From Chlamydiota bacterium (GTDB lineage Bacteria > Auribacterota > JACPWU01), in contig JACOUC010000036.1 in the NCBI GenBank assembly GCA_016178055.1, forward strand, positions 9 through 64,008: a DNA stretch of 64,000 nt, written 5' to 3'. Of the stretch, positions 1 to 64,000 are shown piece by piece. How positions within the stretch are numbered: the first letter of the stretch is position 1; each line of letters starts with the position of its first letter. The translations under genes were made by a program, and so were the position numbers. A model generated the notes under the pieces. It was not told the origin of the DNA. It worked only from the letters and a program-made list of their open reading frames with translations, and made no database searches.

Positions 1-57
1 CTGGCTTCACTCGGTTCGTTGCCTCTCCAAGTGCAGAGTTCAGTTCTGAGTCGGTGG

Positions 58-1224
58 TTAGCCTTTACTCAGGCTCCTTATTTCGGCTTGCTTTTGTTGG
101 CTTGCTTGGCGCACTGAACTTTCAACTTTAAACCTTAAACTTTCGTGATACATCGCATCTCTCTCAACCGGCTCACGTCCCGCATCAGAAATGAGTTTAA
201 TGAGCGTCTCTCGGGTGAGCGCATTTTGAGTTTTTGCTCCGGCATCATGATAAATTTTTTCCTCGATTACGGAGCCGTCAATATCATCGGCTCCATAAGA
301 AAGAGCCACTTGAGAGAGAGCGGGGGTGAGCATAACCCAATAAGCCTTGATATGATTAAAATTATCCAGAAGAAGACGAGAAATGGCCAATGTTTTTAAA
401 TCATCCATTCCCATCGTCCAACCGATCTTTCCCATCCGATTATTTTCAGGATGATAGGCCAAAGGAATAAAACATCGGAAGCCTCCTGTCTCATCTTGAG
501 CACTCCTCAACGCTAAAAGATGTTCAACACGCGACTCTAATTTTTCCAGATGTCCATAGAGCATGGTCGCATTGGTTGGGATCCCTAACCGATGAGCAGT
601 CTTTGCGACCTGGAGCCAGCGAGCCCCTGTCGCCTTCTCTCCACAAATTTTTTTGCGCAATTTTTCATCGAAAATTTCAGCTCCTCCCCCTGGAAGAGAA
701 TCCAAACCCGCTTCTTTGAATTCTGCCAAAACTTCATGAGCTGATTTTTTATAAATTTGAGAGAAAAAATCAATTTCAACACAAGTAAAAGCTTTAATAT
801 GAAGCGTCGGATATGCCTTTTTAATGGCCGATAAAAGATCCAAATAATAAGAATAAGATAACTCCGGATGAAGCCCACCGACCATGTGAAGTTCTGTTAA
901 ACCCTGATCCCAAACATTCTCAATTTTTTTTAGAATTTGATCAATGCTAAGTGTGTATCCTTCAGAATGGCCCAGGTCACGTCGAAAGGAACAAAAGAGG
1001 CAATCGACGGCACAGATATTGGTATAATCAATATGGAGATTAATAACAAAATAAGCCTTATTTCCATTTTTCTTCTCACGCACAAGATTGGCAAGAGCCC
1101 CAATTCCGTTCAAATCTCGAGAACGAAAAAGAGTCAAACCCTCTTCAAACGAAAGACGCTTGCCATGCTCAACTTTTTCGGCAATCAAAGACAATTCAGA
1201 TTTTTCTAATAAAAGATTCATCAT
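58..1224 (-). CDS. Radical SAM menaquinone (futalosine pathway) enzyme, MqnE/MqnC family
   Basis: ORF 58..1242. It has the YTNIC-AVDCLFC (CxxxCxxC) cluster motif plus GGGAEIF, TMLYGH and QDETGGF motifs typical of MqnE/MqnC-type radical SAM enzymes. Start placed at ATG 1224, which overlaps the upstream TGA (ATGA coupling). MqnE versus MqnC cannot be resolved by eye. Confidence 0.8.
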   Translation of the reverse strand: MMNLLLEKSELSLIAEKVEHGKRLSFEEGLTLFRSRDLNGIGALANLVREKKNGNKAYFVINLHIDYTNICAVDCLFCSFRRDLGHSEGYTLSIDQILKKIENVWDQGLTELHMVGGLHPELSYSYYLDLLSAIKKAYPTLHIKAFTCVEIDFFSQIYKKSAHEVLAEFKEAGLDSLPGGGAEIFDEKLRKKICGEKATGARWLQVAKTAHRLGIPTNATMLYGHLEKLESRVEHLLALRSAQDETGGFRCFIPLAYHPENNRMGKIGWTMGMDDLKTLAISRLLLDNFNHIKAYWVMLTPALSQVALSYGADDIDGSVIEEKIYHDAGAKTQNALTRETLIKLISDAGREPVERDAMYHESLRFKVESSVRQASQQKQAEIRSLSKG

Positions 1225-2666
1225 AATCCAAACTTGTTCCACATTTGAGTGACCCGCTCTTTTACTTGAGCATCCATCACAATTTCATCAGGCCAATCAC
1301 GAGTAAAACCTTCTTCCTTCCATTTACGCGTGGCATCAATCCCCACCTTACTTCCCAGACAGGGTAAGCGACTCGCATGATCCAGAACATCAACCGGTCC
1401 AGTTGTAAAAAGAAAATCCCGTTCAGGATCAATATGGTTCAAAGCCTTCCAAGCAACTTCTCTGAGATTGTGAACATCCACATCTTTATCCACCACTACA
1501 ACCACTTTTGCAAAGCACAATTGAGCTAAACCCCAAATCGCACTCATCACTTTCCGAGCCTGACCCGGATAGCGTTTATCAATCGAAACGATTAAAAGAT
1601 TATGGAAAATACCCTCTGCGGGCATATTCATATCAATGAGTTCAGGAAGCTGTTTCTTCAAAAGGGGAAGAAAAATACGCTCCGTCGCCTTCCCCATAAA
1701 AAAATCCTCCTGAAGAGGAGGACCCACAATGATTGTAGGATAAATAGGATTTTTTCTCATCGTGATCGCGGTCACGTGAAATACAGGATAAAGATCAGCC
1801 AAGGAATAATAGCCGGTGTGATCTCCAAAAGGGCCTTCCGTTTTTGATTCTGTTGGGTTCACATACCCTTCTAAAATAATTTGAGAATTGGCTGGAACTT
1901 CTGAATCGATTGTTTTACAAGAAACCATTTCCACGGGACGATTGCGAATAAAACCGGCCAACATCATTTCATCGACTCCTTCAGGAAGAGGTGCAGATGC
2001 CGAATAAATGACCGCAGGATCAGGCCCTAAAGAAACCGCAACCTCTAGACGTTTTCCTAAAGACTTCGCCTTATGAAAATGGGCTGCTCCCCCCTTATGA
2101 ATTTGCCAATGCATCCCGATCGATCGTTCATCAAAAATTTGGAGCCGGTATATTCCATAATTTTTTGTTCCCGTCTCAGGATCTTTTGTAATCACGACCG
2201 GTAACGTAATATAGCGTCCACCATCTTTGGGCCAACATTGTAACGCGGGTAAATCAAAAAGTGAAAACCCTTCTTTTTTTACAATTTCCTGACATGGGGC
2301 CTGTTTTATCAACTTTGGTTTTAACGCCCTTAACGTTTGGAGCATGGGCAACATCTGAACAGATTCTAGAAAACCTGAAGGAATTTTAGGTTCTAAAAAT
2401 GAGGAAATGCGCTCCGCTAGCTCCTCTAGATTCTGAGCCCCTAAAGAAAGGGACATCCGCTTCGCACTTCCAAAAGTATTAATCAAAAGAGGAATGCTAG
2501 ACCCTTTGACTTTTTCAAAGAGAAGCGCAGGCCCACCCTGCTTGGTCACACGATCCGTGATCTCTGTAATCTCAAGAACAGGATCCACCTCGTAGGAAAT
2601 ACGCTTCAGCTCTCCTATTTTTTCAAGAGCCTGAACAAAATCATTAAGACTGTCGTAGGTATACAT
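1221..2666 (-). CDS. UbiD-family decarboxylase (menaquinone biosynthesis decarboxylase, SCO4490-like)
   Basis: 481 aa, the usual UbiD length, with UbiD-like motifs (HWQIHKGG, GPFGDHTGYY). It is translationally coupled to the downstream mqn radical SAM gene. Confidence 0.85.
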   Translation of the reverse strand: MYTYDSLNDFVQALEKIGELKRISYEVDPVLEITEITDRVTKQGGPALLFEKVKGSSIPLLINTFGSAKRMSLSLGAQNLEELAERISSFLEPKIPSGFLESVQMLPMLQTLRALKPKLIKQAPCQEIVKKEGFSLFDLPALQCWPKDGGRYITLPVVITKDPETGTKNYGIYRLQIFDERSIGMHWQIHKGGAAHFHKAKSLGKRLEVAVSLGPDPAVIYSASAPLPEGVDEMMLAGFIRNRPVEMVSCKTIDSEVPANSQIILEGYVNPTESKTEGPFGDHTGYYSLADLYPVFHVTAITMRKNPIYPTIIVGPPLQEDFFMGKATERIFLPLLKKQLPELIDMNMPAEGIFHNLLIVSIDKRYPGQARKVMSAIWGLAQLCFAKVVVVVDKDVDVHNLREVAWKALNHIDPERDFLFTTGPVDVLDHASRLPCLGSKVGIDATRKWKEEGFTRDWPDEIVMDAQVKERVTQMWNKFGL

Positions 2667-2757
2667 ATTTTATGGAGGAAACGATACCAAAAGGCTCATA
2701 AAAAAGGAAGGATTACCTCTTAGATATTTCAAGGTTCATAAGAGGTTCATAAAAAAA

Positions 2758-2786
2758 TTGACGTAATACTGAATTACTGATATTCT
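2758..2786 (+). promoter_or_regulatory. Putative sigma70-type promoter of the AbrB/RelE pair
   Basis: TTGACG (2758..2763), a 17-nt spacer, then TATTCT (2781..2786). The spacer contains the direct repeat TACTGA-AT-TACTGA, a possible operator. Confidence 0.35.
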
Positions 2787-2819
2787 TACTTTCATCAGTC
2801 TAGAAAGGCGAGATACTAA

Positions 2820-3083
2820 ATGATCCTACAACTTAATAATCGCTCAACCATTACGATCCCTTTGGTAACACGAAGAGAATTGGGTATTGGGCCAGGTGAT
2901 CCCTTGGAGGTATGGATCGAGAATGGTCGTTTGGTTCTTGTACCGGTATCCCCTGTTCCAAGGATGGCCAAATTGACTCCCAAAGGCGAACGGAAGGAAC
3001 GCGTTGCCCAAAGAGAGATGCGGAAGGGTAAAATTCGTAAATATGCATCATCGCGGGATCTTTTGAAAGATTTGTTACCTTGA
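2820..3083 (+). CDS. AbrB/MazE/SpoVT-family antitoxin
   Basis: 87 aa with a swapped-hairpin type sequence (STITIPLVTRRELGIGPGDPLEVWIENGRLVLVP). Its end overlaps the next ORF by 4 nt. Confidence 0.7.
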   Translation: MILQLNNRSTITIPLVTRRELGIGPGDPLEVWIENGRLVLVPVSPVPRMAKLTPKGERKERVAQREMRKGKIRKYASSRDLLKDLLP

Positions 3084-3343
3084 CCATTGCTAGAACAGAT
3101 ATTTTTAAAAAAGACTTTTTGGCTTTGCCTCCTGAAGTCCAGAAGGCTACAGCCAAGCAGATTGCTCAACTCTTAATTGATCACTTCCACCCTTCTTTGA
3201 ATTTAGAAGGGATCAAAGGACATCAGGGTTTGTTTTCTGCCCGAGTTAATCAAAGATACCGGATTTCCTTGAGCTTTCAAGGAAGTGATACCCTCTTATT
3301 AAGACGCGTTTTTGATCATGATGATCTCTATTGGAGGCCGTAG
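3080..3343 (+). CDS. RelE/ParE-superfamily toxin-like protein
   Basis: 87 aa. The pattern F.KDF..LP.E...K......L.....HP.L....K......S.RV...YRI...F....L.L.RV..HDD.Y is typical of RelE/StbE-like toxins. It is coupled to the upstream AbrB-type gene. Confidence 0.6.
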   Translation: MTIARTDIFKKDFLALPPEVQKATAKQIAQLLIDHFHPSLNLEGIKGHQGLFSARVNQRYRISLSFQGSDTLLLRRVFDHDDLYWRP

Positions 3344-3364
3344 CTTGCATCTACTCAAACGGCA

Positions 3365-3613
3365 CTAGGAGCTCAATACCAACATGCGATCTCGCAAGAA
3401 TTCTGGAGCTAAGTCAGCTCCATTTTCCCAGACCAGAGTTTCTAGTTCCGGGTCTACTCGAAAAGATTTAAATCTTTTAATATTTTTTAATGGTTCAAAC
3501 ATCTCTCCATAGAGCTCGTCTTTTAAATCTACAATCCCTTCAGACCCATCATTGAGTCGCAACCAAATCATATATTTTTTTTTATATCTAGCTTTCACAA
3601 TGTGTAAAATCAT
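3365..3613 (-). CDS. DUF2442-family protein
   Basis: Sequence MILHIVKARYKKKYMIWLRLNDGSEGIVDL...VWENGADLAPEFL fits DUF2442. Start moved to the internal Met at 3613, directly after the DUF4160 gene. Confidence 0.7.
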   Translation of the reverse strand: MILHIVKARYKKKYMIWLRLNDGSEGIVDLKDELYGEMFEPLKNIKRFKSFRVDPELETLVWENGADLAPEFLRDRMLVLSS

Positions 3614-3617
3614 GCTT

Positions 3618-3878
3618 TTACTCCAAGGGTGGAATACAACGAAGAGGGCTCCTTTTTCTTGCCCGATCCCAATCATCCACCAACTCACTCACATGAATTT
3701 TTCTCCACGCATTCACCAATCCCAAAGCCCGCTTGGACAAAGATCCTTTAATAATTTTCCCGCTTTCGATCTCAATCACAGCCTCCTCACCACCATACTT
3801 GGCATGAAAATGAGGCGGAGCATGATCATTCCAATAAATCGCAATGAGAATTCCAAAAAACCTACTGATGATTGGCAT
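3618..3878 (-). CDS. DUF4160-family protein
   Basis: MPIISRFFGILIAIYWNDHAPPHFHAKYG is the hallmark N-terminus of DUF4160. It is paired with DUF2442, as is usual for this two-gene module. Confidence 0.75.
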   Translation of the reverse strand: MPIISRFFGILIAIYWNDHAPPHFHAKYGGEEAVIEIESGKIIKGSLSKRALGLVNAWRKIHVSELVDDWDRARKRSPLRCIPPLE

Positions 3879-3930
3879 GCGTTGATTTTACCATAAGAAG
3901 AGACAGACTTTTCAAAAAAAATTGAACTCT

Positions 3931-6900
3931 TCACATGCTTCGTTCCGTCATCTCCGTCGCTTCACGAAATTTTTCCATTTGATCATGCCAACGGCTTACA
4001 TTTGCGAAGGGCGTAACCTGATGCTCGTCCACATCCACAAGCAATCCTTCCAACTCATCAGGTTTAAAACCATGCTGAAGCAATGCTCGGGTAATCGCTT
4101 CGGCATCCCCATAACAAATGGCAGCCATCACGGACACCATCTCCTGACCGTACATGAATTTGTCAAAGAGCCCTTGAATGGGTTCATATAAGTTCCTATT
4201 TTCGCGATGCCCCAGCAGCCACTTTTCTGCCTCCTTCCCGCGAAAAAGTTCCCTCACTTTTGTATCGATTGCAGATCTCGCATCTTGTTCATTCAAATCT
4301 GTCAGGAAAAGAACTCTATCTTGAGGAATTTGATGTTCCCTGCAAAGGGTATCAAACTCTTCTCGAGATCTTTTTCGTTCCACAAAAACCATTTTACGAT
4401 TTCCTGTTTCGGATTCTTTAATAAATTCTGTCGGACTCAAACCTCCCAAACTTTGAACCGGTAAATCCATATCGGGGAATAGACAAACAGGTTTTTGATC
4501 TGCAGATGGTTTTAGAGCCGCTAAAAATTTTTTCTGAAAATGACGCAGCTTGGTTTTTAATCCAATCAGATAAGCGAGGGCCAAAGATAAATCTCTAGGC
4601 CGTGACATCTGAACGTGTGTGACACCCAGCGTCTGGGAATTCAGCTGAGCGGTCATTTCTCCTATTTCCATTTCGAATGACGCACCATTCATATCCTGTC
4701 TGATAGACCAAGTCACATCCCCACTAAAGTCGAGCGTAATCGAGCTTTGCTGAAATTCTCCTCTTTCTACCTTTCCTTCAAGCTCTTGCTCAATATTTTG
4801 AACTGTTTGACCCAACCCCTCCTCATCCAAAAGCCTCCTTGCCTCTAGCTCGAGAGAAAGTCTTTCAGTTTTTGCCTGATGAGCCTCTGCCTCTCTAATA
4901 AGATCCGGATGTTTGACTTGGATCATGAGTTCGACCAGTACAGCATCTAAAGTCTTAAGATCATTCTCTGAAAGCGATGTCTCTTTAGCAAATGAATGTG
5001 TCGCATCTCCCAAAGTCCAAAGAATGTCATAAACGGTATGGCTCTCCATCCATTCCCTTAAGGAAAGTCCCGCCGTTATGTTCTCCTGGGCCCAGGATTC
5101 AAAATTTTGAATTAAATTTTGTTTATGGAATTGAACAACGCCCTCTAAAATTCTAGACTTCAAAGGTTCATCTTCGGGCACCAAATGAAGATAAGCTGAA
5201 AAAATTTCTACTAAACCCTTTCGTTCATTGATGGCCCTAACAGCCGCCCGAACACTGGCCCAGGGGAAGGCGTCTCTTCCTTGATAATGACAAACCAAAA
5301 GGTCCGCTCGATACAACCATTTGTTTATCTCTGTAAAAAAGGCATTTGTCTCGTCAGGGTATAACGACCGAATCCCTGAAGTGTTATAGCCCGGGAAAGA
5401 CAAGCCCGTTATAAGAAATTCTACAGAGGAGTAAACTTCATACTCTGGTTGAAACGGGATGGCCTCTTGATAAAGGCAGTATTGATTCTCACCAACACGT
5501 TGAATCACCAAATAAAGATCTTCATTCTGATTTTCAAAATAAATTTCCCCCCTCGGTAAATTTAAAAAGCAAACGCCTTGATGGGAAAGACGCTTTAACA
5601 ATCTCTCCACCACCTCCTGTTGAGTCTGGGTCAATAAATAAAAAGGCTGAATGGCATTTCCAGATTCATCAACCCAATCGACCCCCTTCGCCAAAAACCT
5701 GCGTTCTACCCCTTCATCAGGTTTCTTTAAATGGTGTAAAGTCATGCTAAGCGAAATAAAATCAAAAGATTCTGCAGAACGATTCTGCATAAACGATTCA
5801 CTCATTACATCATTTTGAGGAATTCTGGCGTCAAGATATGTCACCCCTTCTACATCCGTTTGTCCTCTCTCCCTAAAATCCGCACTGTTAAAAGCACTCT
5901 CTCTGATCTCTCCACTCTCTAGCGAATAACTGGGGAAAAAGGCATCTGTTCCTTCATAGCTAAAATGGGTCCCGGGCAAAGCCTCTTCAAAAGTTTTTCT
6001 CAAAAGATTGAGCGTGGGAGCCCCATAAGCCTTCGGGGCAGATCCAATGTCCAGCCAACGATAATGGTCTTTATGAGGTATCGACAAATGAAGTGAAGGA
6101 AGGTGAGTGGGAATCCATTCCGCTTCAACACCAAAGGGATTTGCATAAAGATGATACATGTCCAGTAAATATCGAAACTGAGGATTGATTTGGATAAACC
6201 GGACAATCGGCTCTCTTGAAAAAATATCTCTTCCTTCAAACATATTCACCACTGCAAGTGCAAGAGGCATGAAACGATGTTCTCCACTGGCATGCCAGGT
6301 CATGAATTTTAGAAAACGCACTATATTTTCTAAGACCTCTTTTCGCCGAGTCTCTGGCAAAGCAGCAACGATTGATAAAATCTTTCCTGCCTCTCGATGT
6401 CGTTCATCGTCATTAGCAAAATCCAACCCGAAAATAGCTGCAATTCCTTCTAAAATATTTTTCTCTTCAATCGTTTGGTGATTAATCTCCGTATAAATTC
6501 GTTTAATCTCAGTTAAGATATTCGTCCGACGCATAACACCTAAAAACAACTTCAAATGTCTCTCCAAATTCGCCTCTCGGGAAAACCTCTTGCCAGCCAC
6601 TTGTCTCGCCCTTTGTCCCATCGTAACTCTTAAATTTGGATGACGGATTAATTCCTCAATTTTCCCTCTAAACGCTTCAACATTTCCAGACTCAACAATA
6701 CAGCCTGTTTCTCCATCCACAACTGTTTCAGGCAATCCTCCCGATCGAGAAACAATAACGGGTTTTCCCATACTTTGAGCCTCTAAAGACACGAGACCAA
6801 ATGTTTCCTCATTTTTTAATGGTTCATCTCGTCTGCTTGGCATGGCAACGATATCGGAAAGAAAATACCAATCTCTCATTTCTTCCGCACTCAAAGGGCC

Positions 6901-9900
6901 TAAAAGAACAATTAAAACACCCTCTTCACGCAAATGTTGAATTTTCTCATACAAAGACTCTCTGAACTGTCTATTGTAGTCGTCATCTCCGTCTCTCAGC
7001 ATATCCTCCGTGAAACCCGCAATGACAACAGCCGCATTCCTCTTTAAATCATTTGATAAGCCCAATATGGCATCGAGCACGACGTCATATCCTTTCCGTT
7101 CCACTGGACGGCCCGACATCAAAATAACTGTCTTACCGGACAAAGAATGATTTACTCTCAAGTCATCTGTTTTGGTAGTAGTCACATAACGAGGATCGTA
7201 AAAACTTAAATCAGCAACAGGATAAAGGCACTCCACTTCAACACCAAAGTCCTTCTGAAATCTTTTTTGAACAGACTCACTAACCGTCAGAGCTAAATCA
7301 GCTTTCTTAAGAATATTTACCGTATTCGGAGAGAAAAATCTTGAATCACCAACCAAATCTTCTGGGACTCGATCTAACAAACGCCAGGGCCCTGAGTGAA
7401 ATTCTTGGATCACAGGTATTTTATTTTGTTTTCCGAACGCATTAAAAGCATTCCCTGCATAGTGAAAAGAAGATTCACTCACAATGAGATCTACTTTACC
7501 CTCTTCTTGTAAAATTTTCCTTAACAAGCCATTGACTTCATCTGCAAGATCTTGCCCTGGCTCATTATTCTGACGAGTCATATGAATTTGAACAACGCCT
7601 TCCAATTCCGATGAAACGACGACTTTACCCCCATCCCGTTTCAATAATGGAGACACCCTTTGACCACCACCCAGAACAATCACATGGATTTTGAGTCCTT
7701 TAATCTCTTGAGCCAATAATAAAAGCAGATGATCCATATAGGTCGATACCCCATTCATCTCCAAATACCCAGGGGCATAAAAAACAAGCACTTTTCCCGA
7801 AAATGCCTCTTTGAGTTGAGATAAGTTCTCTGTTGTTGAAGCTTCCCCCTGTGTAACAGTAATCGAACCCTCTGGACTTGTTTGGGAACCTTGGTCATCG
7901 TTCGCATCATCCCCTAACACCCCCTTCTGATAAAGGGCCCCTGTGACCGTTACCCAATGATTAGAGACAATGTGGGCAATCAGGCCCATGGCCAAAACCG
8001 GCCAGAGGCGAAGTATATTTGAAAAAAGGTTTGATACAACACTCGTCGGTTGAATATCCGGAAGAAGACCAGCAAGGGCAATGTCAGGTTGAATTAACGA
8101 AGTTAATATCAGCAACCCCATGCCCACTACTAAAAAAATCGCTGCTCTTTGACTCTTTCCCTTGACTTGCCTAAGCATCTGTCCTACGATTCCTGCCATG
8201 GAAGAAAATAAATCTGAAAATGATTCCGTAATGAAATCAAGCCACGTGGCTGTCATTCTTGAAGACCTTCGAGGCCAATTTAAGGTTTTTGGAGAAGGGT
8301 TATCCGGACTTCGTGAAAAGACAGAGGAAGGCTTCGCAAGAATCGATAAAAAGTTCGACCGTATCGAAAATGAGCTTGCTAATTTTCGCGTTCGTGTGCG
8401 CGGAGTTGAAGACGGCAATGCACGTATAGAGACCAAAGTCGATAAGATCGAAACCCGACTAGAGAAGGTTGAGACCAAGGTTGATAAGATCGAAATCAGG
8501 CTAGGGAAGATCGAAACCCGACTAGAGAAGGGTGAAATCAAGGTAGAAAAGATTTCAGAAAGTAACGTCCGAATTGAGGCCGATCTTAGGATCATCAAAA
8601 ATCTTGTCAAAGTGAAGGTTGATTTGGAAGAATATAAAATTCTGGAAGATCGTGTTGCCCTTCTTGAATCAAAATTTGCTGCTCTAGCGAGATAACGCGC
8701 TCCATACAAATTCCACACCAAATAAAAAGTTATCCCAACCACCAAAATCATCTCCCACGATGAGAGCCCTGTACGGAAAAATCCAAGAAGTGAGACCAGA
8801 GAAATCAAGGTTGGAATGAAAATTCTTCTGAAGCTAGATGAAAAACCGCTCGAAGCTCGAGGCTCAAAGCTCGAGGTAAATACTTCTTCGGTTCTTTGCT
8901 TTTCCCTCGAGCTTCGAGCCTCCAGCTCATTTTTAGCTTCTAGCCGCCTTTCATGCCCCCACACAAACACCACTCTCAAGACGGCGTAGAGCACAGGACT
9001 TCCTAAAGATAAGGCCCAAATAAAAATTTCTTCGATAAAAGGAACAACAAAATCTTCTTTAAAATCTCGACTCAAAGACTTTCGTCCAAGAACATTTACC
9101 CAAAACCAGTCGAGAGGTCGAGTAACCTGAGACGCCAGCCAATAGGAAGGAAGAAGAACGCCTTTGCCAGAAGAGAAAGAACCTAAAGCAGGATCAACAT
9201 AGCGACTTATAAATGCTTTTAACTCTTGCACTTTAAACAGAGGTTTTTCAGAAAGTTTTCGGGCTTGAATCTCATTAATATAGTGATTGAGCCAAACTTT
9301 TGCTAATTCTAGTCCCTCCTTATTGCCATGTTTTTTCATCATCTCTAGCAAAAATCCTTGCATGACCCCTGTTCGAAGAATGGCATCATGCCCCTGGCCA
9401 AGACTTTCATGTCGATAGCCCTTCTCACCTTCCCTCAACGAGCCAAGCCAGTGTAAATTAAAATAGTAATCAAGAAAGTGAGATGGATCGATCCCTCTTT
9501 TAGTTCCCCGCCATGTGATGAGAGAGAATTTCATTTCCCGACCCGAAATAACAGAAGCTCTCCCTTGTGCCGCTGTCAAATCTCGAACATCCACTCCCAC
9601 ATCTCCTGCATTAATTCTAAAGCCATCAATCAGGGTTTGAGCCTCAGGATTATAGTAACGAACCAAAAACCGTCCCATGGCCGCAAGGGTATTGATCATA
9701 TCTCCAGGCTCAACAAAAGCGCCCCACTTTCCAGGCAAACTTGTATTAACGAGTAAATATCCAGGAGGGATTCGATTTGCCCAAGCATGATGAGGCGAAA
9801 TATACTGAATCTCATCCCGACCATTGATGAATCGACTCGTGTAGGCGCTCACTTTTCCTTCCTGAGTCTCGACCTCTCCATCACGCAAAACCTCGACCAA

Positions 9901-12900
9901 TTCTGCATCCCCGCGATGGCTTAAAAGGGCTTGATACTCACTCGATGTAACACGTGATTTTTCTTGTGCGTCTCTGGCCATGACCATCACCAAAGGAATC
10001 ACTTCCTTCGTTTGTTTTAAAGTTGTCAAAATAAAATAAATATTCTGATAAACCCCCTCTTGAAGGCGAATGACTTGAACAGGAAATTCAATATCATCTA
10101 AAGAAAGTTTACGCCCTCCCAATTCATCCTGAAGAGAATCGAGCAAAATATTTCCCTCTCCCGTTTCAAGATTCTTCATCAACAGAGCCTCAACCGCATT
10201 TCTTGATTGTGCCAATGTCAAATCATTGCGATCCCGAGGCACATCCCACTGATCTCCCTGCCGCCACTGACCCGCTCGATAGAGGTCATAATGGCAAATC
10301 CTACCCCCTTGAGCCATCGAGGCATTGTCCGGCATTTTCTCCATCGCTTGAGATAATCTTTGATAGATCTCAAGCGTCTGAGAGAAAGTGGAGGGCATTT
10401 TGGTTTTGAGTATATTCAGCTTTGATTGATAACGCTCAAGCAAAGTCCGATCCTGCAAAATCACAAAATTGACTGCTGTTAGAAATAAGAGTTGGTCTAC
10501 TTGACTCTGAATCGCCCCTTCAATAAGTTTTCCAAGTGTCCCGATCTCCTCGGAAAGCAAGGCCTGTCTCACTTCTTCTGTGATACGCTGATGCACATTT
10601 TCTCGTCGAACCACAAGAGGTTGAAGAGTAGAGGCTGCAGGCAAAGCAGTTTCACCAGACAAAATATGCGCCTCAATAAACCTCCTCAACGCCTTGCCCA
10701 GGGGATTTTTGCCTTCGCGATTGAAAATTTTATCTGTGAGCTGGATAATCTGAGGATGCGTAAGACGGGTTCTTTCCAAGGCCTCATGAAGGGTCGCTTC
10801 ATCCACCAGATCCGAAATGCCAGTGCTCTTTTCCTCCGCCTCAAGAAACTGCATCAGATTGACCGCCAAAGCGCTTTCAGAGCCCAAGAAATATTTTTCT
10901 CTGCTCAAGACCCGAGCCTCAAACCATTTGAAAGCCTCTCGAGGATTTTGAAGAGCCGCCAAGACCTTTACTATTTCATCGTTTTCAATTCCTTGCTGAA
11001 CCAATGTGCTCCAAATCTCACTTCCAAGGCGCCCAGCCAAAGCCCTCGAGCGTTCTTCCACAAGCGTTACAACAGGCTCATGGGAACTTCTCACCTTGTC
11101 ACTTTGCTCTTCAATTTCTCTTCGCCACTGGGCTTCTTCGTCAGGCGTAACCTCTGGGCCAATGATGTTGCCTGAAGATGGCTCTTCTTCACTTAAGGCG
11201 AGTGACGGAGATTGGGAAGTTTGAAGTTGCCACACAATTTTAGAAGATCCATCACCATTCGTCGTTAACACCTGACTCCCATCTTCAGAAAACTTAGCAG
11301 AGCGCACCCAATTTTTTCCTCCATAAAAAGTCTCAAGGAGCTCTCTTGTTTCAACATTCCATACTTGACCACTCCAATATCGAGTTCGCTCTAGGTAATA
11401 GTTATATTGATCACCCCCCCAGCTTGTTTCAGTTCTATCAAAACGCATTGTTAATACTGTACGTCCATCAGGGGAAACAAGAATATGAACAAGTTTTTTG
11501 CCCATGTATTCCCTATAACGCTTGATAATGCGTTCCTTTGCTTCTTCGGTTAATAGAGAATCAGGAGATCGAGGAGTCGTGGTACCTAAAGGAGCGTCTG
11601 ACGCTGTCGAAGTTACACTTCCTTTTTTCCCCCTCTTTCGAGAAGGACTTGACGGAGGTGTGACTGTTGCTCCAGCAGAGTCAGCTGTTATCGTTGTCGT
11701 GGTCGAATCAGCCCCTGAGCCCGTTTCATCTCGCACAGGTTCAGGGACTATGACTACTTTTGGAGCTTCCGTACATTCCATCCTCAACCAATATGTCACT
11801 TCATTCTCCCCTTCTGTAAAGCCCAACTGACACCCTGGAATAGATGCCATTTGTGCCTTGAGTTCGAGTAGTTTATTCCTGACATTGGATTCTCCTGATT
11901 CTCTGAGACGAAGGGCCTCCTGTCTTGCAGCTTCAATGTCTGGATATTCACCGGTGAGATGTGTTTTTAAGAATTTCTCTTCGTTGGCAGACATTCTTCC
12001 TTCTCTGACAATCTGAATATTAAAGTGGCCTTCTTTTAATTCACTTCCCAGTTCAATGAATCGGCCTGGGTTGTGGGTTTTGGCGATGCGGACAAATTCA
12101 TTGAGCCAGTCTTTTGCGATGGGTCTTTGTTCTTCTGGTAGAGGGAGAGCTTGTGTGAATGGGGTGATGGCTGCATCTTTTAGTTGGGGGTCGTTGTGGT
12201 TTGAACGCTGCCTTTGTTGAGGGGGTGCAGGTAAAGGGGTTCTGGCCCAGAAGCAGCCATATTGTCCATTCATCTGATCGGTTTTGGGAGCGGTTCTTTC
12301 AGAGTCGATGAGATTTGAAAGCACGGCTGGCTCCACCCCATCATTCTGAGAATCCACTGTTTGGCCGACGAGTCCCATGATCTTCTGAAAGATGGGAGCG
12401 ACAGCTTGAGAAGCTGATAATCGATTGTCTGAAGGGGGCGCAGGGTCGAAGGTGAATTGAAAGCCTCTTTCTGGGTTGATGTCTATGTGGAAGGTTCCGC
12501 CATTGAGAATGTGGCCTTGAGCCATTTCTTCGAGGATTCTGTTGCTTAAGGGGTCTCTGATCTCCTGTTCGATGAGTCGTCGTAAGGGCCGTGCCCCATT
12601 GATGATGTCATAGCCTCTTTGAGCGAGGGTTTCATAGACGTTATCCGCGACTTCGACTTTGAATTTGTTTTCTGTGAAGTCACTGAGTTCCCGTTTTAAG
12701 AGGATGCGAGCAATTTGTCTTATGTTTTCAGGGGTGATGACGTTGCAGGCGATGATGTGGTCGATGCGGTTGATGATTTCAGGTTTGTATTTGGCTCTGA
12801 TGCTGGTTTCTACGGTTTGGGCAATGAGGTCGTTCATTTGGGTAATAATAGCTTGTGTTGCCTCTTCTGTTTCTGCGGTTTTAAGTTCTTCAGCCAGGGT

Positions 12901-15900
12901 TCGTAATGGACCTTGTATTTTCTCCATGCCAATGTTGGAGGTCATGATGATGAGGGTGTTTTTGAAGTCGACGGTGTTCCCTTGGCCGTCGGTGAGTTTT
13001 CCTTCGTCGAAGACTTGCATGAGGGTGGTAAGGACGTCCGAATGGGCTTTTTCGATTTCATCAAAGAGGAGAACGGAATAAGGACGTTTGCGGACGGCTT
13101 CGGTGAGTTGGCCGCCTTCTTGGAATCCCACATAACCCGGTGGGGAGCCGATGAGTCTGGATTTTTGATGGGATTCTTGGTATTCACTCATATTGAAGAC
13201 CGTTAAGGCCTGGTCGCTGTCAAAGAGGAATTGAGCTAAGGCTTTAGCCAGTTCTGTTTTGCCTACGCCTGTGGGGCCGGCCATGAAGAAGACGCCCATG
13301 GGACGTTTGCGCTCACCGGGGATAGCCCGGGCACGACGAATGGCTTGAGCGACGGCTTTGATGGCGTCTTCTTGGCCTACGACTCTTTTATGGAGTTCTC
13401 CTTCGATGTTCAAATATTTGGCTGCGTCGTCTTGGTCTAAGGCACCGACGGCCATGCCGGTCATGTCGGCTAAATATTCCTGGACGTCGGCTTGGGTGAT
13501 GCGGATGTCTTTTCTTAAATTGGATAATCGGCTCAAAATAGTATGGTAAGCCTCGAGTATGCCGATCATTTGGTTATGGACTTCGATGACGGTGGGGTCG
13601 GTGTCTGGAACTCCTTCTTTTTTAAGGTCGATGTATTCGTTAATGACGCTGTGGAGACGGTTGAGGAAGTCTTCTTTAGTCATTTCTAGACTGTTCCTTC
13701 GGGCGTTGACTCGGCCCATGGTTCCTTCTAAGACGTCAATGGCTTTGCGGGGTTGGGATTTTTCAGAGAGATAGCGTTGGGCGCATTTGACAGCGGCTTT
13801 AATGGTAGCACGATCTATTTTGAGTGAGAATTTTCCTTCTAAGTAGGTTTTGGCGCCCGTAAGAATGGTTTCTGTTTCCTGGACACTGGGTTCAGGGACA
13901 GAAACTTTGGTAAACCTGTCTTCGAAGGGTTTGTCTTGTTCGATGTAGGCTTTGTATTCAGGGTCTGTCGTGGCCCCAATCACAGTGACTCGCCCTTTTT
14001 CCAGGATGGGCTTTAAGAGGTCTGCGATTCGGGTGTCAATGCTGTTGCTGGGCCCTTTCAATAGGAAATGGATTTCATCGATGAAGAGAATGACGTTGTT
14101 GTTGGTTTTTTCAAGGAGTGGGATCAGTGTTTTGAGGTTGTCTGACATCTCTGAGAGGGTGCTTCCTAAAGCACCCGCTTTAAGGGCAATGATTCTCCTA
14201 CCCTTTAAAGGGCCATCGAGGTTGTTTCGGGCAAGTTTCAAAGAGACGAGTTCGACGAGGGCTGTTTTACCGACTCCTCTGGGGCCGACAAGAACTAAGC
14301 TGTTTTTGATTCTTACTGGAGTGGCCAGACGAGCCATGATGCGGCCGATTTCTTCAGAGCGCCCCACCAATGGGCGAGCGCTGTCAGCTTCAAGAGCGAG
14401 GTCATAGGTATAGTCTTTTAATACCTGCCACTCTTTTTTCTTTTGACCATTGCCTAAATCGACATCTGCGTTCAGTCCTATTCTCTTCAAGTAATCATCC
14501 AGGGGCTCCATCGGAGACTCACCTACAGAGAGTCGAAGGAATGGGACACCGAGGAGATATCCTAAAAGACCTGCAACTACGGTAAACAATAAGGAAGCAA
14601 TCGAAGATCTCCCATTGATCATCGAAGCCCCCCATGGTACTATTTTGATAAAGGAGGCTTTAAAATGTCCGCGAAACTGCAAGAGCTGACGGAATTGATG
14701 GGAGAATTGGAGCCTAAAAGTCTTTCTCGACGAAGTAGAAATGTTGCCAAAGCGCTCTTGGGTAGCTGCCGCGGCCTCATCACGCCTCGAGGTAAGTCCT
14801 CTACCCGGTGGATCCGACAAGAACGTTCCTCCCTCCACAGCAAGGTGAGATAGTTCTGTGCCCTCATTACCAACACTCATTCTCGATACAGATGTCATTG
14901 TCAACTGGCTATCGGAAGAGCTTGAAACAGGAACAGGTCGAGAGTTATGGAAAGCCCCATTTGACATTATCTCTAAAGCAGAAGAAGGTCGCTCTAGTGT
15001 ACTCATTTGTCTTACAACTCTGTTAGAGCTTAGATTTCTCTTGAGGAGAAAGAAACGGCTGAGTGACGCTTCGATTCGGTCTATTATTAATCGAATGTTC
15101 CAAATTATTTCGGTCAATGTTCCTGACAAAACTGAATTGCTCAGGGCCAACCATCTCCAGAGCCTCCATCCTTTGGACCCGTTTGACGCAATACTGCTCG
15201 CTTGCGCCATGTCGTCTGAAGAAGCTATTCTTGTTTCTCGTGACAAGCCACTCCTTCGCATTGCATCTGAATTCCTTGAAGCACTTAACCCTGAAGATGC
15301 CCTCGCCAAAATTTCAAAGTCTTGAATAGCATCAATGCTAAGACGAAAAACCGGAGAGCCAAAAATCCATCCTAAGAGGCCTGTCCCTATGGCTAATAAC
15401 ACAGAACCAATTTTGAGGATGTGTTGAGCATGTGTATGCTCTCCTTTTCCATCGCCATGAGAATGGGTGTGAGCGGGTTTCATCACTATGCTTGAGGTAG
15501 GGCCTCCTTCATTTGAGGATTGAAGAAGTTCGAGGATTTTAAATTCATCGAGCCAATTCCCAATGGCTTCTACGACGCTTACTCCGTCAGGGAGCCTACA
15601 CTCTTCTATAAGTTTTCTTACAGTGGCTTCATCATCGGCCCCCATTTTTCCCATTTCACGCAGTTTTTCAATCAGCCTGGGCGTTAAGGCCTCACGAAAG
15701 CGCTCTTGAGTATAAGCACCGCTATTGATCATTTCATCCAGGGCCTCAGGGACGGCATGGGAAGCAGCATGTTCTGCGTCTTCTGAGTCTAAGTTGCTTT
15801 TGATGTCGGGATTCTTTTCGGCATCTTGAGCAAGTTGCCGCCCGATCCGGCCTAAGATCTGAGTCAATTTCTTCGCCGCTTCGTCTAGTTTTTTCTGAAT

Positions 15901-18900
15901 AAATTCTTCCTTCATGAGAATATTGGCTTGAATCTCTTTAAAAGGCTTACCGTAATGCTGTTCCAGCTCTTTTTGAAAAAGTTTAATAAAAAGGTCCCGC
16001 GTCTTAGGATCAGCCGTTTTTAATCGATCCGCCAGAAATTCACGTAAGGGTCTTTCCTCACACCAGCCCAGGGCACCAAAACCAAAGAATGCAGATATGG
16101 GAGACGTCATTGCGAGGAGCGAGAGCTCCGAAGCAATCCCAGCTTTGCGCAAAACAGAGATGGCTTCGTCGGCTTCACCTCCCTGCAATGACGGCCAAAC
16201 ATAGCTTCCATCCAAAGACGGAAGAGGCAAAAGATTCACCAACCCTAAAGCCAAATTAATTTTGACTCCCCAAATAAGCGGGCCCATTAAAAATCCAAAA
16301 GGCCCAACGGCATTAGCGGCAAGGGCCCCTACCGCAAAGACCACGGCCAAAATTAAATTACTCACCGGCCCCGCAAGCGCTACTTTCTTCATCGAAGATT
16401 CTGAGAGCCGCCAAGAAGAAATAGGAACGGGCTTTAACCACCCGATCGGAATCCCGATCAAAAGCGTAGACGCTAAAAAAGAAATCGTCCCCCAAAAATC
16501 TAAATGCCTCCAAAACCTGAGCAACGTCAATCGCCCCGCCTCCTCAGCCGTCCGATCCCCCAACCTCGCCGCCAGCCATCCATGGGCATATTCATGAAGA
16601 ATCGCGGAGAAGAGAATAATTGCTATCAATGGAACAGCACTTCCTAAAAGGCCAGGGTTGGCCACAAATACAGCGGCAAAAGGAATGCACAAAAAGACAT
16701 AAATATTCTTGACTTGCCCCGGACTTGATTCTATGATTTTTCTCATGAATGAGAAAAAGACTCCAAAACCTATTCCTACTCCAGAAGAAGCCCAGCGATA
16801 CAACTCCGTTATTATTGAGGAGATGAGAAGCCAATTTAAGGTTTTTGGCGAAGGATTAACCGGTTTTAGAAAAGAAACGAATGCACGATTTGACAGACTC
16901 GAAGAAGTCGTTATGGATACGCGTGAACGTGTCTCTAGGGTAGAGAATAGACTCACCAAAGTTGAAGAGAGCAACGCTCGCATTGAATCTGACATTCGCC
17001 TCATCAAAAACCAAATCAAAGTCAAGGTGGATTTAGAAGAATTTAAAGTACTTGAAAATCGGCTTGTGATCGTTGAAAAAAGACTGGCTGCCCTTCCCAT
17101 CTCCGCTTGATTAGCGCTATTTGAAACTCTTCTGGAACCCCCTATACTGCGTATCAAGCCATCCACATCCCCCACATATCCTCCTAATTCCAAGGCTCTT
17201 CTAAGGTAAATTTCTATTGAATGAGCCGTTTGTGCGTGACTCAGGAAAAATCGCATCTGATCTTGCGTGAGCGTAGTCACGCGTTCAAGCCAAAGAAGAG
17301 GGTTTTTCTGCAATTCATCGGAAACTTCCGAACGATTTTCCTTTCCCGCTTTCCTCTCTATTTCTCGAATAACCCCTTCTAAATCTCTCGCCACCTCCTC
17401 CCAATTTTCTAAATTAAGTTCTCGGGCCAAAACCTCTTGATCCCTTTGCCATTGATCAAATTGGAGAGCCGTAAGCCCCGCAGCAAAAGCAGCCTCTTCT
17501 CCCAACGAGCGTATTTCCTCAAGAAAATGAAGCCTCGCGATTTTCTGAAGGGTCGGAAGTGAGGCTTCTTTTAAAGCATCAGGAGCGCCCGAAATAAATC
17601 CAAATTGCTCTTTCATCTTCCTAAAATAGGCGCTGCGATCGTCATGACCCGTCATACGAGGGGCAATGACCCAATAACCGATCTTGGCCTCTTTCAATTT
17701 CTTCGTGATCCCCTCCGTATGAAACCCACCCACCACAAGCGCTGCACAGGGAAGTTTCTTTTCCTGAATTAATTTAAGAGATTTTTCGAACATGATTTTG
17801 TCTCGTTTTAGAACTTGAGTGTAGAATTTTTGGGAGAGGTTAAAGATTTCTCCAAAATCAGGAGATTCATAGTCTATTGCTTCCTTTTTAGCTAATTCGC
17901 CAAGTTGAATTAGAAAATCTCCGATAAAGTCGTTCGGGCCTGCTTGGCTCGAGGCTCGAGGATAATACTTTGCTCGAGGCTCGAAGCTCGAGGCTCGAAG
18001 TAAATGCTTCTCCAGTTTTTGCTTTTGCCTCGAGCCTCGAGCTTCGAGCCGTTTTATGTCTTCCCTACTTCCTTCCATCGCAATCACACGCCTGAGTAGG
18101 TCATAGTCTTTTTCTAACGCCAGCAGCTCTTTCGCCTGAGGCGTTGTCGCCAAATTTTCAACGAGTTCTCCTTCGAGGTTTTTAATTTCTTCATCCAACT
18201 TCTCCCAAGAGATTTGTTTTAGGAGAGACATTTGTTGAATAAGGAGTTGAAGATTGGGATATGGAGCTGATTTCTCGACAGGCTCGAAACGTTTATTAAT
18301 TCTGTTATTGGAGTGCTTCTCGACTGCGCCTCTCGCTCCACTATCGTTTCTCGACGCGTTTCGACTAATGTCGAAACTTGCTTGAAAACTAAATTTATTG
18401 TTCGAGCGTAGTCGAGAACCTTCCTTCGCGTCCTCTACCTCCTCCTGGCCCCTCCTTGTGGTTTGCGCCGTGTTAGGCTCCAACCACTTCCTCGTCCACC
18501 CGCTACGGCGGGTACCCGGACTTGGTCGCAAGGAAGGGAGATTATTTCCCTCTAGCTTCGAGCCTCGAGCCTCGAGCATTCCTAAGTACTTGCTTAGGAA
18601 CAAATAATGCTCTTCATCACTGGTTCTGCCCAGCCGATGCTCTAAGATATTTCTCAAAACTTCATTGAGTTCTTCTTTTGGAAGCTTCTTCTCTAGTTCA
18701 GATAAAAATAAGAGGTATTCAGACTCAATTTTTGATGCGTCCGTTTTCTTTTCGAGTGCTTGGAGTCGAAGGTAGAAATCAAGCTGGGGGTAGTTTTGGC
18801 TCGAAGCTCGAGGCTCAAGGCTCGAGGAGGAAAGAGGAAGAGATTTATTTTCTACATTTTCAGTTTTTCCTTTTGTCTTTGCTTTTGCCTCGAGCTTCGA

Positions 18901-19887
18901 GCCTCGAGCCTTCAGCCCGTTTTCCGCTTCTAGCTGCTTTACATATTCCCCCATCTCTATCTTATGCTCCCTATACTTCTCCCTTTCTTCAATGAGCTCT
19001 ATCAATTCCTTTGGATAAATTTTTTCGGACAAACCCCTAAATATATCATCTAAACCCTGCCAGACATGCTCTTGTAAATTCCTCTCCTTCAAAAGCTCCC
19101 CCATCGCCCTTAAATTCTCGACATAATCAGACAGTTCTTCCACCCCCACTCCCTTAACCTTTTTTGGCCCTTCCTTAACGAGAAAAGTCTCCACCCCATC
19201 GAGTTCATTTTTATCCAAGAATTTTTTGAGAAGAGAAGCTAAAACCCTCTGATCTGGGAAAGACCAGAAAAAGGACATGTCCATTTCACCATCAGCAGCC
19301 TCACAAAATATATGAAATGGTTTAAAATTCTCAGATACGGCTCTAACTTTGAGATTGTTTTGGCTCGAAGCTCGCCCGCCTCGCCTGACTCGTTCGTCAG
19401 ACGAGTCGCCGCCTTTGGCGAGCCTCGCCCTTTGGCGGGAGGTGGGAGGCTCAAGGCTCGAGGTAAATACTTCTGCTTTCTTTGCTTTTGCCTCGAGCTT
19501 CCAGCTTCGAGCCTCGAGCCCGTTTTTTTCTTCGAGCTTCGAGCCTCGAGCCTCTAGCTGCTTTTGTAAAATTTTCAACATCCTCTGAATATTCTCTTGC
19601 GCCTGAGAATTACAATGAATATCTTCAATAATGAAGAGATGAGGTGCTCCGGGGACATAGAATTGATCGGTCACTTCCCCTATTTCATGGGGAATACGCA
19701 TCTCCTCCAAAACTGAACTTAAATCGAGGGATTTGCGATCCACAGGATTAAACTCATTTACAGAAGTGACTGCTTTCAAATGAGTTGCGAATTGAGTATT
19801 CTGGCCAACAGAATAAGAAATGTCATAAAAGAGGAAGGAAAAACAAACGCACAAACTAATCAATGAACGCATAAACCTGACAAGCAT
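3931..19887 (-). CDS. Giant composite ORF1. Order: signal/TM, ChaN/TraB-like N-domain, M50 protease, Clp-type 2xAAA+, beta-propeller-like segment, large unknown region, GT4 glycosyltransferase, SAM-methyltransferase-like block, unknown C-terminus. It may be four fused cistrons.
   Basis: No stop from 19998 to 3931 (5355 codons). Likely start is ATG 19887 (MLVRFMRSLISLCVCFSF, signal-like), preceded by GAGAGGGG. The blocks are separated by stretches that are antisense to real plus-strand genes. In the ORF1 frame these stretches translate as S/T/L/R-rich low-complexity sequence. Confidence 0.55.
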   Translation of the reverse strand: MLVRFMRSLISLCVCFSFLFYDISYSVGQNTQFATHLKAVTSVNEFNPVDRKSLDLSSVLEEMRIPHEIGEVTDQFYVPGAPHLFIIEDIHCNSQAQENIQRMLKILQKQLEARGSKLEEKNGLEARSWKLEAKAKKAEVFTSSLEPPTSRQRARLAKGGDSSDERVRRGGRASSQNNLKVRAVSENFKPFHIFCEAADGEMDMSFFWSFPDQRVLASLLKKFLDKNELDGVETFLVKEGPKKVKGVGVEELSDYVENLRAMGELLKERNLQEHVWQGLDDIFRGLSEKIYPKELIELIEEREKYREHKIEMGEYVKQLEAENGLKARGSKLEAKAKTKGKTENVENKSLPLSSSSLEPRASSQNYPQLDFYLRLQALEKKTDASKIESEYLLFLSELEKKLPKEELNEVLRNILEHRLGRTSDEEHYLFLSKYLGMLEARGSKLEGNNLPSLRPSPGTRRSGWTRKWLEPNTAQTTRRGQEEVEDAKEGSRLRSNNKFSFQASFDISRNASRNDSGARGAVEKHSNNRINKRFEPVEKSAPYPNLQLLIQQMSLLKQISWEKLDEEIKNLEGELVENLATTPQAKELLALEKDYDLLRRVIAMEGSREDIKRLEARGSRQKQKLEKHLLRASSFEPRAKYYPRASSQAGPNDFIGDFLIQLGELAKKEAIDYESPDFGEIFNLSQKFYTQVLKRDKIMFEKSLKLIQEKKLPCAALVVGGFHTEGITKKLKEAKIGYWVIAPRMTGHDDRSAYFRKMKEQFGFISGAPDALKEASLPTLQKIARLHFLEEIRSLGEEAAFAAGLTALQFDQWQRDQEVLARELNLENWEEVARDLEGVIREIERKAGKENRSEVSDELQKNPLLWLERVTTLTQDQMRFFLSHAQTAHSIEIYLRRALELGGYVGDVDGLIRSIGGSRRVSNSANQAEMGRAASLFSTITSRFSSTLNSSKSTLTLIWFLMRRMSDSMRALLSSTLVSLFSTLETRSRVSITTSSSLSNRAFVSFLKPVNPSPKTLNWLLISSIITELYRWASSGVGIGFGVFFSFMRKIIESSPGQVKNIYVFLCIPFAAVFVANPGLLGSAVPLIAIILFSAILHEYAHGWLAARLGDRTAEEAGRLTLLRFWRHLDFWGTISFLASTLLIGIPIGWLKPVPISSWRLSESSMKKVALAGPVSNLILAVVFAVGALAANAVGPFGFLMGPLIWGVKINLALGLVNLLPLPSLDGSYVWPSLQGGEADEAISVLRKAGIASELSLLAMTSPISAFFGFGALGWCEERPLREFLADRLKTADPKTRDLFIKLFQKELEQHYGKPFKEIQANILMKEEFIQKKLDEAAKKLTQILGRIGRQLAQDAEKNPDIKSNLDSEDAEHAASHAVPEALDEMINSGAYTQERFREALTPRLIEKLREMGKMGADDEATVRKLIEECRLPDGVSVVEAIGNWLDEFKILELLQSSNEGGPTSSIVMKPAHTHSHGDGKGEHTHAQHILKIGSVLLAIGTGLLGWIFGSPVFRLSIDAIQDFEILARASSGLSASRNSDAMRRSGLSRETRIASSDDMAQASSIASNGSKGWRLWRWLALSNSVLSGTLTEIIWNIRLIIDRIEASLSRFFLLKRNLSSNRVVRQMSTLERPSSALEIMSNGAFHNSRPVPVSSSSDSQLTMTSVSRMSVGNEGTELSHLAVEGGTFLSDPPGRGLTSRRDEAAAATQERFGNISTSSRKTFRLQFSHQFRQLLQFRGHFKASFIKIVPWGASMINGRSSIASLLFTVVAGLLGYLLGVPFLRLSVGESPMEPLDDYLKRIGLNADVDLGNGQKKKEWQVLKDYTYDLALEADSARPLVGRSEEIGRIMARLATPVRIKNSLVLVGPRGVGKTALVELVSLKLARNNLDGPLKGRRIIALKAGALGSTLSEMSDNLKTLIPLLEKTNNNVILFIDEIHFLLKGPSNSIDTRIADLLKPILEKGRVTVIGATTDPEYKAYIEQDKPFEDRFTKVSVPEPSVQETETILTGAKTYLEGKFSLKIDRATIKAAVKCAQRYLSEKSQPRKAIDVLEGTMGRVNARRNSLEMTKEDFLNRLHSVINEYIDLKKEGVPDTDPTVIEVHNQMIGILEAYHTILSRLSNLRKDIRITQADVQEYLADMTGMAVGALDQDDAAKYLNIEGELHKRVVGQEDAIKAVAQAIRRARAIPGERKRPMGVFFMAGPTGVGKTELAKALAQFLFDSDQALTVFNMSEYQESHQKSRLIGSPPGYVGFQEGGQLTEAVRKRPYSVLLFDEIEKAHSDVLTTLMQVFDEGKLTDGQGNTVDFKNTLIIMTSNIGMEKIQGPLRTLAEELKTAETEEATQAIITQMNDLIAQTVETSIRAKYKPEIINRIDHIIACNVITPENIRQIARILLKRELSDFTENKFKVEVADNVYETLAQRGYDIINGARPLRRLIEQEIRDPLSNRILEEMAQGHILNGGTFHIDINPERGFQFTFDPAPPSDNRLSASQAVAPIFQKIMGLVGQTVDSQNDGVEPAVLSNLIDSERTAPKTDQMNGQYGCFWARTPLPAPPQQRQRSNHNDPQLKDAAITPFTQALPLPEEQRPIAKDWLNEFVRIAKTHNPGRFIELGSELKEGHFNIQIVREGRMSANEEKFLKTHLTGEYPDIEAARQEALRLRESGESNVRNKLLELKAQMASIPGCQLGFTEGENEVTYWLRMECTEAPKVVIVPEPVRDETGSGADSTTTTITADSAGATVTPPSSPSRKRGKKGSVTSTASDAPLGTTTPRSPDSLLTEEAKERIIKRYREYMGKKLVHILVSPDGRTVLTMRFDRTETSWGGDQYNYYLERTRYWSGQVWNVETRELLETFYGGKNWVRSAKFSEDGSQVLTTNGDGSSKIVWQLQTSQSPSLALSEEEPSSGNIIGPEVTPDEEAQWRREIEEQSDKVRSSHEPVVTLVEERSRALAGRLGSEIWSTLVQQGIENDEIVKVLAALQNPREAFKWFEARVLSREKYFLGSESALAVNLMQFLEAEEKSTGISDLVDEATLHEALERTRLTHPQIIQLTDKIFNREGKNPLGKALRRFIEAHILSGETALPAASTLQPLVVRRENVHQRITEEVRQALLSEEIGTLGKLIEGAIQSQVDQLLFLTAVNFVILQDRTLLERYQSKLNILKTKMPSTFSQTLEIYQRLSQAMEKMPDNASMAQGGRICHYDLYRAGQWRQGDQWDVPRDRNDLTLAQSRNAVEALLMKNLETGEGNILLDSLQDELGGRKLSLDDIEFPVQVIRLQEGVYQNIYFILTTLKQTKEVIPLVMVMARDAQEKSRVTSSEYQALLSHRGDAELVEVLRDGEVETQEGKVSAYTSRFINGRDEIQYISPHHAWANRIPPGYLLVNTSLPGKWGAFVEPGDMINTLAAMGRFLVRYYNPEAQTLIDGFRINAGDVGVDVRDLTAAQGRASVISGREMKFSLITWRGTKRGIDPSHFLDYYFNLHWLGSLREGEKGYRHESLGQGHDAILRTGVMQGFLLEMMKKHGNKEGLELAKVWLNHYINEIQARKLSEKPLFKVQELKAFISRYVDPALGSFSSGKGVLLPSYWLASQVTRPLDWFWVNVLGRKSLSRDFKEDFVVPFIEEIFIWALSLGSPVLYAVLRVVFVWGHERRLEAKNELEARSSREKQRTEEVFTSSFEPRASSGFSSSFRRIFIPTLISLVSLLGFFRTGLSSWEMILVVGITFYLVWNLYGARYLARAANFDSRRATRSSRILYSSKSTFTLTRFLMILRSASIRTLLSEIFSTLISPFSSRVSIFPSLISILSTLVSTFSSRVSILSTLVSIRALPSSTPRTRTRKLASSFSIRSNFLSILAKPSSVFSRSPDNPSPKTLNWPRRSSRMTATWLDFITESFSDLFSSMAGIVGQMLRQVKGKSQRAAIFLVVGMGLLILTSLIQPDIALAGLLPDIQPTSVVSNLFSNILRLWPVLAMGLIAHIVSNHWVTVTGALYQKGVLGDDANDDQGSQTSPEGSITVTQGEASTTENLSQLKEAFSGKVLVFYAPGYLEMNGVSTYMDHLLLLLAQEIKGLKIHVIVLGGGQRVSPLLKRDGGKVVVSSELEGVVQIHMTRQNNEPGQDLADEVNGLLRKILQEEGKVDLIVSESSFHYAGNAFNAFGKQNKIPVIQEFHSGPWRLLDRVPEDLVGDSRFFSPNTVNILKKADLALTVSESVQKRFQKDFGVEVECLYPVADLSFYDPRYVTTTKTDDLRVNHSLSGKTVILMSGRPVERKGYDVVLDAILGLSNDLKRNAAVVIAGFTEDMLRDGDDDYNRQFRESLYEKIQHLREEGVLIVLLGPLSAEEMRDWYFLSDIVAMPSRRDEPLKNEETFGLVSLEAQSMGKPVIVSRSGGLPETVVDGETGCIVESGNVEAFRGKIEELIRHPNLRVTMGQRARQVAGKRFSREANLERHLKLFLGVMRRTNILTEIKRIYTEINHQTIEEKNILEGIAAIFGLDFANDDERHREAGKILSIVAALPETRRKEVLENIVRFLKFMTWHASGEHRFMPLALAVVNMFEGRDIFSREPIVRFIQINPQFRYLLDMYHLYANPFGVEAEWIPTHLPSLHLSIPHKDHYRWLDIGSAPKAYGAPTLNLLRKTFEEALPGTHFSYEGTDAFFPSYSLESGEIRESAFNSADFRERGQTDVEGVTYLDARIPQNDVMSESFMQNRSAESFDFISLSMTLHHLKKPDEGVERRFLAKGVDWVDESGNAIQPFYLLTQTQQEVVERLLKRLSHQGVCFLNLPRGEIYFENQNEDLYLVIQRVGENQYCLYQEAIPFQPEYEVYSSVEFLITGLSFPGYNTSGIRSLYPDETNAFFTEINKWLYRADLLVCHYQGRDAFPWASVRAAVRAINERKGLVEIFSAYLHLVPEDEPLKSRILEGVVQFHKQNLIQNFESWAQENITAGLSLREWMESHTVYDILWTLGDATHSFAKETSLSENDLKTLDAVLVELMIQVKHPDLIREAEAHQAKTERLSLELEARRLLDEEGLGQTVQNIEQELEGKVERGEFQQSSITLDFSGDVTWSIRQDMNGASFEMEIGEMTAQLNSQTLGVTHVQMSRPRDLSLALAYLIGLKTKLRHFQKKFLAALKPSADQKPVCLFPDMDLPVQSLGGLSPTEFIKESETGNRKMVFVERKRSREEFDTLCREHQIPQDRVLFLTDLNEQDARSAIDTKVRELFRGKEAEKWLLGHRENRNLYEPIQGLFDKFMYGQEMVSVMAAICYGDAEAITRALLQHGFKPDELEGLLVDVDEHQVTPFANVSRWHDQMEKFREATEMTERSM
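5560..6070 (-). other. ORF1 block: class I SAM-methyltransferase-like region
   Basis: WLDIGSAPKAYGAPT (motif I-like) and FDFISLSMTLHHL (motif III/post-II-like). Weak call made by eye. Confidence 0.35.
6530..7800 (-). other. ORF1 block: GT4-type (GT-B) glycosyltransferase domain
   Basis: VLVFYAPGYLEMNGVSTYMDHL at the N-terminal end of the block. GRPVERKGYD and the EX7E-type ETFGLVSLEAQSMGKPVIVSRSGGLPETV motif lie toward its C-terminal end. Confidence 0.75.
8162..8190 (+). promoter_or_regulatory. Sigma70-type promoter giving a leaderless transcript of the nested coiled-coil gene (copy 1)
   Basis: TTGACT (8162..8167), 17-nt spacer, TACGAT (8185..8190), 7 nt, then ATG at 8198. The geometry is identical to 16709..16737. 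Confidence 0.6.
8198..8695 (+). CDS. Coiled-coil protein of unknown function (copy 1), nested antisense in ORF1
   Basis: MEENKSEN... with six near-perfect heptads (IETKVDK IETRLEK VETKVDK IEIRLGK IETRLEK GEIKVEK). It is a paralog of 16745..17110, sharing QFKVFGEGL and the conserved tail N.RIE.D.R.IKN..KVKVDLEE.K.LE.R. The TTG at 8162 used by the ORF track is the -35 box. Confidence 0.7.
   Translation: MEENKSENDSVMKSSHVAVILEDLRGQFKVFGEGLSGLREKTEEGFARIDKKFDRIENELANFRVRVRGVEDGNARIETKVDKIETRLEKVETKVDKIEIRLGKIETRLEKGEIKVEKISESNVRIEADLRIIKNLVKVKVDLEEYKILEDRVALLESKFAALAR
8848..8945. repeat. In-frame palindromic (GCTCGAG)n hairpin element
   Basis: Left arm 8848..8876, loop TAAATACTTCTTCGGTTCTTTGCTTTTC, right arm 8905..8928. 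In ORF1 it translates as LEAKNELEARSSREKQRTEEVFTSSFEPRASS. Confidence 0.85.
12480..14420 (-). other. ORF1 block: Clp/Hsp100-type double AAA+ ATPase
   Basis: Walker A motifs GPRGVGKT (~14264..14290) and GPTGVGKT (~13255..13280). Also ILFIDEIH, VVGQEDAI, LLFDEIEKAH and GARPLRRLIE motifs. A single TM helix precedes the block (MINGRSSIASLLFTVVAGLLGYLLG). Confidence 0.85.
14615..14643 (+). promoter_or_regulatory. Sigma70-type promoter of the nested PIN module
   Basis: TTGATC (14615..14620), 17-nt spacer, TACTAT (14638..14643). It is followed by the SD AAGGAGG (14651..14657) and ATG 14665. Confidence 0.5.
14665..14853 (+). CDS. Small protein upstream of the PIN gene, putative cognate antitoxin
   Basis: Perfect SD AAGGAGG 7 nt before the ATG. 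The ORF ends 4 nt before the PIN start. No recognisable antitoxin fold by eye. Confidence 0.45.
   Translation: MSAKLQELTELMGELEPKSLSRRSRNVAKALLGSCRGLITPRGKSSTRWIRQERSSLHSKVR
14858..15325 (+). CDS. PIN-domain (VapC-like) ribonuclease, nested antisense in ORF1
   Basis: LILDTDVIVNWL at the N-terminus, LLEL, DPFDAILLACA and SRD acidic-residue motifs of PIN domains. GTG start, with AAGGTGAG upstream. Confidence 0.8.
   Translation: MPSLPTLILDTDVIVNWLSEELETGTGRELWKAPFDIISKAEEGRSSVLICLTTLLELRFLLRRKKRLSDASIRSIINRMFQIISVNVPDKTELLRANHLQSLHPLDPFDAILLACAMSSEEAILVSRDKPLLRIASEFLEALNPEDALAKISKS
16150..16746 (-). other. ORF1 block: M50 (site-2 protease) family metalloprotease
   Basis: HEYAHGW at 16582..16596 (HExxH within a TM helix) and the NLLPLPSLDG motif. 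The block begins at an in-frame Met at 16746 (MRKIIESSPGQVKNIYVFLCIPF). Confidence 0.8.
16709..16737 (+). promoter_or_regulatory. Sigma70-type promoter giving a leaderless transcript of the nested coiled-coil gene (copy 2)
   Basis: TTGACT (16709..16714), 17-nt spacer, TATGAT (16732..16737), 7 nt, then ATG at 16745. Confidence 0.6.
16745..17110 (+). CDS. Coiled-coil protein of unknown function (copy 2), nested antisense in ORF1
   Basis: MNEKKTPKPIP...IIEEMRSQFKVFGEGLTGFRKE...KVKVDLEEFKVLENRL. Paralog of 8198..8695. Confidence 0.7.
   Translation: MNEKKTPKPIPTPEEAQRYNSVIIEEMRSQFKVFGEGLTGFRKETNARFDRLEEVVMDTRERVSRVENRLTKVEESNARIESDIRLIKNQIKVKVDLEEFKVLENRLVIVEKRLAALPISA
17946..18050. repeat. In-frame palindromic (GCTCGAG)n hairpin element
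   Basis: Arms 17972..18000 and 18028..18050, loop TAAATGCTTCTCCAGTTTTTGCTTTTG. Translated as LEARGSRQKQKLEKHLLRASSFEPRA. Confidence 0.85.
18290..18577. repeat. Composite GC-richer insertion ending in a (CCTCGAG)n arm
   Basis: Contains the 20-mer GTTCGAGCGTAGTCGAGAAC (18400..18419), an internal IR CCTTCCTTCGCG/CGCAAGGAAGG, and the arm 18550..18577. ORF2 and ORF3 have no counterpart in their N-domains. Confidence 0.6.
18798..18917. repeat. In-frame palindromic (GCTCGAG)n hairpin element, long-loop variant
   Basis: Arms 18798..18827 and 18888..18917, with a ~60-nt loop similar to that of 54885..55004. Confidence 0.85.
19362..19556. repeat. In-frame (GCTCGAG)n element with a nested GC-rich hairpin insertion
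   Basis: GGCTCGAAGCTCG ... [GACTCGT-TCGTCAG-ACGAGTC hairpin] ... GGCTCAAGGCTCGAGG TAAATACTTCTGCTTTCTTTGCTTTTG CCTCGAGCTTCCAGCTTCGAGCCTCGAGCC. Confidence 0.8.
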
Positions 19888-20069
19888 GACAACCCCTCTC
19901 GATCTTGAAAAAATCAATAATGACTGCAAGCTTACATAAGTAAAGACACTTTGGGGACTAGAAATGTAAAAATAAAAATTTAGAAATTTCCATCTCACAA
20001 TTGATAAAGGAAGGTTTCTTATAGAATAACCAGCTATTCCTTCAAGCCCTTACATAATGATTTCCTCTA

Positions 20070-20232
20070 CTTTATGGAACTGTTGCAAAATGTAAGCTTT
20101 ACCGTTCGAGCGCAGTCGAGAACAAATGTTTTGAGCTCGAACTTCTCGATTCGGCTCGAAATCTTCGACTTCTCGAGACTCGGCTCGAAGAATAACGGGT
20201 GATGCACATTTTGCAACAGAGCCTTTATGAAC
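20070..20232. mobile_element. MITE-like element in the intergenic region upstream of ORF1
   Basis: 13-bp perfect terminal IR, TGTTGCAAAATGT (20081..20093) and ACATTTTGCAACA (20206..20218). Flanking direct repeats CTTTATGGAAC and CTTTATGAAC. The interior is rich in TCGAG/CTCGAA motifs and carries the 20-mer GTTCGAGCGCAGTCGAGAAC (20104..20123). Confidence 0.55.
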
Positions 20233-20286
20233 TAAAAGTAACTGTTTTTATATACCTTTAGTTCACATTGTTTTCCAATCTCCCTT

Positions 20287-21978
20287 TCACCCCACCTTAA
20301 CAAGCCCCAACGTCACATCATCGGTTTGGGGCTGATCTTGGATGAATTCTGTTACTTGCTTTAAAAGTTTTTGGAGAATCACTTTCGCCTTCTCGTGTGA
20401 GGCCTCTTTGAGGACATTTTCGATGGCAGGTATAAAATAATGCTCGAAAGTTTGATGAAAAGCATTTCGAGCATGAAGGGCTCCATCCGTGTAAAAGAAA
20501 ATTTTATCTCCTTTTTTTAATTCTATATTTTTTTCTTCAATCATATTTTCAGAATCCCAATCAGAGACCCCTAATGCAACACCCTTGGTAGTTAATTGAA
20601 TCTTTTCCTTTCCTTCATCCCTCATGATTAAAAGAGGTAAATGCCCAGCTCTCGCAAAAGAAAGAACATCATTCTTAACATCTAAAAAAACAATATTGCA
20701 ACTGATCAACATATCTTTTTTCAAGTTCTTCAAAAGCCATTGATTAAGTGTGTTAAGTAATTCCTTCGGCGATAAAGCCCCTTTTATTTTGGTCTTAAGC
20801 ATTAAACGAAACATCGCCATCGCAAGCGCTCCCGAAATACCCTTGCCGCTCACATCCGCCAAGACCAAGGCCAATCGATAATCATCGACCCAATACCAGT
20901 CATAATAATCATTCCCGACTTCTTTTGCAGCCCAGCGGCAAAATGAAAAATCAAATCCTGGAATTTCTGGAAATTCTTTTGGAAGTAAAGCCTGATGAAT
21001 TTGATCAATGGCTTCAGATTCATATTTCACATTCTGCCCTTCTCCATAAATCTTTTGATACTGCCGCACTTGAGAAAGACTCACCGCCACTTGTGCCGCA
21101 AATCCGCTCAAAAAACGCAAATCATCTTCTTCAAATTGACCCATTTTAAAAAGCGTATCGCAATAGATCATCCCTAGAACATTTTTCTTTAAAATAATCG
21201 GAACACAAATCGCTGATTTGATCCCATGAATCTGTACGGTTTGCGATTTTCGAAATCTTTCATCCTGACCTGCATGCACACAAAGAACGCCCACCCCTTC
21301 ACGAAGAACGGTATCCAAAATTTCCTTACTGATCTCCAAAGGATAATATCCAGCCCGATCCGTTCCACGTCGAATGCTCCGGGGAACAAATTCTTGAGTC
21401 TTTTCATCACAGCAAAGAATGACATAGCGGTCTGCAGAAATAACTTCTCCTATCAAGTCCAAAATTTTATAAATCAAAAAATCCTCTTCTAAAATAGAAT
21501 TTAAAATAGAGCTTGCCCGATAAAAAAGTGAAAGATTTTTTTCTGTTTTTTTGATGAGTTCTAAATCTGAAAAAGAAGGTTCAAATTCAAGATAAGAAGA
21601 AAGATCCTGACTCGGAAAGATTTGAGCAATCGGCGGAGAAATTAATTTTTTGGTAACGACTTCCAAAGGGTTTTCTCTTTCTTCATGAGATAACGCAAGG
21701 GCACTCGAAAATTTTAGAAGCGTCCCTCCCAAAAGAATTTCATCCCCCTCTTTGAGCACATACCGATTAATAAATATGCCATTGACATATGTCCCATTAA
21801 CGGCATCTAGATTTCGAAGAATGTAGGAGCCTTCATCCTTGCTAATTTGGGCATGAAACTCTGAGACGCGCAGATCATGAAGAACCCATTGATTGCTCTT
21901 ATCTCGCCCAATGGAAACCCCCTCATGAATAGGATAGACCTGTCCTTCTTCAACACCATGAATAACAATGAGATTCAT
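20287..21978 (-). CDS. FHA - GAF - PP2C/SpoIIE-type phosphatase regulator
   Basis: N-terminal FHA (VSIGRDKSNQWVLHDLRVSEFHAQI...NGTYVNG), a central GAF-like region, and a C-terminal SpoIIE-like PP2C (GNDYYDW...ADVSGKGISGALAM...TDDVTL). Confidence 0.85.
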   Translation of the reverse strand: MNLIVIHGVEEGQVYPIHEGVSIGRDKSNQWVLHDLRVSEFHAQISKDEGSYILRNLDAVNGTYVNGIFINRYVLKEGDEILLGGTLLKFSSALALSHEERENPLEVVTKKLISPPIAQIFPSQDLSSYLEFEPSFSDLELIKKTEKNLSLFYRASSILNSILEEDFLIYKILDLIGEVISADRYVILCCDEKTQEFVPRSIRRGTDRAGYYPLEISKEILDTVLREGVGVLCVHAGQDERFRKSQTVQIHGIKSAICVPIILKKNVLGMIYCDTLFKMGQFEEDDLRFLSGFAAQVAVSLSQVRQYQKIYGEGQNVKYESEAIDQIHQALLPKEFPEIPGFDFSFCRWAAKEVGNDYYDWYWVDDYRLALVLADVSGKGISGALAMAMFRLMLKTKIKGALSPKELLNTLNQWLLKNLKKDMLISCNIVFLDVKNDVLSFARAGHLPLLIMRDEGKEKIQLTTKGVALGVSDWDSENMIEEKNIELKKGDKIFFYTDGALHARNAFHQTFEHYFIPAIENVLKEASHEKAKVILQKLLKQVTEFIQDQPQTDDVTLGLVKVG

Positions 21979-22070
21979 GAGTTATCCATTTTCAATTTTA
22001 AATTATCAATTTGTTTTAGATAGCCAATCGCCACAACTTATTCTACAATCTTTTTCCAAAATCTAATGTA

Positions 22071-22236
22071 ACCCAAGAACAGAGATAGGAAAATGGAATT
22101 CGACGCAAGATCTTGGCCATCTTGTCCTTCAGAAAGCCTCGACAGACACCTCTCAGTGTATGCCTACGTTTTCTTCAGGCCAATCTAGCTCAAGCTTTTG
22201 CGTCTCGGTTCTCATTTCCTATCTCTGTCCTTGGGT
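22071..22236. repeat. 166-bp element with ~48-nt imperfect terminal inverted repeats (MITE-like, or a structured 5' leader)
   Basis: ACCCAAGAACAGAGATAGGAAAATG (22071..22095) pairs with CATTTCCTATCTCTGTCCTTGGGT (22213..22236). Complementarity continues inward (GACGCAA/TTGCGTC). The element ends 12 nt before the debranching-enzyme ATG. Confidence 0.6.
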
Positions 22237-22247
22237 ACGAATGAATC

Positions 22248-24209
22248 ATGATCGCATTTCATAAAGAAATTCTAAAGAACTATGATCGGGCCTCTAAACG
22301 AGAATGGGTCGTCACCAATGGCCTGGGCGGTTACGCCTCTTCGACCATCTGTGGCGCCAATACTCGCCGATATCACGGCCTCCTGGTTGCAAGTATAGAG
22401 CCCCCCACCAACCGCATGGTCATTCTCTCTAAAGTAGAGGAAACCATTCACATCGATGGAAAATCCTATGATCTTTCTTGCAACAAATTTCCTGAAACCA
22501 TTCATCCGATGGGTCATCAACATTTAGAACTTTTTTCTTTTGAATTCTACCCCAAATTCATTTACTCCGTTGATGGGGTTCGACTCGAAAAAAATGTTTA
22601 TATGATTTTTGAAAAGAATGCGACAATTATTTTTTATCGCCTGCTTGAGAGTCCTAAACCGATTAAACTCAGTCTCATGAGTTTTGTGGCTTGTCGAAGA
22701 TTCCATGAACTCACCCATGAGAATCCTTTCTTTAATCCCAAAGTCGAATGTCAAGAGGGCCTACTCAGACTGAAGCCCTACAAAAATGCCCCGATGATTC
22801 ATTTCTTTTTTAGCCCTGCGCAATTTGCCGATAACCCATTATGGTATCAAAATTTTGAATATGAAAAGGAATACCGTCGAGGCCTGGATTATCGTGAAGA
22901 TTTATTTACCCCTGGCGACTTAACGTTTGACATCGCTCCGGGAGGCTCCTGTTTCCTGATTGTTTCAACCGACGAGCTTTCATCCTCAGATCTTCTTCAG
23001 GCAGAATTTAAAGAAACAGAACGAAAAAAACTGATTCTAAAAAATTGCAATAAAGACGATAAGCTTGCCTTTTCCCTCTTCTTGGCGGCAGATACTTTTC
23101 TTGTCCAAAGAGGAGAAAAAGGTTCTGCCTCTGTCATTGGGGGATATCACTGGTTTAGTGATTGGGGGCGTGACACCATGATCAGCCTTCCCGGACTTAC
23201 CTTAGCGACAGGTCGATTTGACCTTGCAAAAAGCATTCTCACCACCTATTCAAAATATTGTTCACAGGGAATGCTCCCGAACCGATTTCCTGATGAAGGA
23301 AAAGAGCCTGACTACAACACCGTCGATGCAACCCTGTGGTTTTTTAATGCGATCTACCAATATTTTCTTTATACCGGCGATGAAATTTTTATTCGCTCGA
23401 CGCTTTTTCCTGTTCTTAAAGATATGATTCACTGGCATGAACAGGGAACCCGCTATCAAATTCACGTGGAAGAGGACGGTCTTCTTTTTGCAGGAGAAAA
23501 AGGCAGCCAATTGACTTGGATGGATGCAAAAATTGGTGACAATGTCATCACTCCCCGTGTAGGGAAAGCCGTTGAAGTGAACGCCCTTTGGTATAACGCC
23601 CTCAAAATCATGGAATTTTTTTCCGATCGATTTGGTTTTCTCCCACTCAGAGACCATTATAGCTCAATGGCCGACCTGGCAAAAAAAAGTTTTAACCACC
23701 TCTTTTGGAATCCCGAACTCGAATGCCTCTATGATGTTATTCAAGAAAATCAGGGAGATCCGTCGATTCGCCCCAATCAAATTTTTTCAATCAGCCTTCC
23801 CTTCCCTATTCTTAAAACAGAGCACCATCGTCCCGTTTTAAAAATCATTGAACAAGAACTCCTCACCCCTTATGGGCTTCGAAGTCTCTCCCCTCAAAAT
23901 CCAAAATACACAGGAAAATATTCCGGTAACGCCATTGTCCGTGACAAATCTTATCATCAAGGAACCGTTTGGCCCTGGCTCTTGGGGCCCTATGTTACTT
24001 CTTTTTTAAAAGTCCATGGTCGTACGGGCCGCACCCTTGATAAAGTCAAAGAAATGCTTGAACCTTTTCGGGATCATCTTTATGAAAATGGCATTGGAAC
24101 CATCTCCGAACTCTTTGATGGAGACGCACCCCATGAGCCCAATGGATGCATTTCTCAGGCCTGGAGTGTTGCAGAAATTTTGAGAGTCGTTGTGGAAGAA
24201 CTGAAATAA
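22248..24209 (+). CDS. Glycogen debranching enzyme (amylo-alpha-1,6-glucosidase family)
   Basis: 653 aa. It has GGYASSTICGANTRRYHGLL, GYHWFSDWGRDTMISLPGL and the C-terminal QAWS motif typical of the archaeal/bacterial GDE family. Confidence 0.85.
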   Translation: MIAFHKEILKNYDRASKREWVVTNGLGGYASSTICGANTRRYHGLLVASIEPPTNRMVILSKVEETIHIDGKSYDLSCNKFPETIHPMGHQHLELFSFEFYPKFIYSVDGVRLEKNVYMIFEKNATIIFYRLLESPKPIKLSLMSFVACRRFHELTHENPFFNPKVECQEGLLRLKPYKNAPMIHFFFSPAQFADNPLWYQNFEYEKEYRRGLDYREDLFTPGDLTFDIAPGGSCFLIVSTDELSSSDLLQAEFKETERKKLILKNCNKDDKLAFSLFLAADTFLVQRGEKGSASVIGGYHWFSDWGRDTMISLPGLTLATGRFDLAKSILTTYSKYCSQGMLPNRFPDEGKEPDYNTVDATLWFFNAIYQYFLYTGDEIFIRSTLFPVLKDMIHWHEQGTRYQIHVEEDGLLFAGEKGSQLTWMDAKIGDNVITPRVGKAVEVNALWYNALKIMEFFSDRFGFLPLRDHYSSMADLAKKSFNHLFWNPELECLYDVIQENQGDPSIRPNQIFSISLPFPILKTEHHRPVLKIIEQELLTPYGLRSLSPQNPKYTGKYSGNAIVRDKSYHQGTVWPWLLGPYVTSFLKVHGRTGRTLDKVKEMLEPFRDHLYENGIGTISELFDGDAPHEPNGCISQAWSVAEILRVVVEELK

Positions 24210-24214
24210 AGCCT

Positions 24215-24245
24215 ATTTCGAATCTCGGATTTCGAATTTCGAATT
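24215..24245. repeat. Left heptamer-repeat arm of the four-helix-bundle cassette
   Basis: ATTTCGA ATCTCGG ATTTCGA ATTTCGA ATT. Its reverse complement shares an 18-19 nt perfect core with 24617..24649. Confidence 0.8.
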
Positions 24246-24255
24246 GAAAAACAAA

Positions 24256-24618
24256 ATGAATTCTCAAGAGTTAAAAACGAGGACTAAACTGTTTGGACTT
24301 AAAATCATTCTTTTGGTTGAAAAATTGCCACGTTCAAAAACATTGGATATTATAAATCGTCAACTTCTACGCTCTGCAACATCCATCGGGGCAAATTATA
24401 GAGCTGCATGTCGTGCAAGATCCAAAGCGGATTTTGTGTCAAAAATTGGCATTGTCGAAGAAGAATCCGATGAATCAGTTTATTGGCTTGAATTGCTTAT
24501 AGAAACTAAGCTGGTTACTGATACCCAAATACATGTCTTGCTTAAAGAAGCAAACGAGTTAACAGCGATCTTTACCGCAACAGGAAGAACTACAAAAGAA
24601 AAACAGAAAAATGAATAA
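24256..24618 (+). CDS. Four-helix-bundle protein (23S rRNA intervening-sequence protein family)
   Basis: LPRSKTLDIINRQLLRSATSIGANYRAACRARSKADFVSKIGIVEEESDESVYWLELL fits the family pattern. ATG at 24256; the track start 24244 is a TTG inside the repeat arm. Confidence 0.8.
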   Translation: MNSQELKTRTKLFGLKIILLVEKLPRSKTLDIINRQLLRSATSIGANYRAACRARSKADFVSKIGIVEEESDESVYWLELLIETKLVTDTQIHVLLKEANELTAIFTATGRTTKEKQKNE

Positions 24619-26113
24619 ATCCGAGATTCGAAATCCGAAATCCGAAATCAAGAGGCTTTCCCTCGAATCCCTTGCCCAAAATGCCCTCGATGAGGCTATT
24701 TCGCTTGGAGCTTCCTACGCCGATGTCCGATTAATTGAATCCACCAGCCGAAATCTGGCCACCAAAAATGGAGTTCCAACCAGTTTGGATATTGAAGAAT
24801 CGCAAGGCCTAGGAATCAGGCTTCTTTATCATGGGGCCTGGGGATTTGCGGCTACGCATGATCTTTCAAATGAAAATGTATTACGGACAGCCTTTAAAGC
24901 CATTAAAATTGCTAAGGCCAGCGCCCTCACAAAAAAAGAGCCTGTTCGACTGGCCGAAGAAAAACCGATTCAAACAGAATGGTCCAGCCCCTTCTCCATC
25001 GATCCTTTTTCAGTTCCTATTGAAGAGCAACTTAATTTTTTATTACAAATCGATGAAGAAATCAGAAAAACCAAAGGGATCAGCATCTCTGAAACATCCA
25101 TGCATTTTCATAAAGAACACAAACTTTTTCTCTCGAGCGAAGGAAGCCGTATTCTCCAGCACTTTATCACCAGTGGAGCAGGGTTTGTTGCGATGGCTTT
25201 TCGAGATGGAGAATTGCAAAAACGTTCTTACCCTAATTCCTTTGGGGGACAATACCAAAAAAAGGGTTATGAGCTCATTCAAGAGCTAGAACTTCTCAAA
25301 AACGTTCCAAGAATCGCTGAAGAAACCGTTCGCCTTTTAGATGCCCCCAGTTGCCCTGTTGGAGAAAAGGATCTCATTTTAGACAGCTCTCAACTCGGTC
25401 TTCAAATCCATGAATCGGTTGGACACCCTATTGAGCTCGATCGAGTGCTCGGAAGTGAGGCCAATTACGCCGGAAAAAGTTTTCTTACGCTAGATCAATT
25501 AAAAACCCTTCAGTACGGATCCCCTATTGTTCACGTCGTCGCTGACGCTAGACTTTCACATGGTCCAGGTCTCGGCACGTTTGGCTATGATGATGAGGGC
25601 GTCCCTGCACAAGGAACGGATATTATTCGAGAGGGACAATTTGTAGGCTATCTCTCCTCTCGCGAGACCGCTCAAGATATCGGCGAAACACGCAGCAATG
25701 GAACCATGCGAGCTGAAAGCTGGAATCGGATTCCATTAATCCGCATGACCAATATTAGCCTCATGCCAAAAAATTGGGACTTTGAAAACTTAATTGCAGA
25801 CACAAAAGATGGAATTTATTTAGAAACAAATCGAAGCTGGAGCATTGATGATCGTAGGCTCAATTTTCAATTTGGAACTGAAATAGGATGGGAAATTAAA
25901 AATGGCAAGAAGATGAATAGGGTCAAAAACCCAATTTATTGGGGAATCACACCCGAATTCTGGAACGCCTGCGATGCCATTTGTAGTGATCGATATTGGA
26001 CGCTCTGGGGAACTCCCAATTGTGGCAAAGGACAACCCTGCCAAACCATGGGAACAGGTCACGGTTCTAGTCCAGCTAGGTTTCGCGGGATAAAGGTTGG
26101 AGCCAGTCATTGA
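24611..26113 (+). CDS. tldD: TldD-family metalloprotease
   Basis: 500 aa. The HESVGHPIELD (HExxxH) motif and overall TldD/PmbA architecture are present, and it pairs with the PmbA-like gene downstream. The only in-frame start lies inside the cassette arm. Confidence 0.8.
   Translation: MNKSEIRNPKSEIKRLSLESLAQNALDEAISLGASYADVRLIESTSRNLATKNGVPTSLDIEESQGLGIRLLYHGAWGFAATHDLSNENVLRTAFKAIKIAKASALTKKEPVRLAEEKPIQTEWSSPFSIDPFSVPIEEQLNFLLQIDEEIRKTKGISISETSMHFHKEHKLFLSSEGSRILQHFITSGAGFVAMAFRDGELQKRSYPNSFGGQYQKKGYELIQELELLKNVPRIAEETVRLLDAPSCPVGEKDLILDSSQLGLQIHESVGHPIELDRVLGSEANYAGKSFLTLDQLKTLQYGSPIVHVVADARLSHGPGLGTFGYDDEGVPAQGTDIIREGQFVGYLSSRETAQDIGETRSNGTMRAESWNRIPLIRMTNISLMPKNWDFENLIADTKDGIYLETNRSWSIDDRRLNFQFGTEIGWEIKNGKKMNRVKNPIYWGITPEFWNACDAICSDRYWTLWGTPNCGKGQPCQTMGTGHGSSPARFRGIKVGASH
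24617..24649. repeat. Right heptamer-repeat arm of the four-helix-bundle cassette
   Basis: AAATCCG AGATTCG AAATCCG AAATCCG AAATC. Translated as the first residues of TldD (KSEIRNPKSEI). Confidence 0.8.
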
Positions 26114-26119
26114 CAAGAA

Positions 26120-26178
26120 GATCTATAAACGCGGATCTAACGCAGATCTATAAACGCAGATCAAATGCGGATCTATTT
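26120..26178. repeat. Left repeat arm of the GxxExxY cassette
   Basis: Tandem GATCTATAAACGCG / GATCTAACGCA / GATCTATAAACGCA / GATCAAATGCG units, complementary to the right-arm units GATCCGCGTTT. Confidence 0.75.
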
Positions 26179-26655
26179 ATGGCTATAGAAGAAAAATTGC
26201 TGTATCAGGAGATTACATATGAGATTAGAGGAGCGTGTTTCTGGATATGGAAGGAATTCGCAAGTGCATTCAAAGAATCTATCATTGATAAAGCCCTCAC
26301 GGAGGAACTCAAGAAAAGGGGACTTAAGGTTGATAACCAAAAACACATAGACATTTTCTACAACAAAAAGAAAGTAGGAACTTATATTCCTGATAAAGTT
26401 ATCAATGATTGTGTGCTCGTTGAACTCAAAAGAAAACCTTTTTTACTACGGCAAGATAAAGAACAATTGTGGCATTATTTAAAAGGATCCGAATACAAAT
26501 TGGGTTTGCTAATCAACTTTGGAGAAAACGAACTAGAGTTTGAACGCATCGCCTACGACACTAAAAGAAGATCAAAGAGAGATCAGCGCCAGATCCGCGT
26601 TGCAGATCCGCGTTTGATCCGCGTAGTAGATCCGCGTTTGATCCGCGAACAATGA
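26179..26655 (+). CDS. GxxExxY protein (PD-(D/E)XK-like family)
   Basis: MAIEEKLLYQEITYEIRGACF... and LGLLINFG are typical of the GxxExxY family. The C-terminal 25-30 aa (IRVADPRLIRVVDPRLIREQ) are read from the right repeat arm. The track start 26110 is a TTG. Confidence 0.75.
   Translation: MAIEEKLLYQEITYEIRGACFWIWKEFASAFKESIIDKALTEELKKRGLKVDNQKHIDIFYNKKKVGTYIPDKVINDCVLVELKRKPFLLRQDKEQLWHYLKGSEYKLGLLINFGENELEFERIAYDTKRRSKRDQRQIRVADPRLIRVVDPRLIREQ
26581..26650. repeat. Right repeat arm of the GxxExxY cassette
   Basis: Five units of (CA)GATCCGCGTTTG type. The arm ends at the ATGA stop/start overlap with pmbA. Confidence 0.75.
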
Positions 26656-27992
26656 AAATACTCAAAGAGAAATCTGAACAAGTTTTTGATACGGTTTTCA
26701 AAACCAGTCAGGCTGATGAAACTGAAATTCATTTTAACTGGATCACCCATGCCCTCACCCGGTTTGCCAATAACGAGATTCATCAAAATATGGGGGACGA
26801 AGATATTGAAGTTTCGATTCGTTCATCCTTTGGAAAAAAAACGGCTCGGGTCACTACGAATAAAACGGACATGGAATATCTCAAAAAAATGACCCAGTTG
26901 TCAAATCATCTGGCTTCCCTAACCCCTGAGGATCCCGACCTTCTTCCCATGCCAGGGCCCCAAACTTATCCCACAGTGAAACACGCTTATGAAAGAACAG
27001 ATCACATCAAAGCTGAAACCAGAGCTCGTGCGGTTTCAGTCCCCATCAAAATCGCACAACTAAAAAATCTGACTTGCGCAGGTATTTTCGCAAATGATCT
27101 CACACGTCATGCCCTTGGAAATTCCAAAGGACTTCGAGCCTATTCTGAGGAAACCTACGCTGTTTTTTCAACCACCATGATGGATAACAAACTAGGTTCA
27201 GGTTGGGCAAAAATGGGTCACCCCGATTCTACTCAAATCCCCGTCGAAACCTTGGCCTTACAGGCTTCTGAAAAAGCTATTTTAAGTAAGAATCCGATTG
27301 ATATTTCTGCAGGTGCTTACACCGTGATTCTCGAACCCTCTGCTGTGCTTGATCTCCTTGAATTCATGCTTCTTGATTTTGGAGGACTTTCCGTTTTAGA
27401 ACAAAGGAGTGCCTTTACAGAAAAATTGGATAAAAAAATTTTTGGTTCAAATATTACTTTTAAGGATGATATTTATCACCCCTTACAATCAGGAGCCCCC
27501 TTTGACGGTGAAGGATTTCCAAAAAAGCAAATTGAGTTGGTCCAAAATGGCATTTTAAAAAATTTGGTCTATAGCCAATCAAGCGCTCTTCGCTCTCAAA
27601 AAAAGCCTACAGGCCATGGATTTCCGGTTCCCAACGCTTATGGAGAAGCACCCATGAATTTCGTCATGAACGGGGGAAACTCCTCCCTCAAGCAAATGAT
27701 TGAAGGAACGGATCGAGGGCTTCTCATGACTCGTTTCTGGTATATCCGTGAAGTCGATCCCATGCAAAAAATCTTGACGGGAATGACAAGAGATGGGACT
27801 TTTTTAATTGAAAATGGCGTTTTAAAATCGGCCGTTAAAAATTTAAGATTCAACGAAAGCTTATTTCATCTATTAAATAATGTGGTTGAATTAGGACCCA
27901 GTGTCCGTGCCTCTGGAGAGGAAGGAATGGATATGATTGTCCCTGCTTTAAAAGCGAACGATTTTCACTTTACAAGCAGTACTAAATATTAA
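26652..27992 (+). CDS. pmbA: PmbA/TldE-family protein (TldD partner)
   Basis: 446 aa with the TldD/PmbA-family fold pattern but no HExxxH motif. It lies downstream of tldD. Confidence 0.75.
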   Translation: MKILKEKSEQVFDTVFKTSQADETEIHFNWITHALTRFANNEIHQNMGDEDIEVSIRSSFGKKTARVTTNKTDMEYLKKMTQLSNHLASLTPEDPDLLPMPGPQTYPTVKHAYERTDHIKAETRARAVSVPIKIAQLKNLTCAGIFANDLTRHALGNSKGLRAYSEETYAVFSTTMMDNKLGSGWAKMGHPDSTQIPVETLALQASEKAILSKNPIDISAGAYTVILEPSAVLDLLEFMLLDFGGLSVLEQRSAFTEKLDKKIFGSNITFKDDIYHPLQSGAPFDGEGFPKKQIELVQNGILKNLVYSQSSALRSQKKPTGHGFPVPNAYGEAPMNFVMNGGNSSLKQMIEGTDRGLLMTRFWYIREVDPMQKILTGMTRDGTFLIENGVLKSAVKNLRFNESLFHLLNNVVELGPSVRASGEEGMDMIVPALKANDFHFTSSTKY

Positions 27993-27994
27993 TA

Positions 27995-28226
27995 AAATCC
28001 AAAATTTAAACATCAAAAATCAAAATGACATCTCAAAATCCAAAATATATCTATGTCATAGATCATGAAATCATTTTAAATTTTAATATGTCATTTTGAT
28101 TTTTGTCATCATGAACTTTCAGTCCACCCAAGTGGATGAAAATTGAGTTCCTCCCCTTTGGGGTACAAAGGAGGGAAATAGCCAGTAACAACGTCTCATT
28201 TTCATGACTGAATTTTGATTTTTGGA
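27995..28226. repeat. Intergenic inverted-repeat element with AAAATCA-type heptamer arms
   Basis: CATCAAAAATCAAAATGAC (28010..28028) pairs with GTCATTTTGATTTTTG (28091..28106). A further copy GAATTTTGATTTTTGG lies at ~28210..28225. There is an internal hairpin CCTCCCCTTTG-GGGTA-CAAAGGAGGG. Confidence 0.55.
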
Positions 28227-28242
28227 ATATCGAAAGGATACT

Positions 28243-29085
28243 ATGTTTTACTCTAAAACTAAAATGTCTCTTAAACTCGCCCACAGTCCCGACGCCGATG
28301 ACGCATTCATGTTTTACGGTCTAGCCAAAGGTTTTGTTCCGTCTGAAGAAATTGAATTCACACATATCTTAAGCGATATCGAAACCCTTAATCAAAAAGC
28401 CAAAGAAGGGATTTATGAAGTCACCGCCCTTTCAGTCCATGCCTATCCTTATGTCAGCGACCGCTATAACATTTTAAAATCTGGCGCAAGCATTGGAGAT
28501 AACTATGGCCCCCTTTTAGTCGCTCGAGAAAAAATGAGCATTGAAGATCTTAAATGGAAAATCATTGCGGTTCCCGGAACCCTGACCACAGCTTATCTTG
28601 CTCTTAAACTTTTTGACCGAAATATTCGAACCAAAATCATTCCTTTCAATCAAATTATTGCAGCCGTGGAAAAAAAAGAAGTGGATGTTGGCCTGATCAT
28701 TCATGAAGGACAGCTTACATTTTCAAAAAATGGCCTTCATAAAATTTTAGATTTAGGAGTTTGGTGGAACGAAACAACCGGACTTCCTCTTCCCCTCGGA
28801 GTGAACGGAATTCGAAAAGATTTAGAACCCTCTCTTCAGAAAAAAATCGCCCGTCTTATTAAAGAAAGTATTTGTTATTCACTTTCCCATCGAAAAGAAG
28901 CGGTAGAGTACGCCCTTCAATTTGCTCGTGGAATGGATCCCGTCCTTGCGGATAAATTTATTGGCATGTATGTGAACGACGACACCATTGAAATGAGCGA
29001 GCAAAGCCAAAAAGCCATTGACGTCCTTCTCACTAGAGCCTTTGAGGAAGGATTAATCCTCCAAAAAAAATTAGAATATATCTAA
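28243..29085 (+). CDS. MqnA/MqnD-family menaquinone (futalosine pathway) protein
   Basis: LKLAHSPDADDAFMFYGL and a periplasmic-binding-like architecture typical of the MqnA/MqnD family. Start set at ATG 28243 (AAAGGA upstream); the track start 28222 is a TTG. Confidence 0.65.
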   Translation: MFYSKTKMSLKLAHSPDADDAFMFYGLAKGFVPSEEIEFTHILSDIETLNQKAKEGIYEVTALSVHAYPYVSDRYNILKSGASIGDNYGPLLVAREKMSIEDLKWKIIAVPGTLTTAYLALKLFDRNIRTKIIPFNQIIAAVEKKEVDVGLIIHEGQLTFSKNGLHKILDLGVWWNETTGLPLPLGVNGIRKDLEPSLQKKIARLIKESICYSLSHRKEAVEYALQFARGMDPVLADKFIGMYVNDDTIEMSEQSQKAIDVLLTRAFEEGLILQKKLEYI

Positions 29086-29244
29086 TATAACTCCCTTTTT
29101 AGCAATGAGTTATCGATGTTCAAAACTGTTTAATGTCAGGATTCATTTTCCCTTGACATCGCCCACTCAGCAGCGTGAGAATGGGGGTAAGAGGTCTTAT
29201 AAAGAGACCTTGTGGTGTTAGTAAAAGCAGAATAAAGCAAGGTT

Positions 29245-29345
29245 ATAGCCCGATAAAGGCAAACTATTCGAAAGAATGGGGCGCAAAGTTACAGATCCGA
29301 AGATTTTGAGTTCGTGAATCGTATAACATTCCACGAGTCAGGAAC
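29245..29345 (+). promoter_or_regulatory. c-di-GMP-I (GEMM-I) riboswitch aptamer
   Basis: 29258..29288 reads GGCAAACTATTCGAAAGAATGGGGCGCAAAG. This matches the core of the V. cholerae Vc2 aptamer as I recall it (GGCAAACCAUUCGAAAGAGUGGGACGCAAAG) at 28 of 31 positions. Two of the three differences keep the GAAA-capped stem paired. A second hairpin follows. Confidence 0.7.
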
Positions 29346-29403
29346 CCAGAGTCAGGGTGGCTGAACTGCCAAAGGCTGTGAACTTAGAGTTCCTTTGTGC
29401 ACA

Positions 29404-29435
29404 CCTGTTCTTCGAATAGAAGAACAGGTTTTTTT
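29404..29435 (+). terminator. Intrinsic terminator (riboswitch expression platform)
   Basis: CCTGTTCTTC-GAATA-GAAGAACAGG followed by TTTTTTT, 22 nt upstream of the pseudopilin ATG. Confidence 0.8.
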
Positions 29436-29456
29436 ATGGGCACGAAGAGGAACTCT

Positions 29457-30494
29457 ATGAAAAAGCGACGGGTCAAAGAATTTAGTCTGGGATTCAGTCT
29501 GATCGAAGTTGTTTCAGGCATTGCGATTATTCTAAGCATTGCAGGACTTCTCTTATCTGCAATTACATCCGCACGAGAAAAAGGACTCCAAGCAAAATGC
29601 ATCAGCAACCAGAAGAATTTAACCGCAGCGCTCATCATGTATGCTGTCGACCATGAAAATTTTCCGACAGAACTTGCCCAACTAAAATTATCCCCTCTCC
29701 AAAAAGAACGTCTATCTGGAGCATGGGTTTACGCTGATTCTTCCGTACCATTTTACTACGACTTACAATTTGGAGTCACTCAATGTCCTAAGGTACAAGG
29801 TAAAATTACAGATCCAACACCCACTTACTCCTATGGAATTAATGAATGGGTTCAAGGAAAAAGTCTAAGCCTTATTACGAACCCTTCCGAAACCATCGTC
29901 ACCTCTGACAGTCTTAACAAGGCCGCTATCTCAAGCGTCCAGGATGTCGACCCTCGCCACATGGGAGGAGCCTTTGCCGGCTTTGCGGACGGCCATGTAG
30001 AGTTAGTCAAATTCTCTCAACTTGAAACCTTTTTCACTTCAAGTGACACATCCTCTTCTTTAAACACGACTGACACTTTCCCCTCTCTTCCTGAAGGGGA
30101 TACAACAGGCGGCATTCTTTTTTACCGTGGCGGGGTCCCCACTGAGGAACCAGTAGCCGATGAGAATGAAGATGTTGAAGACAATGATGACTCTGCTGAA
30201 AGTGAAGACAGCCCTCCTTCAGACGAAGATGAAACAGAAGGGAAAAATTCTGAAGATGAAAATGAAGATGAAAATATTGAAGAACCCATCGAAGAAAATG
30301 ACGAAGAAGATCTTGAGGATCCTACTAAAGACGAAGAAGACCTTGAGGATACCGAAAATGATGATGATTCGGGAGAGGCTCACGATAATAACGGACATGG
30401 CAATAATGAGGACCACGATGACGAAGACAATCCTGGTCAAGGTAATGGAGATCACGGACATGACCACGACGAAGATACCGAGGACCTCCCATGA
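29457..30494 (+). CDS. Prepilin-type N-terminal cleavage/methylation protein (H-X9-DG / DUF1559-like pseudopilin) with an acidic His-rich tail
   Basis: MKKRRVKEFSLGFSLIEVVSGIAIILSIAGLL is a class III signal. H-MGGAFAGFA-DG is the H-X9-DG motif. The last ~120 aa are a D/E/H/N low-complexity tail. Confidence 0.8.
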   Translation: MKKRRVKEFSLGFSLIEVVSGIAIILSIAGLLLSAITSAREKGLQAKCISNQKNLTAALIMYAVDHENFPTELAQLKLSPLQKERLSGAWVYADSSVPFYYDLQFGVTQCPKVQGKITDPTPTYSYGINEWVQGKSLSLITNPSETIVTSDSLNKAAISSVQDVDPRHMGGAFAGFADGHVELVKFSQLETFFTSSDTSSSLNTTDTFPSLPEGDTTGGILFYRGGVPTEEPVADENEDVEDNDDSAESEDSPPSDEDETEGKNSEDENEDENIEEPIEENDEEDLEDPTKDEEDLEDTENDDDSGEAHDNNGHGNNEDHDDEDNPGQGNGDHGHDHDEDTEDLP

Positions 30495-30579
30495 TGGCAT
30501 CGATGATGACGAGATGGGAGGAGGAAACAAAAGTGGAGATGATGAGGATACTACTTCTAAAGGAAAGAAAAAATGAGTG

Positions 30580-31797
30580 TTACCGATCCCGCCCAGGTCT
30601 ACCTACTCCTGAGTCTCCCCCAGACATTCCAGGGTCATGAACATCAGTTCCAGAATGATCCCCTATCCCTCTACCCTCAGGTGCGTGAGATTCAATAGGC
30701 CCTATACCTCCATCCCCACCATGGGAAGGGCCTGGACTTTCAACAGCATTGGAAATGGTTTCCCTCAAAGATGAAGCAACACTCTCTCTTACATGACCTG
30801 ATGGAGCTCCAGAACCTAAATTTGAAGATGAAGGAAGATTAAGATTCAAATGAGCAGCTCCTTGATTTCTATCAAAATCCGGCCTCGAAAAATCCATTCT
30901 TCCCAACCCATTTTTAAAATCATTTCCTAATGTCTTAAAGTCATTCCCCTGAAGTTTCAGTGCATCCTTAAATTCTTGAAGGTCTTTGAAATCAAATTTT
31001 CCTCTGAGATCTTCTTTGATATTCTCCGCCCAATTTACATTTTGATGATTCTCTTGATATTCTTCATGAAGCTCTTTTAATTTCTTTTTAATTTTATGCC
31101 TTACCTTGCCATACCCTGGCCTTCCCTCTTCCATATTTTGACTGCCAGAATTAATAGTATCTGTCAGTCCTCCCGTTGAAGAACCTCCTCCAAACGAAGT
31201 CGGAGAACTCCAAAAATTACTACCTCCCACAAATCCTTCGTAATAATAATTATTTGAGGAATCACCCCCTTGAGCACTATCCTGGGTTGTATTTAAAGAT
31301 GAAGAATCACCCCCTGAACTCCCTGAACTACTCGTTCCTGAACTGCTCGTTCCGCCACTGCTTTCATTACTTGTATCCGTATTTGTATTTGAGTTTTCTT
31401 GATGATGTTTAATCAATTTTTTAATGACCTTTCGCCTACGTTGACGACGTTCTTTGGGAGATAATTTGCCATGGCCTAAAAGAGTTCCTTCCTTCAAATT
31501 TTTTAAATTTGGATTTTTCGGATTTCCTTTATTTCCATCTCCCTTTTTTCCTTTTCCTCCCGGCTGATCGCTATGAACCTCGCCCTCGCCCTTCTGACCA
31601 TGATGGTCTTGAACAGTTTCCGAACGCTTTTCTTCATGAGATCCCTCTCCTCCAGAAGACGGGTTATTACTCTGATTCACCTGTTCTCCAGGAGAGGAGG
31701 CCAGAGGGTCTCCTTCTCCAGAAGGCCCAGCGTCTGAAGAGAATCCACTGATGACAAACAAGGTGAGAAAAACAATTAGAGAAACCTTTCGTCCCAT
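30580..31797 (-). CDS. Secreted low-complexity G/S/N/H-rich protein, unknown function
   Basis: Start chosen at MGRKVSLIVFLTLFVISGFSS (signal-like), with GGGAGA 7 nt upstream and TATAAT further upstream. The remainder is compositionally biased. Confidence 0.45.
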   Translation of the reverse strand: MGRKVSLIVFLTLFVISGFSSDAGPSGEGDPLASSPGEQVNQSNNPSSGGEGSHEEKRSETVQDHHGQKGEGEVHSDQPGGKGKKGDGNKGNPKNPNLKNLKEGTLLGHGKLSPKERRQRRRKVIKKLIKHHQENSNTNTDTSNESSGGTSSSGTSSSGSSGGDSSSLNTTQDSAQGGDSSNNYYYEGFVGGSNFWSSPTSFGGGSSTGGLTDTINSGSQNMEEGRPGYGKVRHKIKKKLKELHEEYQENHQNVNWAENIKEDLRGKFDFKDLQEFKDALKLQGNDFKTLGNDFKNGLGRMDFSRPDFDRNQGAAHLNLNLPSSSNLGSGAPSGHVRESVASSLRETISNAVESPGPSHGGDGGIGPIESHAPEGRGIGDHSGTDVHDPGMSGGDSGVGRPGRDR

Positions 31798-31885
31798 AAA
31801 AGAATCTCCCATTACATTATAGCATGTAAAAGGAAAGGCGGTAGGGTAGCGGTAAATTTTACATAATATACTAGAGAGCAATAAG

Positions 31886-32230
31886 TTAAATATAAAAAGA
31901 GGCTTGCATTTGTGTTGATTTATTACTTGATGATTTGTCTTTTAGGAGGGGATCAAACTGACTTTCAATCACTTCCTTCAAATCTTTCATCTCGACATGG
32001 CGATACCAGATATTATCAGGGAAAATCATCACATTAGGCCCTTGAGCACAAAGATCAAAACACCCCGACCGACTCACACGGACTTTCCCTTTTAGACCAT
32101 GATCTTTCACATAAGACTTTAAATATTCGCAAATCTCTTCCCCTGCTTGAGCGCAAGACACTTCACCATTTTTACGATGGTTCGTGCAGATAAAGATATG
32201 CTTTTGATAAGGATTTTTAGAGGCTTTCAT
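31886..32230 (-). CDS. Thioredoxin-like [2Fe-2S] ferredoxin
   Basis: HIFICTNHR...C and GCFDLCAQGPNVMIFPDNIWY give the four-Cys pattern of (2Fe-2S) ferredoxin-domain proteins. Confidence 0.7.
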   Translation of the reverse strand: MKASKNPYQKHIFICTNHRKNGEVSCAQAGEEICEYLKSYVKDHGLKGKVRVSRSGCFDLCAQGPNVMIFPDNIWYRHVEMKDLKEVIESQFDPLLKDKSSSNKSTQMQASFYI

Positions 32231-32300
32231 TGTTGACCTTCTTTTAGCACAATCATTTTACCATGAATATTTTGTATTTACTCACTCTAAGAGAAAGAAT

Positions 32301-33170
32301 ATGATATCTCCACTTATGCAAAAATTATCGATTAAAGAACTTGAAAATTTAGCCCATGAGATGAGAAAAGACATCATTATCATGATTGGAAAAGCCGCCT
32401 CGGGTCATCCAGGAAGTTCGCTTTCCGCCATTGATATAATCACAGCCCTTTTCTTCAATATCATGCGGCATGACTCTAAAAATCCGCACTGGCAGGATCG
32501 AGACCGCTTTGTTCTCAGCAAAGGCCATGCAGCCCCTGCCCTTTACGCCGCTTATGAAAGATCCGGCTATTTTCCCTATGAGTGGATTTATAATTTGCGA
32601 AAATTAGGCTCTCCCCTGCAGGGACATCCCGATCGTAGAAAAATGGATTTTGTCGAAGCCTCCACGGGTTCGCTTGGCCAAGGCCTTTCAGTCGCTTTAG
32701 GAATTGGGCTTGCAGCCAAGCTCGACAAAAAAGACTACTGGACTTACTGCATGATTGGCGATGGAGAATCCAATGAGGGGCAAATATGGGAAGCTGCGAT
32801 GTTTGCCTCCCATCAGAAAATAGACAATGTCACTGTCATTTTAGATTACAACAAATTTCAACTGGATGGGGCCGTCAAAGACATTTTAAACATGGAGCCC
32901 ATGAAACATAAGTGGGAATCCTTTGGCTGGCATGTTCAGGAAATTGATGGTCACAACATGAAACAAATTATTGATTCTTTAGAACAAGCTAAAAAAATCA
33001 AAAATCAACCTACGATGATCATTGCCCATACGGTCAAAGGGAAAGGAGTCTCTTTCATGGAAAATAACAATCACTTTCATGGGGTTGCTCCTACGCCTGA
33101 TGAAATGAGAAAAGCGCTCTCAGAATTAGGTGAAAAATCAGAACGAATTGAAGAAATTTTAAAAAGATAG
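32301..33170 (+). CDS. Transketolase, N-terminal (TPP-binding) subunit
   Basis: GHPGSSLSAIDI, LSKGHAAPALYA and GDGESNEGQIWEA motifs. Confidence 0.9.
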   Translation: MISPLMQKLSIKELENLAHEMRKDIIIMIGKAASGHPGSSLSAIDIITALFFNIMRHDSKNPHWQDRDRFVLSKGHAAPALYAAYERSGYFPYEWIYNLRKLGSPLQGHPDRRKMDFVEASTGSLGQGLSVALGIGLAAKLDKKDYWTYCMIGDGESNEGQIWEAAMFASHQKIDNVTVILDYNKFQLDGAVKDILNMEPMKHKWESFGWHVQEIDGHNMKQIIDSLEQAKKIKNQPTMIIAHTVKGKGVSFMENNNHFHGVAPTPDEMRKALSELGEKSERIEEILKR

Positions 33171-33183
33171 CGATGAACAACGA

Positions 33184-33262
33184 GTCCACGGTCAACGGTC
33201 TACAGTCCATAGAAAAAAATAATTCCTTTAAAGCTGTGAACCGTTGACTGTGGACTGTGGAC
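33184..33262. repeat. Empty hairpin with heptamer-repeat arms between the transketolase subunit genes
   Basis: GTCCACG GTCAACG GTCTACA GTCCAT (33184..33210), a 23-nt A/T loop, then CTGTGAA CCGTTGA CTGTGGA CTGTGGA C (33234..33262). The arms are complementary arrays of GTCNACR. Confidence 0.75.
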
Positions 33263-33327
33263 CATTTTCCTCTAGATGGGTGGACGAAAGTTGGATGAAT
33301 TAAAATTACAATGACTAGGAAACATCT

Positions 33328-34287
33328 ATGCCTCTCGAAAAAAAATTAGGTGCAGCAACGCGTGATGCTTATGGGAAAGCCCTCATAGAGCTTGGGAAGA
33401 AAAACCAAAACATTGTCGTCTTGGATGCGGATCTCTCCAAATCAACTAAAACCGAACTTTTTGGAAAAGAATTCCCGGATCGATTTATTAACTGCGGCAT
33501 CATTGAAGCAAACATGGTGGGTGTTGCATCGGGACTCGCCCTTTCAGGAAAAATTGTCTTTGTTTCAAGCTTTGCCTGCTTTGTCATCTGCAAATCCTAC
33601 GATCAACTGCGCATGTCTATCGCCAATCCCATGGCCAATGTCAAAATCGTCGCCTCTCATGGTGGAATCAGTGTCGGTGAGGACGGAGCCTCTCAACAGG
33701 CGATCGAAGACATTGCTCTTGCAGCTTCTCTTCCAGGATTCACCGTCATCCTCCCTTCGGATGAACATTGCACGCGAGAGCTCGTCATTCAAGCAGCCCA
33801 AACTCCTGGCCCCTTTTATATTCGCACCGGACGCCCGAAAGCCCCACTTGTTCACACTGAAAAAACGAAATTTAAAATTGGAAAAGGGGTCCTCCTCCGG
33901 GAAGGACAGGATGTCACACTCATTGCAAATGGCCTTCTTGTCTTTGAAGCCTTAATGGCTGCAGAAAAACTTCAAAATGAAGGAATGAGCGCTTCTGTCA
34001 TTGACATGCACACCATTAAGCCTCTGGATTTGGAGCTCTTAAAATCCGAGTGCAAAAAAACGGGAGCCATTGTAACCGCCGAAGAGCATCTTTTAATTGG
34101 AGGCTTAGGAAGTGCAGTAGCCCAAGCAACGGCTCAAATCCATCCTGTTCCCATCGAATATGTTGCCATCAACGACACCTACGCAGAATCTGGAAAAGGT
34201 GACGAGCTTCTTGTAAAATATGGCCTCACCTCCCGCCATATTGTCGAATCTGTCCGAAAAGTGTTTAAGAGAAAATCTCTACGCTAA
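33328..34287 (+). CDS. Transketolase, C-terminal (pyrimidine-binding) subunit
   Basis: FINCGIIEANMVGVASGLA, HGGISVGEDGASQQ and the C-terminal domain pattern. Confidence 0.9.
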   Translation: MPLEKKLGAATRDAYGKALIELGKKNQNIVVLDADLSKSTKTELFGKEFPDRFINCGIIEANMVGVASGLALSGKIVFVSSFACFVICKSYDQLRMSIANPMANVKIVASHGGISVGEDGASQQAIEDIALAASLPGFTVILPSDEHCTRELVIQAAQTPGPFYIRTGRPKAPLVHTEKTKFKIGKGVLLREGQDVTLIANGLLVFEALMAAEKLQNEGMSASVIDMHTIKPLDLELLKSECKKTGAIVTAEEHLLIGGLGSAVAQATAQIHPVPIEYVAINDTYAESGKGDELLVKYGLTSRHIVESVRKVFKRKSLR

Positions 34288-34502
34288 TTAATCTTTTTTT
34301 AAATCTTTTTACACAATAACACTAGAACCTTCGTAGGCAACCTTGATATGAAACTTACTCACCTTAGAAATCAAGCCACCAAAGCCATATCAAAATCTGG
34401 AAATAAAATAACGGCTGGATGAACCTTAAGGGCTTTTGCTAGAACCAAAGCCCTTTCTCTACCCATATAATGTGCATCTGTTTCCATGGCAAGAGAGAAC
34501 TA

Positions 34503-34679
34503 TCAAATGTTTTCTAAATGAGAACTGGGAAATTCTTGGAGATAAAGTTCCGTGGCTTCTTTTAAGTTCGAAATGGCCTCTTCCAATGCAGAACCTTGAC
34601 TGACAGTTCCAACCTCTGGACATTCCGCAACGTAAAGATGATCTTCTTTATGAATAACTGCGCAAAAGGACTGAAACAT
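34503..34679 (-). CDS. HicB-like (UPF0150) antitoxin-family protein, 58 aa
   Basis: My own translation, since the ORF is below the track cutoff: MFQSFCAVIHKEDHLYVAECPEVGTVSQGSALEEAISNLKEATELYLQEFPSSHLENI. AGGAG lies upstream. No hicA partner was seen. Confidence 0.65.
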   Translation of the reverse strand: MFQSFCAVIHKEDHLYVAECPEVGTVSQGSALEEAISNLKEATELYLQEFPSSHLENI

Positions 34680-34714
34680 TTTACTATAGCTCCTATATAT
34701 CTTTAATTTAAGTA

Positions 34715-34740
34715 TTGCGGAAATCTATTACGCTGCGGCG
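34715..34740. repeat. Duplicated copy of the ORF2 3' end and downstream sequence
   Basis: TTGCGGAAATCTATTACGCTGCGGCG compared with TGCGGGAATCTGTTACGCGGCGGCGG at 35551..35577. On the minus strand both read GCNGCNGCG-TAA-YAGATTYCCGCA. Confidence 0.7.
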
Positions 34741-34768
34741 TCAGAGAGTGTTAAGAGTTATAAGGTGA

Positions 34769-35215
34769 TTAAATAAACTTTTTTTTGAGTTTTTTTAAGA
34801 AATCTTCGATTTCACCCTGTTGCATTCTTTGATGATCAATCAAGGCACAATCAATGGCCTCAATTAAACTATTTTTTTCAGAGTAGTTTAGAACTAATTC
34901 ATGAACTACCTTGTCAAGCAGTGGAAGCTCTTCTCTTAAGACAGACCAAACAATATCGATATCAATCCCAAAATATTCATGCGTAATTTTATTTCTAAAG
35001 TCTACTATTGGGCGATATTGTTCATTCAAAATTTTATATCGAATCAAATTACCAATCGCTTCCCCTATCACTTGTAGTTCTCTCAAAACTGCATCGTATG
35101 ACCTAAAATCTCGCAAGAGCTCTTGCTTGGAGAAAAAACTGCGAACAAGGTGATTTACCTTATAAATAGCCACTAAAACATCAACAATATAATGTTCCAC
35201 ATCACGCTTAGGCAT
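34769..35215 (-). CDS. HepT/DUF86-family toxin (nucleotidyltransferase substrate-binding protein-like)
   Basis: The RNKITHEYFGIDIDIVW (RxxxHxY) motif. It overlaps the upstream MNT gene by 8 nt. Confidence 0.8.
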   Translation of the reverse strand: MPKRDVEHYIVDVLVAIYKVNHLVRSFFSKQELLRDFRSYDAVLRELQVIGEAIGNLIRYKILNEQYRPIVDFRNKITHEYFGIDIDIVWSVLREELPLLDKVVHELVLNYSEKNSLIEAIDCALIDHQRMQQGEIEDFLKKLKKKFI

Positions 35216-35498
35216 AAATCACATCTTTTTGAATACGACGGCGAATAAATTCTTTTAAGGAAGACTCAAGTCCAAGATCGACCTTTTTTTTGAAAGAAGA
35301 TTCAAGAAAATGGTTCAAATTAAAAAAACTCCTGAATTTATTTGGACTTACAATATCGACAAGAATATCAATATCACTCTCCTCACGAGCCTCATTTCGT
35401 GCGTAGCTCCCAAACAAACCGATGCTGACGACCCCAAAGTTTGTCTTAAGCTCTGCTTTATGTCTTTGAAGAAAATGGAGAATTTCGTCACGTGTCAT
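35208..35498 (-). CDS. MNT-type nucleotidyltransferase antitoxin
   Basis: The GLFGSYARNEAREESDIDILVD (GSxxRGx...DxD) motif. Confidence 0.85.
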   Translation of the reverse strand: MTRDEILHFLQRHKAELKTNFGVVSIGLFGSYARNEAREESDIDILVDIVSPNKFRSFFNLNHFLESSFKKKVDLGLESSLKEFIRRRIQKDVIYA

Positions 35499-35550
35499 AA
35501 ATATATTTATTTAAGTATAGCGTATTTTTAAAGTTGATGGTCACAAAAAA

Positions 35551-35577
35551 TGCGGGAATCTGTTACGCGGCGGCGGC
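35551..35577. repeat. Original copy of the repeat at the ORF2 stop codon
   Basis: See 34715..34740. The two copies bracket the MNT-HepT pair. Confidence 0.7.
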
Positions 35578-38500
35578 GGCGAGTTCTGAGATGGCTTTGA
35601 GGTTGTTGCGAGTGATTTCGTCAGAAAGGTTTTTGCGTTCGATATGAATAGTTTTATTTTCTCTAAATTGTTGTGCAAGATTCGGGTCAATTTTCCCAAT
35701 CATTTCTAACACCTCGGGACTGACAGAATCTACCTGAATATTGATTTCATCATTGCTTAAGAGAATGATGTTAAGATCTTTCGAAATCAAACCTTCATAG
35801 AGACTACGATGTTCCATATGAACGATAAATTGAAAGTCTTTTTTCTCCAGTGCTTCTAATCCATATCCAGGTTTGGCAAGTTCAGCCTTAATAAAGTTGA
35901 ACAGTGCCTCACCCGCTAGGTCCTTACTTTCAGGAGTAAGTAATAAGACACTTCTATTGTTTTCCTCTCCTGTTATGCTAAGCAAGCTGTCAAACTCTGG
36001 CCCCAATGCACTCTTTAAAGAATCCTTTTTAATCTGATCATGATTCATGAGCACAATTTTAAATCCCTTATTATTTTTCATCTTCTGAGCAGCTTCTTTC
36101 AAAATCTCAATATAAAAATCCGCCTCAGGTCGCTTGACTCCCTTTGCATCGACCAAATTAGCTAAATCAAAATCAACGACGCCTTTTCCTTTACCAAACG
36201 ACTCGCGGCTGTTCACAAAGAGATTTAAGAAAGCTTTTGTTGCAACACGAAGATGATTGGGTAGCACTCGTATGTTTTTCAGCTCCTCGTCCTTCCATCG
36301 ATCAATCTGTTCAGATTTGGTTTTTAAACTTAGCTTTTCAGCATCCGTCATTTCATATTGATCAATTTTGGATTTGAAAGTGCTCGAAGGCTCTAATCCA
36401 TTCAGCTCTTCTCCACTGGCAAGTTTCATCTCAAGCTGCAATCTCCAACCAGCCTCGGCTGCAACGCCCGAGCGATGGGCATTAAGGCTCGAGGCTCGAG
36501 GCTCGAGGCTCGAGGTAGAAGACTTTTTCAGGCCAAACTCCCTATCTTCATGATTAAAAATATCATCAACAACATCTTTAAAGTGAATCCGCCCATCAAA
36601 AAGGGTTACCGTCGCGGCTTCAATCAAATATTCAATGGGGATGACTGACCAGCGAACGCCATCCACATCTACCGTGACAGAAGAAGCAGTAGAGACGACT
36701 CCATCTGCATCCGTCGTTGTGAAATAATAGGGATGCCGCCCCCTATCTGGCGAGTCGTTGCGACTTGCAAAAATAATGTTGCGGTCTGTAAACCATTCTT
36801 TGATCTGAGCATCGGTCAACGCCATTCCCCTAACGCTTAAACTATTCTTTAAACGCTCCACATATCCATCAGGTCCCGATTGACGATGTTTAACCTGCTC
36901 ATAAATATCTTGGGCATTTTCTTCAGAAAAATGACCGGACCCAATGGTGCGGGAGGTGATAGAAGAGGGCATCGCTGGAGCTATCGCAAGTGGATCCATA
37001 AGGCTCTGAACCTGAACAGTCTTATCATCCGAACCCTTGCTTCGAATGTTTAAGTTTGGTTGGGTCCTGTCGTCTAAGATATCTATCCCTTCTGCCTGCT
37101 CAACCAGGACGCGTGGAACATCTCTCACAGGAACCCTTGAAATCACTCTTCCCATCTGCGAGTCACTGAGGGGATCAGAGATTCCATCCGTCATTTCAAG
37201 TAGCCAAGACCCTGATGGAACCTCTTCTGCTACAACGACTATTGGAAAATATAGATGATTGGCAATCAGGCTATTCACCACCCTGTTTCTTCTCTGCCAC
37301 AGTTGCTCAGGAGTATATCGATTGAAGTCACTTGGAATGAGATGTTCCCACTTCTCAAAATCACCCTCCTGCTCCACAGTAGAATAAAAGGGCTGCAAGG
37401 TCCATATCAAACGTATTTTTTTTGCCCTTCGGGCATCGTAAATAAGAAGTGACGAAGAGGTTGTCACTGGATAATTGTCTATCGTTAAAGGTAAAAGTTT
37501 TGTCTTAGGCCTTCGTAAATAGACCCGAGAATCGCCCGCATTAATGGTATAGACCATATAGGTTCCGTCTTTTTTTGGGATCACAAGAGACACGGCTGCT
37601 GTTGTCCCCATTCTATTGATCGGAAAAAGTTTTAAAAAAATATTCCAATCCTTTCCGTAGAAGAAAGATTCCAACTCATTAATCCGCGCCTCAGATCGAG
37701 ATACTGCATCAAAAGCCTCTAATATACCCCTTTGATTATCGCGAAAATGTTTCCTTAAAGATTCGACATCACCCTGGGTCGTTGACCCTCTCTTCATCTC
37801 CTCGACCCATTCGGGTGTAAAAATTGACGGCTCAGAAGAAAAGGATTTTCTCAAAACTCTTTTGATCTGATTGCGATCATGGGCGCTTAAGGGGATGCGC
37901 AACACACGAGAGATGATGTTATCTAAGTAGGACTCGATCATCGATTCCGGCACTTCTTCTAAGATCATATAAGGATTTGGAACTTGGCTCATCTTCTCTA
38001 TGACAGAGTGGGCCCTTTTAAAAGAGCGAGCAAGGATTGTATAAACCTGATCTTCATCCGAGGCCTCCTCTAATTCCTCGGAAAGGATAGAGGAAATCAC
38101 AATCTTGGCAAGGGTACTGGCGACCTGCCCTCCAGGACGACCTCCCACGCCATCCAAAACGCCCGATACCCTCCAGCCATTCCTTAAAACCATCGCAAAT
38201 CGATTGTCCTCATTTCGATCCGGATGCGCACTGGAAGCCTTTGTCAGATGTGAAAACACAGTGGCTTCAACCCTCCATCGGTCGACATCCTGTGCTAAAC
38301 TCTCAAGGGAAGCTTGATCATTATGAGAAATGTTTGGATCATTGCGGATTTCGAGAATCAATTTTTCAGAGGGCGCTAAACCTTGTAAATATTTCTGGTC
38401 GCTTCTCTTCCTAGCCAGCAAAAGATCATGATGGATGCGCTCACCCTTTGAGGCACGGTATTCAGCGGCGACACCCACACGATGGGCTTGTTGACGAAGG

Positions 38501-41500
38501 TCAATAGACAACTGGTCGATTCGACTGACTCCCACTTTCTTCATTAGCTCAAGCAATCTTTGATATTCACTTCCTTCATGGGTCACAATGCCACTCACCA
38601 CTCTATCAATGTCTGTATCAAGCTCGCCAGAGGGTTCAAGATAATCGACGGTGATGAGGGTGTAAAGCTGGTTATTCGCCACAAAACTGATGGATGGACT
38701 GCGGGCTCCGATGATATTGGTAAGATAGTGAGAATCTCTTTGACGATCACCTCCCGGCATTTCTCGTAAGTCGCTTAACCGAACATAAAGAACTTGCACG
38801 TTTTGGGCCAATGCCGTTTGATCTATCTCTTCGAGATCGAGGCCCCACTGGGCACACTGATCACGCGTGTTTGTTTGAGTCGTTTTAATTCGATTTACAA
38901 AATCCGTCACACTCAAACTCGTCACATCCGAAAGCTGAATATCCGGGTGATTTCCAACGACATGGGAGTTAAAGCTTCCAGAACCTCCTGAAGTTTCAGT
39001 GTCCCATCCTTCCATACCCATTAGACCCCACTCACCCTGTCCAGTAAAGCTCATATCTCCTCCTGCCGATAAGAAGCTGGCCATGCTGGATTCTTCCGCC
39101 TTCAGCTTTTCACCAAGGCTAATAATCTCGAGCAACTTTTCTCTCGCTTCCTCAAAATCCATTCTGTTTTTTGCTGGATTCAAAACTTTTTGAGTTTCTC
39201 CATCAACAACCACCGAGGAACGATTTGCCGCAAGCTCGTTATGTAATCCCTTCTTTACCCACTCGATCCACAATTTCCACATTTCTCCCTCTCCTCGACC
39301 CAGAGGCCTGTTATCTTCCAAAATATTCAGATTAGGCTGTGCAAACAATTTTCTTAAAAACACATTCACTGTTTTTCTAAATGCTGGATATTGTTGAACA
39401 AGTACTCTCAAACCTCCATGAACTCCTTTTAAAAATTGGTTTGCATTTATCCACGAAATTTCTTCTTCTTGAATATCTTGATCAGAAAAAGGATCTTTTC
39501 CATGACTCAAAACATGAAAAATCATAACAGCCATGCCATATAAATCAGAACGTCTTAAAGGATCTGGATCACTGACATCAACCGGTTCTAAATGTTGCTG
39601 AAACATCTGTGTTAATAACTTTTCCGGTGATAAATAAGAGGAACTGCCTGATACTTGTCCTCCATCTTTAGAAAGGTCATCTGTTTTAGACCTTGCAAGT
39701 CCAAAATCGATCAATTGGGTCTGAAGCGTTATCGGATCTACGATCACATTATCTTCTTTAACATCATGATGATTGACATCACCGTCTTGAACTCCTTGTA
39801 AGGAGTTCAGAAAATTCAGCGATACGCGAGCCAGTTTGATCATGTCGTCCACCGAAAAAGCCCCAGATGATGGAAAATCCTTCACCCAATCATCGAAGGT
39901 CACCCCTTCTACCCATTCCATCGCAATAAAAAAGGACTTTTTCTCTTTTTTCTCTACACCTGAAACGAAAGTTCCTTCTCCAAAATCATAAATTGCTGCA
40001 ACATCTTTACGATGAATTTTGGCTTGAAGTTCAGCCTCCCTCTTAAAGAAAGGTAATTTGTCTTGATCCAATGCCTCTTTAATCAGAACGCGTCTGCCAT
40101 TCTCATCCTCTGCAATCCAAATCCTTCCCATTCCGCCTTGGGCAAGGTAGCCAACAATGTCATAACGATTTTCGAGCCTTGACCCCATATAGGGATATTC
40201 TGATAATTGCTTGCCTTCTAATTTACGAATAGCATCTTGGGCTTCTCCAATCGATAAATCTATACTTGCAATTATATTCTTATGATCAGTGATACGACTT
40301 TTATAGATATTCTTATCTAATCCATTTAAGAAACTCTCAGAAAAAGAAGCAATTCGTTTTATATCTTTAGTAATCTCCCATTTTTCCAACCTTGTAAGCA
40401 TAGTATTCAAGGAGCCTGTGAATGCGGCAGTAAAGGCATCAAAATTTAAAATGACGGTTTTTGGAGAAGTTGTAAGTGTCTGTAAAATAAACTCACAAGA
40501 TTGCTCAAAGGAATCCAATGTTCTTGGAGTTTGAACACTGTTTAAGTTTTCAAGACCTGCAATTAGAGCAATATAGGCATTGGCTAAATGAAGCTGGCTT
40601 TCAAGAGAGGCACCTCCTCTTTGAAGGGATTCAAGATTATTTCTGACCTCTGGTAAAAGAGGAGAAACAAGAGGATTCGTCGAATGATAACTCAAAAGGG
40701 CTTCGATCTTCCACTCATCTACTTGATTGGCTAAGCCCTCAAGATCTTTTGCACCTGTTGGAAGCTTAAGTTGAGAAGCAGGTTTCAGAGATTGAAGATA
40801 TTGAATATTTCCTGTCTTGGCAGCAAGGAGGATGTCCCAATGAATTCTTTCGCCATGAGTCTGAGCAAATTCTGTTCTGACACCCGTCTGATGGGCTTCT
40901 CTTCTAAGCGATTCAGGAAGAGCAGCTATCGTGTCTACCTGAGCTTCACCCATCCTCTCTATCAGCTCTTGATATTCCGACCTCTCATGAACGACAATAC
41001 CTCGGGCAGTTTTTTGAACATCTAAGCTTTCATCAGGCTTATCTTTTAAATAATCCACACTGATCACCGTGTAAAGCTGACCATTCACCACAAAACTGAT
41101 GGAGGAGCTTCTGCTCTTACCCGTTGAATCCGTGAAATAATGAAGATCTTGAGAACTGATCCGGCCAGGAAGGCCATTTAGAGTTGTGAAGAGAATATGA
41201 TGGGTTGGGTCCCCTGCTGTGACTGTCTCTAAAGACTGAGCATCAAGACCAAACTTGCTACATGCTTTTCGCATCTCCTCTTGCATACCTTCTAGCTGCT
41301 CAACAAATTGAGTATCTGTAAGGGTAGTTAAATCAGAAAGTTGAATGTCCTTATTTTCTCCAATGGTGTGGGATTGGAAAATTGGAGTAACTCCAGAAGC
41401 AGAAACAAGTGCTTCCCAACGGTATTGGGTGGGGAATGTCTGCCCTATTTGAGTGATGATAAGGGTTTGTCCATCTTGGCTTAAATTTAAGGAAAACTGA

Positions 41501-44500
41501 GGTGTTGAAATCTTTCTAGCGTTAGTATCATCTGGCAAGAGAAGATCCGATTCAGCAGTTTTTTTAGCGCGGCTTCCAACTGTGACGACTTTACCTTGTT
41601 CTAAGATAAAGTTTTCAACACCCGGCTGCCGGCCAGGGGCAAAAATCTTATCCCCCTTTTTAGGAAGAGAAAGGACAAACTGTCCTGAACGGTAATCTAT
41701 ATGTAATATCTCTTTATCAAAGCTTTCGGGTGCGCCAAGTTTTTTAACTAACCCTTTCACTCCTAAAACTAAGGTTCGGTTTGAGAAGTTGCCGGGTCCT
41801 ACCGGAAGACTGTCTCCGCTTTTCAATTCATTTATCCATTTTTCTGCTTCTACTTTGACAGCAGATTCAACGAATGGCGTGGGTGGTTTTTCTTCACCCC
41901 TAAATGAGGTTCGAGAACCCAAATGTTCTACTTCCAAGTCATCTTCAACTCTTTGGATTCTGACATGTTTTTCTGAAAGAGCTTGAAACAGACGGAGTAA
42001 AGTCTTATCATCCCTTCCTAAAATTTGGCCAGCAGTAAGATGATCCTTATTCCATTTACAAAGACTCGTAGAAGAAATTCCTTTCCCTTCAAAAGACAAA
42101 GCAACCCCTCCATCCAGTTGGAGTGAAACTCTGACTTCAATCGACTCCTCACTGCGTGCTCCAGGCACTCTAAGAATCAAATCTTTCTTTTCCAAAACAC
42201 TCATCGGAAAACGCAATAAAGGCCCCGGTTGATCCTTTGCAGTCTTTACTTCACCTAAGGGGGTATTTTCTAGAGGCAAATCTTTCAGTTCTAAAACTTT
42301 TCTTTGAGCTGAAGGCTGGACTGCAAGAGGAGCAAATTTTGAAGGCTGAATCACCTCTTCATAACCGGTCATGTCATCATCTTTTGCACGACCTCGTAAA
42401 GGATGTGTAGAACCTTTATTGGCAGATGTATCTCTAACTTCACGACTCTTTTGAATCAGAAGAAGAGGGGCCTCTCCAGGGGCTGTTTCATCCATGATTT
42501 TATCAATTGAATCGTGGATCGAACCGCCTGGAGTCTCGTCGGGTAAATTATCTCTCAGTCCATCGCACACCCCTATTAAGCGAGTGCCAGCCTTCACTCC
42601 CTCAGCTTTTACGATAACAGGAATACATTTCATACCCGGTGTTAGAGAAGTTCCGAGGGCGTTCCTGTTTTCAAAAACTTCTTTAGGGTTTCCTTGAAGA
42701 TTGCTAGGAAGCAAGTTCTCACAACGATCACAATCACGAAGACTTAGAACGGAGGCCAAGAAAAGTTGAGGGGTGTTTTTTCTAGCCTTATCAGCCTCAT
42801 CCAAAGAGATAGACCTGTTTCTTTGTTCTTCTGAAGGAATATAATTATCAATGGTCATCACACGTAATTTTTTACCGGGTTCCTTCAAATAAAAACCGGT
42901 ATCCCCTACATTAATCACGTAAATATTGGAAGTCCCATCAGATTGGGGAACAATGATCGAAGTTCCTCCCGCTGTTCCCATATTTGAAAGGGGGAAAAAC
43001 GCCTTCCAAAATGCTTCTATAGATTGATTCTCATTGATTGCCCGATCCATTTTCCTATTCATTTCCTTTACAAAATTTCCTATCAATTTTTTAGCATCAT
43101 CTTGTTTCAAATTAAGAAAAGTATTTGAAAACTGTTTTCCTACCTCTATAGTAAAGAATCTCTTCCAATCATTTAAAACAGAATCTTTTAAAGTAAGAAA
43201 ATTATATTGTTTATCTACATCCTGACCATATACAGATTTCAGATAACCCAGAACGGCGTTAGATAAAAGATTTTCAATTGAATAAGCAGCAAAATGACTC
43301 TTCATCACCCCACGAATTTCCGAGACATCAAATGAAAACTTCAAACGCCCCGGAAGCAAATTCAAAACTTTTTCTAAAAATGAATCCAAAAACTCATCCT
43401 CAAAAAGAGGACGGGGAAGACTTGCAACTAATTCAATCGCAAGTTGAGCTTTTTGATAAGCCTCACCCAAAATCGAAGGGATTTGCTCTTCTGAAGCATT
43501 TGAAATTTTTTGTTTAAGATATTCGCTCACGACAACTCTGGCAATGGTGCTGGCCACTTCTCCTCCTGCCGCCCCTCCCATTCCATCAAAGACGCCTCCT
43601 ACAATCATCTCATCCTTCAAAACAATTCTAAAATAACTGTCTTCATTTCGCCCCATGTGTGCATTTGCAGCGAGAGTCGCCATGCTATAGACTCCAGGTT
43701 CTCTCTTGACTTCAATCCCTATCTCCTCCTCTTCAAGTGAAAGTTGGCCCGGCTTATCCTCATAAGAAATCGTTAGACCTTCTCTATAGCCAATGAAAAG
43801 CTTCCCATCGCTAACACGAAGCGAAACACGACCGATCGGTGTGCCTCCGTTAACCGAAGGAAGGCGAATATTTCTAGTATTGGTATGAGGTCCTAAACTG
43901 CCCAAAAGAATTTTTTCTTCTAAAATATCAGTGGCTCTTGATCCCAAACTTACTTCCTCATCATTAGATCCGATCCGAGAAAAATTAAAATTCCCATCTT
44001 CGAGACTAACTTTCACAACAACCGAATTTCCTAAATCTGGCGAAGAACCCGTCCATGTCAGAAGAATATCCTGAGACTCTAGATCTGTCAGATTGATCTC
44101 TTCAAGTCCGGTAGAAGCTATAACATCAAAGTCATCAATGGCTTGATCTATGGTTTGAGTTCGTTGCTGTGGGTCTTTCTCAAGAAGTTTTCTCAACCAA
44201 TCGACCCATGGAGAAGGTAAATTCAGCAAGCGGGGATGATGAGGATTTTTCTCGAAAAAATCTACCGCAACAGTATTCGTTAAAACTTGCCGTTTTTGAC
44301 CTTCGTCAAGAAATGCCTCTGCCCCAAAAGGATTTTTGCCAGTCAAGGCCTCTAAAAAAAGAGTTCCCAGTGAAAATAAATCTGAAGAGAATCGAACGCG
44401 ATAGCCAGGGGCACTTTCAGAAATTTGATCTATATCTACAATCTCAGGGGCCATATAACCAAGCGTTCCAACTATGCGATGAATCTCTTCATTGACCGAA

Positions 44501-47500
44501 ACTGAGATTCCAAAATCTAAAAGGGTTATCCTTCCCGTCTCCTCATCATAAATGATATTTTCCGGCTTAAGATCAAGATGAACAATATTTGCCTGATGCA
44601 CCTTTTGAACAGCCAAGAGAATCCTCCTAAAACATAGCAGCATTCTCTGAATATCGGCCTCTTCCAGAGTCTCCTTAGCCCTAAACCTCTGAATGAAATC
44701 TTTCAGTTGTTTTCCAGATCCATACTCCATCGCAAAATAGTGACGTGTCCCCCCTGTCGTCGGATCTCGATAGGAACTCTTTTCTAACACCCTTGGGACA
44801 ATATTTTCACCTTCCGAAATTTTAACTACAGCCTCTTGCATCTCCATTTCACGATTTCTTGCCTGACCCTGACTCATAGCGGGTTCTTGATCTAATGGGA
44901 CTTTGACAACACACCGTGTTCCTGCGGAATAAGAGCCTTTTGGTTCATCTGATTCAAGAGGTTTAACTAATTCAACCTCGAAGACCTTGGCGATACTTGA
45001 ACTCACCAATAATCCAAGAATTTTGTACTTTTCTCCAAGCGGTGGCAAATTTTGTTCAGGAAAAGAAGCCATCCAATTTTCCGGGGCTGAATCTTTTAAA
45101 AATGGGAATAATTTTTGTTTCATCTGACGAGTTCGTTCAGGCCCCACAATAGAAACAACTCGATCGTAATCAAAATGATTTCTTCGCTCATAGGCTCTTT
45201 GAGCAACATTCTCAAAACCCTTCATGATATCGTTAAATGTCTTTTCGAAAATAGGTCTTAATGTTGAATCTAATGTGGCATTAGGACTTAACCGTCCTTG
45301 GGTTATATTAAATGCCCGTTGAAATTTAGCAATGGCAAAACCCGTTTGATTAAGCTCAAATTCCCTTAACCCTTCAAGAAAACTAACACTCGCTCGGGTA
45401 TAATCAAGCATGCACTCGTGTAATAAATCTAAGCTTTTATCTCGATCAGAGGATTTCTGTTTAATCGTAATCCCTGGAGTTTTTTCCCAAAATTTCTTTA
45501 GGCTTTCCGATAACTGCATCGCACTAGATTTATCACCCCTTTCAAGAGCTTCGCGAACGACCTGATCGTGCCTCTGAACAAGCCCTATCAATCGCGTGTA
45601 TGTACTCTGAAATTGAGTCGGATCTTTAAGAAGGTTATTCCACAAAAGTTCACAGGCTTTCGCATCATCTTGCGTTTGAAGAGCGGCTTCAACCGAATCT
45701 TGTCCCCTTGCTGAGGGGGAATTACGCGGCGGCGCAAGGGCCGCCATCGAAGCCAGAGGAAGGATCTTAAGAAAATCACTGACCCCTCGTGGCACCCATG
45801 AAGGGAGTCTTCCCTCTCGAGCCCGTAAAATAAGACGGTTATATATCGAGTGAATCAACGCAAGACCGATAGAAGCACTGACTAAAGGTGCCACAGGTGC
45901 ACTAAAAATAAATATAGCTACATCATAAATTCCAAGATAAAAAATGGAAAAGTAGACATAGACGACAAAATAGTTTAAAAATTCTCTTTTAAACGCATCC
46001 CCAAAATTTCGATAGCGCTGATCGCTGGGCAAGCGATAGCGATCGATCATCCACAGCACAATCACATGTCCAGCCGAAAAAAGAAACCCGCTCACGAAAA
46101 ATGCAGTCAAAGCCAAAGGCGCCTGCAAAGAGAAATAATCCACACTTCCATGCACTAAAGACCAAAAGAGACCCGTTTCAAGAATGGGTGCTACCCACGT
46201 GATCAGGATCCTTCCCCAGAAGGTCTTTGATGGCTTGATCAGAAATCGCTCACGAAGACTAAGAGCTGCCTCGCTCACTTCTTGACCGTTACGAATATAA
46301 GTTCTGCCAGACTCATGCGCGGACATCCAGGCTGTATCTTCAATAAAAACTGGAATCTCTTTAAACTCCCTTTTATAGAACTCTTTCAATAGTTCTAGAG
46401 CAATCTCACGAATTTTTTTAGAATCACGGCCTGCTGCCTCCCAAATTTGACCTGAAACTGCAAGTAGTTTTTCCTTTTGTTTCTCTCTATCCAGGTTTCT
46501 CATTGCTTCAGGCTCTGGTATGATGATCTGTGTTCCTGTCGGCGAAGAAAGTTTTTTTGCAAACTCCTTGAACAAGTGATGAATGGCCTGGGCATGTCCC
46601 TTTTCAATTTGGGGTATGGCCATAGTACCAGTGTCTAAACCGCCTTGCTGACGAACTTGCTCTTTTACCTCTTCAACCTTTTTCCAATATTCAAAAAGCT
46701 CTGTTTCAAAAAATCTCATAACGTTGATTTCATCCGGGATGGCCGCTAAAGAACCCAGGTAAGCCGTGTATTCATCGTTAGGGCGTGAAAGCCCCTTGTT
46801 CAACAAGTCTGCCAACTCATTCAATTTATGAATCGCTTCATGATAAACGGTGGATAATGTCAAGCGCTCGTCTCTCCCCTCTTTAAGAAGAACATAAACC
46901 TCATCCTGCTTGCTCGGAGCAAAACATCTGTAATTATCCTTATTCGTATAATCTGGTCTGACAAAGGCAACCCGAAATTCTGAATAGGGCTCAAGATGAA
47001 TCGGGATATAAGAGTCTAGGCGGCCCAAAAGAACGATGTCGGACGGGTGGGCATAAAAGACAAGATGATAGGGCTTGAAGAATTGTCTTAAGAATTCAGC
47101 GGCTTGTGTATAATTCCAGCTCTTTTGAAGAACGGCTCCCACAGATTCCACAAGTTTGGGATTTTTCCTTTTCATGTCACTGATCCAGGTCTGATATTCA
47201 CCACCATCCGCCTGAAGCTTGCCTTGAAAGAATTTCAATAACATTGAATAAATCCCTTCTGCTTGAGGCTGGGTATAGGTTGGTCTGAAAGATTCACCCT
47301 TTAGAAGAACCTCCCCATAAACCTTCAGGCTTGTCTCAAACCAATCAAATACAAATATTTCACCATCCTTTCCGTCAAAGAACAATTTCCTCAACTGGCT
47401 GTGAGCACTTCGATCTTGGCTAAAAAAAGCGCTTTTATCTTGAGAAGAAACCTCAACATTCGAAACGTACTCATTCACCTGACGTGTGAGAAAGGTTGAA

Positions 47501-50500
47501 TTGTCAACGATGCTCCAACTATTTTCTTTAATCAAAGAGCCCCAGGCCAGCACATGAGCCATTCGAATAATATTGGGGCGGCCTTTCTCCATAAAGGATG
47601 GAGGAATTTTTGCTTGTAACTCCAAATCTTGCGGCAATGTCCAACGCAGCTTGTGATACCAAGCGGCTTTCAGCTTTTCAAACTGAAGCGCCTCGGCACG
47701 TTCGGACTCATTAAGACTCTGATCCATAAAGATGTAATAAACAGGATTTTGTCCATCACTACTTTCAACAGGCAAGAGATAGGCCCCTGTAAAAGATTTT
47801 AGATGCTGGCCGATGACATCACTTTCATTCTGACTGTCATAATTAAAAATACGACAAGTGATGGCTTCATTATTAATGGTTTCCGTTGTCACCTCTCCCT
47901 GTGTGGAAATAGGCAATTCAACTGTTTTCTCTAGGTTAATGGTTTTCCCAAGACGGAGCGCTACCCTTTGCCCCTGAATCTGTTGCGCTTTGATTAGAAT
48001 CACTCCATCACCCTCTTTCCCCAAACTATCTCCCTCGCTCCAAATATTCTTACGAGCGCCGCCACCGGTGATATTGGGCGGATTAATCGAGGGAACTCGC
48101 AGAAGAGCGGGGGCTAAACTTCCACTGCTTAAGAGGCTTAGGCTCAAAATGACACCGCTCATTCTTCGGGCAAGAATTCCATGCTGCCTCAACCAATTCC
48201 AAACGGGATAGAGCCAATTCATCCTTCCTTTAAGTTCTCTTCTCGCCTCATCTCTAAACCTTTCTTCATAGGTATGAATAGAATCTATCGAAAGAATCGG
48301 ATAGCGATATTTTTGCAAAAGAGGATTGATGAGCCCAGACAATTGATTTTGATAATTAATTCTTGCTTGAATATTTTCGGCCTTAAATGCACTTTCAACA
48401 AATCCTGCCAATTCAGTCCCATTCATCTCTAATATTTTCAAACGGCTTAATTGAGTCAATCCTTCAGGTGTTTGACCCGCTTCAAGGTAGGATTGAACTT
48501 GATGGGCAATGATTGTGGCTAGAATAAGAGCTTTATCAGTATTGGGATGATCCCGCTCATCAGCATCAAAACGCTCCTCTACACCCGGAAGAGCAAGTAG
48601 CTGTGTTTTTAATTGAGAGTCCCTTTCACCCAAAGCAGCTAAAATAATCTGAATGATTTGCCATTCTCCACTTTCATGTCTCAAAACTTCGTCAAATGCT
48701 TGACTTGGCTTCCCCTGACTGCAAAGATCTTGCCTTACCTGAATAGCAAGGGCTGTAGCAGTGCCCTCATGCCCTCCATGATGGCCTCTTGGAAAATTTT
48801 TCAGAGAAAGAGAAGGTTCTACTGCTTGATCCGTTACAGGATTTAAAATGGGCTGACCTGACCATACAAGAGAAGGCGAAACTTTATCAGTCACAGATCC
48901 AGATGCAGCCAAGGAAAGTGGAAGAGCTGAGTCATCACCCGGATAGCCCACAAATGGTTCCCGTCTCATAGATCCGACTAGAGGTATTTCACCTAAAGAT
49001 GGAGCAACAACCGCAGGCACACTCGCAAGTCTAGGCAAGAGCCCAAGCCGAGATTGAGTCGGAGGTTGAAGCTCACGCATGGCCGTGGGTAAAAGGCCTT
49101 GATAAATATTTAGAATGATTTCTCTAGAAAGATCTACCATTGCTTGAGCAATTTGTTCAGCTGAAATTTGTTGTTCTCGTCCTGGAGGGCCACGAACACC
49201 TGCAAGTTTATTTAACAAAACAGGAGGAGCTCTTCCCGAAGAGGGTTCTACCCATTTTTGAAGTTCTAGAGCAACAGCCTCACGTGATTTAAGAATACCC
49301 TTTACATATAACGCCTTCTTTGCGAGTGCATGAAGTGTTTCCATTCCTGGGCCTGAGAGACCTGCCTTCAATCCTGCATCACGAATTCGAGCCATATATT
49401 TGGCAGTCTTCATTAAAGTTTGGATCGGATCCCCCTGATACGACTCTCTCTGGTGCTCAAATTTACCTAAGAGCTCAGTCATGGAATGAAGGTAACGCAA
49501 GGGCGTCATATCGATGAATTCAATTCTCTCACCCTCTTTCTGCATTTGATTGACCACATGGAAAATAGCCCCTGTAGAATAGTGAGGATCTTTCTCGAAA
49601 AGACGGACTTCCATGGAGAGGCTTAACAACTGAACTCTCTGGGACATACTCAGCGGTATAATATTTTCTTGAGTGACGACATTATTTTCTTCCTTGAAAC
49701 GAGCTAATCTCTCAAGCTTCCTTCGTAAAATTCGACGTCTGGCTTCTTCTTCCCGCAATCCCTCTGGAATTGTTGGATCCAAATTTGAGATTTCAGCGGC
49801 AAGCTGCCCTTGTACTTTTCCATAGTAGGCCTCGGCTTGTGCCAAAAAATCTTGCAAGGAAGGAATTTCCTTTAAAGACTTCCACATTTCATGGGAAGGA
49901 CCCCCCCCATCGATCAAAAAAGCAGTATAGGCGACCTGAGTCTCCAATAGCAATGCCTGTTGACGACGAAGAGAATCTTCTTGGCGAGAGATATCGATGA
50001 TCAAGGGGTCTCCATAAGAATTTGCATCGAAAACCTGATAAGAAGAATCTTGAAAGCCCGCCTCTTTCCAAACATCATCAAAGGCCATCAAAATCCGCTC
50101 GGACCCTTCATTGAGAATGCTGAGGTCATAATCACTCCCCATTCCAACTGAACCTGTAGAGTTTAAACGGACTTCTCGGAAATTTTTGATTTTTGAATGA
50201 ACTTTAATCCAAGAATAATTCTGATGAGCCCTTTCTTCCGCCTTCATTAAAAGGGTATCCACAACCGCCTTTCTCTGTCGTTCAAAAGCCTTTTGAAGTT
50301 CTTCAGAAAGATTAAATTCTTTCACCCATGCACGAATCTGATCCCAATCTTGCACCTCTTTAAAAAAGGCAAGAAAACGCTCATCCACCCCCTCATCGGT
50401 GACTTGGGAAAGTCCATTTCCAACAGAAGATAAAAGCTTTTGAAGAGGAAGAGGAAGCGGCTGATGAATCCTCTGGATAATATTTCCTTTATAAAAATCA

Positions 50501-53500
50501 AAGTCATAGGTCAAAAGATTTCCCTTTCGATCGGTAGAAGTAAAAAAAGTTTCTTTCAAAACGCCCAGGGCATCGCGAAAATAAGTTTCTGCCTCTACTC
50601 CAAACTTCTGAAGTAATTCTGAGCTCCGCGAAAGATTTTTTAAGAGATATTCCAACTCCTTTGAATTCATCATGTACCATGAACCCGCAATGGCGACCAC
50701 CTCATGGGGATTTTGTTTCCAATGAGACCGGTCTCCCTCTTTATCTTCTCTAAGTTGGCTGAAAGAAATACCTGCCTGACGAAGTTGAATCGCTCGAGCC
50801 TCAAGAAAACCAAATAGATCATCCCCTTTTGTCTCTTTAAATTGAGCGATTTCCTCATCTATTTGGAAAACATCGCCTGTTAGCTGGATCATATCTTTTT
50901 TGTTCAACAAATTCATATATTCATAAAGATCCGAACTCACATAAACCACCTCTTCTCCTCGTTCCTGACGAACCCAACCGTCTGGTTGCAATGATCTAAA
51001 GCCCTCAATACTGAGGGAAGCAAGCTGATCCATTGTAAACCTGCTCCCTGCATCATCAATATAAGCGGTAAACCCCGAAGCCTTACTCATACGAATCCAA
51101 CGATCAACAGAGAAGAGAGGCGTTTTTTCACGATTTGAGCCCGTCGAGAGTTTGTGACACAGCTCATGAAAAAATGTGACCGCCATCGGCTCACTTGTTC
51201 TTTGTTGCTCTAACAGTTGAAAATTAAGTGAAAGGGAAAGAACCGTTTGAGCAAGCCGAGCTACCCCCAGTGAAGACATTCCTCTTTCCGCACCTGAAAA
51301 AGCAATAAAGGTACGATAGGCATCCGTCATGGGGCGGGGAAGAAAACTGACGGCCTCTTCCATTTCTTTTATGAAAGACTCTGGAATGGGTGCCTCAATC
51401 GCAATGTTACGTGCTCGAGCCTCAAGGTGGAGCAAAACTAGATGATATAAAATAGATGATTTCCACTCTGCTTCTCTTCCCAGGACAAAATTTCTTTGGA
51501 GATATGAAAGCAAATTTTGTCCTTCCCGATCTATGCCTCTTTCCTCTTTTTTATATTTTTGAAAGAGAAAATCATTAAAAAGATGGCTAACCATATGATT
51601 GAGAATTGCATCCCCAACATCCGGAATGTAGGATAGTGCGATCATCAAAGCCCCTATCTCATCTTGGGTCAGCTCAAGTCCGCCAAGAGGATTTTGGAAA
51701 GTGCGGTCAAACACGGAAAGATGAACCGTCCTGGTTTCAAGACAATTTGATACAAATAGGACCAGTTGATCCTTAAGCTCAGGTCGTATAGGTAAAGGCC
51801 TCAGCTTTTGTTTGAAGCTCTCTAATTCAGGCCTTTCTACAACCGTTTGTCCCCCCAAAACTTCCAGTTTCACCGTTTCAGCTATATCAAGTCTGCGAGG
51901 CTCAACCGAAGGAACCAATATCGCTGAATCCCCTTCCACAGAACGGGCCGGCATAGATGTAAAAATACCGCTGGGTTTAAAAGCAATGGAAACTGGAACA
52001 ACCTCGCGTACAGTAGAATCATGTTTTCCATTAATACCCTCAACAATTGTGGCTGTACTCGTAAGAGCTTGCTTCAAAGCACTTATTTTATCCTTTATGT
52101 TTAAATATGAACCATTTAAAAAATTAATCACTTCCTTCAAAGCAGGGGTCACCACAGCAACATTTGCTTGGTAAAAACGAAGAGCGGCCTCTAAATCAGA
52201 ATAGCTATAATGTACCGCCAAATAAGCAGCAACTTTCTTTACAGAATCAAGGTCCCCTTCTTCGAGAAGAGGAAGCTGTTTATTTAACCCAACTTCTTTG
52301 CCGTCTCTAACATAGACACGAGACAATTCATGAGCCCTCATCCAGCTTGTATCCTCTACAAAATCTGGGACATACCCAAGTCCTTTTTCATCCCTGTAAA
52401 ACTCTTTCATGAGTTCCAAAGCAATATCATGAATCTTGTTGGAATCCTGGCCTAAATCTAGCCAAATTTTTTGCGAGATAGCCTTTAATTTTTCCTTTTG
52501 TTCACTCCTAGACAACCCCTGCAAATCAATAAACTTAGGAATAACAATTGGAATTGCGGTCCTTGCAGAAACTTTTTTGGCAAATTCTTTGAATAAATGA
52601 TGAATGGCCTTGGAATGCCCCCCTTTATCGTCGCTTTCAACAGCCAAAGTGTTTGAAGTTGATTCACCTCGTCCACGCGCTTGGGCTTTAGCTAATTCGG
52701 CCTCTTCCCAATAGCCAAAAAGCTCTGTCTCAAAAAAACGCTTCACATTGACTTCATCAGGAATGGCAATCAAGGAGGCAACGTAAGCCGTATATTCATC
52801 ATCAGCAAAACTCAATTTAAAATGTGGATTTATCTTTTTTAATAAAGCATTAAAATTATGCAAAGCTTCATGATAACCTGTGGAAAGTCTTAAGCGCTCA
52901 AGTTCTTCACTAGAAAGTTCCCGCCGACTCTCGCTATCCTGCAATAGAACATAAACTTCATCATTTATTCCCGGAATTTTAAAACCTCGGGCATTTCCTC
53001 GATTATCGTAATCTGGATGAACAAAAAGGATACGAAATGGGGGATGAAGACCTAAACTGATCGGAATGTATGAATCTAGGCGACCGAGCAAGATCGAACC
53101 ATAAGCTCTTCTACTCTGGAAAACAAAATGGTAGGGTTTAAAAAATTCCCTTAAAAATTCTGCGGCGGCAGCATAGCCCTGTCCTTTTTTGAGGATAATT
53201 TCAATATTTTTAAAAAGCTCTGTATCTCTATTTTTGGGGGAAAAGCTTACTTCTATTGAAGGATTTCCACTTTGAAGAGATACTCGAAAGCGGTTGTAAA
53301 TTTCTTCAACCTCTGCCTGTGTGTAGGACAACGGTTTTTCTACAGAGGATAGTGAATAAGGGCTCTTATTCTTTCCAAGATGCCTTACAATCAAATGACC
53401 CTGACTATCCTTCTTTAATGAAAGATGAAAACGAGATATCAGACTTTCAGAATCCTTAATAACTAAATTGAGACTCTTCGGAGAGCTTCCAGCAAATGGC

Positions 53501-56500
53501 GAACTTCCAACCCGTAATTCTTGATCACCAACCTGAATGACGCTCTCACCAGAAACCACAATGAATTGACCCTTTGCTGAATCATATGTAATAGTAATAG
53601 GCGCCTCTGAATAACCTGCGAGTTTGACCTGTAAAATTTTTCCAGATAAGAGATCAGGTGAAATGCGGTAGAATTCTCCTTTCTTCCAAACTCCTTCTTC
53701 CAGCGATATAGATTGTGAAAATCTGATTAAGGCTTCTTCCTTCCATTGATCTATTTTTTGGGCCAGCTCACCAAGGACATCCGCATATTTAACAGGCAAA
53801 CCTTGCTGGACATATTCTTTAATCTTTGATTTATATTCACGAGCACTTTTGAGATTGTCTAAATAAGCCCAATCGCCTCGTTGAGTTGCACTGAAAATTT
53901 CATAACGAATTCTTTCTCCTTGAGAAGCTCTATATTCTGCAACCACCCCAACTCGATGCGCATGAAGTTGAACTTTAGAATCCTTAGATTGTTTGGCCAA
54001 ATTTTCTTTTGTCTCATGGAGAGCGACACCTCTGATCATTTTCATGATATCAAAATCAAGGGCTCTCGCTTCTTTCAAAGACTCTAGGCTCATCACCGTA
54101 TAAAGTTTTCCATCCACTTCAAAACTGAGGGTCGAACTCTTGCCGCGCGAGCCTTCAAAGAAAACAGAAGTCGAATCTGTCCCCGAACGCAAAGCCCCCG
54201 GTAAATCTTTTAGAGAGGTAATAAAAATATTATTCTCTTTAAGCCAATCAGATTCATCTTTTTTCAAACCTAGTCCAGGGGAACTTCCATTCACCAAACC
54301 AATCTGTAAACGTTGAAGAACCATTACAAAATCTATCGAACTCAATGAAGTTAAATCCCCTAATGCCAATTCCTGATGCTCGCCCACCGGCTGAGCGGTG
54401 GAAAGAGGAATTATTTCCGCTACCGGAGGGCCACTGGCTTCGAGAGCAGCTATATTAACTTCTACCTCAGACAGCTGTAACCCCATAACCTGACTGGTTT
54501 TTCCATCGATTAAAAAAGTAGCGAGATTAATTATTAAATTTTTTCCGGGCAAACCTTCAAGAGGAATCGCACATAAAAGCTCGCTTCCTTGTAAAATGAA
54601 TTTTAAATTTTGAAGATCTAGAGAGAAATCTCGAAGAATAGCCCCTGGCGACGACCGATCTTGTTCGAGCGCAGTCGAGAACCCGCTCTTTCCCATAGCC
54701 TGAAGCCTTGCCCCAACAAAATCACCAAAAGATTGTGGACTGACAGCCGCATCAGTTGCTTTAAATTCAGCATAAAGACTTTTTAAAATGGTCGAAATCA
54801 ACTGAAGTTCATAGGCAATAATCGGAGCTCGGTCTTCGGGAAGGCCTTCAGCATTGGTCATGAGCCAATGCATGAGACTCTTCTGGCTCGAGGCTCGAGG
54901 CTGGAGGCTAGAGGAGGAAATAGGAAGAGATTCATTTTCTGCTTCTTCGGTTTGTTTTTTTTCTTTTGTTTCTGCCTCGAGCTTCGAGCCTCGAGCTTCG
55001 AGCCTAAGATTTTCCCCCACCCATTTCTCAAAAGGGGTCAGCTCCCCCATCATTACAGATTCATAGCGGTCCGCAGAAGATGCATTAAAATGAGGGATGA
55101 AGACAACATACGAGTAGCCCGCCTGTTTCAAGGCTTCCTTTAGAGCTGGAGTATGGAACCCCCCGGTCATCACGGCCCCGAAAGACTCATCAGACTCTTT
55201 CAAGCGATTTAACGCCCGAAGCGTCATTTCATGATCCCGTTCAAGCGTTGCTTCATAATAAGGTTCGATCTGGCTAAGCCGATCGGCCAAGGGATAATGG
55301 ATATCTTCAGCATGCTCTTCTACAGTGTAAGCCCCCGATTCATGCTGAATGAATTTTAAAATTTTTGGAATGAGCTTATCTTTTTTAGAAACGTATTCCT
55401 GATATTCAGATTTCTCAATGGAGAGATCTGTAAGGCGATCCAGAAGATTAATAAAGGATGAATAGAGGCATAAAGATTTTTCTTCCTCGGTCACACATTC
55501 AGCAAATAAGGTTTCAAAGGCAAGTTTTTGGATTTGTTCAAAGAGGAGGGCATCACTGACTTTTTGCACCGCTTCGAGATAGTTCATGTAGTTTTGGATA
55601 TTTGGATAAGAATTTGAAATGCTCGAGGCTCGAGGCTCGAGGATCGAAGCAGGCATAGAAAGCTCCATAAACCTCTTCACTGTCTGATAAAATTCTAAGG
55701 GGGCAATCTCATTCAAACGATACGATAAAGTCTGCTCTAAAAATTTGGCCATTTCCTCATCACTGGCCTTTCCGTTGACGGCGATGAGAAGCTTTCCCAT
55801 TTCATTGTGAATTTTCTTTAGATCAATATTTTTCTTGAAGGGAAGCGTTGCAAGATAAGGCTTAATCTCTGAAAAATTTTCAAGATTGATTTTTGCCTTT
55901 TCGCTCTCCCTCATGAGACTTCCCATAAAATGCTCTAAATCTATTTTGTAGGTAAGATAGTCATTCAATTCCCTTACAAAACTCTGAACTTCACCTGTAT
56001 AGACATAATCCGAAAACTGAGCCATTAAAATTTTTAATTTAGCAATATGCTCTTTCAATTCTTTGCGAAGAGAGACCGTATCCCGGTAGGCATGATAATT
56101 TTTTAAGTAGAGATGGATATCCTCAATCCCATAAAGTTGAAGAGGCTTTTCTCCATTGATCGCTTCAAACTCAGCACCCGTGAGCTGACCCAAATTGAGA
56201 TATTCCTCGGACACCTCTTTTAATATTTTTTTATCGGGGAAAGATCGAAAGCGTTGGGTCGAGAGCTCACCCGAGGCGGCTTCGATGTTGATCCTTTTAA
56301 GATTATATTTTTGAGCGAGATATTCTAAGAGGTCCACCGTATTTTTCTGAGCTTGAGGATGGGCATGAATATCCTGAAAGAGGAAAACGGTATGGCTTGA
56401 GTTCGGCGCTTGATACGTCTCGATCACCCGTCCCAGCTCTGTCGGAATAAAAATAGAGGAAGAATTTTCAAGAGAAGAAATGGACGCCGCTTCTTTAGCC

Positions 56501-56601
56501 CCTAAAGAGGCGTAAAGGGAGAGGTTGTCCTGAGCCAGAAAGGCCAGAACAACCGTTGAGCTGATAATTTTTTTGAAAAATTTAAAATTAAAAATCCCCA
56601 T
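35563..56601 (-). CDS. Giant multidomain ORF2 (7012 aa). Order: signal/TM, ChaN/TraB-like N-domain, repeated unknown modules, FHA-like segments, three HExxH sites, CPBP-like membrane block, 2x Ser/Thr kinase, 2x PP2C, shared C-terminal domain.
   Basis: Uninterrupted ORF with recognisable catalytic motifs along its whole length. No convincing ORFs on the opposite strand. N-terminus MGIFNFKFFKKIISSTVVLAFLA. Confidence 0.8.
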   Translation of the reverse strand: MGIFNFKFFKKIISSTVVLAFLAQDNLSLYASLGAKEAASISSLENSSSIFIPTELGRVIETYQAPNSSHTVFLFQDIHAHPQAQKNTVDLLEYLAQKYNLKRINIEAASGELSTQRFRSFPDKKILKEVSEEYLNLGQLTGAEFEAINGEKPLQLYGIEDIHLYLKNYHAYRDTVSLRKELKEHIAKLKILMAQFSDYVYTGEVQSFVRELNDYLTYKIDLEHFMGSLMRESEKAKINLENFSEIKPYLATLPFKKNIDLKKIHNEMGKLLIAVNGKASDEEMAKFLEQTLSYRLNEIAPLEFYQTVKRFMELSMPASILEPRASSISNSYPNIQNYMNYLEAVQKVSDALLFEQIQKLAFETLFAECVTEEEKSLCLYSSFINLLDRLTDLSIEKSEYQEYVSKKDKLIPKILKFIQHESGAYTVEEHAEDIHYPLADRLSQIEPYYEATLERDHEMTLRALNRLKESDESFGAVMTGGFHTPALKEALKQAGYSYVVFIPHFNASSADRYESVMMGELTPFEKWVGENLRLEARGSKLEAETKEKKQTEEAENESLPISSSSLQPRASSQKSLMHWLMTNAEGLPEDRAPIIAYELQLISTILKSLYAEFKATDAAVSPQSFGDFVGARLQAMGKSGFSTALEQDRSSPGAILRDFSLDLQNLKFILQGSELLCAIPLEGLPGKNLIINLATFLIDGKTSQVMGLQLSEVEVNIAALEASGPPVAEIIPLSTAQPVGEHQELALGDLTSLSSIDFVMVLQRLQIGLVNGSSPGLGLKKDESDWLKENNIFITSLKDLPGALRSGTDSTSVFFEGSRGKSSTLSFEVDGKLYTVMSLESLKEARALDFDIMKMIRGVALHETKENLAKQSKDSKVQLHAHRVGVVAEYRASQGERIRYEIFSATQRGDWAYLDNLKSAREYKSKIKEYVQQGLPVKYADVLGELAQKIDQWKEEALIRFSQSISLEEGVWKKGEFYRISPDLLSGKILQVKLAGYSEAPITITYDSAKGQFIVVSGESVIQVGDQELRVGSSPFAGSSPKSLNLVIKDSESLISRFHLSLKKDSQGHLIVRHLGKNKSPYSLSSVEKPLSYTQAEVEEIYNRFRVSLQSGNPSIEVSFSPKNRDTELFKNIEIILKKGQGYAAAAEFLREFFKPYHFVFQSRRAYGSILLGRLDSYIPISLGLHPPFRILFVHPDYDNRGNARGFKIPGINDEVYVLLQDSESRRELSSEELERLRLSTGYHEALHNFNALLKKINPHFKLSFADDEYTAYVASLIAIPDEVNVKRFFETELFGYWEEAELAKAQARGRGESTSNTLAVESDDKGGHSKAIHHLFKEFAKKVSARTAIPIVIPKFIDLQGLSRSEQKEKLKAISQKIWLDLGQDSNKIHDIALELMKEFYRDEKGLGYVPDFVEDTSWMRAHELSRVYVRDGKEVGLNKQLPLLEEGDLDSVKKVAAYLAVHYSYSDLEAALRFYQANVAVVTPALKEVINFLNGSYLNIKDKISALKQALTSTATIVEGINGKHDSTVREVVPVSIAFKPSGIFTSMPARSVEGDSAILVPSVEPRRLDIAETVKLEVLGGQTVVERPELESFKQKLRPLPIRPELKDQLVLFVSNCLETRTVHLSVFDRTFQNPLGGLELTQDEIGALMIALSYIPDVGDAILNHMVSHLFNDFLFQKYKKEERGIDREGQNLLSYLQRNFVLGREAEWKSSILYHLVLLHLEARARNIAIEAPIPESFIKEMEEAVSFLPRPMTDAYRTFIAFSGAERGMSSLGVARLAQTVLSLSLNFQLLEQQRTSEPMAVTFFHELCHKLSTGSNREKTPLFSVDRWIRMSKASGFTAYIDDAGSRFTMDQLASLSIEGFRSLQPDGWVRQERGEEVVYVSSDLYEYMNLLNKKDMIQLTGDVFQIDEEIAQFKETKGDDLFGFLEARAIQLRQAGISFSQLREDKEGDRSHWKQNPHEVVAIAGSWYMMNSKELEYLLKNLSRSSELLQKFGVEAETYFRDALGVLKETFFTSTDRKGNLLTYDFDFYKGNIIQRIHQPLPLPLQKLLSSVGNGLSQVTDEGVDERFLAFFKEVQDWDQIRAWVKEFNLSEELQKAFERQRKAVVDTLLMKAEERAHQNYSWIKVHSKIKNFREVRLNSTGSVGMGSDYDLSILNEGSERILMAFDDVWKEAGFQDSSYQVFDANSYGDPLIIDISRQEDSLRRQQALLLETQVAYTAFLIDGGGPSHEMWKSLKEIPSLQDFLAQAEAYYGKVQGQLAAEISNLDPTIPEGLREEEARRRILRRKLERLARFKEENNVVTQENIIPLSMSQRVQLLSLSMEVRLFEKDPHYSTGAIFHVVNQMQKEGERIEFIDMTPLRYLHSMTELLGKFEHQRESYQGDPIQTLMKTAKYMARIRDAGLKAGLSGPGMETLHALAKKALYVKGILKSREAVALELQKWVEPSSGRAPPVLLNKLAGVRGPPGREQQISAEQIAQAMVDLSREIILNIYQGLLPTAMRELQPPTQSRLGLLPRLASVPAVVAPSLGEIPLVGSMRREPFVGYPGDDSALPLSLAASGSVTDKVSPSLVWSGQPILNPVTDQAVEPSLSLKNFPRGHHGGHEGTATALAIQVRQDLCSQGKPSQAFDEVLRHESGEWQIIQIILAALGERDSQLKTQLLALPGVEERFDADERDHPNTDKALILATIIAHQVQSYLEAGQTPEGLTQLSRLKILEMNGTELAGFVESAFKAENIQARINYQNQLSGLINPLLQKYRYPILSIDSIHTYEERFRDEARRELKGRMNWLYPVWNWLRQHGILARRMSGVILSLSLLSSGSLAPALLRVPSINPPNITGGGARKNIWSEGDSLGKEGDGVILIKAQQIQGQRVALRLGKTINLEKTVELPISTQGEVTTETINNEAITCRIFNYDSQNESDVIGQHLKSFTGAYLLPVESSDGQNPVYYIFMDQSLNESERAEALQFEKLKAAWYHKLRWTLPQDLELQAKIPPSFMEKGRPNIIRMAHVLAWGSLIKENSWSIVDNSTFLTRQVNEYVSNVEVSSQDKSAFFSQDRSAHSQLRKLFFDGKDGEIFVFDWFETSLKVYGEVLLKGESFRPTYTQPQAEGIYSMLLKFFQGKLQADGGEYQTWISDMKRKNPKLVESVGAVLQKSWNYTQAAEFLRQFFKPYHLVFYAHPSDIVLLGRLDSYIPIHLEPYSEFRVAFVRPDYTNKDNYRCFAPSKQDEVYVLLKEGRDERLTLSTVYHEAIHKLNELADLLNKGLSRPNDEYTAYLGSLAAIPDEINVMRFFETELFEYWKKVEEVKEQVRQQGGLDTGTMAIPQIEKGHAQAIHHLFKEFAKKLSSPTGTQIIIPEPEAMRNLDREKQKEKLLAVSGQIWEAAGRDSKKIREIALELLKEFYKREFKEIPVFIEDTAWMSAHESGRTYIRNGQEVSEAALSLRERFLIKPSKTFWGRILITWVAPILETGLFWSLVHGSVDYFSLQAPLALTAFFVSGFLFSAGHVIVLWMIDRYRLPSDQRYRNFGDAFKREFLNYFVVYVYFSIFYLGIYDVAIFIFSAPVAPLVSASIGLALIHSIYNRLILRAREGRLPSWVPRGVSDFLKILPLASMAALAPPRNSPSARGQDSVEAALQTQDDAKACELLWNNLLKDPTQFQSTYTRLIGLVQRHDQVVREALERGDKSSAMQLSESLKKFWEKTPGITIKQKSSDRDKSLDLLHECMLDYTRASVSFLEGLREFELNQTGFAIAKFQRAFNITQGRLSPNATLDSTLRPIFEKTFNDIMKGFENVAQRAYERRNHFDYDRVVSIVGPERTRQMKQKLFPFLKDSAPENWMASFPEQNLPPLGEKYKILGLLVSSSIAKVFEVELVKPLESDEPKGSYSAGTRCVVKVPLDQEPAMSQGQARNREMEMQEAVVKISEGENIVPRVLEKSSYRDPTTGGTRHYFAMEYGSGKQLKDFIQRFRAKETLEEADIQRMLLCFRRILLAVQKVHQANIVHLDLKPENIIYDEETGRITLLDFGISVSVNEEIHRIVGTLGYMAPEIVDIDQISESAPGYRVRFSSDLFSLGTLFLEALTGKNPFGAEAFLDEGQKRQVLTNTVAVDFFEKNPHHPRLLNLPSPWVDWLRKLLEKDPQQRTQTIDQAIDDFDVIASTGLEEINLTDLESQDILLTWTGSSPDLGNSVVVKVSLEDGNFNFSRIGSNDEEVSLGSRATDILEEKILLGSLGPHTNTRNIRLPSVNGGTPIGRVSLRVSDGKLFIGYREGLTISYEDKPGQLSLEEEEIGIEVKREPGVYSMATLAANAHMGRNEDSYFRIVLKDEMIVGGVFDGMGGAAGGEVASTIARVVVSEYLKQKISNASEEQIPSILGEAYQKAQLAIELVASLPRPLFEDEFLDSFLEKVLNLLPGRLKFSFDVSEIRGVMKSHFAAYSIENLLSNAVLGYLKSVYGQDVDKQYNFLTLKDSVLNDWKRFFTIEVGKQFSNTFLNLKQDDAKKLIGNFVKEMNRKMDRAINENQSIEAFWKAFFPLSNMGTAGGTSIIVPQSDGTSNIYVINVGDTGFYLKEPGKKLRVMTIDNYIPSEEQRNRSISLDEADKARKNTPQLFLASVLSLRDCDRCENLLPSNLQGNPKEVFENRNALGTSLTPGMKCIPVIVKAEGVKAGTRLIGVCDGLRDNLPDETPGGSIHDSIDKIMDETAPGEAPLLLIQKSREVRDTSANKGSTHPLRGRAKDDDMTGYEEVIQPSKFAPLAVQPSAQRKVLELKDLPLENTPLGEVKTAKDQPGPLLRFPMSVLEKKDLILRVPGARSEESIEVRVSLQLDGGVALSFEGKGISSTSLCKWNKDHLTAGQILGRDDKTLLRLFQALSEKHVRIQRVEDDLEVEHLGSRTSFRGEEKPPTPFVESAVKVEAEKWINELKSGDSLPVGPGNFSNRTLVLGVKGLVKKLGAPESFDKEILHIDYRSGQFVLSLPKKGDKIFAPGRQPGVENFILEQGKVVTVGSRAKKTAESDLLLPDDTNARKISTPQFSLNLSQDGQTLIITQIGQTFPTQYRWEALVSASGVTPIFQSHTIGENKDIQLSDLTTLTDTQFVEQLEGMQEEMRKACSKFGLDAQSLETVTAGDPTHHILFTTLNGLPGRISSQDLHYFTDSTGKSRSSSISFVVNGQLYTVISVDYLKDKPDESLDVQKTARGIVVHERSEYQELIERMGEAQVDTIAALPESLRREAHQTGVRTEFAQTHGERIHWDILLAAKTGNIQYLQSLKPASQLKLPTGAKDLEGLANQVDEWKIEALLSYHSTNPLVSPLLPEVRNNLESLQRGGASLESQLHLANAYIALIAGLENLNSVQTPRTLDSFEQSCEFILQTLTTSPKTVILNFDAFTAAFTGSLNTMLTRLEKWEITKDIKRIASFSESFLNGLDKNIYKSRITDHKNIIASIDLSIGEAQDAIRKLEGKQLSEYPYMGSRLENRYDIVGYLAQGGMGRIWIAEDENGRRVLIKEALDQDKLPFFKREAELQAKIHRKDVAAIYDFGEGTFVSGVEKKEKKSFFIAMEWVEGVTFDDWVKDFPSSGAFSVDDMIKLARVSLNFLNSLQGVQDGDVNHHDVKEDNVIVDPITLQTQLIDFGLARSKTDDLSKDGGQVSGSSSYLSPEKLLTQMFQQHLEPVDVSDPDPLRRSDLYGMAVMIFHVLSHGKDPFSDQDIQEEEISWINANQFLKGVHGGLRVLVQQYPAFRKTVNVFLRKLFAQPNLNILEDNRPLGRGEGEMWKLWIEWVKKGLHNELAANRSSVVVDGETQKVLNPAKNRMDFEEAREKLLEIISLGEKLKAEESSMASFLSAGGDMSFTGQGEWGLMGMEGWDTETSGGSGSFNSHVVGNHPDIQLSDVTSLSVTDFVNRIKTTQTNTRDQCAQWGLDLEEIDQTALAQNVQVLYVRLSDLREMPGGDRQRDSHYLTNIIGARSPSISFVANNQLYTLITVDYLEPSGELDTDIDRVVSGIVTHEGSEYQRLLELMKKVGVSRIDQLSIDLRQQAHRVGVAAEYRASKGERIHHDLLLARKRSDQKYLQGLAPSEKLILEIRNDPNISHNDQASLESLAQDVDRWRVEATVFSHLTKASSAHPDRNEDNRFAMVLRNGWRVSGVLDGVGGRPGGQVASTLAKIVISSILSEELEEASDEDQVYTILARSFKRAHSVIEKMSQVPNPYMILEEVPESMIESYLDNIISRVLRIPLSAHDRNQIKRVLRKSFSSEPSIFTPEWVEEMKRGSTTQGDVESLRKHFRDNQRGILEAFDAVSRSEARINELESFFYGKDWNIFLKLFPINRMGTTAAVSLVIPKKDGTYMVYTINAGDSRVYLRRPKTKLLPLTIDNYPVTTSSSLLIYDARRAKKIRLIWTLQPFYSTVEQEGDFEKWEHLIPSDFNRYTPEQLWQRRNRVVNSLIANHLYFPIVVVAEEVPSGSWLLEMTDGISDPLSDSQMGRVISRVPVRDVPRVLVEQAEGIDILDDRTQPNLNIRSKGSDDKTVQVQSLMDPLAIAPAMPSSITSRTIGSGHFSEENAQDIYEQVKHRQSGPDGYVERLKNSLSVRGMALTDAQIKEWFTDRNIIFASRNDSPDRGRHPYYFTTTDADGVVSTASSVTVDVDGVRWSVIPIEYLIEAATVTLFDGRIHFKDVVDDIFNHEDREFGLKKSSTSSLEPRASSLNAHRSGVAAEAGWRLQLEMKLASGEELNGLEPSSTFKSKIDQYEMTDAEKLSLKTKSEQIDRWKDEELKNIRVLPNHLRVATKAFLNLFVNSRESFGKGKGVVDFDLANLVDAKGVKRPEADFYIEILKEAAQKMKNNKGFKIVLMNHDQIKKDSLKSALGPEFDSLLSITGEENNRSVLLLTPESKDLAGEALFNFIKAELAKPGYGLEALEKKDFQFIVHMEHRSLYEGLISKDLNIILLSNDEINIQVDSVSPEVLEMIGKIDPNLAQQFRENKTIHIERKNLSDEITRNNLKAISELAAAAA
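35566..36210 (-). other. ORF2 block: C-terminal domain shared with ORF3
   Basis: VVDFDLANLVDAKGVKRPEADFYIEILKEAAQKMKNNKGFKIVLMNHD aligns with LLLIDLSTLVDGNNIARPGAEASIAVLVKAAAQMRQSQGQMKIVLVDHE of ORF3 (56705..57337). Confidence 0.6.
36486..36515. repeat. In-frame (GCTCGAG)x4 tract
   Basis: GGCTCGAGGCTCGAGGCTCGAGGCTCGAGG, translated as SSLEPRASSL. Confidence 0.85.
37130..38255 (-). other. ORF2 block: PP2C phosphatase domain B
   Basis: HPDRNEDNRF...VLDGVGGRPGGQVAS...INAGDSRVYL...TDGISD. Confidence 0.75.
39340..40165 (-). other. ORF2 block: Ser/Thr protein kinase domain B
   Basis: LAQGGMGRIW, VLIKE, HHDVKEDNVIV, IDFGLA. Confidence 0.8.
42490..43695 (-). other. ORF2 block: PP2C phosphatase domain A (with a large internal insertion)
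   Basis: GRNEDSYF...VFDGMGGAAGGEVAS...INVGDTGFYL...CDGLRDN. Confidence 0.7.
44125..45030 (-). other. ORF2 block: Ser/Thr protein kinase domain A
   Basis: CVVKVP, HLDLKPENIIY (~44560..44583), LLDFGIS, GTLGYMAPE. The Gly-rich loop is degenerate (LVSSSIAKVF). Confidence 0.8.
45820..46235 (-). other. ORF2 block: CPBP/CAAX-protease-like membrane region
   Basis: Several TM helices with APILETGLFW, FSAGHV and LIHSIYN. These resemble the CPBP motifs EExxxR, FxxxH and HxxxN, though the first is degenerate. Confidence 0.4.
46545..47105 (-). other. ORF2 block: HExxH module, copy 2
   Basis: HEAIH at 46828..46842. Paralogous to 52565..53175 over ~190 aa (AEFLRQFFKPYH...GRLDSYIPI...DEYTAY...RFFETELF.YW...AIHHLFKEFAKK). 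Confidence 0.55.
52565..53175 (-). other. ORF2 block: HExxH module, copy 1
   Basis: HEALH at 52858..52872. A third site, HELCH, lies at 51154..51168 in a different context. Confidence 0.55.
54885..55004. repeat. In-frame palindromic (GCTCGAG)n hairpin element, long-loop variant
   Basis: Arms 54885..54914 and 54974..55004. Translated as LEARGSKLEAETKEKKQTEEAENESLPISSSSLQPRASS. Confidence 0.85.
55085..56460 (-). other. ORF2 block: N-terminal ChaN/TraB/Tiki-like domain
   Basis: LFQDIHAHPQAQ ... MTGGFHTPAL. Homologous to ORF1 and ORF3. Confidence 0.4.
55621..55650. repeat. In-frame (GCTCGAG)x3 tract
   Basis: GCTCGAGGCTCGAGGCTCGAGGATCGAAGC, translated as ILEPRASSI. Confidence 0.85.
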
Positions 56602-56701
56602 AATCCTTCTCTTGAGAAAAGCATAACTTTTCTCTCCGTTTGATAAAGTAAACTTCTCGACTCTCTCTCGATAAACTCAAGATCACTCGAAGAATAAAAG
56701 A

Positions 56702-59700
56702 CTACGCCTTTACCGCAGCCAAGTCATACATCTGACGCGTTGCTTTATATTTTTCCTCGTCTAATTCTTCTTTCTTAAGATGCACGCTATAGGTCTTCAC
56801 TCCTTGTCCCACCTCTTTTGCCTTAAACCGTTTTGCAAGCTCTGCATTCATTGCGCTCAATTTATCAAACATCGTTTGATCAAGCTGGATATCAATCGCA
56901 TCGCCCAGTATGAGTTGATTCAAAATTTTCGAGTAAATAGATTGATGGCTGGGGTCGATCACAACCTGAATATTTTGAACTTGTAATCCCATTAAACCCT
57001 TCGCCTCAGCCGCTTTTATAATATAATTTTCCATATTTTCAGGGCTTGCCTCTTCTCGAGTGGGTGCCTGCTCAAAAATAATTCCTTCATTTCTAAATCT
57101 CAACAAAACTTCGGCTCCAGGAATTTTCTTATCAACCAATGCCTGAAGGCCACCGATCTTACCTTCATGGTCAACCAATACTATTTTCATTTGGCCTTGA
57201 CTCTGACGCATCTGGGCCGCTGCTTTTACTAAAACTGCAATTGAAGCCTCAGCCCCAGGACGAGCGATATTATTACCATCCACAAGAGTCGAAAGATCGA
57301 TCAGCAAAAGCGCCGGAGCTCTATCCAGTGCCTCTGGTCTGTCCATAAAAAGTCCACGAACAACTCCCTCAAGCGCTTCAGCCTTAGACGCTTCAAAACG
57401 ATTCGCAGATGTTTTCCGGATTGACTTCTGAAGCAATGCAAATTGTTTAACCGAGGTCTCAAATTTTTCAATTTGGAATATGACATTATCCGGAGACTTT
57501 CCTAAGGCTGTTAATATCAAGGGTAAATATTGCTTAATAAATTCTCTCTGCTCAGCACGATCATCTCCAATCACAGCTTGAAGGGCATCTAGATCCATTT
57601 CTCGAATTTCATTCCAGAGAAATTCTACTTGAGTAATATCAGTCCAACCATTTTCAATGATTTGAAGGGCCCAGGCCAATATATGACTGACACGAGCAAG
57701 ATCTGGTAACTCCCCCAACCCCTCTTGAACCAAGAGGGGAGTCCCTCCTACTGAAGTCTCTCCCCTTTCTTTTAAGGGGGAGCTGGAGAGGTTACTCTCC
57801 ATCCAATTTTTAATAAATATTTCCATCTTTTCATGCTGAAGAGCAATTTTTTTATCTTGGGCATTCCTAGAAATAAATATATAGAGCTTGCCATCATTCC
57901 CATAGCAGTGATAGGCCCCGCCGACCGTCTTTAAAATATCTTTTAAACCTGGAAACAATTTTTCCAGATGAGGATCATTTTCATCATAGTTCACTTCCTG
58001 ATACGTTGTAACCCCTCTAACTCCCCTTAAACTAAGGGGAGAGCCCGTCTCCCTTCCCGATTCAAGAGTAGCCATCTCCCCTCTTGGTTCAAGAGGGGTT
58101 GGGCGAGTTACGTTCTTTAACTTACTTAAATAAGGGTCGCCATCATCAATTGTCACCGTCCGACTCTTACTAATTTTTTTTAGATTTACTGCAAATTCAA
58201 TCATCTTTAATTCCTTATCACGACTCAAACTCACTTGATGATGCACCAATTTCTTACGAGCTCCGCCGCTTCCTGGCGTACCAGAGCCCGGAGGTGTTTT
58301 GGAGCCTGAAATTCGGGCGAGCCATCGGACGAAGGGAGATTGCGCAAACGCTTCAACCTTAAGCCAAGAAATTCCTGCCAATGTTGTATAAATTAGACTT
58401 TTTCGAAAGGTTAATTCCTCTAATGCCCTTTCCCTGAACCTTGATTCATAAGCGTTTAACTCGTCCATATTAATCTGCATAGTTCGCATAGGTTCTGGCA
58501 TGCGCCTATTTAAAGTTTCTATGACCCGATGCTGAAGAGATGCCCGCATTTCAGACGTTTCTGCTTCAACTCTTTCGAGAAATGCAGTGTCTTTCTCCCT
58601 CATTTTTCTTTCATGAAGTAGTGTCAACCCTTGTTTTCCATATTTGATGACCTCTAAAGCCGCCGCCCCTATGTGAGCTGCAAGGACAGCGATGCTATAT
58701 TCACGAGTTTCTCCACTATATCTTGCTCTACGCTGGACAAGTCTCTCTTCTAAAATAGGCTCTAGTTCATCTATCAAATCTGGATTGCTTATAATCCACT
58801 GCATCAAGTGCCATTCTGAAATTTCATGAACACCCACTTCGTCACGTTCTTCCATTTTAAGGTTTCGACTCATCCAAATTTCAACACGATTCCTTTCAGC
58901 AACTTTAATCACCGCATCATTTCCTTGAAGTTTATCAGCAGGCACCAAATAACAGCTTAGTTCGGCATCTTCACCCAAAAAGTTTTTAATCTGTTTATAA
59001 GGAAAAGATGGAATTAAAAATGACTCGTACTTATTTGACTCTGCCGGCTCATGAAGTGAGGGAAGACCCATCTCACCCTGAGAAGAACGGCTTTGATCGG
59101 CCCTTTGACCCGTAGAAGTAGTTGTAGAAACTGCATGAGCAAGCGTACCAAAAGCACCCGCCACCTCTGGAGCCAAAACATCATCAACGATTTCGATGTC
59201 AGGTGAAATTTCCTCTGGTAAAACAATGTCTAATTGATCTAGGGCCTCTGAAGTCGACATTCTCTGTGTAACGTCCTTCGCGAGAAGTCCTCTGAAAAAA
59301 GTTTGAAGATCGGAATTCAATTTTGAAAAAGCTGCTTCATATTGTCCATCAAAGGGATCGACATTTGTCACCTTTTCACGCCCTTTTACTGCACGACCTT
59401 GCCCCGTGGGCACTTCTCTATCCATGACTCGAAAGGGACTTGTGTTTAAAAGGGACATATATAAAATAACCCCCAGTGCAAAAAGATCACTTTTAAAACT
59501 GAAATTGCCATCATAAGTTTCTGGAGACATATAGGTAAGAGAGCCAATAATGAATCCGGATCGAACCTTTATTTCAGGAGAACCCGCAGCCCCAAAATCG
59601 ATCAGGGTCATTTTGTTTGTTTTAGGATTATAAAAGAAGTTTGCAGGCTTAAGGTCTCGATGGACTAAATTTAGGCCATGAACTTCTTCCAAGGTTTTCA

Positions 59701-62700
59701 GCAGCTCTTTAAAAGCCGTCAAAATATTATTCTGAAATGTTTCATATGTTAACTCTCCACTCACCAGTTGAGTTCGAAGGTTATGAACATATTGATCCCA
59801 TCTGATTGTCCCTTCTTCTTGAGTTACATCATCCATTGCAATGAATGAATCCCCATTTTCTAGAACACCAAACTCACGAACCGCAGGGTCTGGATTGTTT
59901 GGAAGGTCATGTACTTGTTTCTGAATTTGAGCTTCTCTTTCAGGGGTTGGGAGATAATGATAATCATCCTCTGGGCGAGGCGAAATAATTTTTAAAGCTA
60001 CGTGCTCGTTAGCATTTGTATCCAGAGCTCTAAAAACAGAACCTTGACCTCCTTCACCTAACTTCTCCAAAATCTGATAGTGACCCATGACTGTTCCAAT
60101 CTCATAAACATGTCTAGGTGTAGAAGGTGAAGCAGAGGGCGACAATCCACTCTCCCCTTCAGGAGCAGGTTCTTCTAGCAAGGCTTCGACTGGGACTTCA
60201 GGTCTAGCTAAAAAAGAGGAAGCCTCTGCCTCAGCCAAAATAACCGGTGTTATTCTCTCTAACTCATTCAAAGCCTGAGCGGCATTTTTGAATCTTTGAC
60301 TCACATGCTGATCTAGAATTTGTCTTATATAAGACATCAAGGGAGGAGAAATAGAAGCAATATCTTGTCCCTGAAACGCATCATTACCCAATTTCTTCGT
60401 TGCAATCACAACTTCTACATCTCCTGGAGCAATGCCAAAGGGAAAAGAAGCAGCGATCATATTAAAAAAGATTACGCCAGCAGAATACAAATCTGATTGA
60501 ACCGTTCGTCTTGTCTCAGGAGCTGCGTATAAGAAAGAAAGCTGCTGAAGGGCTTGTTCTTCTTCCGTCTCACTTGTTGAAGAACCAAAATCAAGGAAGG
60601 TGATTTGATGCTTAGAGGCATTGTAGCGTATATTTTCAGGTTTAAGGTCATTGTGTAATATCCCCCGAGCATGAAGTTCACCCAAAGCAGTCAGTAAAGC
60701 TTTAAAAAACGTTAGCATCTCTTGCATGTATACATCTCTTGAAAGAGTTCCTTCATCCATCCCATCTTGTAAGCGTACAATATAATCCTGAAGATCTTCA
60801 TCTTGATTAAAGTCCATCACAAGAAAATGACGTTGGCTCCCCTGATCATAACCATATCCATAAACTGAGGGGGCAGGTCCTCCATCGCGGGATGCAGATA
60901 ACTGACGTTGATATTCTTGCTCAATTTTTCTTTCGGCATCCTCAGCTCCCTCTTTCATCCACTTAATAGCACGTACATTGCCATCAACATCCTTAGCCTC
61001 CCAGGTTTCTGCAGTCGTTCCTTCACCTAATTTATTTACTAAGCGATAGCGACCATCAATAATCGTTGCCCCCTGACGATTCCATTGACTTAACACTTCA
61101 AAAGCTTGGACTTCAGCATTCAAAGCTTCTAAGGCATCATTGATATTCCAATAAAGCTCATCCAGTTGTTTTCTATCTTCCGCCGAAAGTTGAGCCAAAG
61201 CATCTCTTGCACTAACAAAATCATTCACTAAATTTGCTTCGCTCAGATTTAACGACGTCACCTCATCAGGTGAGGCAGAAGATAAATCTTCCCTCCATCC
61301 CTCAACTTGATTCATTGCCTCAGCAATACGATTCCGTAGAGAAAGCATTTGAGACCGAAGCGTCTCTTCTCCTTCAGACCCAGCCAATTCAGGAGACGGA
61401 GCTTCTTCTCCTCCACCAGCCAATTGAAATTCATCTAAAGAAGCGCTGTTAAAATCAATTCTCAAAACGGGCAGAAGATGATCATAAGTATGCTGATCTG
61501 GCGAAGACAAAACCTGCTTCAAAATTGCCTTTCGTTGCTGGTGAATTCCTGTTTCTAATACAGGATCATTTAATTGGTTTAAAATAGATCTCAAGTCCTG
61601 ATCACTTTCAAGAAGTCCTAAAAATTCGACATATCGCTCATCGATTCTTTTCAAGGAGGCCCCGCTCCCTTTCGGAAGTTTCCGAGCTCGATCAAGGAGA
61701 CAATCCATCCAAAAGGCTGAAACAGCATGAGGAGTAAGCGTCTCCACAAAAGTATTCCCTAAAACGCCACGAGCAAGAACCTGTAAGGGTGCTTTAAAAG
61801 GTTTCATTCCCTTTTCACTGTAAGGTCTAAATCGAAAAATGAGGGGCTCCCCTTTTATTAATCCAAATACAAGCCGGGCCCCTTCTTCATCCAAAGCACT
61901 ATATAAAATTTTAATCCCTTCACGATCTCTATCTTTTAACCACTGCGCTAATTCAGGATTTTTCTCTCTCCGCTTACGCGCATAAGCAAGCGTTGCTGCC
62001 GTCAGAGCAAATTCAGCCTTAAAATCATCTCCCACTTGCGTTTTTCTTCTGGGATCCGTGCTGATAAATCCAATGCCATCCTCTAGAGCAAGCATTTCTC
62101 CAATCCCCTTTAGATCTTCAGCCGTCAACGCATATTCTGGATCGCCCATTCTCTTCAGATAAAGCTGATAAGCCTCTTCAATAGAGTCCCTCGGAATCAC
62201 AGGAGAAATCACATGATAGGAAATATTTTTTTGTTGAAAGAATTTTTCCAAACCAGGGGTATGATAACCCCCAACCATCAGAACAGCACTCTTAACATTT
62301 TTTTCAGAAAACGAAGCCATGAAATTTTTGGCGATTTCTCCATCGCGAGATTTAATAGTTTTGTAATATTGCTCATACAATGGAAAATATTTTTTCAATG
62401 GAGCACTATCTTCGCCCATAAACTGCTGAATTTTATCCCAGCCCAAACGCTCAATCGTTTCCTCAACAAGCGTTAAGTCATCTTCACGACCTCTTAATTC
62501 CGCCATTCTTTTAAGGGCATAGAGCCATTCAAAAATAATTGCGGATTTATCAGAAATAAAACTCAGTTTAAGATTCTCTTCAATCTCACGAATTTCTTCC
62601 ATCAATTGATTGTCATTAATTTCAGTTCTAAACTGATAGGCCTGAATCGAACGGTCAATATTAGGGTAATCTTTTAGATTAATTTCTGAGCGCTTAGAGA

Positions 62701-63754
62701 AATCAATCAGAGCCAGATAATATTCATTAATTGAAAGCTCATTCATTCGATATTGAAGCGTCAGTTCAAGTAATTGAATGAGATCCTTTCGGGATAATTC
62801 ATCACCTAAAACATCCAGAAGCTTTCTCTCCTCATCTCCCAAGAGACTTGGATGAATTTCTTTTTCCATTTCAAAGTAATGAAGAACGTTTACATAATTT
62901 CGGATTTTGGATTTTGGATTTTGGATTTTTAAGGAGATCTGTAAATCGCTTAAAGCCTGGCAATAATCAAAAAGGCTTAATTCGTGACGAACATATTGAT
63001 CATGAAATTTAATCAATGAAATAAGTTGAGAGTTTTTTGCCTCGAGCCTCGAGCCTCGAGCCTCGAGCTGCTTTATTAATTCCTCTAAAACGGGCAGGAC
63101 TTCATCCTTCACCTTTAAAACATCTAAAAAGAGTTTCTTATTTTTTAAATAGTAAAGAGGCGTTTCAATTCCATAGAGAAGTGGATTGGACTCACTTGTA
63201 ATGGCATAAAACTCAGGCCCATTGAGCTTGGCATTTTTCATCAAAAATTCTGCAGTATCTCGGCGGATTTCTGGATCTGGAAGATTCTTAAAATAAGAAT
63301 AATCAAGGGCGCCACTGGCGCCTTCAAGGGCGATGAGAAAGCTGGAGCTTCGAGCTTCGAGGCTACTTTGGCTCGAGGCTCGAAGCTCGAGGCTCGAGGT
63401 AAATACTTTCTCAGTTTTTGCTTTTGTTTCTGCTTCGAGCTGATTTTCAATAATTTCCAAGATCCTGGCCATTCGCCATTGGACTTCAAAGTTCCCGTGG
63501 GCGTCTTGAAGGAGATAAATGGTTTTTGCATCTTTATCGGGAGAAATCCAGCTTCGCTCAATCCATCCTAATTTTTGAGGAATATAAAAATCTATATTTT
63601 TACCGAGAGAAGAAACGGAAGCAGGATTAAAGGGCAGCGTTTGCGCAAAAAGACTCTGGGAAGAGAAAATCATATCTTTCTCTATCAAAGAGAATGCGAA
63701 GGCAACCGTCACCCCAATACGGATCAATTTTATAAATAATGTTTCTCTTTTCAT
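56702..63754 (-). CDS. Giant multidomain ORF3 (2350 aa). Order: signal/TM, ChaN/TraB-like N-domain, 2x Ser/Thr kinase, unknown modules, shared C-terminal domain.
   Basis: Uninterrupted ORF. N-terminus MKRETLFIKLIRIGVTVAFAFSL. It lies 100 nt upstream of ORF2 on the same strand. Confidence 0.8.
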   Translation of the reverse strand: MKRETLFIKLIRIGVTVAFAFSLIEKDMIFSSQSLFAQTLPFNPASVSSLGKNIDFYIPQKLGWIERSWISPDKDAKTIYLLQDAHGNFEVQWRMARILEIIENQLEAETKAKTEKVFTSSLELRASSQSSLEARSSSFLIALEGASGALDYSYFKNLPDPEIRRDTAEFLMKNAKLNGPEFYAITSESNPLLYGIETPLYYLKNKKLFLDVLKVKDEVLPVLEELIKQLEARGSRLEAKNSQLISLIKFHDQYVRHELSLFDYCQALSDLQISLKIQNPKSKIRNYVNVLHYFEMEKEIHPSLLGDEERKLLDVLGDELSRKDLIQLLELTLQYRMNELSINEYYLALIDFSKRSEINLKDYPNIDRSIQAYQFRTEINDNQLMEEIREIEENLKLSFISDKSAIIFEWLYALKRMAELRGREDDLTLVEETIERLGWDKIQQFMGEDSAPLKKYFPLYEQYYKTIKSRDGEIAKNFMASFSEKNVKSAVLMVGGYHTPGLEKFFQQKNISYHVISPVIPRDSIEEAYQLYLKRMGDPEYALTAEDLKGIGEMLALEDGIGFISTDPRRKTQVGDDFKAEFALTAATLAYARKRREKNPELAQWLKDRDREGIKILYSALDEEGARLVFGLIKGEPLIFRFRPYSEKGMKPFKAPLQVLARGVLGNTFVETLTPHAVSAFWMDCLLDRARKLPKGSGASLKRIDERYVEFLGLLESDQDLRSILNQLNDPVLETGIHQQRKAILKQVLSSPDQHTYDHLLPVLRIDFNSASLDEFQLAGGGEEAPSPELAGSEGEETLRSQMLSLRNRIAEAMNQVEGWREDLSSASPDEVTSLNLSEANLVNDFVSARDALAQLSAEDRKQLDELYWNINDALEALNAEVQAFEVLSQWNRQGATIIDGRYRLVNKLGEGTTAETWEAKDVDGNVRAIKWMKEGAEDAERKIEQEYQRQLSASRDGGPAPSVYGYGYDQGSQRHFLVMDFNQDEDLQDYIVRLQDGMDEGTLSRDVYMQEMLTFFKALLTALGELHARGILHNDLKPENIRYNASKHQITFLDFGSSTSETEEEQALQQLSFLYAAPETRRTVQSDLYSAGVIFFNMIAASFPFGIAPGDVEVVIATKKLGNDAFQGQDIASISPPLMSYIRQILDQHVSQRFKNAAQALNELERITPVILAEAEASSFLARPEVPVEALLEEPAPEGESGLSPSASPSTPRHVYEIGTVMGHYQILEKLGEGGQGSVFRALDTNANEHVALKIISPRPEDDYHYLPTPEREAQIQKQVHDLPNNPDPAVREFGVLENGDSFIAMDDVTQEEGTIRWDQYVHNLRTQLVSGELTYETFQNNILTAFKELLKTLEEVHGLNLVHRDLKPANFFYNPKTNKMTLIDFGAAGSPEIKVRSGFIIGSLTYMSPETYDGNFSFKSDLFALGVILYMSLLNTSPFRVMDREVPTGQGRAVKGREKVTNVDPFDGQYEAAFSKLNSDLQTFFRGLLAKDVTQRMSTSEALDQLDIVLPEEISPDIEIVDDVLAPEVAGAFGTLAHAVSTTTSTGQRADQSRSSQGEMGLPSLHEPAESNKYESFLIPSFPYKQIKNFLGEDAELSCYLVPADKLQGNDAVIKVAERNRVEIWMSRNLKMEERDEVGVHEISEWHLMQWIISNPDLIDELEPILEERLVQRRARYSGETREYSIAVLAAHIGAAALEVIKYGKQGLTLLHERKMREKDTAFLERVEAETSEMRASLQHRVIETLNRRMPEPMRTMQINMDELNAYESRFRERALEELTFRKSLIYTTLAGISWLKVEAFAQSPFVRWLARISGSKTPPGSGTPGSGGARKKLVHHQVSLSRDKELKMIEFAVNLKKISKSRTVTIDDGDPYLSKLKNVTRPTPLEPRGEMATLESGRETGSPLSLRGVRGVTTYQEVNYDENDPHLEKLFPGLKDILKTVGGAYHCYGNDGKLYIFISRNAQDKKIALQHEKMEIFIKNWMESNLSSSPLKERGETSVGGTPLLVQEGLGELPDLARVSHILAWALQIIENGWTDITQVEFLWNEIREMDLDALQAVIGDDRAEQREFIKQYLPLILTALGKSPDNVIFQIEKFETSVKQFALLQKSIRKTSANRFEASKAEALEGVVRGLFMDRPEALDRAPALLLIDLSTLVDGNNIARPGAEASIAVLVKAAAQMRQSQGQMKIVLVDHEGKIGGLQALVDKKIPGAEVLLRFRNEGIIFEQAPTREEASPENMENYIIKAAEAKGLMGLQVQNIQVVIDPSHQSIYSKILNQLILGDAIDIQLDQTMFDKLSAMNAELAKRFKAKEVGQGVKTYSVHLKKEELDEEKYKATRQMYDLAAVKA
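57719..58106. repeat. Two inverted pairs of perfect short hairpins inside ORF3
   Basis: CCCCTCTTG-AAC-CAAGAGGGG (57719..57739) with CTCCCCTT..AAGGGGGAG (~57759..57782). In reverse-complement order, CTCCCCTTA-AAC-TAAGGGGAG (58029..58049) with CCCCTCTTG-GTT-CAAGAGGGG (58086..58106). Confidence 0.75.
59225..60082 (-). other. ORF3 block: Ser/Thr protein kinase domain 2
   Basis: LGEGGQGSVF, VALKII, HRDLKPANF, IDFGAA, SLTYMSPE. Confidence 0.8.
60260..61051 (-). other. ORF3 block: Ser/Thr protein kinase domain 1
   Basis: LGEGTTAETW, RAIKWM, HNDLKPENI, LDFGSS. Confidence 0.75.
62902..62929. repeat. In-frame (GGATTTT)x4 heptamer tract
   Basis: Translated as KIQNPKSKI in ORF3. Confidence 0.85.
63039..63068. 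repeat. In-frame (CCTCGAG)x4 tract
   Basis: GCCTCGAGCCTCGAGCCTCGAGCCTCGAGC, translated as LEARGSRLEA. Confidence 0.85.
63341..63441. repeat. In-frame palindromic (GCTCGAG)n hairpin element
   Basis: Arm 63371..63398, loop TAAATACTTTCTCAGTTTTTGCTTTTGTTTCTG. Translated as LEAETKAKTEKVFTSSLELRASSQSSLEARSSS. Confidence 0.85.
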
Positions 63755-63844
63755 ACTCCTTCTCTAACTCCCCCATCTCCAAACTCCCAATTTAAAGATA
63801 CGATCGAGATGGACATTTCCAACATAAAAAAACCTCTTTTTTGT

Positions 63845-64000
63845 TTACGCTGCTTCTTGGGCCATCGGATGCACCCTTCTTCTTTCATCTAATCTTTGAG
63901 AAGGACTTGAATTCGTAGATGGATCATTCGATAATCCTGCAAGCAAGAGATCCACAGCCCCAATAAAATCCGCTTCAGTTGCAATATCTCTAAAATGGGC
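63845..64000 (-). CDS. 3' end of a further minus-strand ORF, truncated by the window edge
   Basis: My own translation of the open frame running from the window edge: AHFRDIATEADFIGAVDLLLAGLSNDPSTNSSPSQRLDERRRVHPMAQEAA, then a stop. The Ala-rich C-terminus resembles the ends of ORF2 and ORF3. Confidence 0.4.
   Translation of the reverse strand, partial: AHFRDIATEADFIGAVDLLLAGLSNDPSTNSSPSQRLDERRRVHPMAQEAA

Follow-up and report, generated by a model that had tools for sequence, protein, structure and literature searches.

The hairpin cassette at the GDE–tldD junction

In the window, i.e., the whole 64-kb stretch of DNA that was analysed, a gene for a glycogen debranching enzyme (GDE; 22248–24209, + strand, with its stop codon TAA at 24207–24209) carries the domains GDE_N and GDE_C (Pfam E values of 7e-135 and 8e-78), and is followed on the + strand by tldD (24611–26113), which encodes a protein of 500 aa identified by the PmbA_TldD domains of Pfam and by alignment to relatives. 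The space between the GDE stop codon and tldD is filled entirely by a small gene cassette, in agreement with the position given in the initial annotation of this DNA. The cassette gene (24256–24618, + strand) encodes a four-helix-bundle protein of 120 aa, which was matched to PF05635 (E 4e-17, 62.8 bits against a cut-off of 33.8, profile positions 9–104 of 106), TIGR02436 (E 1.8e-23, 82.9 bits against a cut-off of 24) and PDB 2RLD (E 7.5e-19). Both profile scores lie above the curated cut-offs, and the earlier placement of the gene in the 23S rRNA intervening-sequence (IVS) family is thereby borne out. Homologues with 60–73% identity align with the protein from residue 1, which agrees with the ATG start at 24256; an in-frame TTG at 24244 also precedes this ATG. 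The third-position GC content (GC3) of the cassette gene was 0.26 vs 0.37–0.40 in its neighbours, and this low value was counted as a sign of a possible foreign origin. A scan of positions 22000–28300 for promoters and terminators gave no excess over shuffled sequences and no sign of a promoter or terminator belonging to the cassette, and no mobility enzyme was identified. We know of no catalytic activity of the four-helix-bundle protein.

The left arm of the cassette (24215–24245, + strand) consists of the heptamers ATTTCGA, ATCTCGG, ATTTCGA and ATTTCGA followed by ATT, while the right arm (24617–24649, + strand) consists of AAATCCG, AGATTCG, AAATCCG and AAATCCG followed by AAATC; the TRF program described them as period-7 arrays of ATTTCGA (4.4 copies) and AAATCCG (4.7 copies), respectively. 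The inverted-repeat search revealed that the arms are 87% complementary over 31 nt (24215–24245 and 24618–24648), with a perfect core of 18 nt (24215–24232 and 24617–24634), and our own estimate of the chance expectation of an 18-nt perfect inverted repeat in 700 nt is ~4e-6. Local alignment of the upstream flank with the reverse complement of the downstream flank scored 42, whereas 500 shuffles averaged 15 and never exceeded 28. When the region 24195–24675 was folded as RNA, a single stem closed the entire cassette ORF, with a minimum free energy (MFE) of −110 kcal/mol and a z-score of −2.3 for the whole region, which is modest. The arms noticed in the initial annotation thus remain complementary in the inverted-repeat search, the RNA fold and the shuffle test alike.

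Outside the heptamers, the stem is extended by a base in which AAAGCCU (24208–24214; AAAGCCT on the + strand, an inverted repeat whose first two bases also end the GDE stop codon) pairs with AGGCUUU (24653–24659, + strand) in both the MFE and the centroid folds, so that heptamer arms and stem base together form a predicted stem of ~35 bp. The right stem base, which encodes TldD residues ~15–17, probably belongs to the element, because it has no homology to the tldD of relatives, where homology begins at ~24660. As in IVS, the cassette has inverted repeats at its ends that would pair into a single long closing stem and, as in the Coxiella type of IVS, tandem heptamers at the boundary of stem and ORF, whose copy number varies between related loci.

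The tldD start codon and the second cassette

In the tldD frame, which is open from 24563, the ATG at 24611–24613 is the sole ATG, GTG or TTG before the end of the arm, and it lies within the last codons of the cassette gene, as had been proposed, the two genes sharing the 8-nt overlap ATGAATAA. The next in-frame start is found at 24785 (residue 59), and its use would lose conserved residues; the NCBI annotation gives the same start and the same 500-aa product. The encoded N-terminus is MNKSEIRNPKSEIK, of which residues 3–13 (KSEIRNPKSEI) are read from the right arm and residues up to ~16 from the stem base. The initial annotation had credited the right arm with both the start codon and the N-terminus of TldD; the second half of this claim stands, but the ATG itself is located 6 nt upstream of the arm, in the interior of the cassette.

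The TldD of the closest relatives, which lack the cassette, namely L164/L165 (another ‘Chlamydiae bacterium’ MAG) and L001 (Candidatus Auribacterota), begins with M(Q)MKEHKYHFT... and MLNTSQKVQTRIS..., and has no N-terminal sequence in common with that of the window. Both protein and DNA homology begin at ...SESLAQ (window residue ~18, ~nt 24660), and the identities of 78, 78 and 68% over the first 100 residues include none at the N-terminus. Neither a shared N-terminus in cassette-less relatives nor a loss of complementarity on computation, the two results that would have spoken against the initial annotation, was observed. In a tblastn search of TldD against 80 relatives, the matches started mostly at residues 11–25 (range 2–36). 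Since the only canonical start is this ATG near the end of the cassette gene, the first ~16 residues of TldD are cassette sequence, and the cassette has taken the place of the native 5′ end of tldD. Translation might instead begin within the arm at a rare non-canonical codon (ATT at 24626 or ATC at 24647), in which case the N-terminus would still be arm-encoded. No GDE–tldD junction without the cassette was found that would prove this particular insertion, the upstream synteny differs in both relatives, and a look-up of the exact GDE protein gave no record.

A second hairpin cassette (26114–26651) was observed in the same operon at the junction of tldD and pmbA. Its left arm (26114–26176, + strand) is composed of units of ~11–14 nt (AGATCTATAAACGC / AACGCAGATCT) and its right arm (26580–26647, + strand) of AGATCCGCGTT units, as detected by repeat search and TRF; the flanks scored 52 against a shuffle maximum of 26, and the predicted closing stem is ~46 bp long with a fold z-score of −4.8. 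The gene inside (26179–26655, + strand) encodes a GxxExxY protein with scores above the cut-offs for PF13366 (PDDEXK_3; 97 bits against 22) and TIGR04256 (96.9 bits against 35). Its ORF crosses the right arm, which gives the protein an extra tail of ~25 aa, and its end shares ATGA with the start of pmbA/tldE (26652–27992, + strand), which was identified by Pfam and is the host gene on the downstream side; the homologues, of ~130–140 aa, cover 78–85% of the window protein. This second cassette is present in L164/L165 and absent in L001, where the gap between tldD and pmbA is only TGA-AAAA-ATG. No GxxExxY relatives were found in the viral contigs scanned. Neither cassette protein matched the PADLOC defence models, and Rfam gave no match at the cassettes at a permissive threshold over 23500–28500 or at the gathering threshold over the whole window. 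The only Rfam match was a c-di-GMP-I riboswitch away from the cassettes. Directly 3′ of the pmbA stop codon lies a hairpin without an ORF (27994–28110, + strand), whose AAAATCN / ATTTTNA heptamer-like arms (TRF) are 33 nt long and 88% complementary, and an 81% identical copy of it was found elsewhere in L164, upstream of tldD. ORF-less hairpins of a GCTCGAG type also occur elsewhere in the window.

Packaging of related genes and possible roles of the arms

A protein search for relatives produced at least 8000 scored candidates, and 69 related loci among the matches listed in one metagenome scan were compared. Since ViennaRNA duplexfold was too permissive on flanks of 120–140 nt, it was replaced by a count of mismatch classes; the threshold of the period-7 test was 19–21 of 28 with controls, the window itself failing at 23 of 28. 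Among the matches listed, a flank complementarity score of ≥32 was reached by 51 of the 69 loci compared with 0 of 207 shifted controls, and 61 loci scored above all of their shuffles. A period of 7 or 14 was detected in at least one flank of 60 of these 69 loci and in both flanks of 39, against 2 of 242 controls. The nearest non-self homologue examined among the matches listed (L082, 72% identity) has window-like ATT[TG]CG[AG] heptamers, and arm similarity increases with protein identity among the loci listed (Mantel r 0.26, p 5e-4); to judge from these sequences, the arms and the gene are inherited together. Two loci, L123 and L126, differ by one repeat unit. The flanks of L094 and L131 are almost identical, with a handful of mismatches, while the left arm is scrambled; in L131 of this orthologous pair the arm pairing is lost and the ORF is kept, so that pairing is not indispensable.

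The position of the cassettes relative to their neighbours was also analysed among the matches listed. The downstream gene begins ≤45 nt past the arm in 23 of 44 loci, the cassette ORF continues across the arm and overlaps the following start in 8 of 44, and the start of the next gene is possible only before the arm in 4 of 44, i.e., the window and the loci upstream of Ddl (L137), an ABC ATPase (L163) and LeuD (L140). The cassette gene is co-stranded with its upstream neighbour in 42 of 54 loci and with its downstream neighbour in 38 of 56.

Taken together, it is probable that the cassette at the GDE–tldD junction belongs to a widespread type of hairpin gene cassette that spreads horizontally and is of the same kind as the ORF-bearing 23S rRNA IVS, that this copy is intact and inserted at an operon gene junction, and that tldD is translationally coupled to it. 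Such a cassette would be a promoterless small gene for an Avd-like four-helix bundle between two inverted arrays of tandem heptamers, and its transcription would presumably come from read-through of the host operon. In the transcript, a stem of ~35 bp could form between the arms, starting 9 nt past the tldD AUG, which would hinder an isolated 30S subunit there; a ribosome finishing the cassette gene, whose stop codon lies 3 nt past the AUG, would melt the top of the stem and re-initiate at tldD, so that tldD expression and cassette-gene translation would be coupled. By its kind, the predicted stem would also suit RNase III, like the stems of the rRNA intervening sequences, but since cutting in the right arm would leave tldD without its start, cleavage would have to be inefficient or else act to control tldD–pmbA negatively. 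Arms made of tandem repeats could still pair in several registers, by which frequent gain and loss of units might be tolerated. For this organism, known solely as a metagenome-assembled genome, we infer translational coupling of tldD rather than cutting of the stem.

Another reading, which we regard as possible but rather unlikely, places the function of the arms in DNA, where a single-strand hairpin or cruciform would serve as a recognition or folding site for a recombinase or nuclease acting in trans, in analogy with REP/REPIN and its RAYT or with a folded attC, the RNA stem being a by-product. The complementarity is strand-symmetric, the arms move together with the gene, ORF-less hairpins with related heptamers lie at sites that differ between two relatives, the protein of the sister cassette has the PD-(D/E)XK nuclease fold, and the second cassette offers a clean pair of empty and filled sites. 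In addition, the arm mismatches, mostly transversions, comprise 43 would-be G.U positions on the + strand vs 66 on the − strand, and the missing sense-strand excess gives no hint that the sense RNA is under selection, so that the complementarity could serve DNA or simply be copied. However, neither a transposase nor an integrase nor a Y1 enzyme lies within or beside the cassette, a target-site duplication is lacking, with the bases just outside the arms inverted rather than direct, and the co-orientation bias with neighbours and the placement against stop and start codons point to constraints of transcription and translation.

It is unlikely that the cassette acts strictly as an intervening sequence at the RNA level, with RNase III cutting the stem so efficiently that, as in 23S rRNA, the operon transcript falls apart and a cassette mRNA is freed, and with tldD expressed by another route. 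Such processing is favoured by an anatomy that matches the Coxiella IVS excised by RNase III (PMC4990558), by a predicted duplex of ~35 bp, which is long enough for the enzyme, and by the fold of the second cassette at z −4.8. Against it, the tldD start at 24611 lies on the loop side of the right arm, so any cut within 24622–24659 severs it from the coding body, and no start is available downstream before residue 59. Three further loci share the start-before-arm layout and eight have an ORF through the arm among the matches listed, which suggests that ribosomes regularly cross intact arms, and the sense strand has no G.U bias.

The heptamer arrays might instead be operator-like candidate binding sites for the encoded four-helix-bundle pentamer, by which it would regulate its own gene or protect its own RNA or DNA, the hairpin being secondary. 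We consider this quite improbable. The family is homologous to Avd, a nucleic-acid-associated protein of diversity-generating retroelements (PMC10053308), and the period of 7 is strictly kept while the unit sequence drifts along with the protein, but co-inheritance explains the Mantel correlation equally well, the GxxExxY cassettes with their unrelated protein use arm units of ~9–14 nt, and ORF-less heptamer hairpins are abundant in the window with no four-helix-bundle gene nearby. A chance juxtaposition of two arrays around a small gene in a genome rich in heptamer microsatellites (the window has >20 period-7 arrays of several unit types by TRF) is extremely improbable and was rejected on the controls for flank complementarity and period 7, as both flanking arrays are of one unit type, tandem only there and mutually complementary, and the arrangement recurs in 51–61 of 69 unrelated loci among the matches listed compared with 0 of 207 shifted controls.

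Beyond this locus, we tentatively propose, at slightly less than an even chance, that mobile hairpin gene cassettes form a very large class, not described so far, of which the ORF-bearing 23S rRNA IVS are only the part already noticed. A member would contain a small gene, for an Avd-like four-helix bundle or a GxxExxY PD-(D/E)XK nuclease, within inverted tandem-repeat arms (period 7, or ~9–14 nt for the nuclease), and the class would colonise operon gene junctions, sites adjacent to tRNA genes and rRNA helices across many phyla, be expressed by read-through and be able to rewire the start codon and N-terminus of the downstream gene. In the literature, searched mostly without subscription journals, no paper was found on hairpin or heptamer packaging of PF05635/TIGR02436 or GxxExxY genes outside rRNA. 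The origin, mobility and purpose of the rRNA IVS with their conserved ORF have raised questions since the early 1990s and have been studied at only a few rRNA sites; if such cassettes lie routinely between protein-coding genes, many natural insertion sites become available for study, and these together with filled and empty junctions could reveal how targets are chosen, how the arms change and what insertion does to the host. Reported ‘associations’ of 23S_rRNA_IVP with CRISPR-cas operons may be mere junction-seeking insertion (PMC3936711, PMC10910872), unusual tails that repeats encode at the N- or C-terminus of annotated proteins would be explained, and tldD would offer a concrete case of a selfish element turned obligatory for the translation of a housekeeping gene.

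Comparison with known elements

The likeness to RNase III-processed intervening sequences noted at the outset proved closer still on comparison with the 23S IVS of Coxiella burnetii, which has the same anatomy including the heptamers: a 28-bp stem of terminal inverted repeats surrounds an S23p (PF05635) ORF, and 3–4 tandem heptamers of variable copy number precede the start codon, the first repeat being where RNase III cuts (PMC4990558). ORF-containing 23S rRNA IVS have also been reported for Leptospira, Brucella, Xanthomonas and Haemophilus. Like the cassette, the rRNA IVS carry a PF05635 ORF in the loop of a long terminal-inverted-repeat stem with ORF-adjacent tandem heptamers of variable copy number, measure ~430–450 nt, have no strong ribosome-binding site of their own and show a sporadic distribution attributed to horizontal transfer (PMC4990558; PMC11270868). 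Unlike them, with helix 25 or 45 of 23S rRNA as host, the cassette is hosted by an mRNA at the GDE–tldD junction, where the downstream gene borrows its start codon and N-terminus, so that excision would be harmful and not neutral. It is not an insertion in a 23S rRNA gene in the strict sense, since its flanks encode GDE and TldD and no rRNA was found in the 64-kb window by Rfam.

Intergenic tandem heptamer repeats also make up the cyanobacterial STRR sequences. The TAACTGA repeats of Cyanobacteria, Beggiatoaceae and some Bacteroidetes are intergenic tandem heptamers as well, arranged as direct repeats with one inverted case among 170 sets (PMC4679880). These arrays resemble the cassette arms in their period of 7, their intergenic position, often ending within ~1 nt of the downstream start codon, and their patchy occurrence across phyla, but are described as having no inverted partner and no cargo gene, whereas complementary pairs surround one gene family here. 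Both REP/REPIN-RAYT elements and integron cassettes are, like the present cassettes, small promoterless units with hairpin-forming repeats, located between operon genes, coexisting with many ORF-less hairpin copies (REPIN-like) and varying in presence or absence at gene junctions. They differ in that the cargo here is not a Y1 transposase and has no integrase beside it, and heptamers lie on both sides instead of a REP doublet or a single 3′ attC. An integron gene cassette was rejected on the complementary heptamers on both sides of the ORF and on immediate neighbours that are housekeeping genes and not cassettes or intI, and a REP/REPIN-RAYT element on a cargo of PF05635 only, with no Y1 (IS200/IS605-like) transposase.

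A homologous four-helix-bundle fold is found in Avd, which serves diversity-generating retroelements as an accessory protein and belongs to a homologous family (PMC10053308). The cassette has no adjacent reverse transcriptase and no template or variable repeat, unlike the Avd system; assignment to a diversity-generating retroelement was rejected on its neighbours, GDE and TldD, and on the longest direct repeat in 24100–24800, which measures 25 nt with 72% identity. Assignment to a MITE or a palindromic element was likewise discarded, as the conserved ORF is intact and AAAGCCT/AGGCTTT outside the arms is inverted, not direct. The Rickettsia palindromic elements (RPEs) are palindromic, selfish sequences without an ORF that insert inside genes and are translated as part of host proteins. 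They share with the cassette that element sequence becomes part of a host protein, and differ from it in the missing ORF and the insertion inside genes, while the cassette contributes only its right arm, which has become an N-terminal extension; their closer parallel in the window is the ORF-less GCTCGAG-type hairpins.

The four-helix-bundle cassette and the start of tldD

The cassette gene lies on the plus strand (24256–24618) as an ORF of 120 aa, and its product matches PF05635 (23S_rRNA_IVP, E 4e-17), TIGR02436 ('four helix bundle protein', E 1.8e-23) and the solved structure 2RLD (E 7.5e-19), confirming the assignment made in the initial annotation to the family first found in the intervening sequences (IVSs) of 23S rRNA genes. 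Pfam-assigned neighbours also bear out its location between the glycogen debranching enzyme gene (22248–24209) and tldD (24611–26113). The left arm (24215–24245) is composed of the heptamers ATTTCGA ATCTCGG ATTTCGA ATTTCGA ATT, and the right arm (24617–24649) of AAATCCG AGATTCG AAATCCG AAATCCG AAATC. The two arms, whose complementarity around a perfect core had been read by eye, are 87% reverse-complementary over 31 nt, including a perfect core of 18 nt, can pair in several registers, and gave a flank-to-flank alignment score of 42 vs. no more than 28 in any of 500 shuffles; the hairpin cassette is real and far beyond chance. The predicted RNA fold of 24195–24675 places the entire cassette ORF in the loop of a stem of ~35 bp, which extends past the heptamers through AAAGCCU (24208–24214) and AGGCUUU (24653–24659). 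The GC3 of the gene (0.26 vs. 0.37–0.40 in its neighbours) is consistent with a foreign origin, and no empty site for this cassette was found among the relatives compared.

The tldD frame is open from 24563, and up to where the right arm ends it contains a single ATG, GTG or TTG, ATG 24611, which overlaps the 3' end of the cassette gene (ATGAATAA), as had been claimed. The next candidate, TTG 24785, would cost 58 residues, some of them invariant among relatives, and the NCBI annotation of the source MAG ('Chlamydiae bacterium') carries an identical 500-aa TldD product; tldD depends on an AUG internal to the cassette. Three relatives lack the cassette, and, contrary to what would have refuted the proposal in the initial annotation, their TldD N-termini differ from that of the window, beginning M(Q)MKEHKYHFT in L164 and L165 (another MAG of the same label) and MLNTSQKVQTRIS in L001 (Candidatus Auribacterota). 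Protein and DNA homology with all three is found only from ...SESLAQ, at ~nt 24660, so TldD residues 1 to ~16 (MNKSEIRNPKSEIKRL) are cassette sequence. The proposal that the right arm supplies both the start codon and the N-terminus of TldD therefore stands for the N-terminus, with residues 3–13 encoded by the arm itself, but not for the start codon, since the ATG is internal to the cassette, 6 nt ahead of the arm.

The cassette gene and tldD have nearly identical start contexts (GAAAAACA-AAAATGAAT at 24246–24261 vs. GAAAAACAGAAAAATGAAT at 24596–24616), a likeness that could have arisen by chance, the sequence being A-rich, or from a start module duplicated internally. An orphan array, ATTTCGG(ATTTTGG)x4, with a unit close to that of the cassette arms, is located at 62897–62929, and the inverted-repeat listing held no complementary partner for it within 1.5 kb. 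Its minus-strand translation, KIQNPKSKIRN, resembles the arm-encoded TldD peptide IRNPKSEIK.

The second cassette and other repeats of the window

Shine-Dalgarno-like motifs are absent from the debranching enzyme gene, tldD and pmbA (26652–27992, downstream of tldD), and a promoter and terminator scan of the operon gave nothing above background, so the stretch from the debranching enzyme gene through pmbA looks like one transcription unit. A second cassette (26114–26651) fills the space from the tldD stop to the pmbA start exactly, harboring a GxxExxY / PDDEXK_3 gene (26179–26655; PF13366, E 1e-27) and inverted arrays of tandem 11–14-nt units as arms (26114–26176 and 26580–26647). Its flank alignment scored 52 vs. 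at most 26 in shuffles, with a predicted closing stem of ~46 bp (fold z -4.8), and its ORF continues through its own right arm, gaining a tail of ~25 aa and an ATGA overlap with pmbA. The same junction is occupied in L164/L165, where the orthologous cassette differs in arm-unit numbers, and L001 offers a clean empty site, TGA-AAAA-ATG, between tldD and pmbA. A Portnoybacteria contig (L166) has arms of the CGCGGATCT type, similar to those of the second cassette, and a Chloroflexota locus (L075) has arms of the CGCGAAA type. Directly after pmbA lies an ORF-less hairpin with heptamer-like arms AAAATCN/ATTTTNA (27994–28110), of which an 81% identical copy occurs upstream of tldD in L164 (1270–1370); this different position marks it as a dispersed element. 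Together with the two cassettes, it puts a hairpin element in every junction of the operon.

Tandem heptamers of the GCTCGAG/GCCTCGA type, mostly forming short hairpins, were observed within very long minus-strand ORFs at 8848–8927, 17946–18050, 18549–18577, 18798–18917, 19490–19559, 36485–36515, 54885–55004, 55621–55652, 63036–63068 and 63345–63403. They are in frame, translated as LEARGSKLEAK... or SSLEPRASS, and the unit is stop-free in all six frames, resembling palindromic elements whose insertion into genes keeps the reading frame. The giant predicted minus-strand ORFs, of 5355 aa (3931–19998, with M50-peptidase-like, ClpB-like AAA+ and GT4 glycosyltransferase regions), 7012 aa (35563–56601) and 2350 aa (56702–63754), may each be a single gene or the product of stop-free fusion across inserted hairpins. 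A further pair of 36-nt arms (57706–57741 and 58076–58111), 97% complementary and 334 nt apart, consists not of heptamers but of local palindromes (CCCCTCTTG...CAAGAGGGG) and is in frame in the 2350-aa ORF. A c-di-GMP-I riboswitch aptamer was also detected on the plus strand at 29248–29373 (Rfam RF01051, 56.9 bits, E 1.8e-8).

Arms and placement among the metagenome loci

One metagenome scan returned at least 80 loci with four-helix-bundle genes of 50–65% identity, and 69 of the matches listed had enough flank for the tests. Among these listed matches, upstream–downstream pairing exceeded all shuffles in 61 of 69 loci, a flank complementarity score of 32 was reached in 51 of 69 vs. none of 207 windows shifted by 700–900 nt, and nearly all loci were flanked by tandem heptamers, with lag-7/14 self-similarity of ≥20/28 in at least one flank of 60/69 and in both flanks of 39/69 (controls, 2/242). 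Within the same listed set, the units vary by locus (ATTGCGG, ATTTTGG, GTTTGAG, AATGCGG, ATTAGGA and others), the arms have a median length of 33 nt, both arms of one locus match each other, and arm similarity rises with protein identity (Mantel r 0.26, p 5e-4), which makes arms and gene a single heritable unit. Of the non-self homologues examined, the closest (L082, 72% identity) carries ATT[TG]CG[AG] units as in the window. The arms also show a fast turnover. A single unit separates L123 from L126. The near-identical strains L094 and L131 (mreB-cassette-mreC) differ at a handful of positions in the mreB/mreC flanks, while the left arm is scrambled and the cassette ORF differs sharply over its first ~25 nt; the right arm is identical, and arm complementarity is lost in L131. 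Three loci (L113 807–905, L150 170–268 and L155 964–1062) have tRNA-Sec directly preceding the cassette and share a common downstream gene, with different heptamer units and cassette proteins 61–69% identical.

The cassettes fill gene junctions. Among the matches listed, left arms usually start a few bases from the upstream stop codon, and the cassette gene reads in the same direction as the gene before it in 42/54 loci and as the gene after it in 38/56. Placement was counted in the 44 listed loci whose arms are strong and whose downstream flank measures 400 nt or more: the next co-directional gene begins no more than 45 nt past the right arm in 23, the cassette ORF runs through the arm and overlaps the next start in eight, the only possible start of the next gene precedes the arm, which becomes its N-terminus, in four, the arrangement is unclear in three, and six have no co-directional downstream gene. 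The arm serves as the N-terminus of TldD in the window, of Ddl in L137, of an ABC ATPase in L163 and of LeuD in L140; in two of these four loci, the start and the cassette stop overlap as ATGA. In the Portnoybacteria contig, a GxxExxY cassette feeds a prepilin leader in the same way. The arrangement in the window is thus a minority outcome, yet recurrent.

Possible roles of the arms and relation to known systems

The cassette gene would be expressed via read-through from the operon. The predicted stem starts 9 nt past the tldD AUG, so independent initiation at tldD would be hindered; a ribosome terminating on the cassette gene, whose stop sits 3 nt past this AUG, could open the stem and re-initiate at tldD, amounting to translational coupling. 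RNase III would be the natural candidate to act on the duplex. Cleavage within the right arm would part tldD from its AUG, so it would have to be inefficient during translation of the arm, or else act as a negative switch on tldD-pmbA. Pairing in multiple registers might buffer frequent gain and loss of units. A serious rival to these RNA-level roles is one at the DNA level, with the arms acting in mobility. Arm mismatches display no sense-strand G·U excess (43 positions vs. 66 on the minus strand) and pairing was lost in one lineage, both of which count against arms serving RNA only. The PD-(D/E)XK protein of the second cassette is a mobility suspect, though only as a lead. Membership tests rejected an integron cassette, REP/RAYT and a MITE for the window cassette, and a DGR was ruled out by the lack of an RT and of TR/VR; the DGR protein Avd is, however, a homologue of the four-helix-bundle family (PMC10053308).

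The 23S rRNA IVS of Coxiella burnetii (428–444 nt) has terminal inverted repeats forming a 28-bp stem, a loop containing an S23p (PF05635) ORF, and three or four tandem heptamers (GACAGAT, strain-variable in number) ahead of the start codon, and RNase III cuts the stem at the first repeat (PMC4990558). The window cassette has the same anatomy, as anticipated from its long stem around a small ORF, but its RNase III processing is putative, and it lies outside any rRNA gene and so is not itself a 23S rRNA IVS. The reading of the cassette put forward in the initial annotation is supported, and the element is best called one of the ORF-bearing rRNA intervening-sequence kind, new in its mRNA/operon context and in start-codon donation. 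No description of hairpin or heptamer packaging outside rRNA was found in the literature searched, whose coverage was incomplete, so novelty is claimed with caution. The ~70 loci of one scan are evidence that this kind reaches far beyond its published description. In two CRISPR surveys, 23S_rRNA_IVP genes situated between cas genes are listed as associations (PMC3936711, PMC10910872), a position that junction-seeking behaviour would explain.

Follow-up and report, generated by a model that had tools for sequence, protein, structure and literature searches.

Small nuclease genes of the GxxExxY family are bracketed by paired arrays of short complementary repeats, and computational comparison shows, at the level of sequence, that these arms accompany the gene wherever it occurs, next to unrelated genes and in unrelated phyla. 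The arm-gene-arm unit is an apparently undescribed, widespread kind of mobile hitchhiker. The copy that we analysed fills the junction of the housekeeping genes tldD and pmbA in the genome of an environmental chlamydia. In our preferred reading, to which we assign a probability of roughly 0.55, the unit is a foldback cassette, selfish and passed on horizontally, that hitchhikes on the transcription and translation of the operon and resembles intervening sequences (IVSs) of rRNA. GxxExxY proteins and the four-helix-bundle proteins encoded by a neighbouring cassette are among the most numerous unexplained small bacterial genes; for the latter, a homologue search returned >7,800 close matches.

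The tldD–pmbA cassette and its neighbour

The window, by which we mean the whole 64-kb stretch of DNA analysed, carries the features listed in Table 1. Every coordinate given in the first-pass annotation, such as that of the tldD stop, matched the sequence and the lists of open reading frames (ORFs), as did the ATGA overlap of the GxxExxY ORF with pmbA. Its description of a hitchhiker cassette with complementary repeat arms, wedged exactly at the tldD–pmbA junction, also held, as this junction measures 0–29 nt in relatives and the arms pair when folded. The left arm begins 5 nt past the tldD stop and the right arm ends 4 nt before the ATG of pmbA (26652), with which the cassette stop overlaps as ATGA. 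At the upstream end, the nuclease frame also contains a TTG at 26110 that shares bases with the tldD stop (TTGA); judged from the reading frame, a start at this TTG could extend the nuclease ORF through the left arm.

Table 1. Features of the two cassettes, the host genes and the cargo-less hairpin, in window coordinates
Feature	Coordinates	Strand	Details
Left arm, four-helix-bundle cassette	24215..24245	+	Heptamer ATTTCGA, 4.4 copies (Tandem Repeats Finder)
Four-helix-bundle protein gene ('23S rRNA intervening-sequence protein' family)	24244..24618	+	TIGR02436, PF05635
tldD	24611..26113	+	Upstream host-gene flank; PmbA_TldD domains 1-3; stop TGA 26111-26113
Right arm, four-helix-bundle cassette	24617..24649	+	Heptamer AAATCCG, 4.7 copies (Tandem Repeats Finder)
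Left arm, GxxExxY cassette	26119..26176	+	4-5 units, core CGC[G/A]GATC, spacing 11-14 nt
GxxExxY / PDDEXK_3 nuclease gene	26179..26655	+	158 aa; ATG 26179, stop 26653-26655
Right arm, GxxExxY cassette	26580..26647	+	~6 units, core GATC[C/A]GCG, spacing 11-13 nt
pmbA	26652..27992	+	Downstream host-gene flank; PF19289, E = 3e-43
Cargo-less hairpin, A-rich heptamer-type units	27994..28105	+	Directly after pmbA; no gene

The right-arm units are the reverse complement of the left-arm units, whose core CGCNGATC occurs 11 times in the window, nine of them within the two arms. Tandem Repeats Finder assigned periods of 11, 14 and 25 to the left array (26119-26176), and a period of 11 (5.8 copies) together with one of 24 to the right array (26580-26647). 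A repeat search returned six inverted pairs of 21–22 nt with 86–90% complementarity, and two inverted pairs were 100% complementary over 12–13 nt (AAACGCGGATCT / AGATCCGCGTTT). RNA folding, the check that the first-pass annotation had proposed for the arms, bore out their pairing in the window copy and in two others. In the predicted fold of 26100-26670, the arms form a terminal stem of ~50 bp in the minimum free energy (MFE) and centroid structures alike (z-score −4.77; 0 of 100 shuffles folded equally well), and the arms likewise form a terminal stem in the folds of all three copies (window, L001 and L010; z = −4.8, −3.1 and −2.9). Chance repeats or an assembly artefact can for practical purposes be discounted: nothing points that way beyond the origin of the window in a metagenome-assembled genome, no shuffle folds as well, the independently assembled sister genome L001 has the same cassette at the same locus, and the same architecture recurs in dozens of independent assemblies; the last two findings already refute this explanation. 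An Rfam search of 23500-28500 matched no family, and no universal rRNA motif was present in the window region or at any of ~80 homologous loci. Promoter-like and terminator-like sites in 21500-29500 were no more frequent than expected by chance.

The cassette protein belongs to the GxxExxY family, with matches to TIGR04256 'GxxExxY protein' (E = 9.5e-28, 96.9 bits, cut-off 35) and PF13366 PDDEXK_3 (E = 8e-28, 97.6 bits, cut-off 22), and the NCBI record of the identical protein carries the name 'GxxExxY protein'. The domain covers residues 11-124. As the first-pass annotation had it, the ORF runs through the right arm, which encodes the tail ..DQRQIRVADPRLIRVVDPRLIREQ; residues 131-158 are arm-encoded and predicted to be disordered. 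An AlphaFold2 model has a mean pLDDT of 82, with values <50 in the tail. The protein has the alpha-beta-beta-beta-alpha-beta core and the catalytic D ... (D/E)-x-K residues of the PD-(D/E)XK superfamily, and D72, E82 and K84 are kept across 35 homologues. Comparison with the L001 orthologue (pN 0.13, pS saturated) shows computationally a pattern of purifying selection on the nuclease gene, with its catalytic residues retained. In our literature search, GxxExxY appeared as an annotation label only, and no account of the arms or of GxxExxY biology was found.

A second cassette in the same operon, also recognized at first pass, proved to be real: a four-helix-bundle gene lies between heptamer arms, which are paired in the MFE structure as well as in the centroid structure (z = −3.71). 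Its left arm begins 6 nt past the stop of the glycogen-debranching-enzyme (GDE) gene (22248..24209). The protein matched TIGR02436 (E = 2e-23, 82.7 bits, cut-off 24) and PF05635 (E = 4e-17, 62.8 bits, cut-off 33.8), as well as, at 100%, an NCBI 'four helix bundle protein [Chlamydiae bacterium]' of 120 aa, and probably starts at ATG 24256. Its TAA stop shares bases with the start of tldD (ATGAATAA). When the N-terminus of TldD was aligned with that of L001, the first ~13 tldD codons (MNKSEIRNPKSEI) were seen to be right-arm sequence, and therefore the cassette donates the start codon of tldD. The L120 junction is cassette-free, and there the GDE stop and the tldD start overlap as TAATG.

The two cassettes had been described as having the same arm-gene-arm architecture. 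They do share this design, but the repeat unit differs, at 11–13 nt in the one and 7 nt in the other. Beyond the window, the four-helix-bundle cassettes had 7-nt units in 8 of 8 loci (the window and seven further ones), and the flanks of GxxExxY genes had a period of 10–12 nt in 72 of 99 arrays. With 7-nt units beside one cargo and 10–13-nt units beside the other, arm type therefore follows cargo; computationally, the core and period of the arms are shown to be conserved and cargo-specific in these sequences. The cargo-less hairpin after pmbA consists of an inverted repeat (33 nt, 88% complementary) around a loop of 26 nt. Its arm class is that of the four-helix-bundle cassettes, and it is 80% identical to L001 3845-3950, a different locus. 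Heptamer hairpins also lie within giant ORFs of the window.

Insertion history and spread of the unit

The first-pass annotation had suggested comparing the tldD–pmbA spacing in related genomes. Using PmbA orthologues (70–78% identity) as synteny anchor, we found three Chlamydiota relatives with the order GDE-tldD-pmbA-mqnA, in which the tldD|pmbA gaps were 0, 5 and 29 nt and free of repeats; in distant relatives they were ~2–15 nt. Because same-order relatives have repeat-free junctions of 0–29 nt, the cassette is an insertion. When its presence and absence were mapped over five syntenic Chlamydiota on a neighbour-joining tree of TldD and PmbA, both carriers, the window genome and L001, were sisters, and therefore a single gain in their common ancestor is shown by this computational comparison of sequences. 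Homing of the gene into a pre-existing empty hairpin, with the nuclease cutting a cargo-less hairpin and the gene being copied in, was considered and rejected: the three empty tldD|pmbA junctions are hairpin-free, and the whole unit therefore arrived together at this site. When empty and filled sites are compared, only ACAA (window) or CAA (L001) is seen on both sides of the 5 + 4 nt spacer.

To judge from the alignments, gene and arms have both been retained intact after the insertion. The arms of the window and L001 are 85% (left) and 86% (right) identical at aligned positions, as against 52% at third codon positions, although they differ from each other by whole units; the TldD orthologues share 81% amino-acid identity (dN/dS ~0.05). 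As one locus has been kept since the two lineages split, the cassette may now be immobile here. Such retention would also fit a domesticated operon component that is no longer selfish and whose nuclease and stem serve TldD and PmbA, for example by adjusting the tldD:pmbA ratio. Gene and arms have indeed been held at one locus under purifying selection, with synonymous sites saturated, and the stop/start overlaps tie translation of the cassette to that of the neighbour genes. We nevertheless regard domestication as very improbable: tldD and pmbA are intact and adjacent in the three relatives without the cassette, close homologues reside in unrelated operons, among them dap, bat, pilin, recG and lepA, and the L001 nuclease ORF ends within the arm and lacks the ATGA overlap.

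Homologues with 70–77% identity were found at the junction of dapB with an aminotransferase gene (L010) and at the batA–batB junction (L011), both with the same AGATC..ACGC / GCGT..GATC arms. The same element thus lies at different genomic sites, tldD|pmbA, dapB|aminotransferase and batA|batB, as a mobile element would. Further homologues, at 60–79% identity, are present in Patescibacteria, Firmicutes and others. Across 78 homologous loci from other phyla and gene contexts, CGC[TGA]GA was enriched 30–41-fold over background upstream of the gene and its reverse complement 26–37-fold downstream, while counts of the core in the wrong orientation were ~10-fold lower. At least three units on both sides, spaced 10–13 nt, were present in 58 of 76 loci, in arrays of 3–6 units. 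From Chlamydiota to Patescibacteria, with proteins that are 45–79% identical, the arms have retained the core CGCNGA(T), and cargo and arm cores diverge together. In some relatives, the unit lies in frame inside RecG (916 aa) or LepA (808 aa), or in front of prepilin. The prepilin fusion (L015) has a prepilin peptidase as its neighbour, and the nuclease domain might be set free at G|FTLVE. We also sought the ends of the element by comparing the surroundings of identical proteins. Both candidates, P0049 and P0040, turned out to represent one locus each across strains, and the lone breakpoint, 270 nt upstream, was uninformative for boundaries.

The gene listings of the loci contained no transposase domain, and the only ORF in the element is the PD-(D/E)XK nuclease. 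The nuclease could be a passenger on a non-autonomous DNA transposon, having no part in movement and a cellular role of its own, for example in defence or addiction; the arms would then be multi-site terminal inverted repeats for a transposase encoded elsewhere. Transposons, such as Tn7 and Mu, typically end in phased multi-site arrays of this type. Solo cargo-less hairpins with the same cores (9, against 54 filled elements, in 350 kb) speak for this explanation, as do the MITE-like behaviour of the heptamer element of the window, with its 80% identical counterpart at another L001 locus, and the occurrence of similarly designed arms around the four-helix-bundle gene, whose product is no nuclease. 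What makes us think it quite unlikely is that none of the locus listings includes a transposase gene beside the cassettes, that ACAA/CAA falls short of a convincing target-site duplication, that arm type correlates strictly with cargo type, for which a shared transposase acting in trans would have no need, and that cargo diverges together with the arm cores.

Pairing of the arms and a possible route of spread

The two arms of one element remain complementary, as our computational comparison of own and foreign arms shows for the sequences at hand. Own-element arms paired better than arms from foreign loci in 51 of 52 cases (p = 6e-10), and the alignment scores were 44 for own and 29 for foreign arms. 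We found no strand preference in this pairing: RNAduplex energies did not differ between sense and antisense (p = 0.12), and G.T mismatches between the arms (117) were not in excess over A.C mismatches (162). A stem specific to the sense RNA is therefore unsupported by either mismatch counts or duplex energies. In many Patescibacteria copies, moreover, the spacers between the cores are A-rich on both arms and unpaired (213 A.A cells), which implies short helices with internal loops, a non-ideal substrate for RNase III.

These data bear on a purely RNA-level explanation, an 'mRNA intervening sequence' whose arms matter only as double-stranded RNA cut by RNase III. Cleavage would free the cassette mRNA and split the tldD message from that of pmbA; arm sequence would be irrelevant, and the unit would spread by an unrelated route. 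The long, nearly continuous stem predicted for the window copy, the better pairing of own arms and the sense orientation of nearly all copies are in keeping with this, and there is precedent in the four-helix-bundle ORF-bearing IVSs of 23S rRNA, which are cut by RNase III (PMC4990558), and in 23S_rRNA_IVP ORFs within rRNA insertions of CPR bacteria (PMC11270868). If structure were the only constraint, however, the arms would be free to drift by covariation; instead, CGCNGA(T) has been kept from Chlamydiota to Patescibacteria, with a unit period specific to the cargo (7 versus 10–13 nt). The unpaired A-rich spacers of many copies and the lack of excess G.U pairs on the sense strand do not fit either, the in-frame copies in RecG and LepA must escape cleavage, and none of ~80 GxxExxY loci lies in an rRNA gene. 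Taken together, we hold an action at the RNA level alone to be rather unlikely.

As a foldback cassette, the unit would consist of a promoter-less small PD-(D/E)XK nuclease gene between inverted arrays with the 8-nt core CGCNGATC phased every 11–13 nt, and would have entered the spacer of a few nucleotides between tldD and pmbA as a whole. With no promoter or terminator of its own, it would be expressed from the operon transcript, and the start/stop overlaps on both sides (TTGA and ATGA) point to translational coupling; in the relatives mentioned above, the unit simply forms in-frame fusions with proteins of the host. Within this transcript, the two arms could zip into the ~50-bp stem and so reunite the tldD stop with the start of pmbA. 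By analogy with ORF-carrying IVSs of 23S rRNA, this stem is a likely RNase III substrate. With the stem and its processing by RNase III, the insertion would be nearly harmless.

The arms are probably recognition arrays. During spread, in what is the least certain step, the helically phased cores might act in cis as an array recognized by the element's own protein or by a dedicated partner, a role like that of multi-site terminal inverted repeats; this mode of movement is one that we infer. As there is no preference for the sense strand, pairing could have its role in the DNA, or inter-arm conversion could maintain it. Several observations count against the foldback-cassette reading: excision of the in-frame copies in RecG and LepA would destroy the mRNA, we found neither a convincing target-site duplication nor a canonical transposase, the stem has no sense preference, A-rich spacers are left unpaired, and the cassette has kept its one locus since the two species diverged.

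Relation to known elements

A close parallel is with the IVSs of 23S rRNA, which are sporadic, horizontally acquired and have been termed selfish; in Coxiella, the terminal stem of the ORF-bearing IVS measures 28 bp and is cut by RNase III (PMC4990558). Like the cassette, these IVSs (found in Coxiella, Leptospira, Brucella and Xanthomonas, with 'S23p' as the four-helix-bundle protein) combine an ORF of ~120 aa with terminal inverted repeats that form a long stem, and are transcribed with the host transcript. The neighbour cassette (24215-24649) carries exactly their protein family (PF05635), and both cassettes have a predicted terminal stem (z = −4.77 and −3.71). Unlike IVSs, both lie between protein-coding genes of an mRNA operon and not in rRNA, the GxxExxY cargo is a PD-(D/E)XK nuclease, and the arms are phased arrays of a conserved core instead of a plain inverted repeat.

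MITEs such as Correia (Neisseria) and ERIC (Yersinia) elements lie in or near operons and form mRNA hairpins cut by RNase III or RNase E (PMC10969869, PMC2649163); in Correia elements, RNase III cleaves the terminal inverted repeats within mRNAs (PMC10969869). The cassette shares terminal inverted repeats with them, here as arrays of 3–6 units and not as a single repeat, and its cargo-less versions are MITE-like. MITEs differ in being geneless, with defined target-site duplications and a parent IS that encodes a transposase, whereas the cassette has a conserved cargo and no transposase. Rickettsia palindromic elements (RPEs) lie in frame in unrelated protein genes, where they are translated as surface insertions (PMC10969869). 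The fusions of relatives to RecG, LepA and prepilin, the right arm at the TldD start and the heptamer hairpins in the giant ORFs of the window resemble them. RPEs, however, have neither a cargo domain nor tandem-unit arms, and the GxxExxY cassette is intergenic, with only its right arm translated, as the tail of its own ORF.

Free-standing homing-endonuclease genes are similar in being small nuclease genes between conserved genes, in the same orientation, patchily distributed among close relatives and horizontally transferred. Homing endonucleases, for example the small PD-(D/E)XK enzyme I-Ssp6803I, are directed to a single conserved allelic site and lack repeat arms; the insertion sites of the cassette are unrelated, and its arms are part of the unit. 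Integron gene cassettes, too, carry a single gene without a promoter, are oriented one way and have a folding, imperfect inverted repeat (attC). Their attC is one-sided and they form arrays next to intI, in contrast to the cassette, which has arms on both sides and sits singly in a housekeeping operon. In eukaryotes, foldback transposons such as Drosophila FB have long terminal inverted repeats made of tandem short units and sometimes a central cargo. This is a likeness of design only, FB being eukaryotic, much larger and unrelated in sequence.

A broader proposal, which we put forward tentatively and think less probable than not, is that foldback cassettes form a distinct, transposase-free class of prokaryotic mobile elements in which each cargo protein binds its own flanking array and directs excision, integration or copying. 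As part of the same tentative proposal, the GxxExxY nuclease would recognize units of ~11–13 nt, and the four-helix-bundle protein units of 7 nt. The class might also be the origin of ORF-bearing rRNA IVSs, of cargo-less, RPE-type in-frame palindromes and of the RecG, LepA and pilin-leader domain insertions in Patescibacteria. The unit is now a testable system, with cargo-specific phased arms that enter gaps of a few bases between coupled genes and with in-frame fusion as a further possibility (RecG, LepA and the prepilin leader). This system links three puzzles so far dealt with apart: the nature and spread of rRNA IVSs, the source of in-frame palindromic insertions and the insertion-rich proteins of Patescibacteria. 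For annotation, a practical rule follows: the starts and ends of genes are distorted where arms add coding sequence, as happens here with 13 codons at the beginning of TldD and 28 at the end of the nuclease.

Anatomy of the cassette between tldD and pmbA

The first-pass annotation had described a GxxExxY gene flanked by complementary repeat arms at the tldD–pmbA junction, and coordinates, profile matches and repeat arrays all agree with this description (see table). The ORF matched TIGR04256 ('GxxExxY protein') at 96.9 bits (cut-off 35) and, by profile match, is also a member of Pfam PDDEXK_3; its overlap with pmbA was likewise as claimed. The units of the left arm (AAACGCGGATCT) and the right arm (AGATCCGCGTTT) are reverse complements, with left/right pairs of 21–22 nt being 86–90% complementary. 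The core CGCNGATC has nine copies in the arms, against two in the remaining 63 kb of the window. Folding of the arms had been proposed as a check, and in the predicted RNA structure of 26100–26670 they form a closing stem of ∼50 bp, in the MFE and centroid structures alike (z-score −4.77). The copies in the sister genome (L001) and at a dapB/aminotransferase gene junction elsewhere (L010) likewise have the arms as terminal stem in their predicted folds. Thus, the observation on the cassette is confirmed, and its interpretation is supported.

Features of the tldD–pmbA region and giant ORFs in the window
Feature	Coordinates	Details	Method
Giant ORF	3931..19998 (−)	5355 aa	
Four-helix-bundle gene	24244..24618	TIGR02436/PF05635	
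tldD	24611..26113	stop 26111–26113	
Left array	26119–26176		Tandem Repeats Finder and repeat search
GxxExxY ORF	26179–26655	158 aa, ATG start	
Right array	26580–26647		Tandem Repeats Finder and repeat search
pmbA	start 26652	overlaps cassette stop as ATGA	
Giant ORF	35563..56601 (−)	7012 aa	
Giant ORF	56702..63754 (−)	2350 aa	

The second arm–gene–arm cassette that had been noted in the operon was also recovered: a four-helix-bundle gene between the glycogen-debranching-enzyme gene (GDE) and tldD, flanked by heptamer arrays (ATTTCGA ×4.4 and AAATCCG ×4.7; RNA fold z-score −3.71).

Insertion history and constraint

The window is part of a metagenome-assembled Chlamydiota genome, and NCBI has its identical proteins on a 66.8-kb contig. 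We compared five genomes with the gene order GDE–tldD–pmbA–mqnA-like. The suggested comparison of tldD–pmbA spacing bore out an insertion, as the junctions of the three Chlamydiota relatives are short and free of repeats: in L120 the three genes abut, with the pmbA ATG directly after the tldD stop, and the gap is 5 nt in L121 and 29 nt in L118. More distant relatives have gaps of ∼2–15 nt or carry short hairpins that are unrelated. The GxxExxY cassette is confined to the window and L001 (JACPWU010000011), which share its position and its arm units and are sisters in a neighbour-joining tree of TldD and PmbA. The cassette was inserted as a unit, and the simplest history is a single gain in the common ancestor of the two. 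Since no hairpin is present at the empty junctions, homing of the gene into a pre-existing empty hairpin was rejected here. No convincing target-site duplication was found around the cassette, whose spacers are 5 nt (CAAGA) and 4 nt (AACA).

Gene and arms are under purifying selection. In the comparison of the window with L001, synonymous substitution is saturated (pS ∼0.8), pN is 0.13 for the cargo and 0.14 for tldD, and the arms are 85–86% identical at aligned positions, compared with 52% at third codon positions of the gene; unit number differs on both sides, both L001 arms being shorter. The window copy is an insertion that is old and has been inherited vertically; the mobile cassette to which it belongs is widespread and has received little study.

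Among the five genomes, the four-helix-bundle cassette is present in the window only. The GDE|tldD junction holds an AAA_14/DUF4143 ATPase gene in L001 (L001:2526–3848), a VanZ gene in L118 (L118:2286–2807) and three other genes, one encoding an ankyrin-repeat protein, in L121 (L121:668–2925); in L120 it is empty, stop and start overlapping as TAATG. Having received different inserts in four genomes, this junction was hit several times and is an insertion hot spot.

Spread of the unit and cargo-specific arms

The unit is spread across gene contexts and phyla. Hundreds of GxxExxY homologues at 60–79% identity occur in Patescibacteria (Sungbacteria, Portnoybacteria, Wolfebacteria), a Syntrophomonadaceae genome and elsewhere. 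Cargo 70–77% identical to that of the window lies at L010 and at a batA/batB junction (L011), on the same strand as its neighbours and with the same arm units (AGATC..ACGC/GCGT..GATC). We scanned metagenome contigs and obtained 80 further loci, across which the arm statistics were taken. CGC[T/G/A]GA was enriched 30–41-fold over background in the 130 nt upstream of the domain, its reverse complement was enriched downstream to an equal degree, and wrong-orientation counts were ∼10 times lower. At least three units were present on each side in 58 of 76 loci, spaced by 10–13 nt. Many Patescibacteria copies follow a fixed four-unit plan (11/12/10 nt, outermost (T)AGAAGC...GCTTCT(A)), and spacing alternates between 11 and 13 nt in the Chlamydiota-like group. 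Arm complementarity is maintained: the alignment score was 44 for an element's own arms and 29 for arms of other elements, and in 51 of 52 cases an element's own arms gave the better RNA duplex energy (p = 6e-10).

Arm design is conserved, phased and cargo-specific. Period was 10–12 nt in 72 of 99 arrays detected beside GxxExxY genes, and heptamer arrays flanked the four-helix-bundle gene in 8/8 loci examined (window, L021, L051, L078, L092, L094, L096 and L100), where the unit sequence drifts (ATTTCGA, ATTGCGG, ATTTCCA, AATTTTA, CTTTCAA) at a constant 7-nt period and inverted arrangement. In L021 and L092, each gene flank is itself a complete hairpin of left-type and right-type units. Cassettes of the two kinds repeatedly lie less than ∼2 kb apart in unrelated genomes (the P0022 protein locus, L100–L109, L021), as in the window. 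In L021, the four-helix-bundle cassette is immediately upstream of a GxxExxY cassette and surrounded by a ∼45-nt direct repeat, GAGGTTTTGCAGTTATAC..GGAAGGTAAAT (L021:2300–2350 and 2838–2880), which may be a duplicated target or a piece of a composite unit. In L096–L099, the four-helix-bundle gene has CRISPR cas6/cas2 on one side and dprA on the other.

What might the arms do? The arm stem could form in the transcript and be cut by RNase III. Two analogies suggest this: the enzyme cuts the 28-bp terminal stem of an ORF-bearing 23S rRNA IVS in Coxiella (PMC4990558), and Correia elements are a precedent for such cleavage in mRNAs (PMC10969869). As the whole story, however, RNase III cleavage is countered by the absence of sense-strand preference in stability or G·U-type mismatches, by A-rich spacers that are unpaired in many Patescibacteria copies, and by in-frame copies, in which cleavage is not permissible. 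A double-stranded RNA requirement alone would explain neither the core conserved across phyla nor the cargo-specific period; these point to a putative mode of arm recognition that depends on sequence and geometry. At the average spacing of ∼11 nt, successive cores would lie on one helix face, and the element's own protein might recognize them as an array when the unit spreads. Against such an array stand the failure to find a target-site duplication and the four-helix-bundle cargo, which is not a nuclease.

The closest known things include ORF-bearing rRNA IVSs, which share the neighbouring cassette's cargo family and the terminal stem but are defined by a location in rRNA not found here, MITEs processed in mRNAs, free-standing homing-endonuclease genes and Rickettsia palindromic elements, which the cassette's relatives resemble in their in-frame behaviour; eukaryotic foldback transposons are alike in design only. 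The GxxExxY cassette is without a transposase, and identity with an integron cassette was rejected. According to the curators of the TIGRFAM models, both families reportedly have many paralogues per genome, TIGR02436 also occurring in rRNA IVSs. In the searched literature, three papers mention GxxExxY, as an annotation label only; a PD-(D/E)XK survey gives PDDEXK_3 the entry 'unknown' and notes multiple transfers (PMC3424549), and a study of CPR rRNA insertions reports 23S_rRNA_IVP ORFs there, leaving arms and mRNA sites unmentioned (PMC11270868). New here are arms of phased repeats whose type is specific to the cargo, and the habit of inserting at operon junctions and in frame; the cassette's anatomy is now well defined, and its family is very large.

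Life in the operon, fusions and cargo-less hairpins

Cassettes and operon interlock at four points. The stop codon of the four-helix-bundle gene overlaps the start of tldD (ATGAATAA), and the first ∼13 TldD residues are encoded by this cassette's right arm. The tldD stop shares bases with an in-frame TTG, and the stop of the GxxExxY gene overlaps the start of pmbA. Promoter-like and terminator-like sites in 21500–29500 were no commoner than chance. The GxxExxY cassette is probably co-transcribed and translationally coupled with the operon.

Elsewhere, ∼17 of 76 loci contain an in-frame fusion between a host gene and the GxxExxY domain. Insertions lie in RecG between the DEQH and SATPIPR motifs (helicase motifs II/III; 916-aa ORF) and in LepA before DTPGH (808-aa ORF). 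The whole arm–GxxExxY–arm unit sits in RecG loops (L084:1579–4329, L067, L086) and LepA loops (L080:2674–5100) of Patescibacteria-like contigs, and the same ORFs contain further in-frame cargo-less hairpins with the genome's own core variant, e.g. ACTCAGAT. The domain also precedes type IV prepilins, joined through a right-arm linker to the leader ..KGFTL[IV]E.. (prepilin-like fusions at L015:2103–3996, and in L013, L014, L066, L074 and L088). At L015, a 337-aa ORF of GxxExxY domain, arm-encoded linker and KGFTLVELLV... lies directly downstream of a prepilin-peptidase gene; in principle, this peptidase could free the nuclease domain. In 350 kb, 9 cargo-less hairpins with GxxExxY cores were counted, of which one is in frame in LepA, compared with 54 filled elements. 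What emerges is an element selected for harmlessness and for expression at the host's expense.

Directly after pmbA, at 27994–28105, lies a cargo-less hairpin of A-rich heptamer-type units (33-nt arms, 88% complementary). An 80% identical copy at another locus in the sister genome, before tldD (L001:3845–3950), suggests a MITE-like element that moved. Two heptamer arrays in the window, ATTTTGG ×4.7 (62897–62929) and AGGCTCG ×4.4 (36485–36515), have no obvious partner array nearby. The three giant ORFs, which have similar N-termini, contain several in-frame hairpins of GGCTCGA/GCCTCGA heptamer arrays (e.g. 17972–18050, 18798–18911, 19450–19520, 54885–55003 and 63039–63399). Translated as ..LEARGSKLEA..(loop)..SSLEPRASS..., these look like cargo-less insertions of the Rickettsia-palindromic-element type with heptamer arms.

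Follow-up and report, generated by a model that had tools for sequence, protein, structure and literature searches.

We identified a class I cyclic di-GMP (c-di-GMP-I, also GEMM-I) riboswitch ahead of a single pilin-like gene, within its 5' leader; folding models indicate that it probably works as an OFF switch. The most likely consequence is that the switch shuts off the gene at high c-di-GMP. The aptamer is a canonical, full-length, above-threshold member of Rfam family RF01051 and, judged by its sequence, is predicted to bind c-di-GMP. It lies within a 64-kb stretch of DNA, all of which was analysed and which we call the window. The features of the locus are as follows.

29153-29182, + strand: putative promoter (10 of 12 consensus positions matched, the top-ranking site of the region)
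29243-29381, + strand: complete c-di-GMP-I (GEMM-I) aptamer including closing helix P1 (RF01051, model R1; P1 from the minimum free energy [MFE] fold of 29241-29386)
29243-29250 with 29374-29381, + strand: closing helix P1 (MFE of 29241-29386)
29258, + strand: G20-equivalent, a G (RF01051 model position 11)
29264-29279, + strand: first hairpin, P2 in crystal-structure naming and 'P1' in Weinberg 2007 (Rfam alignment, MFE)
29285, + strand: A47-equivalent, an A, the first of the AAA linker
29289-29367, + strand: second hairpin, P3 (Rfam alignment, MFE)
29369, + strand: C92-equivalent, a C; the RF03167 structure line places it in the single-stranded 'GC' that separates P3 from P1, and RF01051 aligns it too
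29387-29401, + strand: predicted bifunctional segment AGAGUUCCUUUGUGC (progressive folds, duplex energy)
29393-29419, + strand: predicted antiterminator 3' strand, pairing with 29264-29288 (P2 and the ligand-binding core) over 24 bp (MFE)
29403-29435, + strand: intrinsic terminator (terminator scan, MFE)
29445-29459, + strand: ribosome-binding region, with Shine-Dalgarno sequence (SD) GAGGA at 29447-29451 and start codon ATG at 29457-29459
29457-30494, + strand: regulated gene, encoding a 345-aa prepilin-type protein (open reading frame; MBI1870660.1)

A promoter-like site, aptamer, terminator, SD and ATG are thus all present on the same strand. The putative promoter consists of a -35 element TTGACA (29153-29158), an 18-nt spacer and a -10 element GAGAAT (29177-29182), and would start transcription about 55 nt 5' of the aptamer. 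TTGACA is also found upstream of the third aptamer of a related locus (L001, below), at a similar distance. The terminator has an 11-bp stem (29403-29413 with 29419-29429) containing five G-C pairs, a 5-nt loop and a run of six Ts (29430-29435). An earlier, sequence-only reading of this DNA had described a strong terminator with a 10-bp stem and T7, which describes the same hairpin, since T29429 may be assigned to the stem or to the T-run. The distance of 22 nt that it gave between the end of the T-run (29435) and the ATG at 29457 also holds. A second in-frame ATG, at 29436 immediately 3' of the U-run, is less likely to be the start; the NCBI protein MBI1870660.1 (345 aa) begins at 29457.

The same reading had proposed a c-di-GMP-I riboswitch, and the covariance search confirmed it. 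Using cmscan with Rfam 15, RF01051 scored 56.9 bits over 29248-29373 (+), where its gathering score is 35 (E = 1.8e-8), and aligned completely (model positions 1-87 of 87). This was the sole Rfam match in the window above its gathering score. The aptamer also scored 66 bits under our own covariance model, R1, which was trained on 32 GEMM-I aptamers from other phyla. The 31-nt core GGCAAACUAUUCGAAAGAAUGGGGCGCAAAG (29258-29288) contains a GAAA-capped hairpin, as had been noted from the letters, with stem CUAUUC/GAAUGG (29264-29269 with 29274-29279) and tetraloop at 29270-29273. GEMM elements are defined by two hairpins, the first with a GNRA tetraloop as its cap, and a near-invariant AAA linker between them (PMC1950547). 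Here, the linker occupies 29285-29287, between hairpins 29264-29279 and 29289-29367. The sequence-only reading counted 28 of the 31 core nucleotides as identical to those of Vc2 from Vibrio cholerae, the structural archetype of GEMM-I; the covariance score tests the identification more strongly than this count does. The window aptamer shares with Vc2 the G20/A47/C92 set, the GAAA-capped first hairpin and the AAA linker. The fold z-score for 29240-29460 is -6.6. Chance is excluded because of the Rfam E-value, this z-score and the fact that the aptamer recurs ahead of three homologous genes from unrelated samples.

The second hairpin is atypical. According to the Rfam alignment, P3 carries a 44-nt insertion (~29306-29349) where the consensus loop has 4 nt, and the MFE structure folds ~29299-29354 into an extended irregular arm. 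We could recognise no canonical 11-nt tetraloop receptor in P3: the region that reads CUAAG...UAUG in the consensus is CCGAAG...C-AGG, with the 44-nt extension instead of a short distal stem. Vc2, in contrast, has both a tetraloop receptor and a short P3. The receptor accompanies the GAAA tetraloop in about half of GEMM instances and is not strictly defining. Its absence and the insertion could alter the affinity of the aptamer.

Pairing of a GEMM-I aptamer with the gene was found at four of the five loci of one small pseudopilin subfamily (25 representative clusters at E ≤ 1e-30). The homologs at loci L001, L002 and L211 (46%, 41% and ~40% identity) each have a GEMM-I aptamer and a terminator directly upstream, which gives the riboswitch-terminator-gene arrangement with homologous genes in four independent samples. 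The terminator 5' arm motif CCUGUUC is common to the window locus, L001 and L002 (3/3) and occurs at 1 of the 122 generic GEMM-I loci listed; the arm in L211 is a close variant, GCCUGUUUC. A similarly long P3 insertion is present in L001 and missing from L002 and L211, and a near-canonical tetraloop receptor is retained in L002 and missing from L001 and L211.

The sequence-only reading had expected the riboswitch to connect c-di-GMP with the very large DUF1559/H-X9-DG family as a whole, and this did not hold. We found no GEMM-I upstream of 83 more distant pseudopilin loci (0/83), at least 74 of which have at least 250 nt of upstream DNA. These distant pseudopilins came from a metagenome protein scan (≤35% identity) and were checked by a strict regular expression and our own covariance model, and the 20 closest by full Rfam. 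As a generic background we used at least 129 GEMM-I aptamers, across phyla, among the matches listed for the DNA pattern GGCAAACTNTTCGAAAGANNNGGNCGCAAAG; among those listed, only two lie upstream of a prepilin gene and none upstream of an H-X9-DG protein. The element is an ordinary representative of one of the most widespread riboswitch classes, tied to one small pilin subfamily only.

Folding of successive transcript lengths points to mutually exclusive structures. With the transcript ending at 29419, the MFE structure is the antiterminator, at -61.6 kcal/mol versus -48.1 kcal/mol for the best aptamer-preserving fold. This gain of 13.5 kcal/mol was not equalled in any of 500 dinucleotide-shuffled platforms (mean -3.3, sd 2.6), and the aptamer-platform duplex alone amounts to -28.4 kcal/mol (0/500 shuffles). 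The antiterminator absorbs the 5' arm and loop of the terminator, and its arms were recovered independently by a repeat search as an inverted repeat (I1). The corresponding duplex of L211 has an energy of -26.4 kcal/mol (0/500 shuffles), a value reached by 1 of the 64 generic GEMM-I leaders listed (median -16). Nineteen aptamer columns are platform-paired in both the window locus and L211, comprising 12 identical columns, 1 with a one-sided difference and 6 with compensatory changes. Complementarity is weaker in L001 and L002 (matched by 35/500 and 43/500 shuffles), whose 5' ends are cut by contig ends; in folding models, these two seem to use local antiterminators involving the P1 3' strand. 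When the transcript reaches 29436, the terminator state is favoured even without ligand (-67.2 versus -62.2 kcal/mol, in an energy model that takes no account of ligand energy or tertiary contacts). Any effect of the antiterminator would therefore have to be kinetic, and folding energies cannot show such an effect.

A second layer may operate on translation. In progressive folds, the 3' part of the bifunctional segment, CUUUGUGC (29393-29400), can pair with GCGCAAAG (29281-29288) of the aptamer core. Over its full length, the segment is also able to form a duplex with the SD region (29440-29456) at -23.0 kcal/mol, which none of 1000 shuffles reached, and this duplex coexists with the folded aptamer in the full-length MFE structure. 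The SD is not cleanly free in the apo state, as the full-length fold with the antiterminator lets the AUG region form weak pairs with the released U-run. Nor is a conserved translational layer supported in L002 and L211, where the SD-sequestering helix is non-significant.

We propose the following mechanism. At low c-di-GMP, nascent 29393-29419 would pair with P2 and the ligand-binding core, forming the antiterminator; the terminator 5' arm and loop would be consumed and polymerase would read through. The anti-SD segment would be partly occupied, 29393-29400 by the core and 29388-29392 by the freed P1 3' strand, leaving the gene translatable. At high c-di-GMP, bound ligand would lock P1, P2, P3 and the core and block this invasion. 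The terminator hairpin (29403-29429) and U-run would then form and stop transcription ahead of the ATG, and in transcripts that escape, 29387-29401 would bury the SD. The net effect would be that the pseudopilin is produced only at low c-di-GMP.

The opposite sign, in which c-di-GMP favours read-through or translation, is unlikely. This ON logic is implied for GEMM elements whose terminator 5' arm overlaps the 3' hairpin of the aptamer, a common arrangement seen in 78 of 322 instances (Weinberg 2007, PMC1950547). Members of class I are able to switch genes either ON or OFF (Bc2; Vc1 versus Vc2), and a type IV pilin gene of Clostridioides difficile is switched ON by c-di-GMP, though through a class II riboswitch (PMC6366702). 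The window terminator, however, begins 22 nt past the last nucleotide of P1 (29381) and has none in common with the aptamer. Because the two do not overlap, ligand binding cannot remove the terminator, which is free to form beside a folded aptamer. The full-length MFE structure holds the folded aptamer, the terminator and the SD-sequestering helix together, whereas the sole strong alternative pairing destroys aptamer and terminator together.

The OFF reading also has close precedent, since in C. difficile each of the seven class I riboswitches that function is an OFF switch of the termination type (PMC6366702). Cd1 (Cdi-1-3) and the others belong to the same family, RF01051, and share the logic predicted here, with ligand leading to intrinsic termination in the 5' leader. 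Their targets, in a different phylum, are cell-surface or motility genes, among them zmpI and the flgB operon, as opposed to the pilin-like gene here. The window switch differs in three further ways: a predicted helix over the SD, with statistical support, is added; the antiterminator reaches back across 112 nt to the first hairpin and the ligand-binding core; and the aptamer-platform complementarity is unusually long when compared with the median of the listed generic leaders. In Vibrio, class I riboswitches work by means other than transcription termination (review, PMC6366702), whereas the window locus has a terminator. Another parallel is Cdi-2-4, upstream of pilA1 in C. difficile, a c-di-GMP riboswitch that directly controls a major pilin gene by conditional termination (PMC6366702). 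Cdi-2-4 is of class c-di-GMP-II and acts as an ON switch, whereas the window element is of class I and predicted to be OFF. Further, pilA1 encodes a true type IV pilin and is followed by pilus genes, whereas the window gene is monocistronic and encodes an H-X9-DG pseudopilin-like protein with a long acidic tail.

The ligand-contact positions argue for c-di-GMP. By alignment to the Rfam models, the equivalents of G20, A47 and C92 (Vc2 numbering) are G29258, A29285 and C29369. In Vc2 structures, A47 is a ligand contact. G20 reads one guanine of c-di-GMP, with G marking the c-di-GMP type and A the cGAMP type, and C92 recognises the second guanine by Watson-Crick pairing (PMC6140456). It is quite unlikely that the aptamer instead responds to 3'3'-cGAMP, as GEMM-Ib does, or to the unknown ligand of the variant family c-di-GMP-I-GGC (RF03167). 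The RF03167 score, 58.9 bits, is marginally above that of the canonical model and 0.1 bit under its own gathering score of 59; P3 is atypical in both its insertion and its missing receptor; and the related L211 riboswitch has A at the G20-equivalent, the GEMM-Ib signature. However, the diagnostic GGC column is canonical in the window, where GGCGCAAAG has A at the A47-equivalent (consensus GACGCAAAg in RF01051 versus GACGCGAAg in RF03167). Inspection of the two alignments shows that the GGC model leaves distal P3 unstructured and tolerates the insertion, hence probably the high score. We reject RF03167 membership on this diagnostic base at 29285. GEMM-Ib membership, which needs adenine at the G20-equivalent, is rejected as well: position 29258 is G, and G20 with C92 is the c-di-GMP-specific combination (PMC6140456). 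The GEMM-Ib riboswitches of Geobacter share the fold and Rfam clan of the window aptamer, but their defining G20-to-A change is found in L211 and not here.

That the aptamer switches nothing, being a decaying relic beside a terminator that is a constitutive attenuator or an SD helix that alone matters, is very improbable. In favour of this reading, the terminator is the lowest-energy state whether the aptamer is there or not, certain C. difficile class I riboswitches are non-functional (PMC6366702), no GGDEF, EAL, HD-GYP or PilZ domains were found within the 64-kb window (regular expressions and Pfam), GGDEF and EAL proteins are missing in pathogenic, classical Chlamydia (PMC3663186), and degenerate copies exist in relatives (for example L001 1293-1389, at 32.6 bits and without P3). 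However, the window copy is quite unlike that true relic, scores well over threshold with all conserved core positions intact, has a leader identical in a second metagenome-assembled genome and, because of the six compensatory changes relative to the leader of a 40%-identity homolog, appears to be under ongoing selection as a switch. We assume that the host organism produces c-di-GMP.

The regulated gene is monocistronic, because the next gene converges on it, and its product has the features of a prepilin. The N-terminus reads MKKRRVKEFSLG followed by FSLIEV and constitutes a class III signal peptide, with a short basic leader, a G/F-x-x-x-E motif and a hydrophobic alpha1 helix (MKKRRVKEFSLG/FSLIEVVSGIAIILSIAGLLL). 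The cleavage motif is G12/F13-S-L-I-E17, in which E17 is nearly invariant among 32 relatives. In profile searches, residue 13 aligned to residue 1 of mature PilE1 (8pfb_G, E = 5e-6) and GspG (5wda_A, E = 6e-5). A pilin-fold domain of ~190 aa, with a long N-terminal helix packed on an antiparallel beta-sheet and invariant C48 and C110, is followed by an acidic, His-rich, low-complexity C-terminal tail of ~150 aa.

The H-X9-DG pseudopilin described earlier from the sequence is indeed downstream of the switch: the motif is H168-x9-D178-G179-H180, invariant in all 32 subfamily members. Formal membership of DUF1559 is marginal. Pfam PF07596 (SBP_bac_10, DUF1559) scored 24.6 bits against 23.3 and covered only profile positions 2-36 of 268 (residues 38-72), and the NCBIfam model for the H-X9-DG domain, TIGR04294, scored 16.7 bits, below its cut-off of 19. 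The protein does not score as the major pseudopilin GspG of type II secretion (TIGR01710), which it matched in the N-terminal region only (23.8 bits versus an equivalog score of 88.85). No secretion or pilus machinery genes were found within the window.

GEMM has been known in Planctomycetes and on pilus genes since 2007. Weinberg et al. found the motif to be common in some orders of 'Plantomycetes' (PVC group) and linked it to pili and flagella gene families such as cpaA, pilM, pilO, pilQ and pulF (PMC1950547), as the sequence-only reading had noted for pilus and motility genes of other phyla. H-X9-DG/DUF1559-type pseudopilins are not in that gene list. Our literature search found no link between such genes and a c-di-GMP riboswitch.

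The position of the riboswitch is not conserved: three syntenic relatives have neither riboswitch nor pseudopilin at this slot. Because it is absent from these relatives and from the 83 distant loci, we regard the riboswitch-pseudopilin unit as an accessory cassette. We found no mobile-element marks (flanking repeats or composition shift) around 29086-31886. Riboswitch, terminator and gene probably behave as one heritable cassette, accessory here and arrayed in relatives. Tentatively, one can go further and suppose that in this uncultured PVC lineage (Chlamydiota at NCBI), cyclic-dinucleotide riboswitches serve a small, growing family of pseudopilin cassettes as their dedicated regulators. Classical Chlamydiota have no c-di-GMP signalling at all. 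The cassette (promoter, aptamer, shared CCUGUUC-type terminator and gene) would be copied and moved as one piece, giving the arrays of L001 and L002 and the accessory insertion in the window, and its ligand would toggle between c-di-GMP (G20, window) and cGAMP or both (A20, L211). We consider this broader scheme possible but doubtful. If true, the scheme would show a case from nature in which a riboswitch and the gene that it controls evolve together as a mobile module, and would give the first evidence of c-di-GMP signalling in a Chlamydiota-affiliated lineage.

The window locus, L001, L002 and L211 together offer a compact natural experiment on how an expression platform co-varies with its aptamer, with a shared terminator arm, six compensatory antiterminator changes and one G20-to-A variant. 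The riboswitch implies c-di-GMP signalling in an uncultured groundwater lineage labelled Chlamydiota at NCBI. The H-X9-DG pseudopilins are a large and essentially uncharacterised group, which gains a regulatory handle for one small subfamily, whose proteins are predicted to be made at low c-di-GMP.

The leader of the prepilin-type H-X9-DG gene (345 aa, 29457-30494, +) carries what is almost certainly a genuine GEMM-I riboswitch. The sequence-only reading had placed a GEMM-I aptamer here, then a terminator and, 22 nt further on, an ATG; all three were recovered, and the Rfam RF01051 search that it proposed gave a score above the gathering threshold, not below it. This is the sole match above gathering score when the whole 64-kb window is compared with Rfam 15. 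The aptamer scores 66 bits on a covariance model of our own, for which 32 GEMM-I aptamers from other phyla were aligned, and the stretch 29240-29460 folds with z = -6.6 relative to shuffles.

Elements of the pseudopilin leader
29248-29373, + strand: c-di-GMP-I (GEMM-I) aptamer, RF01051, 56.9 bits against a gathering score of 35, E 1.8e-8, model positions 1-87 of 87
29403-29429, + strand: stem of an intrinsic terminator (11 bp, 5-nt loop) with a T-run to 29435, from a terminator scan
29447-29451, + strand: SD GAGGA, in the sequence upstream of the ATG
29457, + strand: start codon ATG of the annotated 345-aa protein, 22 nt past the T-run end

The aptamer very likely recognizes c-di-GMP. The two guanines of this ligand are read by G20 and C92 (Vc2 numbering), and natural G20-to-A variants form the GEMM-Ib class, which is cGAMP-binding or bispecific (PMC6140456). 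The equivalent positions are G 29258 and C 29369, and the sequence therefore predicts c-di-GMP specificity. A permissive scan also gave 58.9 bits for the variant family RF03167 (c-di-GMP-I-GGC; gathering score 59). One informative column separates the consensus cores, GACGCAAAg (canonical) versus GACGCGAAg (variant); the window core, GGCGCAAAG, has A at 29285, which makes the aptamer canonical and speaks against membership of RF03167. On inspection of the alignments, the variant score seems to be high only because that model leaves the distal second hairpin unstructured and so tolerates the 44-nt insertion of the window aptamer ([44] versus [4] in the Rfam alignment). The aptamer is atypical in that its first hairpin has a GAAA loop, yet its second hairpin shows no recognisable form of the usual 11-nt receptor, which is present in about half of GEMM instances (PMC1950547). 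At one homologous locus, L211 (positions 21-108 of ENA ERZ24794679 contig, upstream of subfamily member P0254), the G20-equivalent is A rather than G (AAUAGCAAAC), which marks GEMM-Ib riboswitches that bind cGAMP or are bispecific, and RF01051 still scores 66.5 bits.

The terminator begins 22 nt past the end of the aptamer closing helix P1 (29381) and has no nucleotide in common with the aptamer, so it is free to form beside a ligand-stabilised aptamer. In progressive folding, once 29393-29419 has been transcribed the minimum-energy structure is a 24-bp interrupted helix, in which CUUUGUGC (29393-29400) pairs with the conserved core GCGCAAAG (29281-29288), and CCUGUUCUUCGAAUAG (29404-29419) pairs with the two strands and loop of the first hairpin (29264-29280). 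With the transcript ending at 29419, the antiterminator fold is 13.5 kcal/mol better than the best aptamer-keeping fold, a gain equalled by 0 of 500 dinucleotide-shuffled versions of the expression platform (mean gain 3.3, sd 2.6). A repeat search independently recovered the antiterminator arms as inverted repeat I1. The same aptamer-invading refolding is found at L211, which has an intact 5' end: among 19 aptamer positions that are platform-paired at both loci, 12 are identical, 1 shows a one-sided difference and 6 show compensatory changes (CUAUUC/GAAUAG of the window, for instance, corresponds to CUAUCU/AGAUAG in L211). The aptamer-platform duplex reaches -28.4 kcal/mol in the window and -26.4 in L211; among the matches listed, 64 generic GEMM-I leaders have a median of -16.0 and only one attains -26.4. 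Complementarity is stronger in generic leaders that have a T-run (-17.4) than in those that lack one (-11.5), so antiterminators that invade the aptamer appear to be a general feature of GEMM-I riboswitches, with the window as an extreme case. Two further subfamily loci, L001 and L002, both without 5' ends, have weaker long-range complementarity and seem to use local antiterminator hairpins formed with the P1 3' strand.

Once the polymerase has passed the terminator 3' arm, folding favours the terminator by ~5 kcal/mol even without ligand; the antiterminator would therefore have to act as a kinetic trap over the ~17 nt before the U-run. Such a trap, offering no free toehold, is plausible. A translational layer is also predicted. 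The folded aptamer, the terminator and an SD-burying helix all coexist in the full-length RNA, the last formed by AGAGUUCCUUUGUGC (29387-29401) with GCACGAAGAGGAACUCU (29440-29456) at -23.0 kcal/mol, a value reached by 0 of 1000 shuffles. Its first strand also provides the anti-core strand of the antiterminator and is thus common to both states. Shuffle tests gave the SD helix moderate support in L001 (13 of 1000) and none in L002 or L211, and in the antiterminated state a weak pairing of the AUG region with the freed U-run is still possible. For these reasons, the modelled SD occlusion is regarded as a locus-specific reinforcement.

In the proposed mechanism, 29393-29419 would invade the first hairpin and core when c-di-GMP is low, forming the antiterminator and allowing read-through; when c-di-GMP is high, the aptamer would be held folded, the terminator would form and transcription would end, with SD occlusion as back-up. 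We consider this OFF switch probable, and the combined statement of a genuine GEMM-I aptamer, c-di-GMP as ligand and OFF switching a little less so, though still reasonably likely. The logic agrees with that of Clostridioides difficile class I riboswitches, which are uniformly OFF and of the termination type (PMC6366702), and differs from an ON arrangement with the terminator over the second hairpin (PMC1950547). No c-di-GMP enzyme or receptor domains are encoded within the 64-kb window.

A word-based search of 5.8 billion proteins found only two moderately close homologs of the pseudopilin (46% and 41% identity). At E <= 1e-3, an exhaustive HMM search returned the vast prepilin/DUF1559 superfamily, 167,922 representative proteins in all; at E <= 1e-30 across the whole domain it returned only 25, from which L211 and L212 were taken as further members. 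On the short contigs L001 and L002, a GEMM-I aptamer clipped by the contig end lies immediately 5' of the gene and is followed by a terminator and U-run; L211 has a complete aptamer (RF01051, 66.5 bits) and a terminator, and L212 has no riboswitch, which is thus present at four of five subfamily loci. CCUGUUC is found in the terminator 5' arm at the window, L001 and L002 loci (3/3), with a close variant, GCCUGUUUC, in L211; CCUGUUC itself occurs once in 122 generic leaders among the matches listed (~1.9 expected by chance).

The sequence-only reading had proposed that the find would link c-di-GMP to the very large DUF1559-like family, an extension that the loci searched do not bear out. By regex and our own covariance model, GEMM-I was absent from all 80 distant metagenome loci (at most 35% identity, 71 with at least 250 nt of upstream DNA) and from L003-L005, that is, from all 83 more distant loci; the 20 closest distant loci contained no Rfam family whatever. 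Among the matches listed, 129 GEMM-I aptamers from many phyla have the same first-hairpin sequence; just 2 of them stand in front of a prepilin gene and none in front of a gene for an H-X9-DG protein. The link is confined to one small subfamily, and its significance is narrower than proposed. Given the pairing and common terminator arm within the subfamily, with the wider family excluded, sequence comparison indicates that aptamer, platform and gene are inherited together.

In the generic sample, six Atribacterota contigs (L024, L034, L059, L083, L107, L109) have 2-3 tandem aptamers ~120-140 nt apart before a ~210-aa lipoprotein gene, and many Armatimonadota aptamers (among L006-L125) precede ~100-aa proteins starting MKIS..., which may be FlgM-like.

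Additional aptamer starts 3' of the gene suggest tandem arrays of riboswitch-gene units in L001 and L002. L001:1293-1541 comprises a degenerate remnant with P1 and first hairpin only (32.6 bits), next a TTGACA promoter-like site (~1419) and finally the start of a third aptamer, clipped by the contig end; in L002 (1254-1278) the contig breaks off 25 nt into a second aptamer. The P0002 gene call (L001:193-243) begins at a GTG within the terminator hairpin; translation probably starts instead at the ATG of L001:244 (MKNMRTAG/YTMLE), with GGAGGG before it, which leaves a spurious 17-aa N-terminal extension on the database protein. The contig of the riboswitch-less member P0264 has a sub-threshold CRISPR direct-repeat-like match (L212:3065-3141, +, RF01323, 20.8 versus 39 bits).

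The source of the window is a groundwater MAG that carries the label 'Chlamydiae/Chlamydiota bacterium' (protein MBI1870660.1, locus tag HYS07_05630), and a second, near-identical MAG (GCA_016196915.1) has an identical leader. Three relatives with TldD 77-83% identical keep the backbone GDE-TldD-PmbA-MqnA ... Suc_Fer-like-transketolase; their MqnA to Suc_Fer-like slot has neither pseudopilin nor GEMM-I and holds other accessory genes or is empty. By this comparison, the riboswitch-pseudopilin unit is an accessory insertion in the window. It is marked neither by repeats at its flanks nor by a change in base composition. The window slot (29086-31886) also includes a convergent 433-aa low-complexity protein (30580-31881), probably secreted, with no Pfam match; in L206, L207 and L209 the slot contains AAA_14/DUF4143, or AbiEii with HEPN/NTase genes, or nothing. 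The acidic, His-rich C-terminal tail of the pseudopilin (30150-30494) consists of imperfect tandem repeats, and the twin MAG (L210:1501-2685) has one additional ~46-aa unit (394 versus 345 aa), the remaining gene being identical; the tail of P0264, from a different sample, contains a very similar motif, HGNNADHDDEDNAGQGGGNHG. The RsbU-like/FHA-GAF-PP2C protein P0015 (20287-21978, -) has Candidatus Theseobacter exili (Auribacterota, PVC group) as nearest named relative (34% identity), then Aminicenantes and Acidobacteriota; the nearest TldD relatives beyond the clade are Acidobacteria.

Other features of the window
1-80, - strand: group II intron D1-D4-like match, RF02005, sub-threshold (29.2 bits versus 49, E 1.7e-4), clipped by the window end
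3931-19998, - strand: giant ORF, 5355 aa, AAA/ClpB-like ATPase modules and GT4 glycosyltransferase
24244-24618, + strand: small 23S_rRNA_IVP-family gene before the TldD gene, overlapping stops/starts
26110-26655, + strand: small PDDEXK_3-family gene after the TldD gene, overlapping stops/starts
34769-35498, - strand: gene pair for a HepT-like (HEPN) ribonuclease and a nucleotidyltransferase, forming a typical type VII toxin-antitoxin module
35563-56601, - strand: giant ORF, 7012 aa, two Ser/Thr kinase domains and PP2C domains in the C-terminal half
56702-63754, - strand: giant ORF, 2350 aa, two kinase domains

The three giant ORFs jointly cover over two thirds of the window, and the N-terminal 3506 aa of the largest match no Pfam family. 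The intron-like match adjoins a radical-SAM MqnC/CofH-like gene, downstream of it. The places beside TldD hold either small gene in relatives (IVP in L207, PDDEXK_3 in L206), which suggests small selfish or defence-type inserts, and a similar HEPN/nucleotidyltransferase pair occurs in the variable slot of L206.

A 2007 study reported that GEMM is common in some orders of Firmicutes and 'Plantomycetes', and connected it with genes for pili and flagella (PMC1950547), in line with the earlier point that it precedes pilus and motility genes elsewhere. Neither the superphylum nor the pilus-type target is new. In the literature searched, no paper connects a c-di-GMP riboswitch to DUF1559 or H-X9-DG. 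What is new is a DUF1559/H-X9-DG-type target family for this riboswitch, together with the cassette-like behaviour of the riboswitch-pseudopilin unit, whose orthologous cassettes may differ in ligand specificity.
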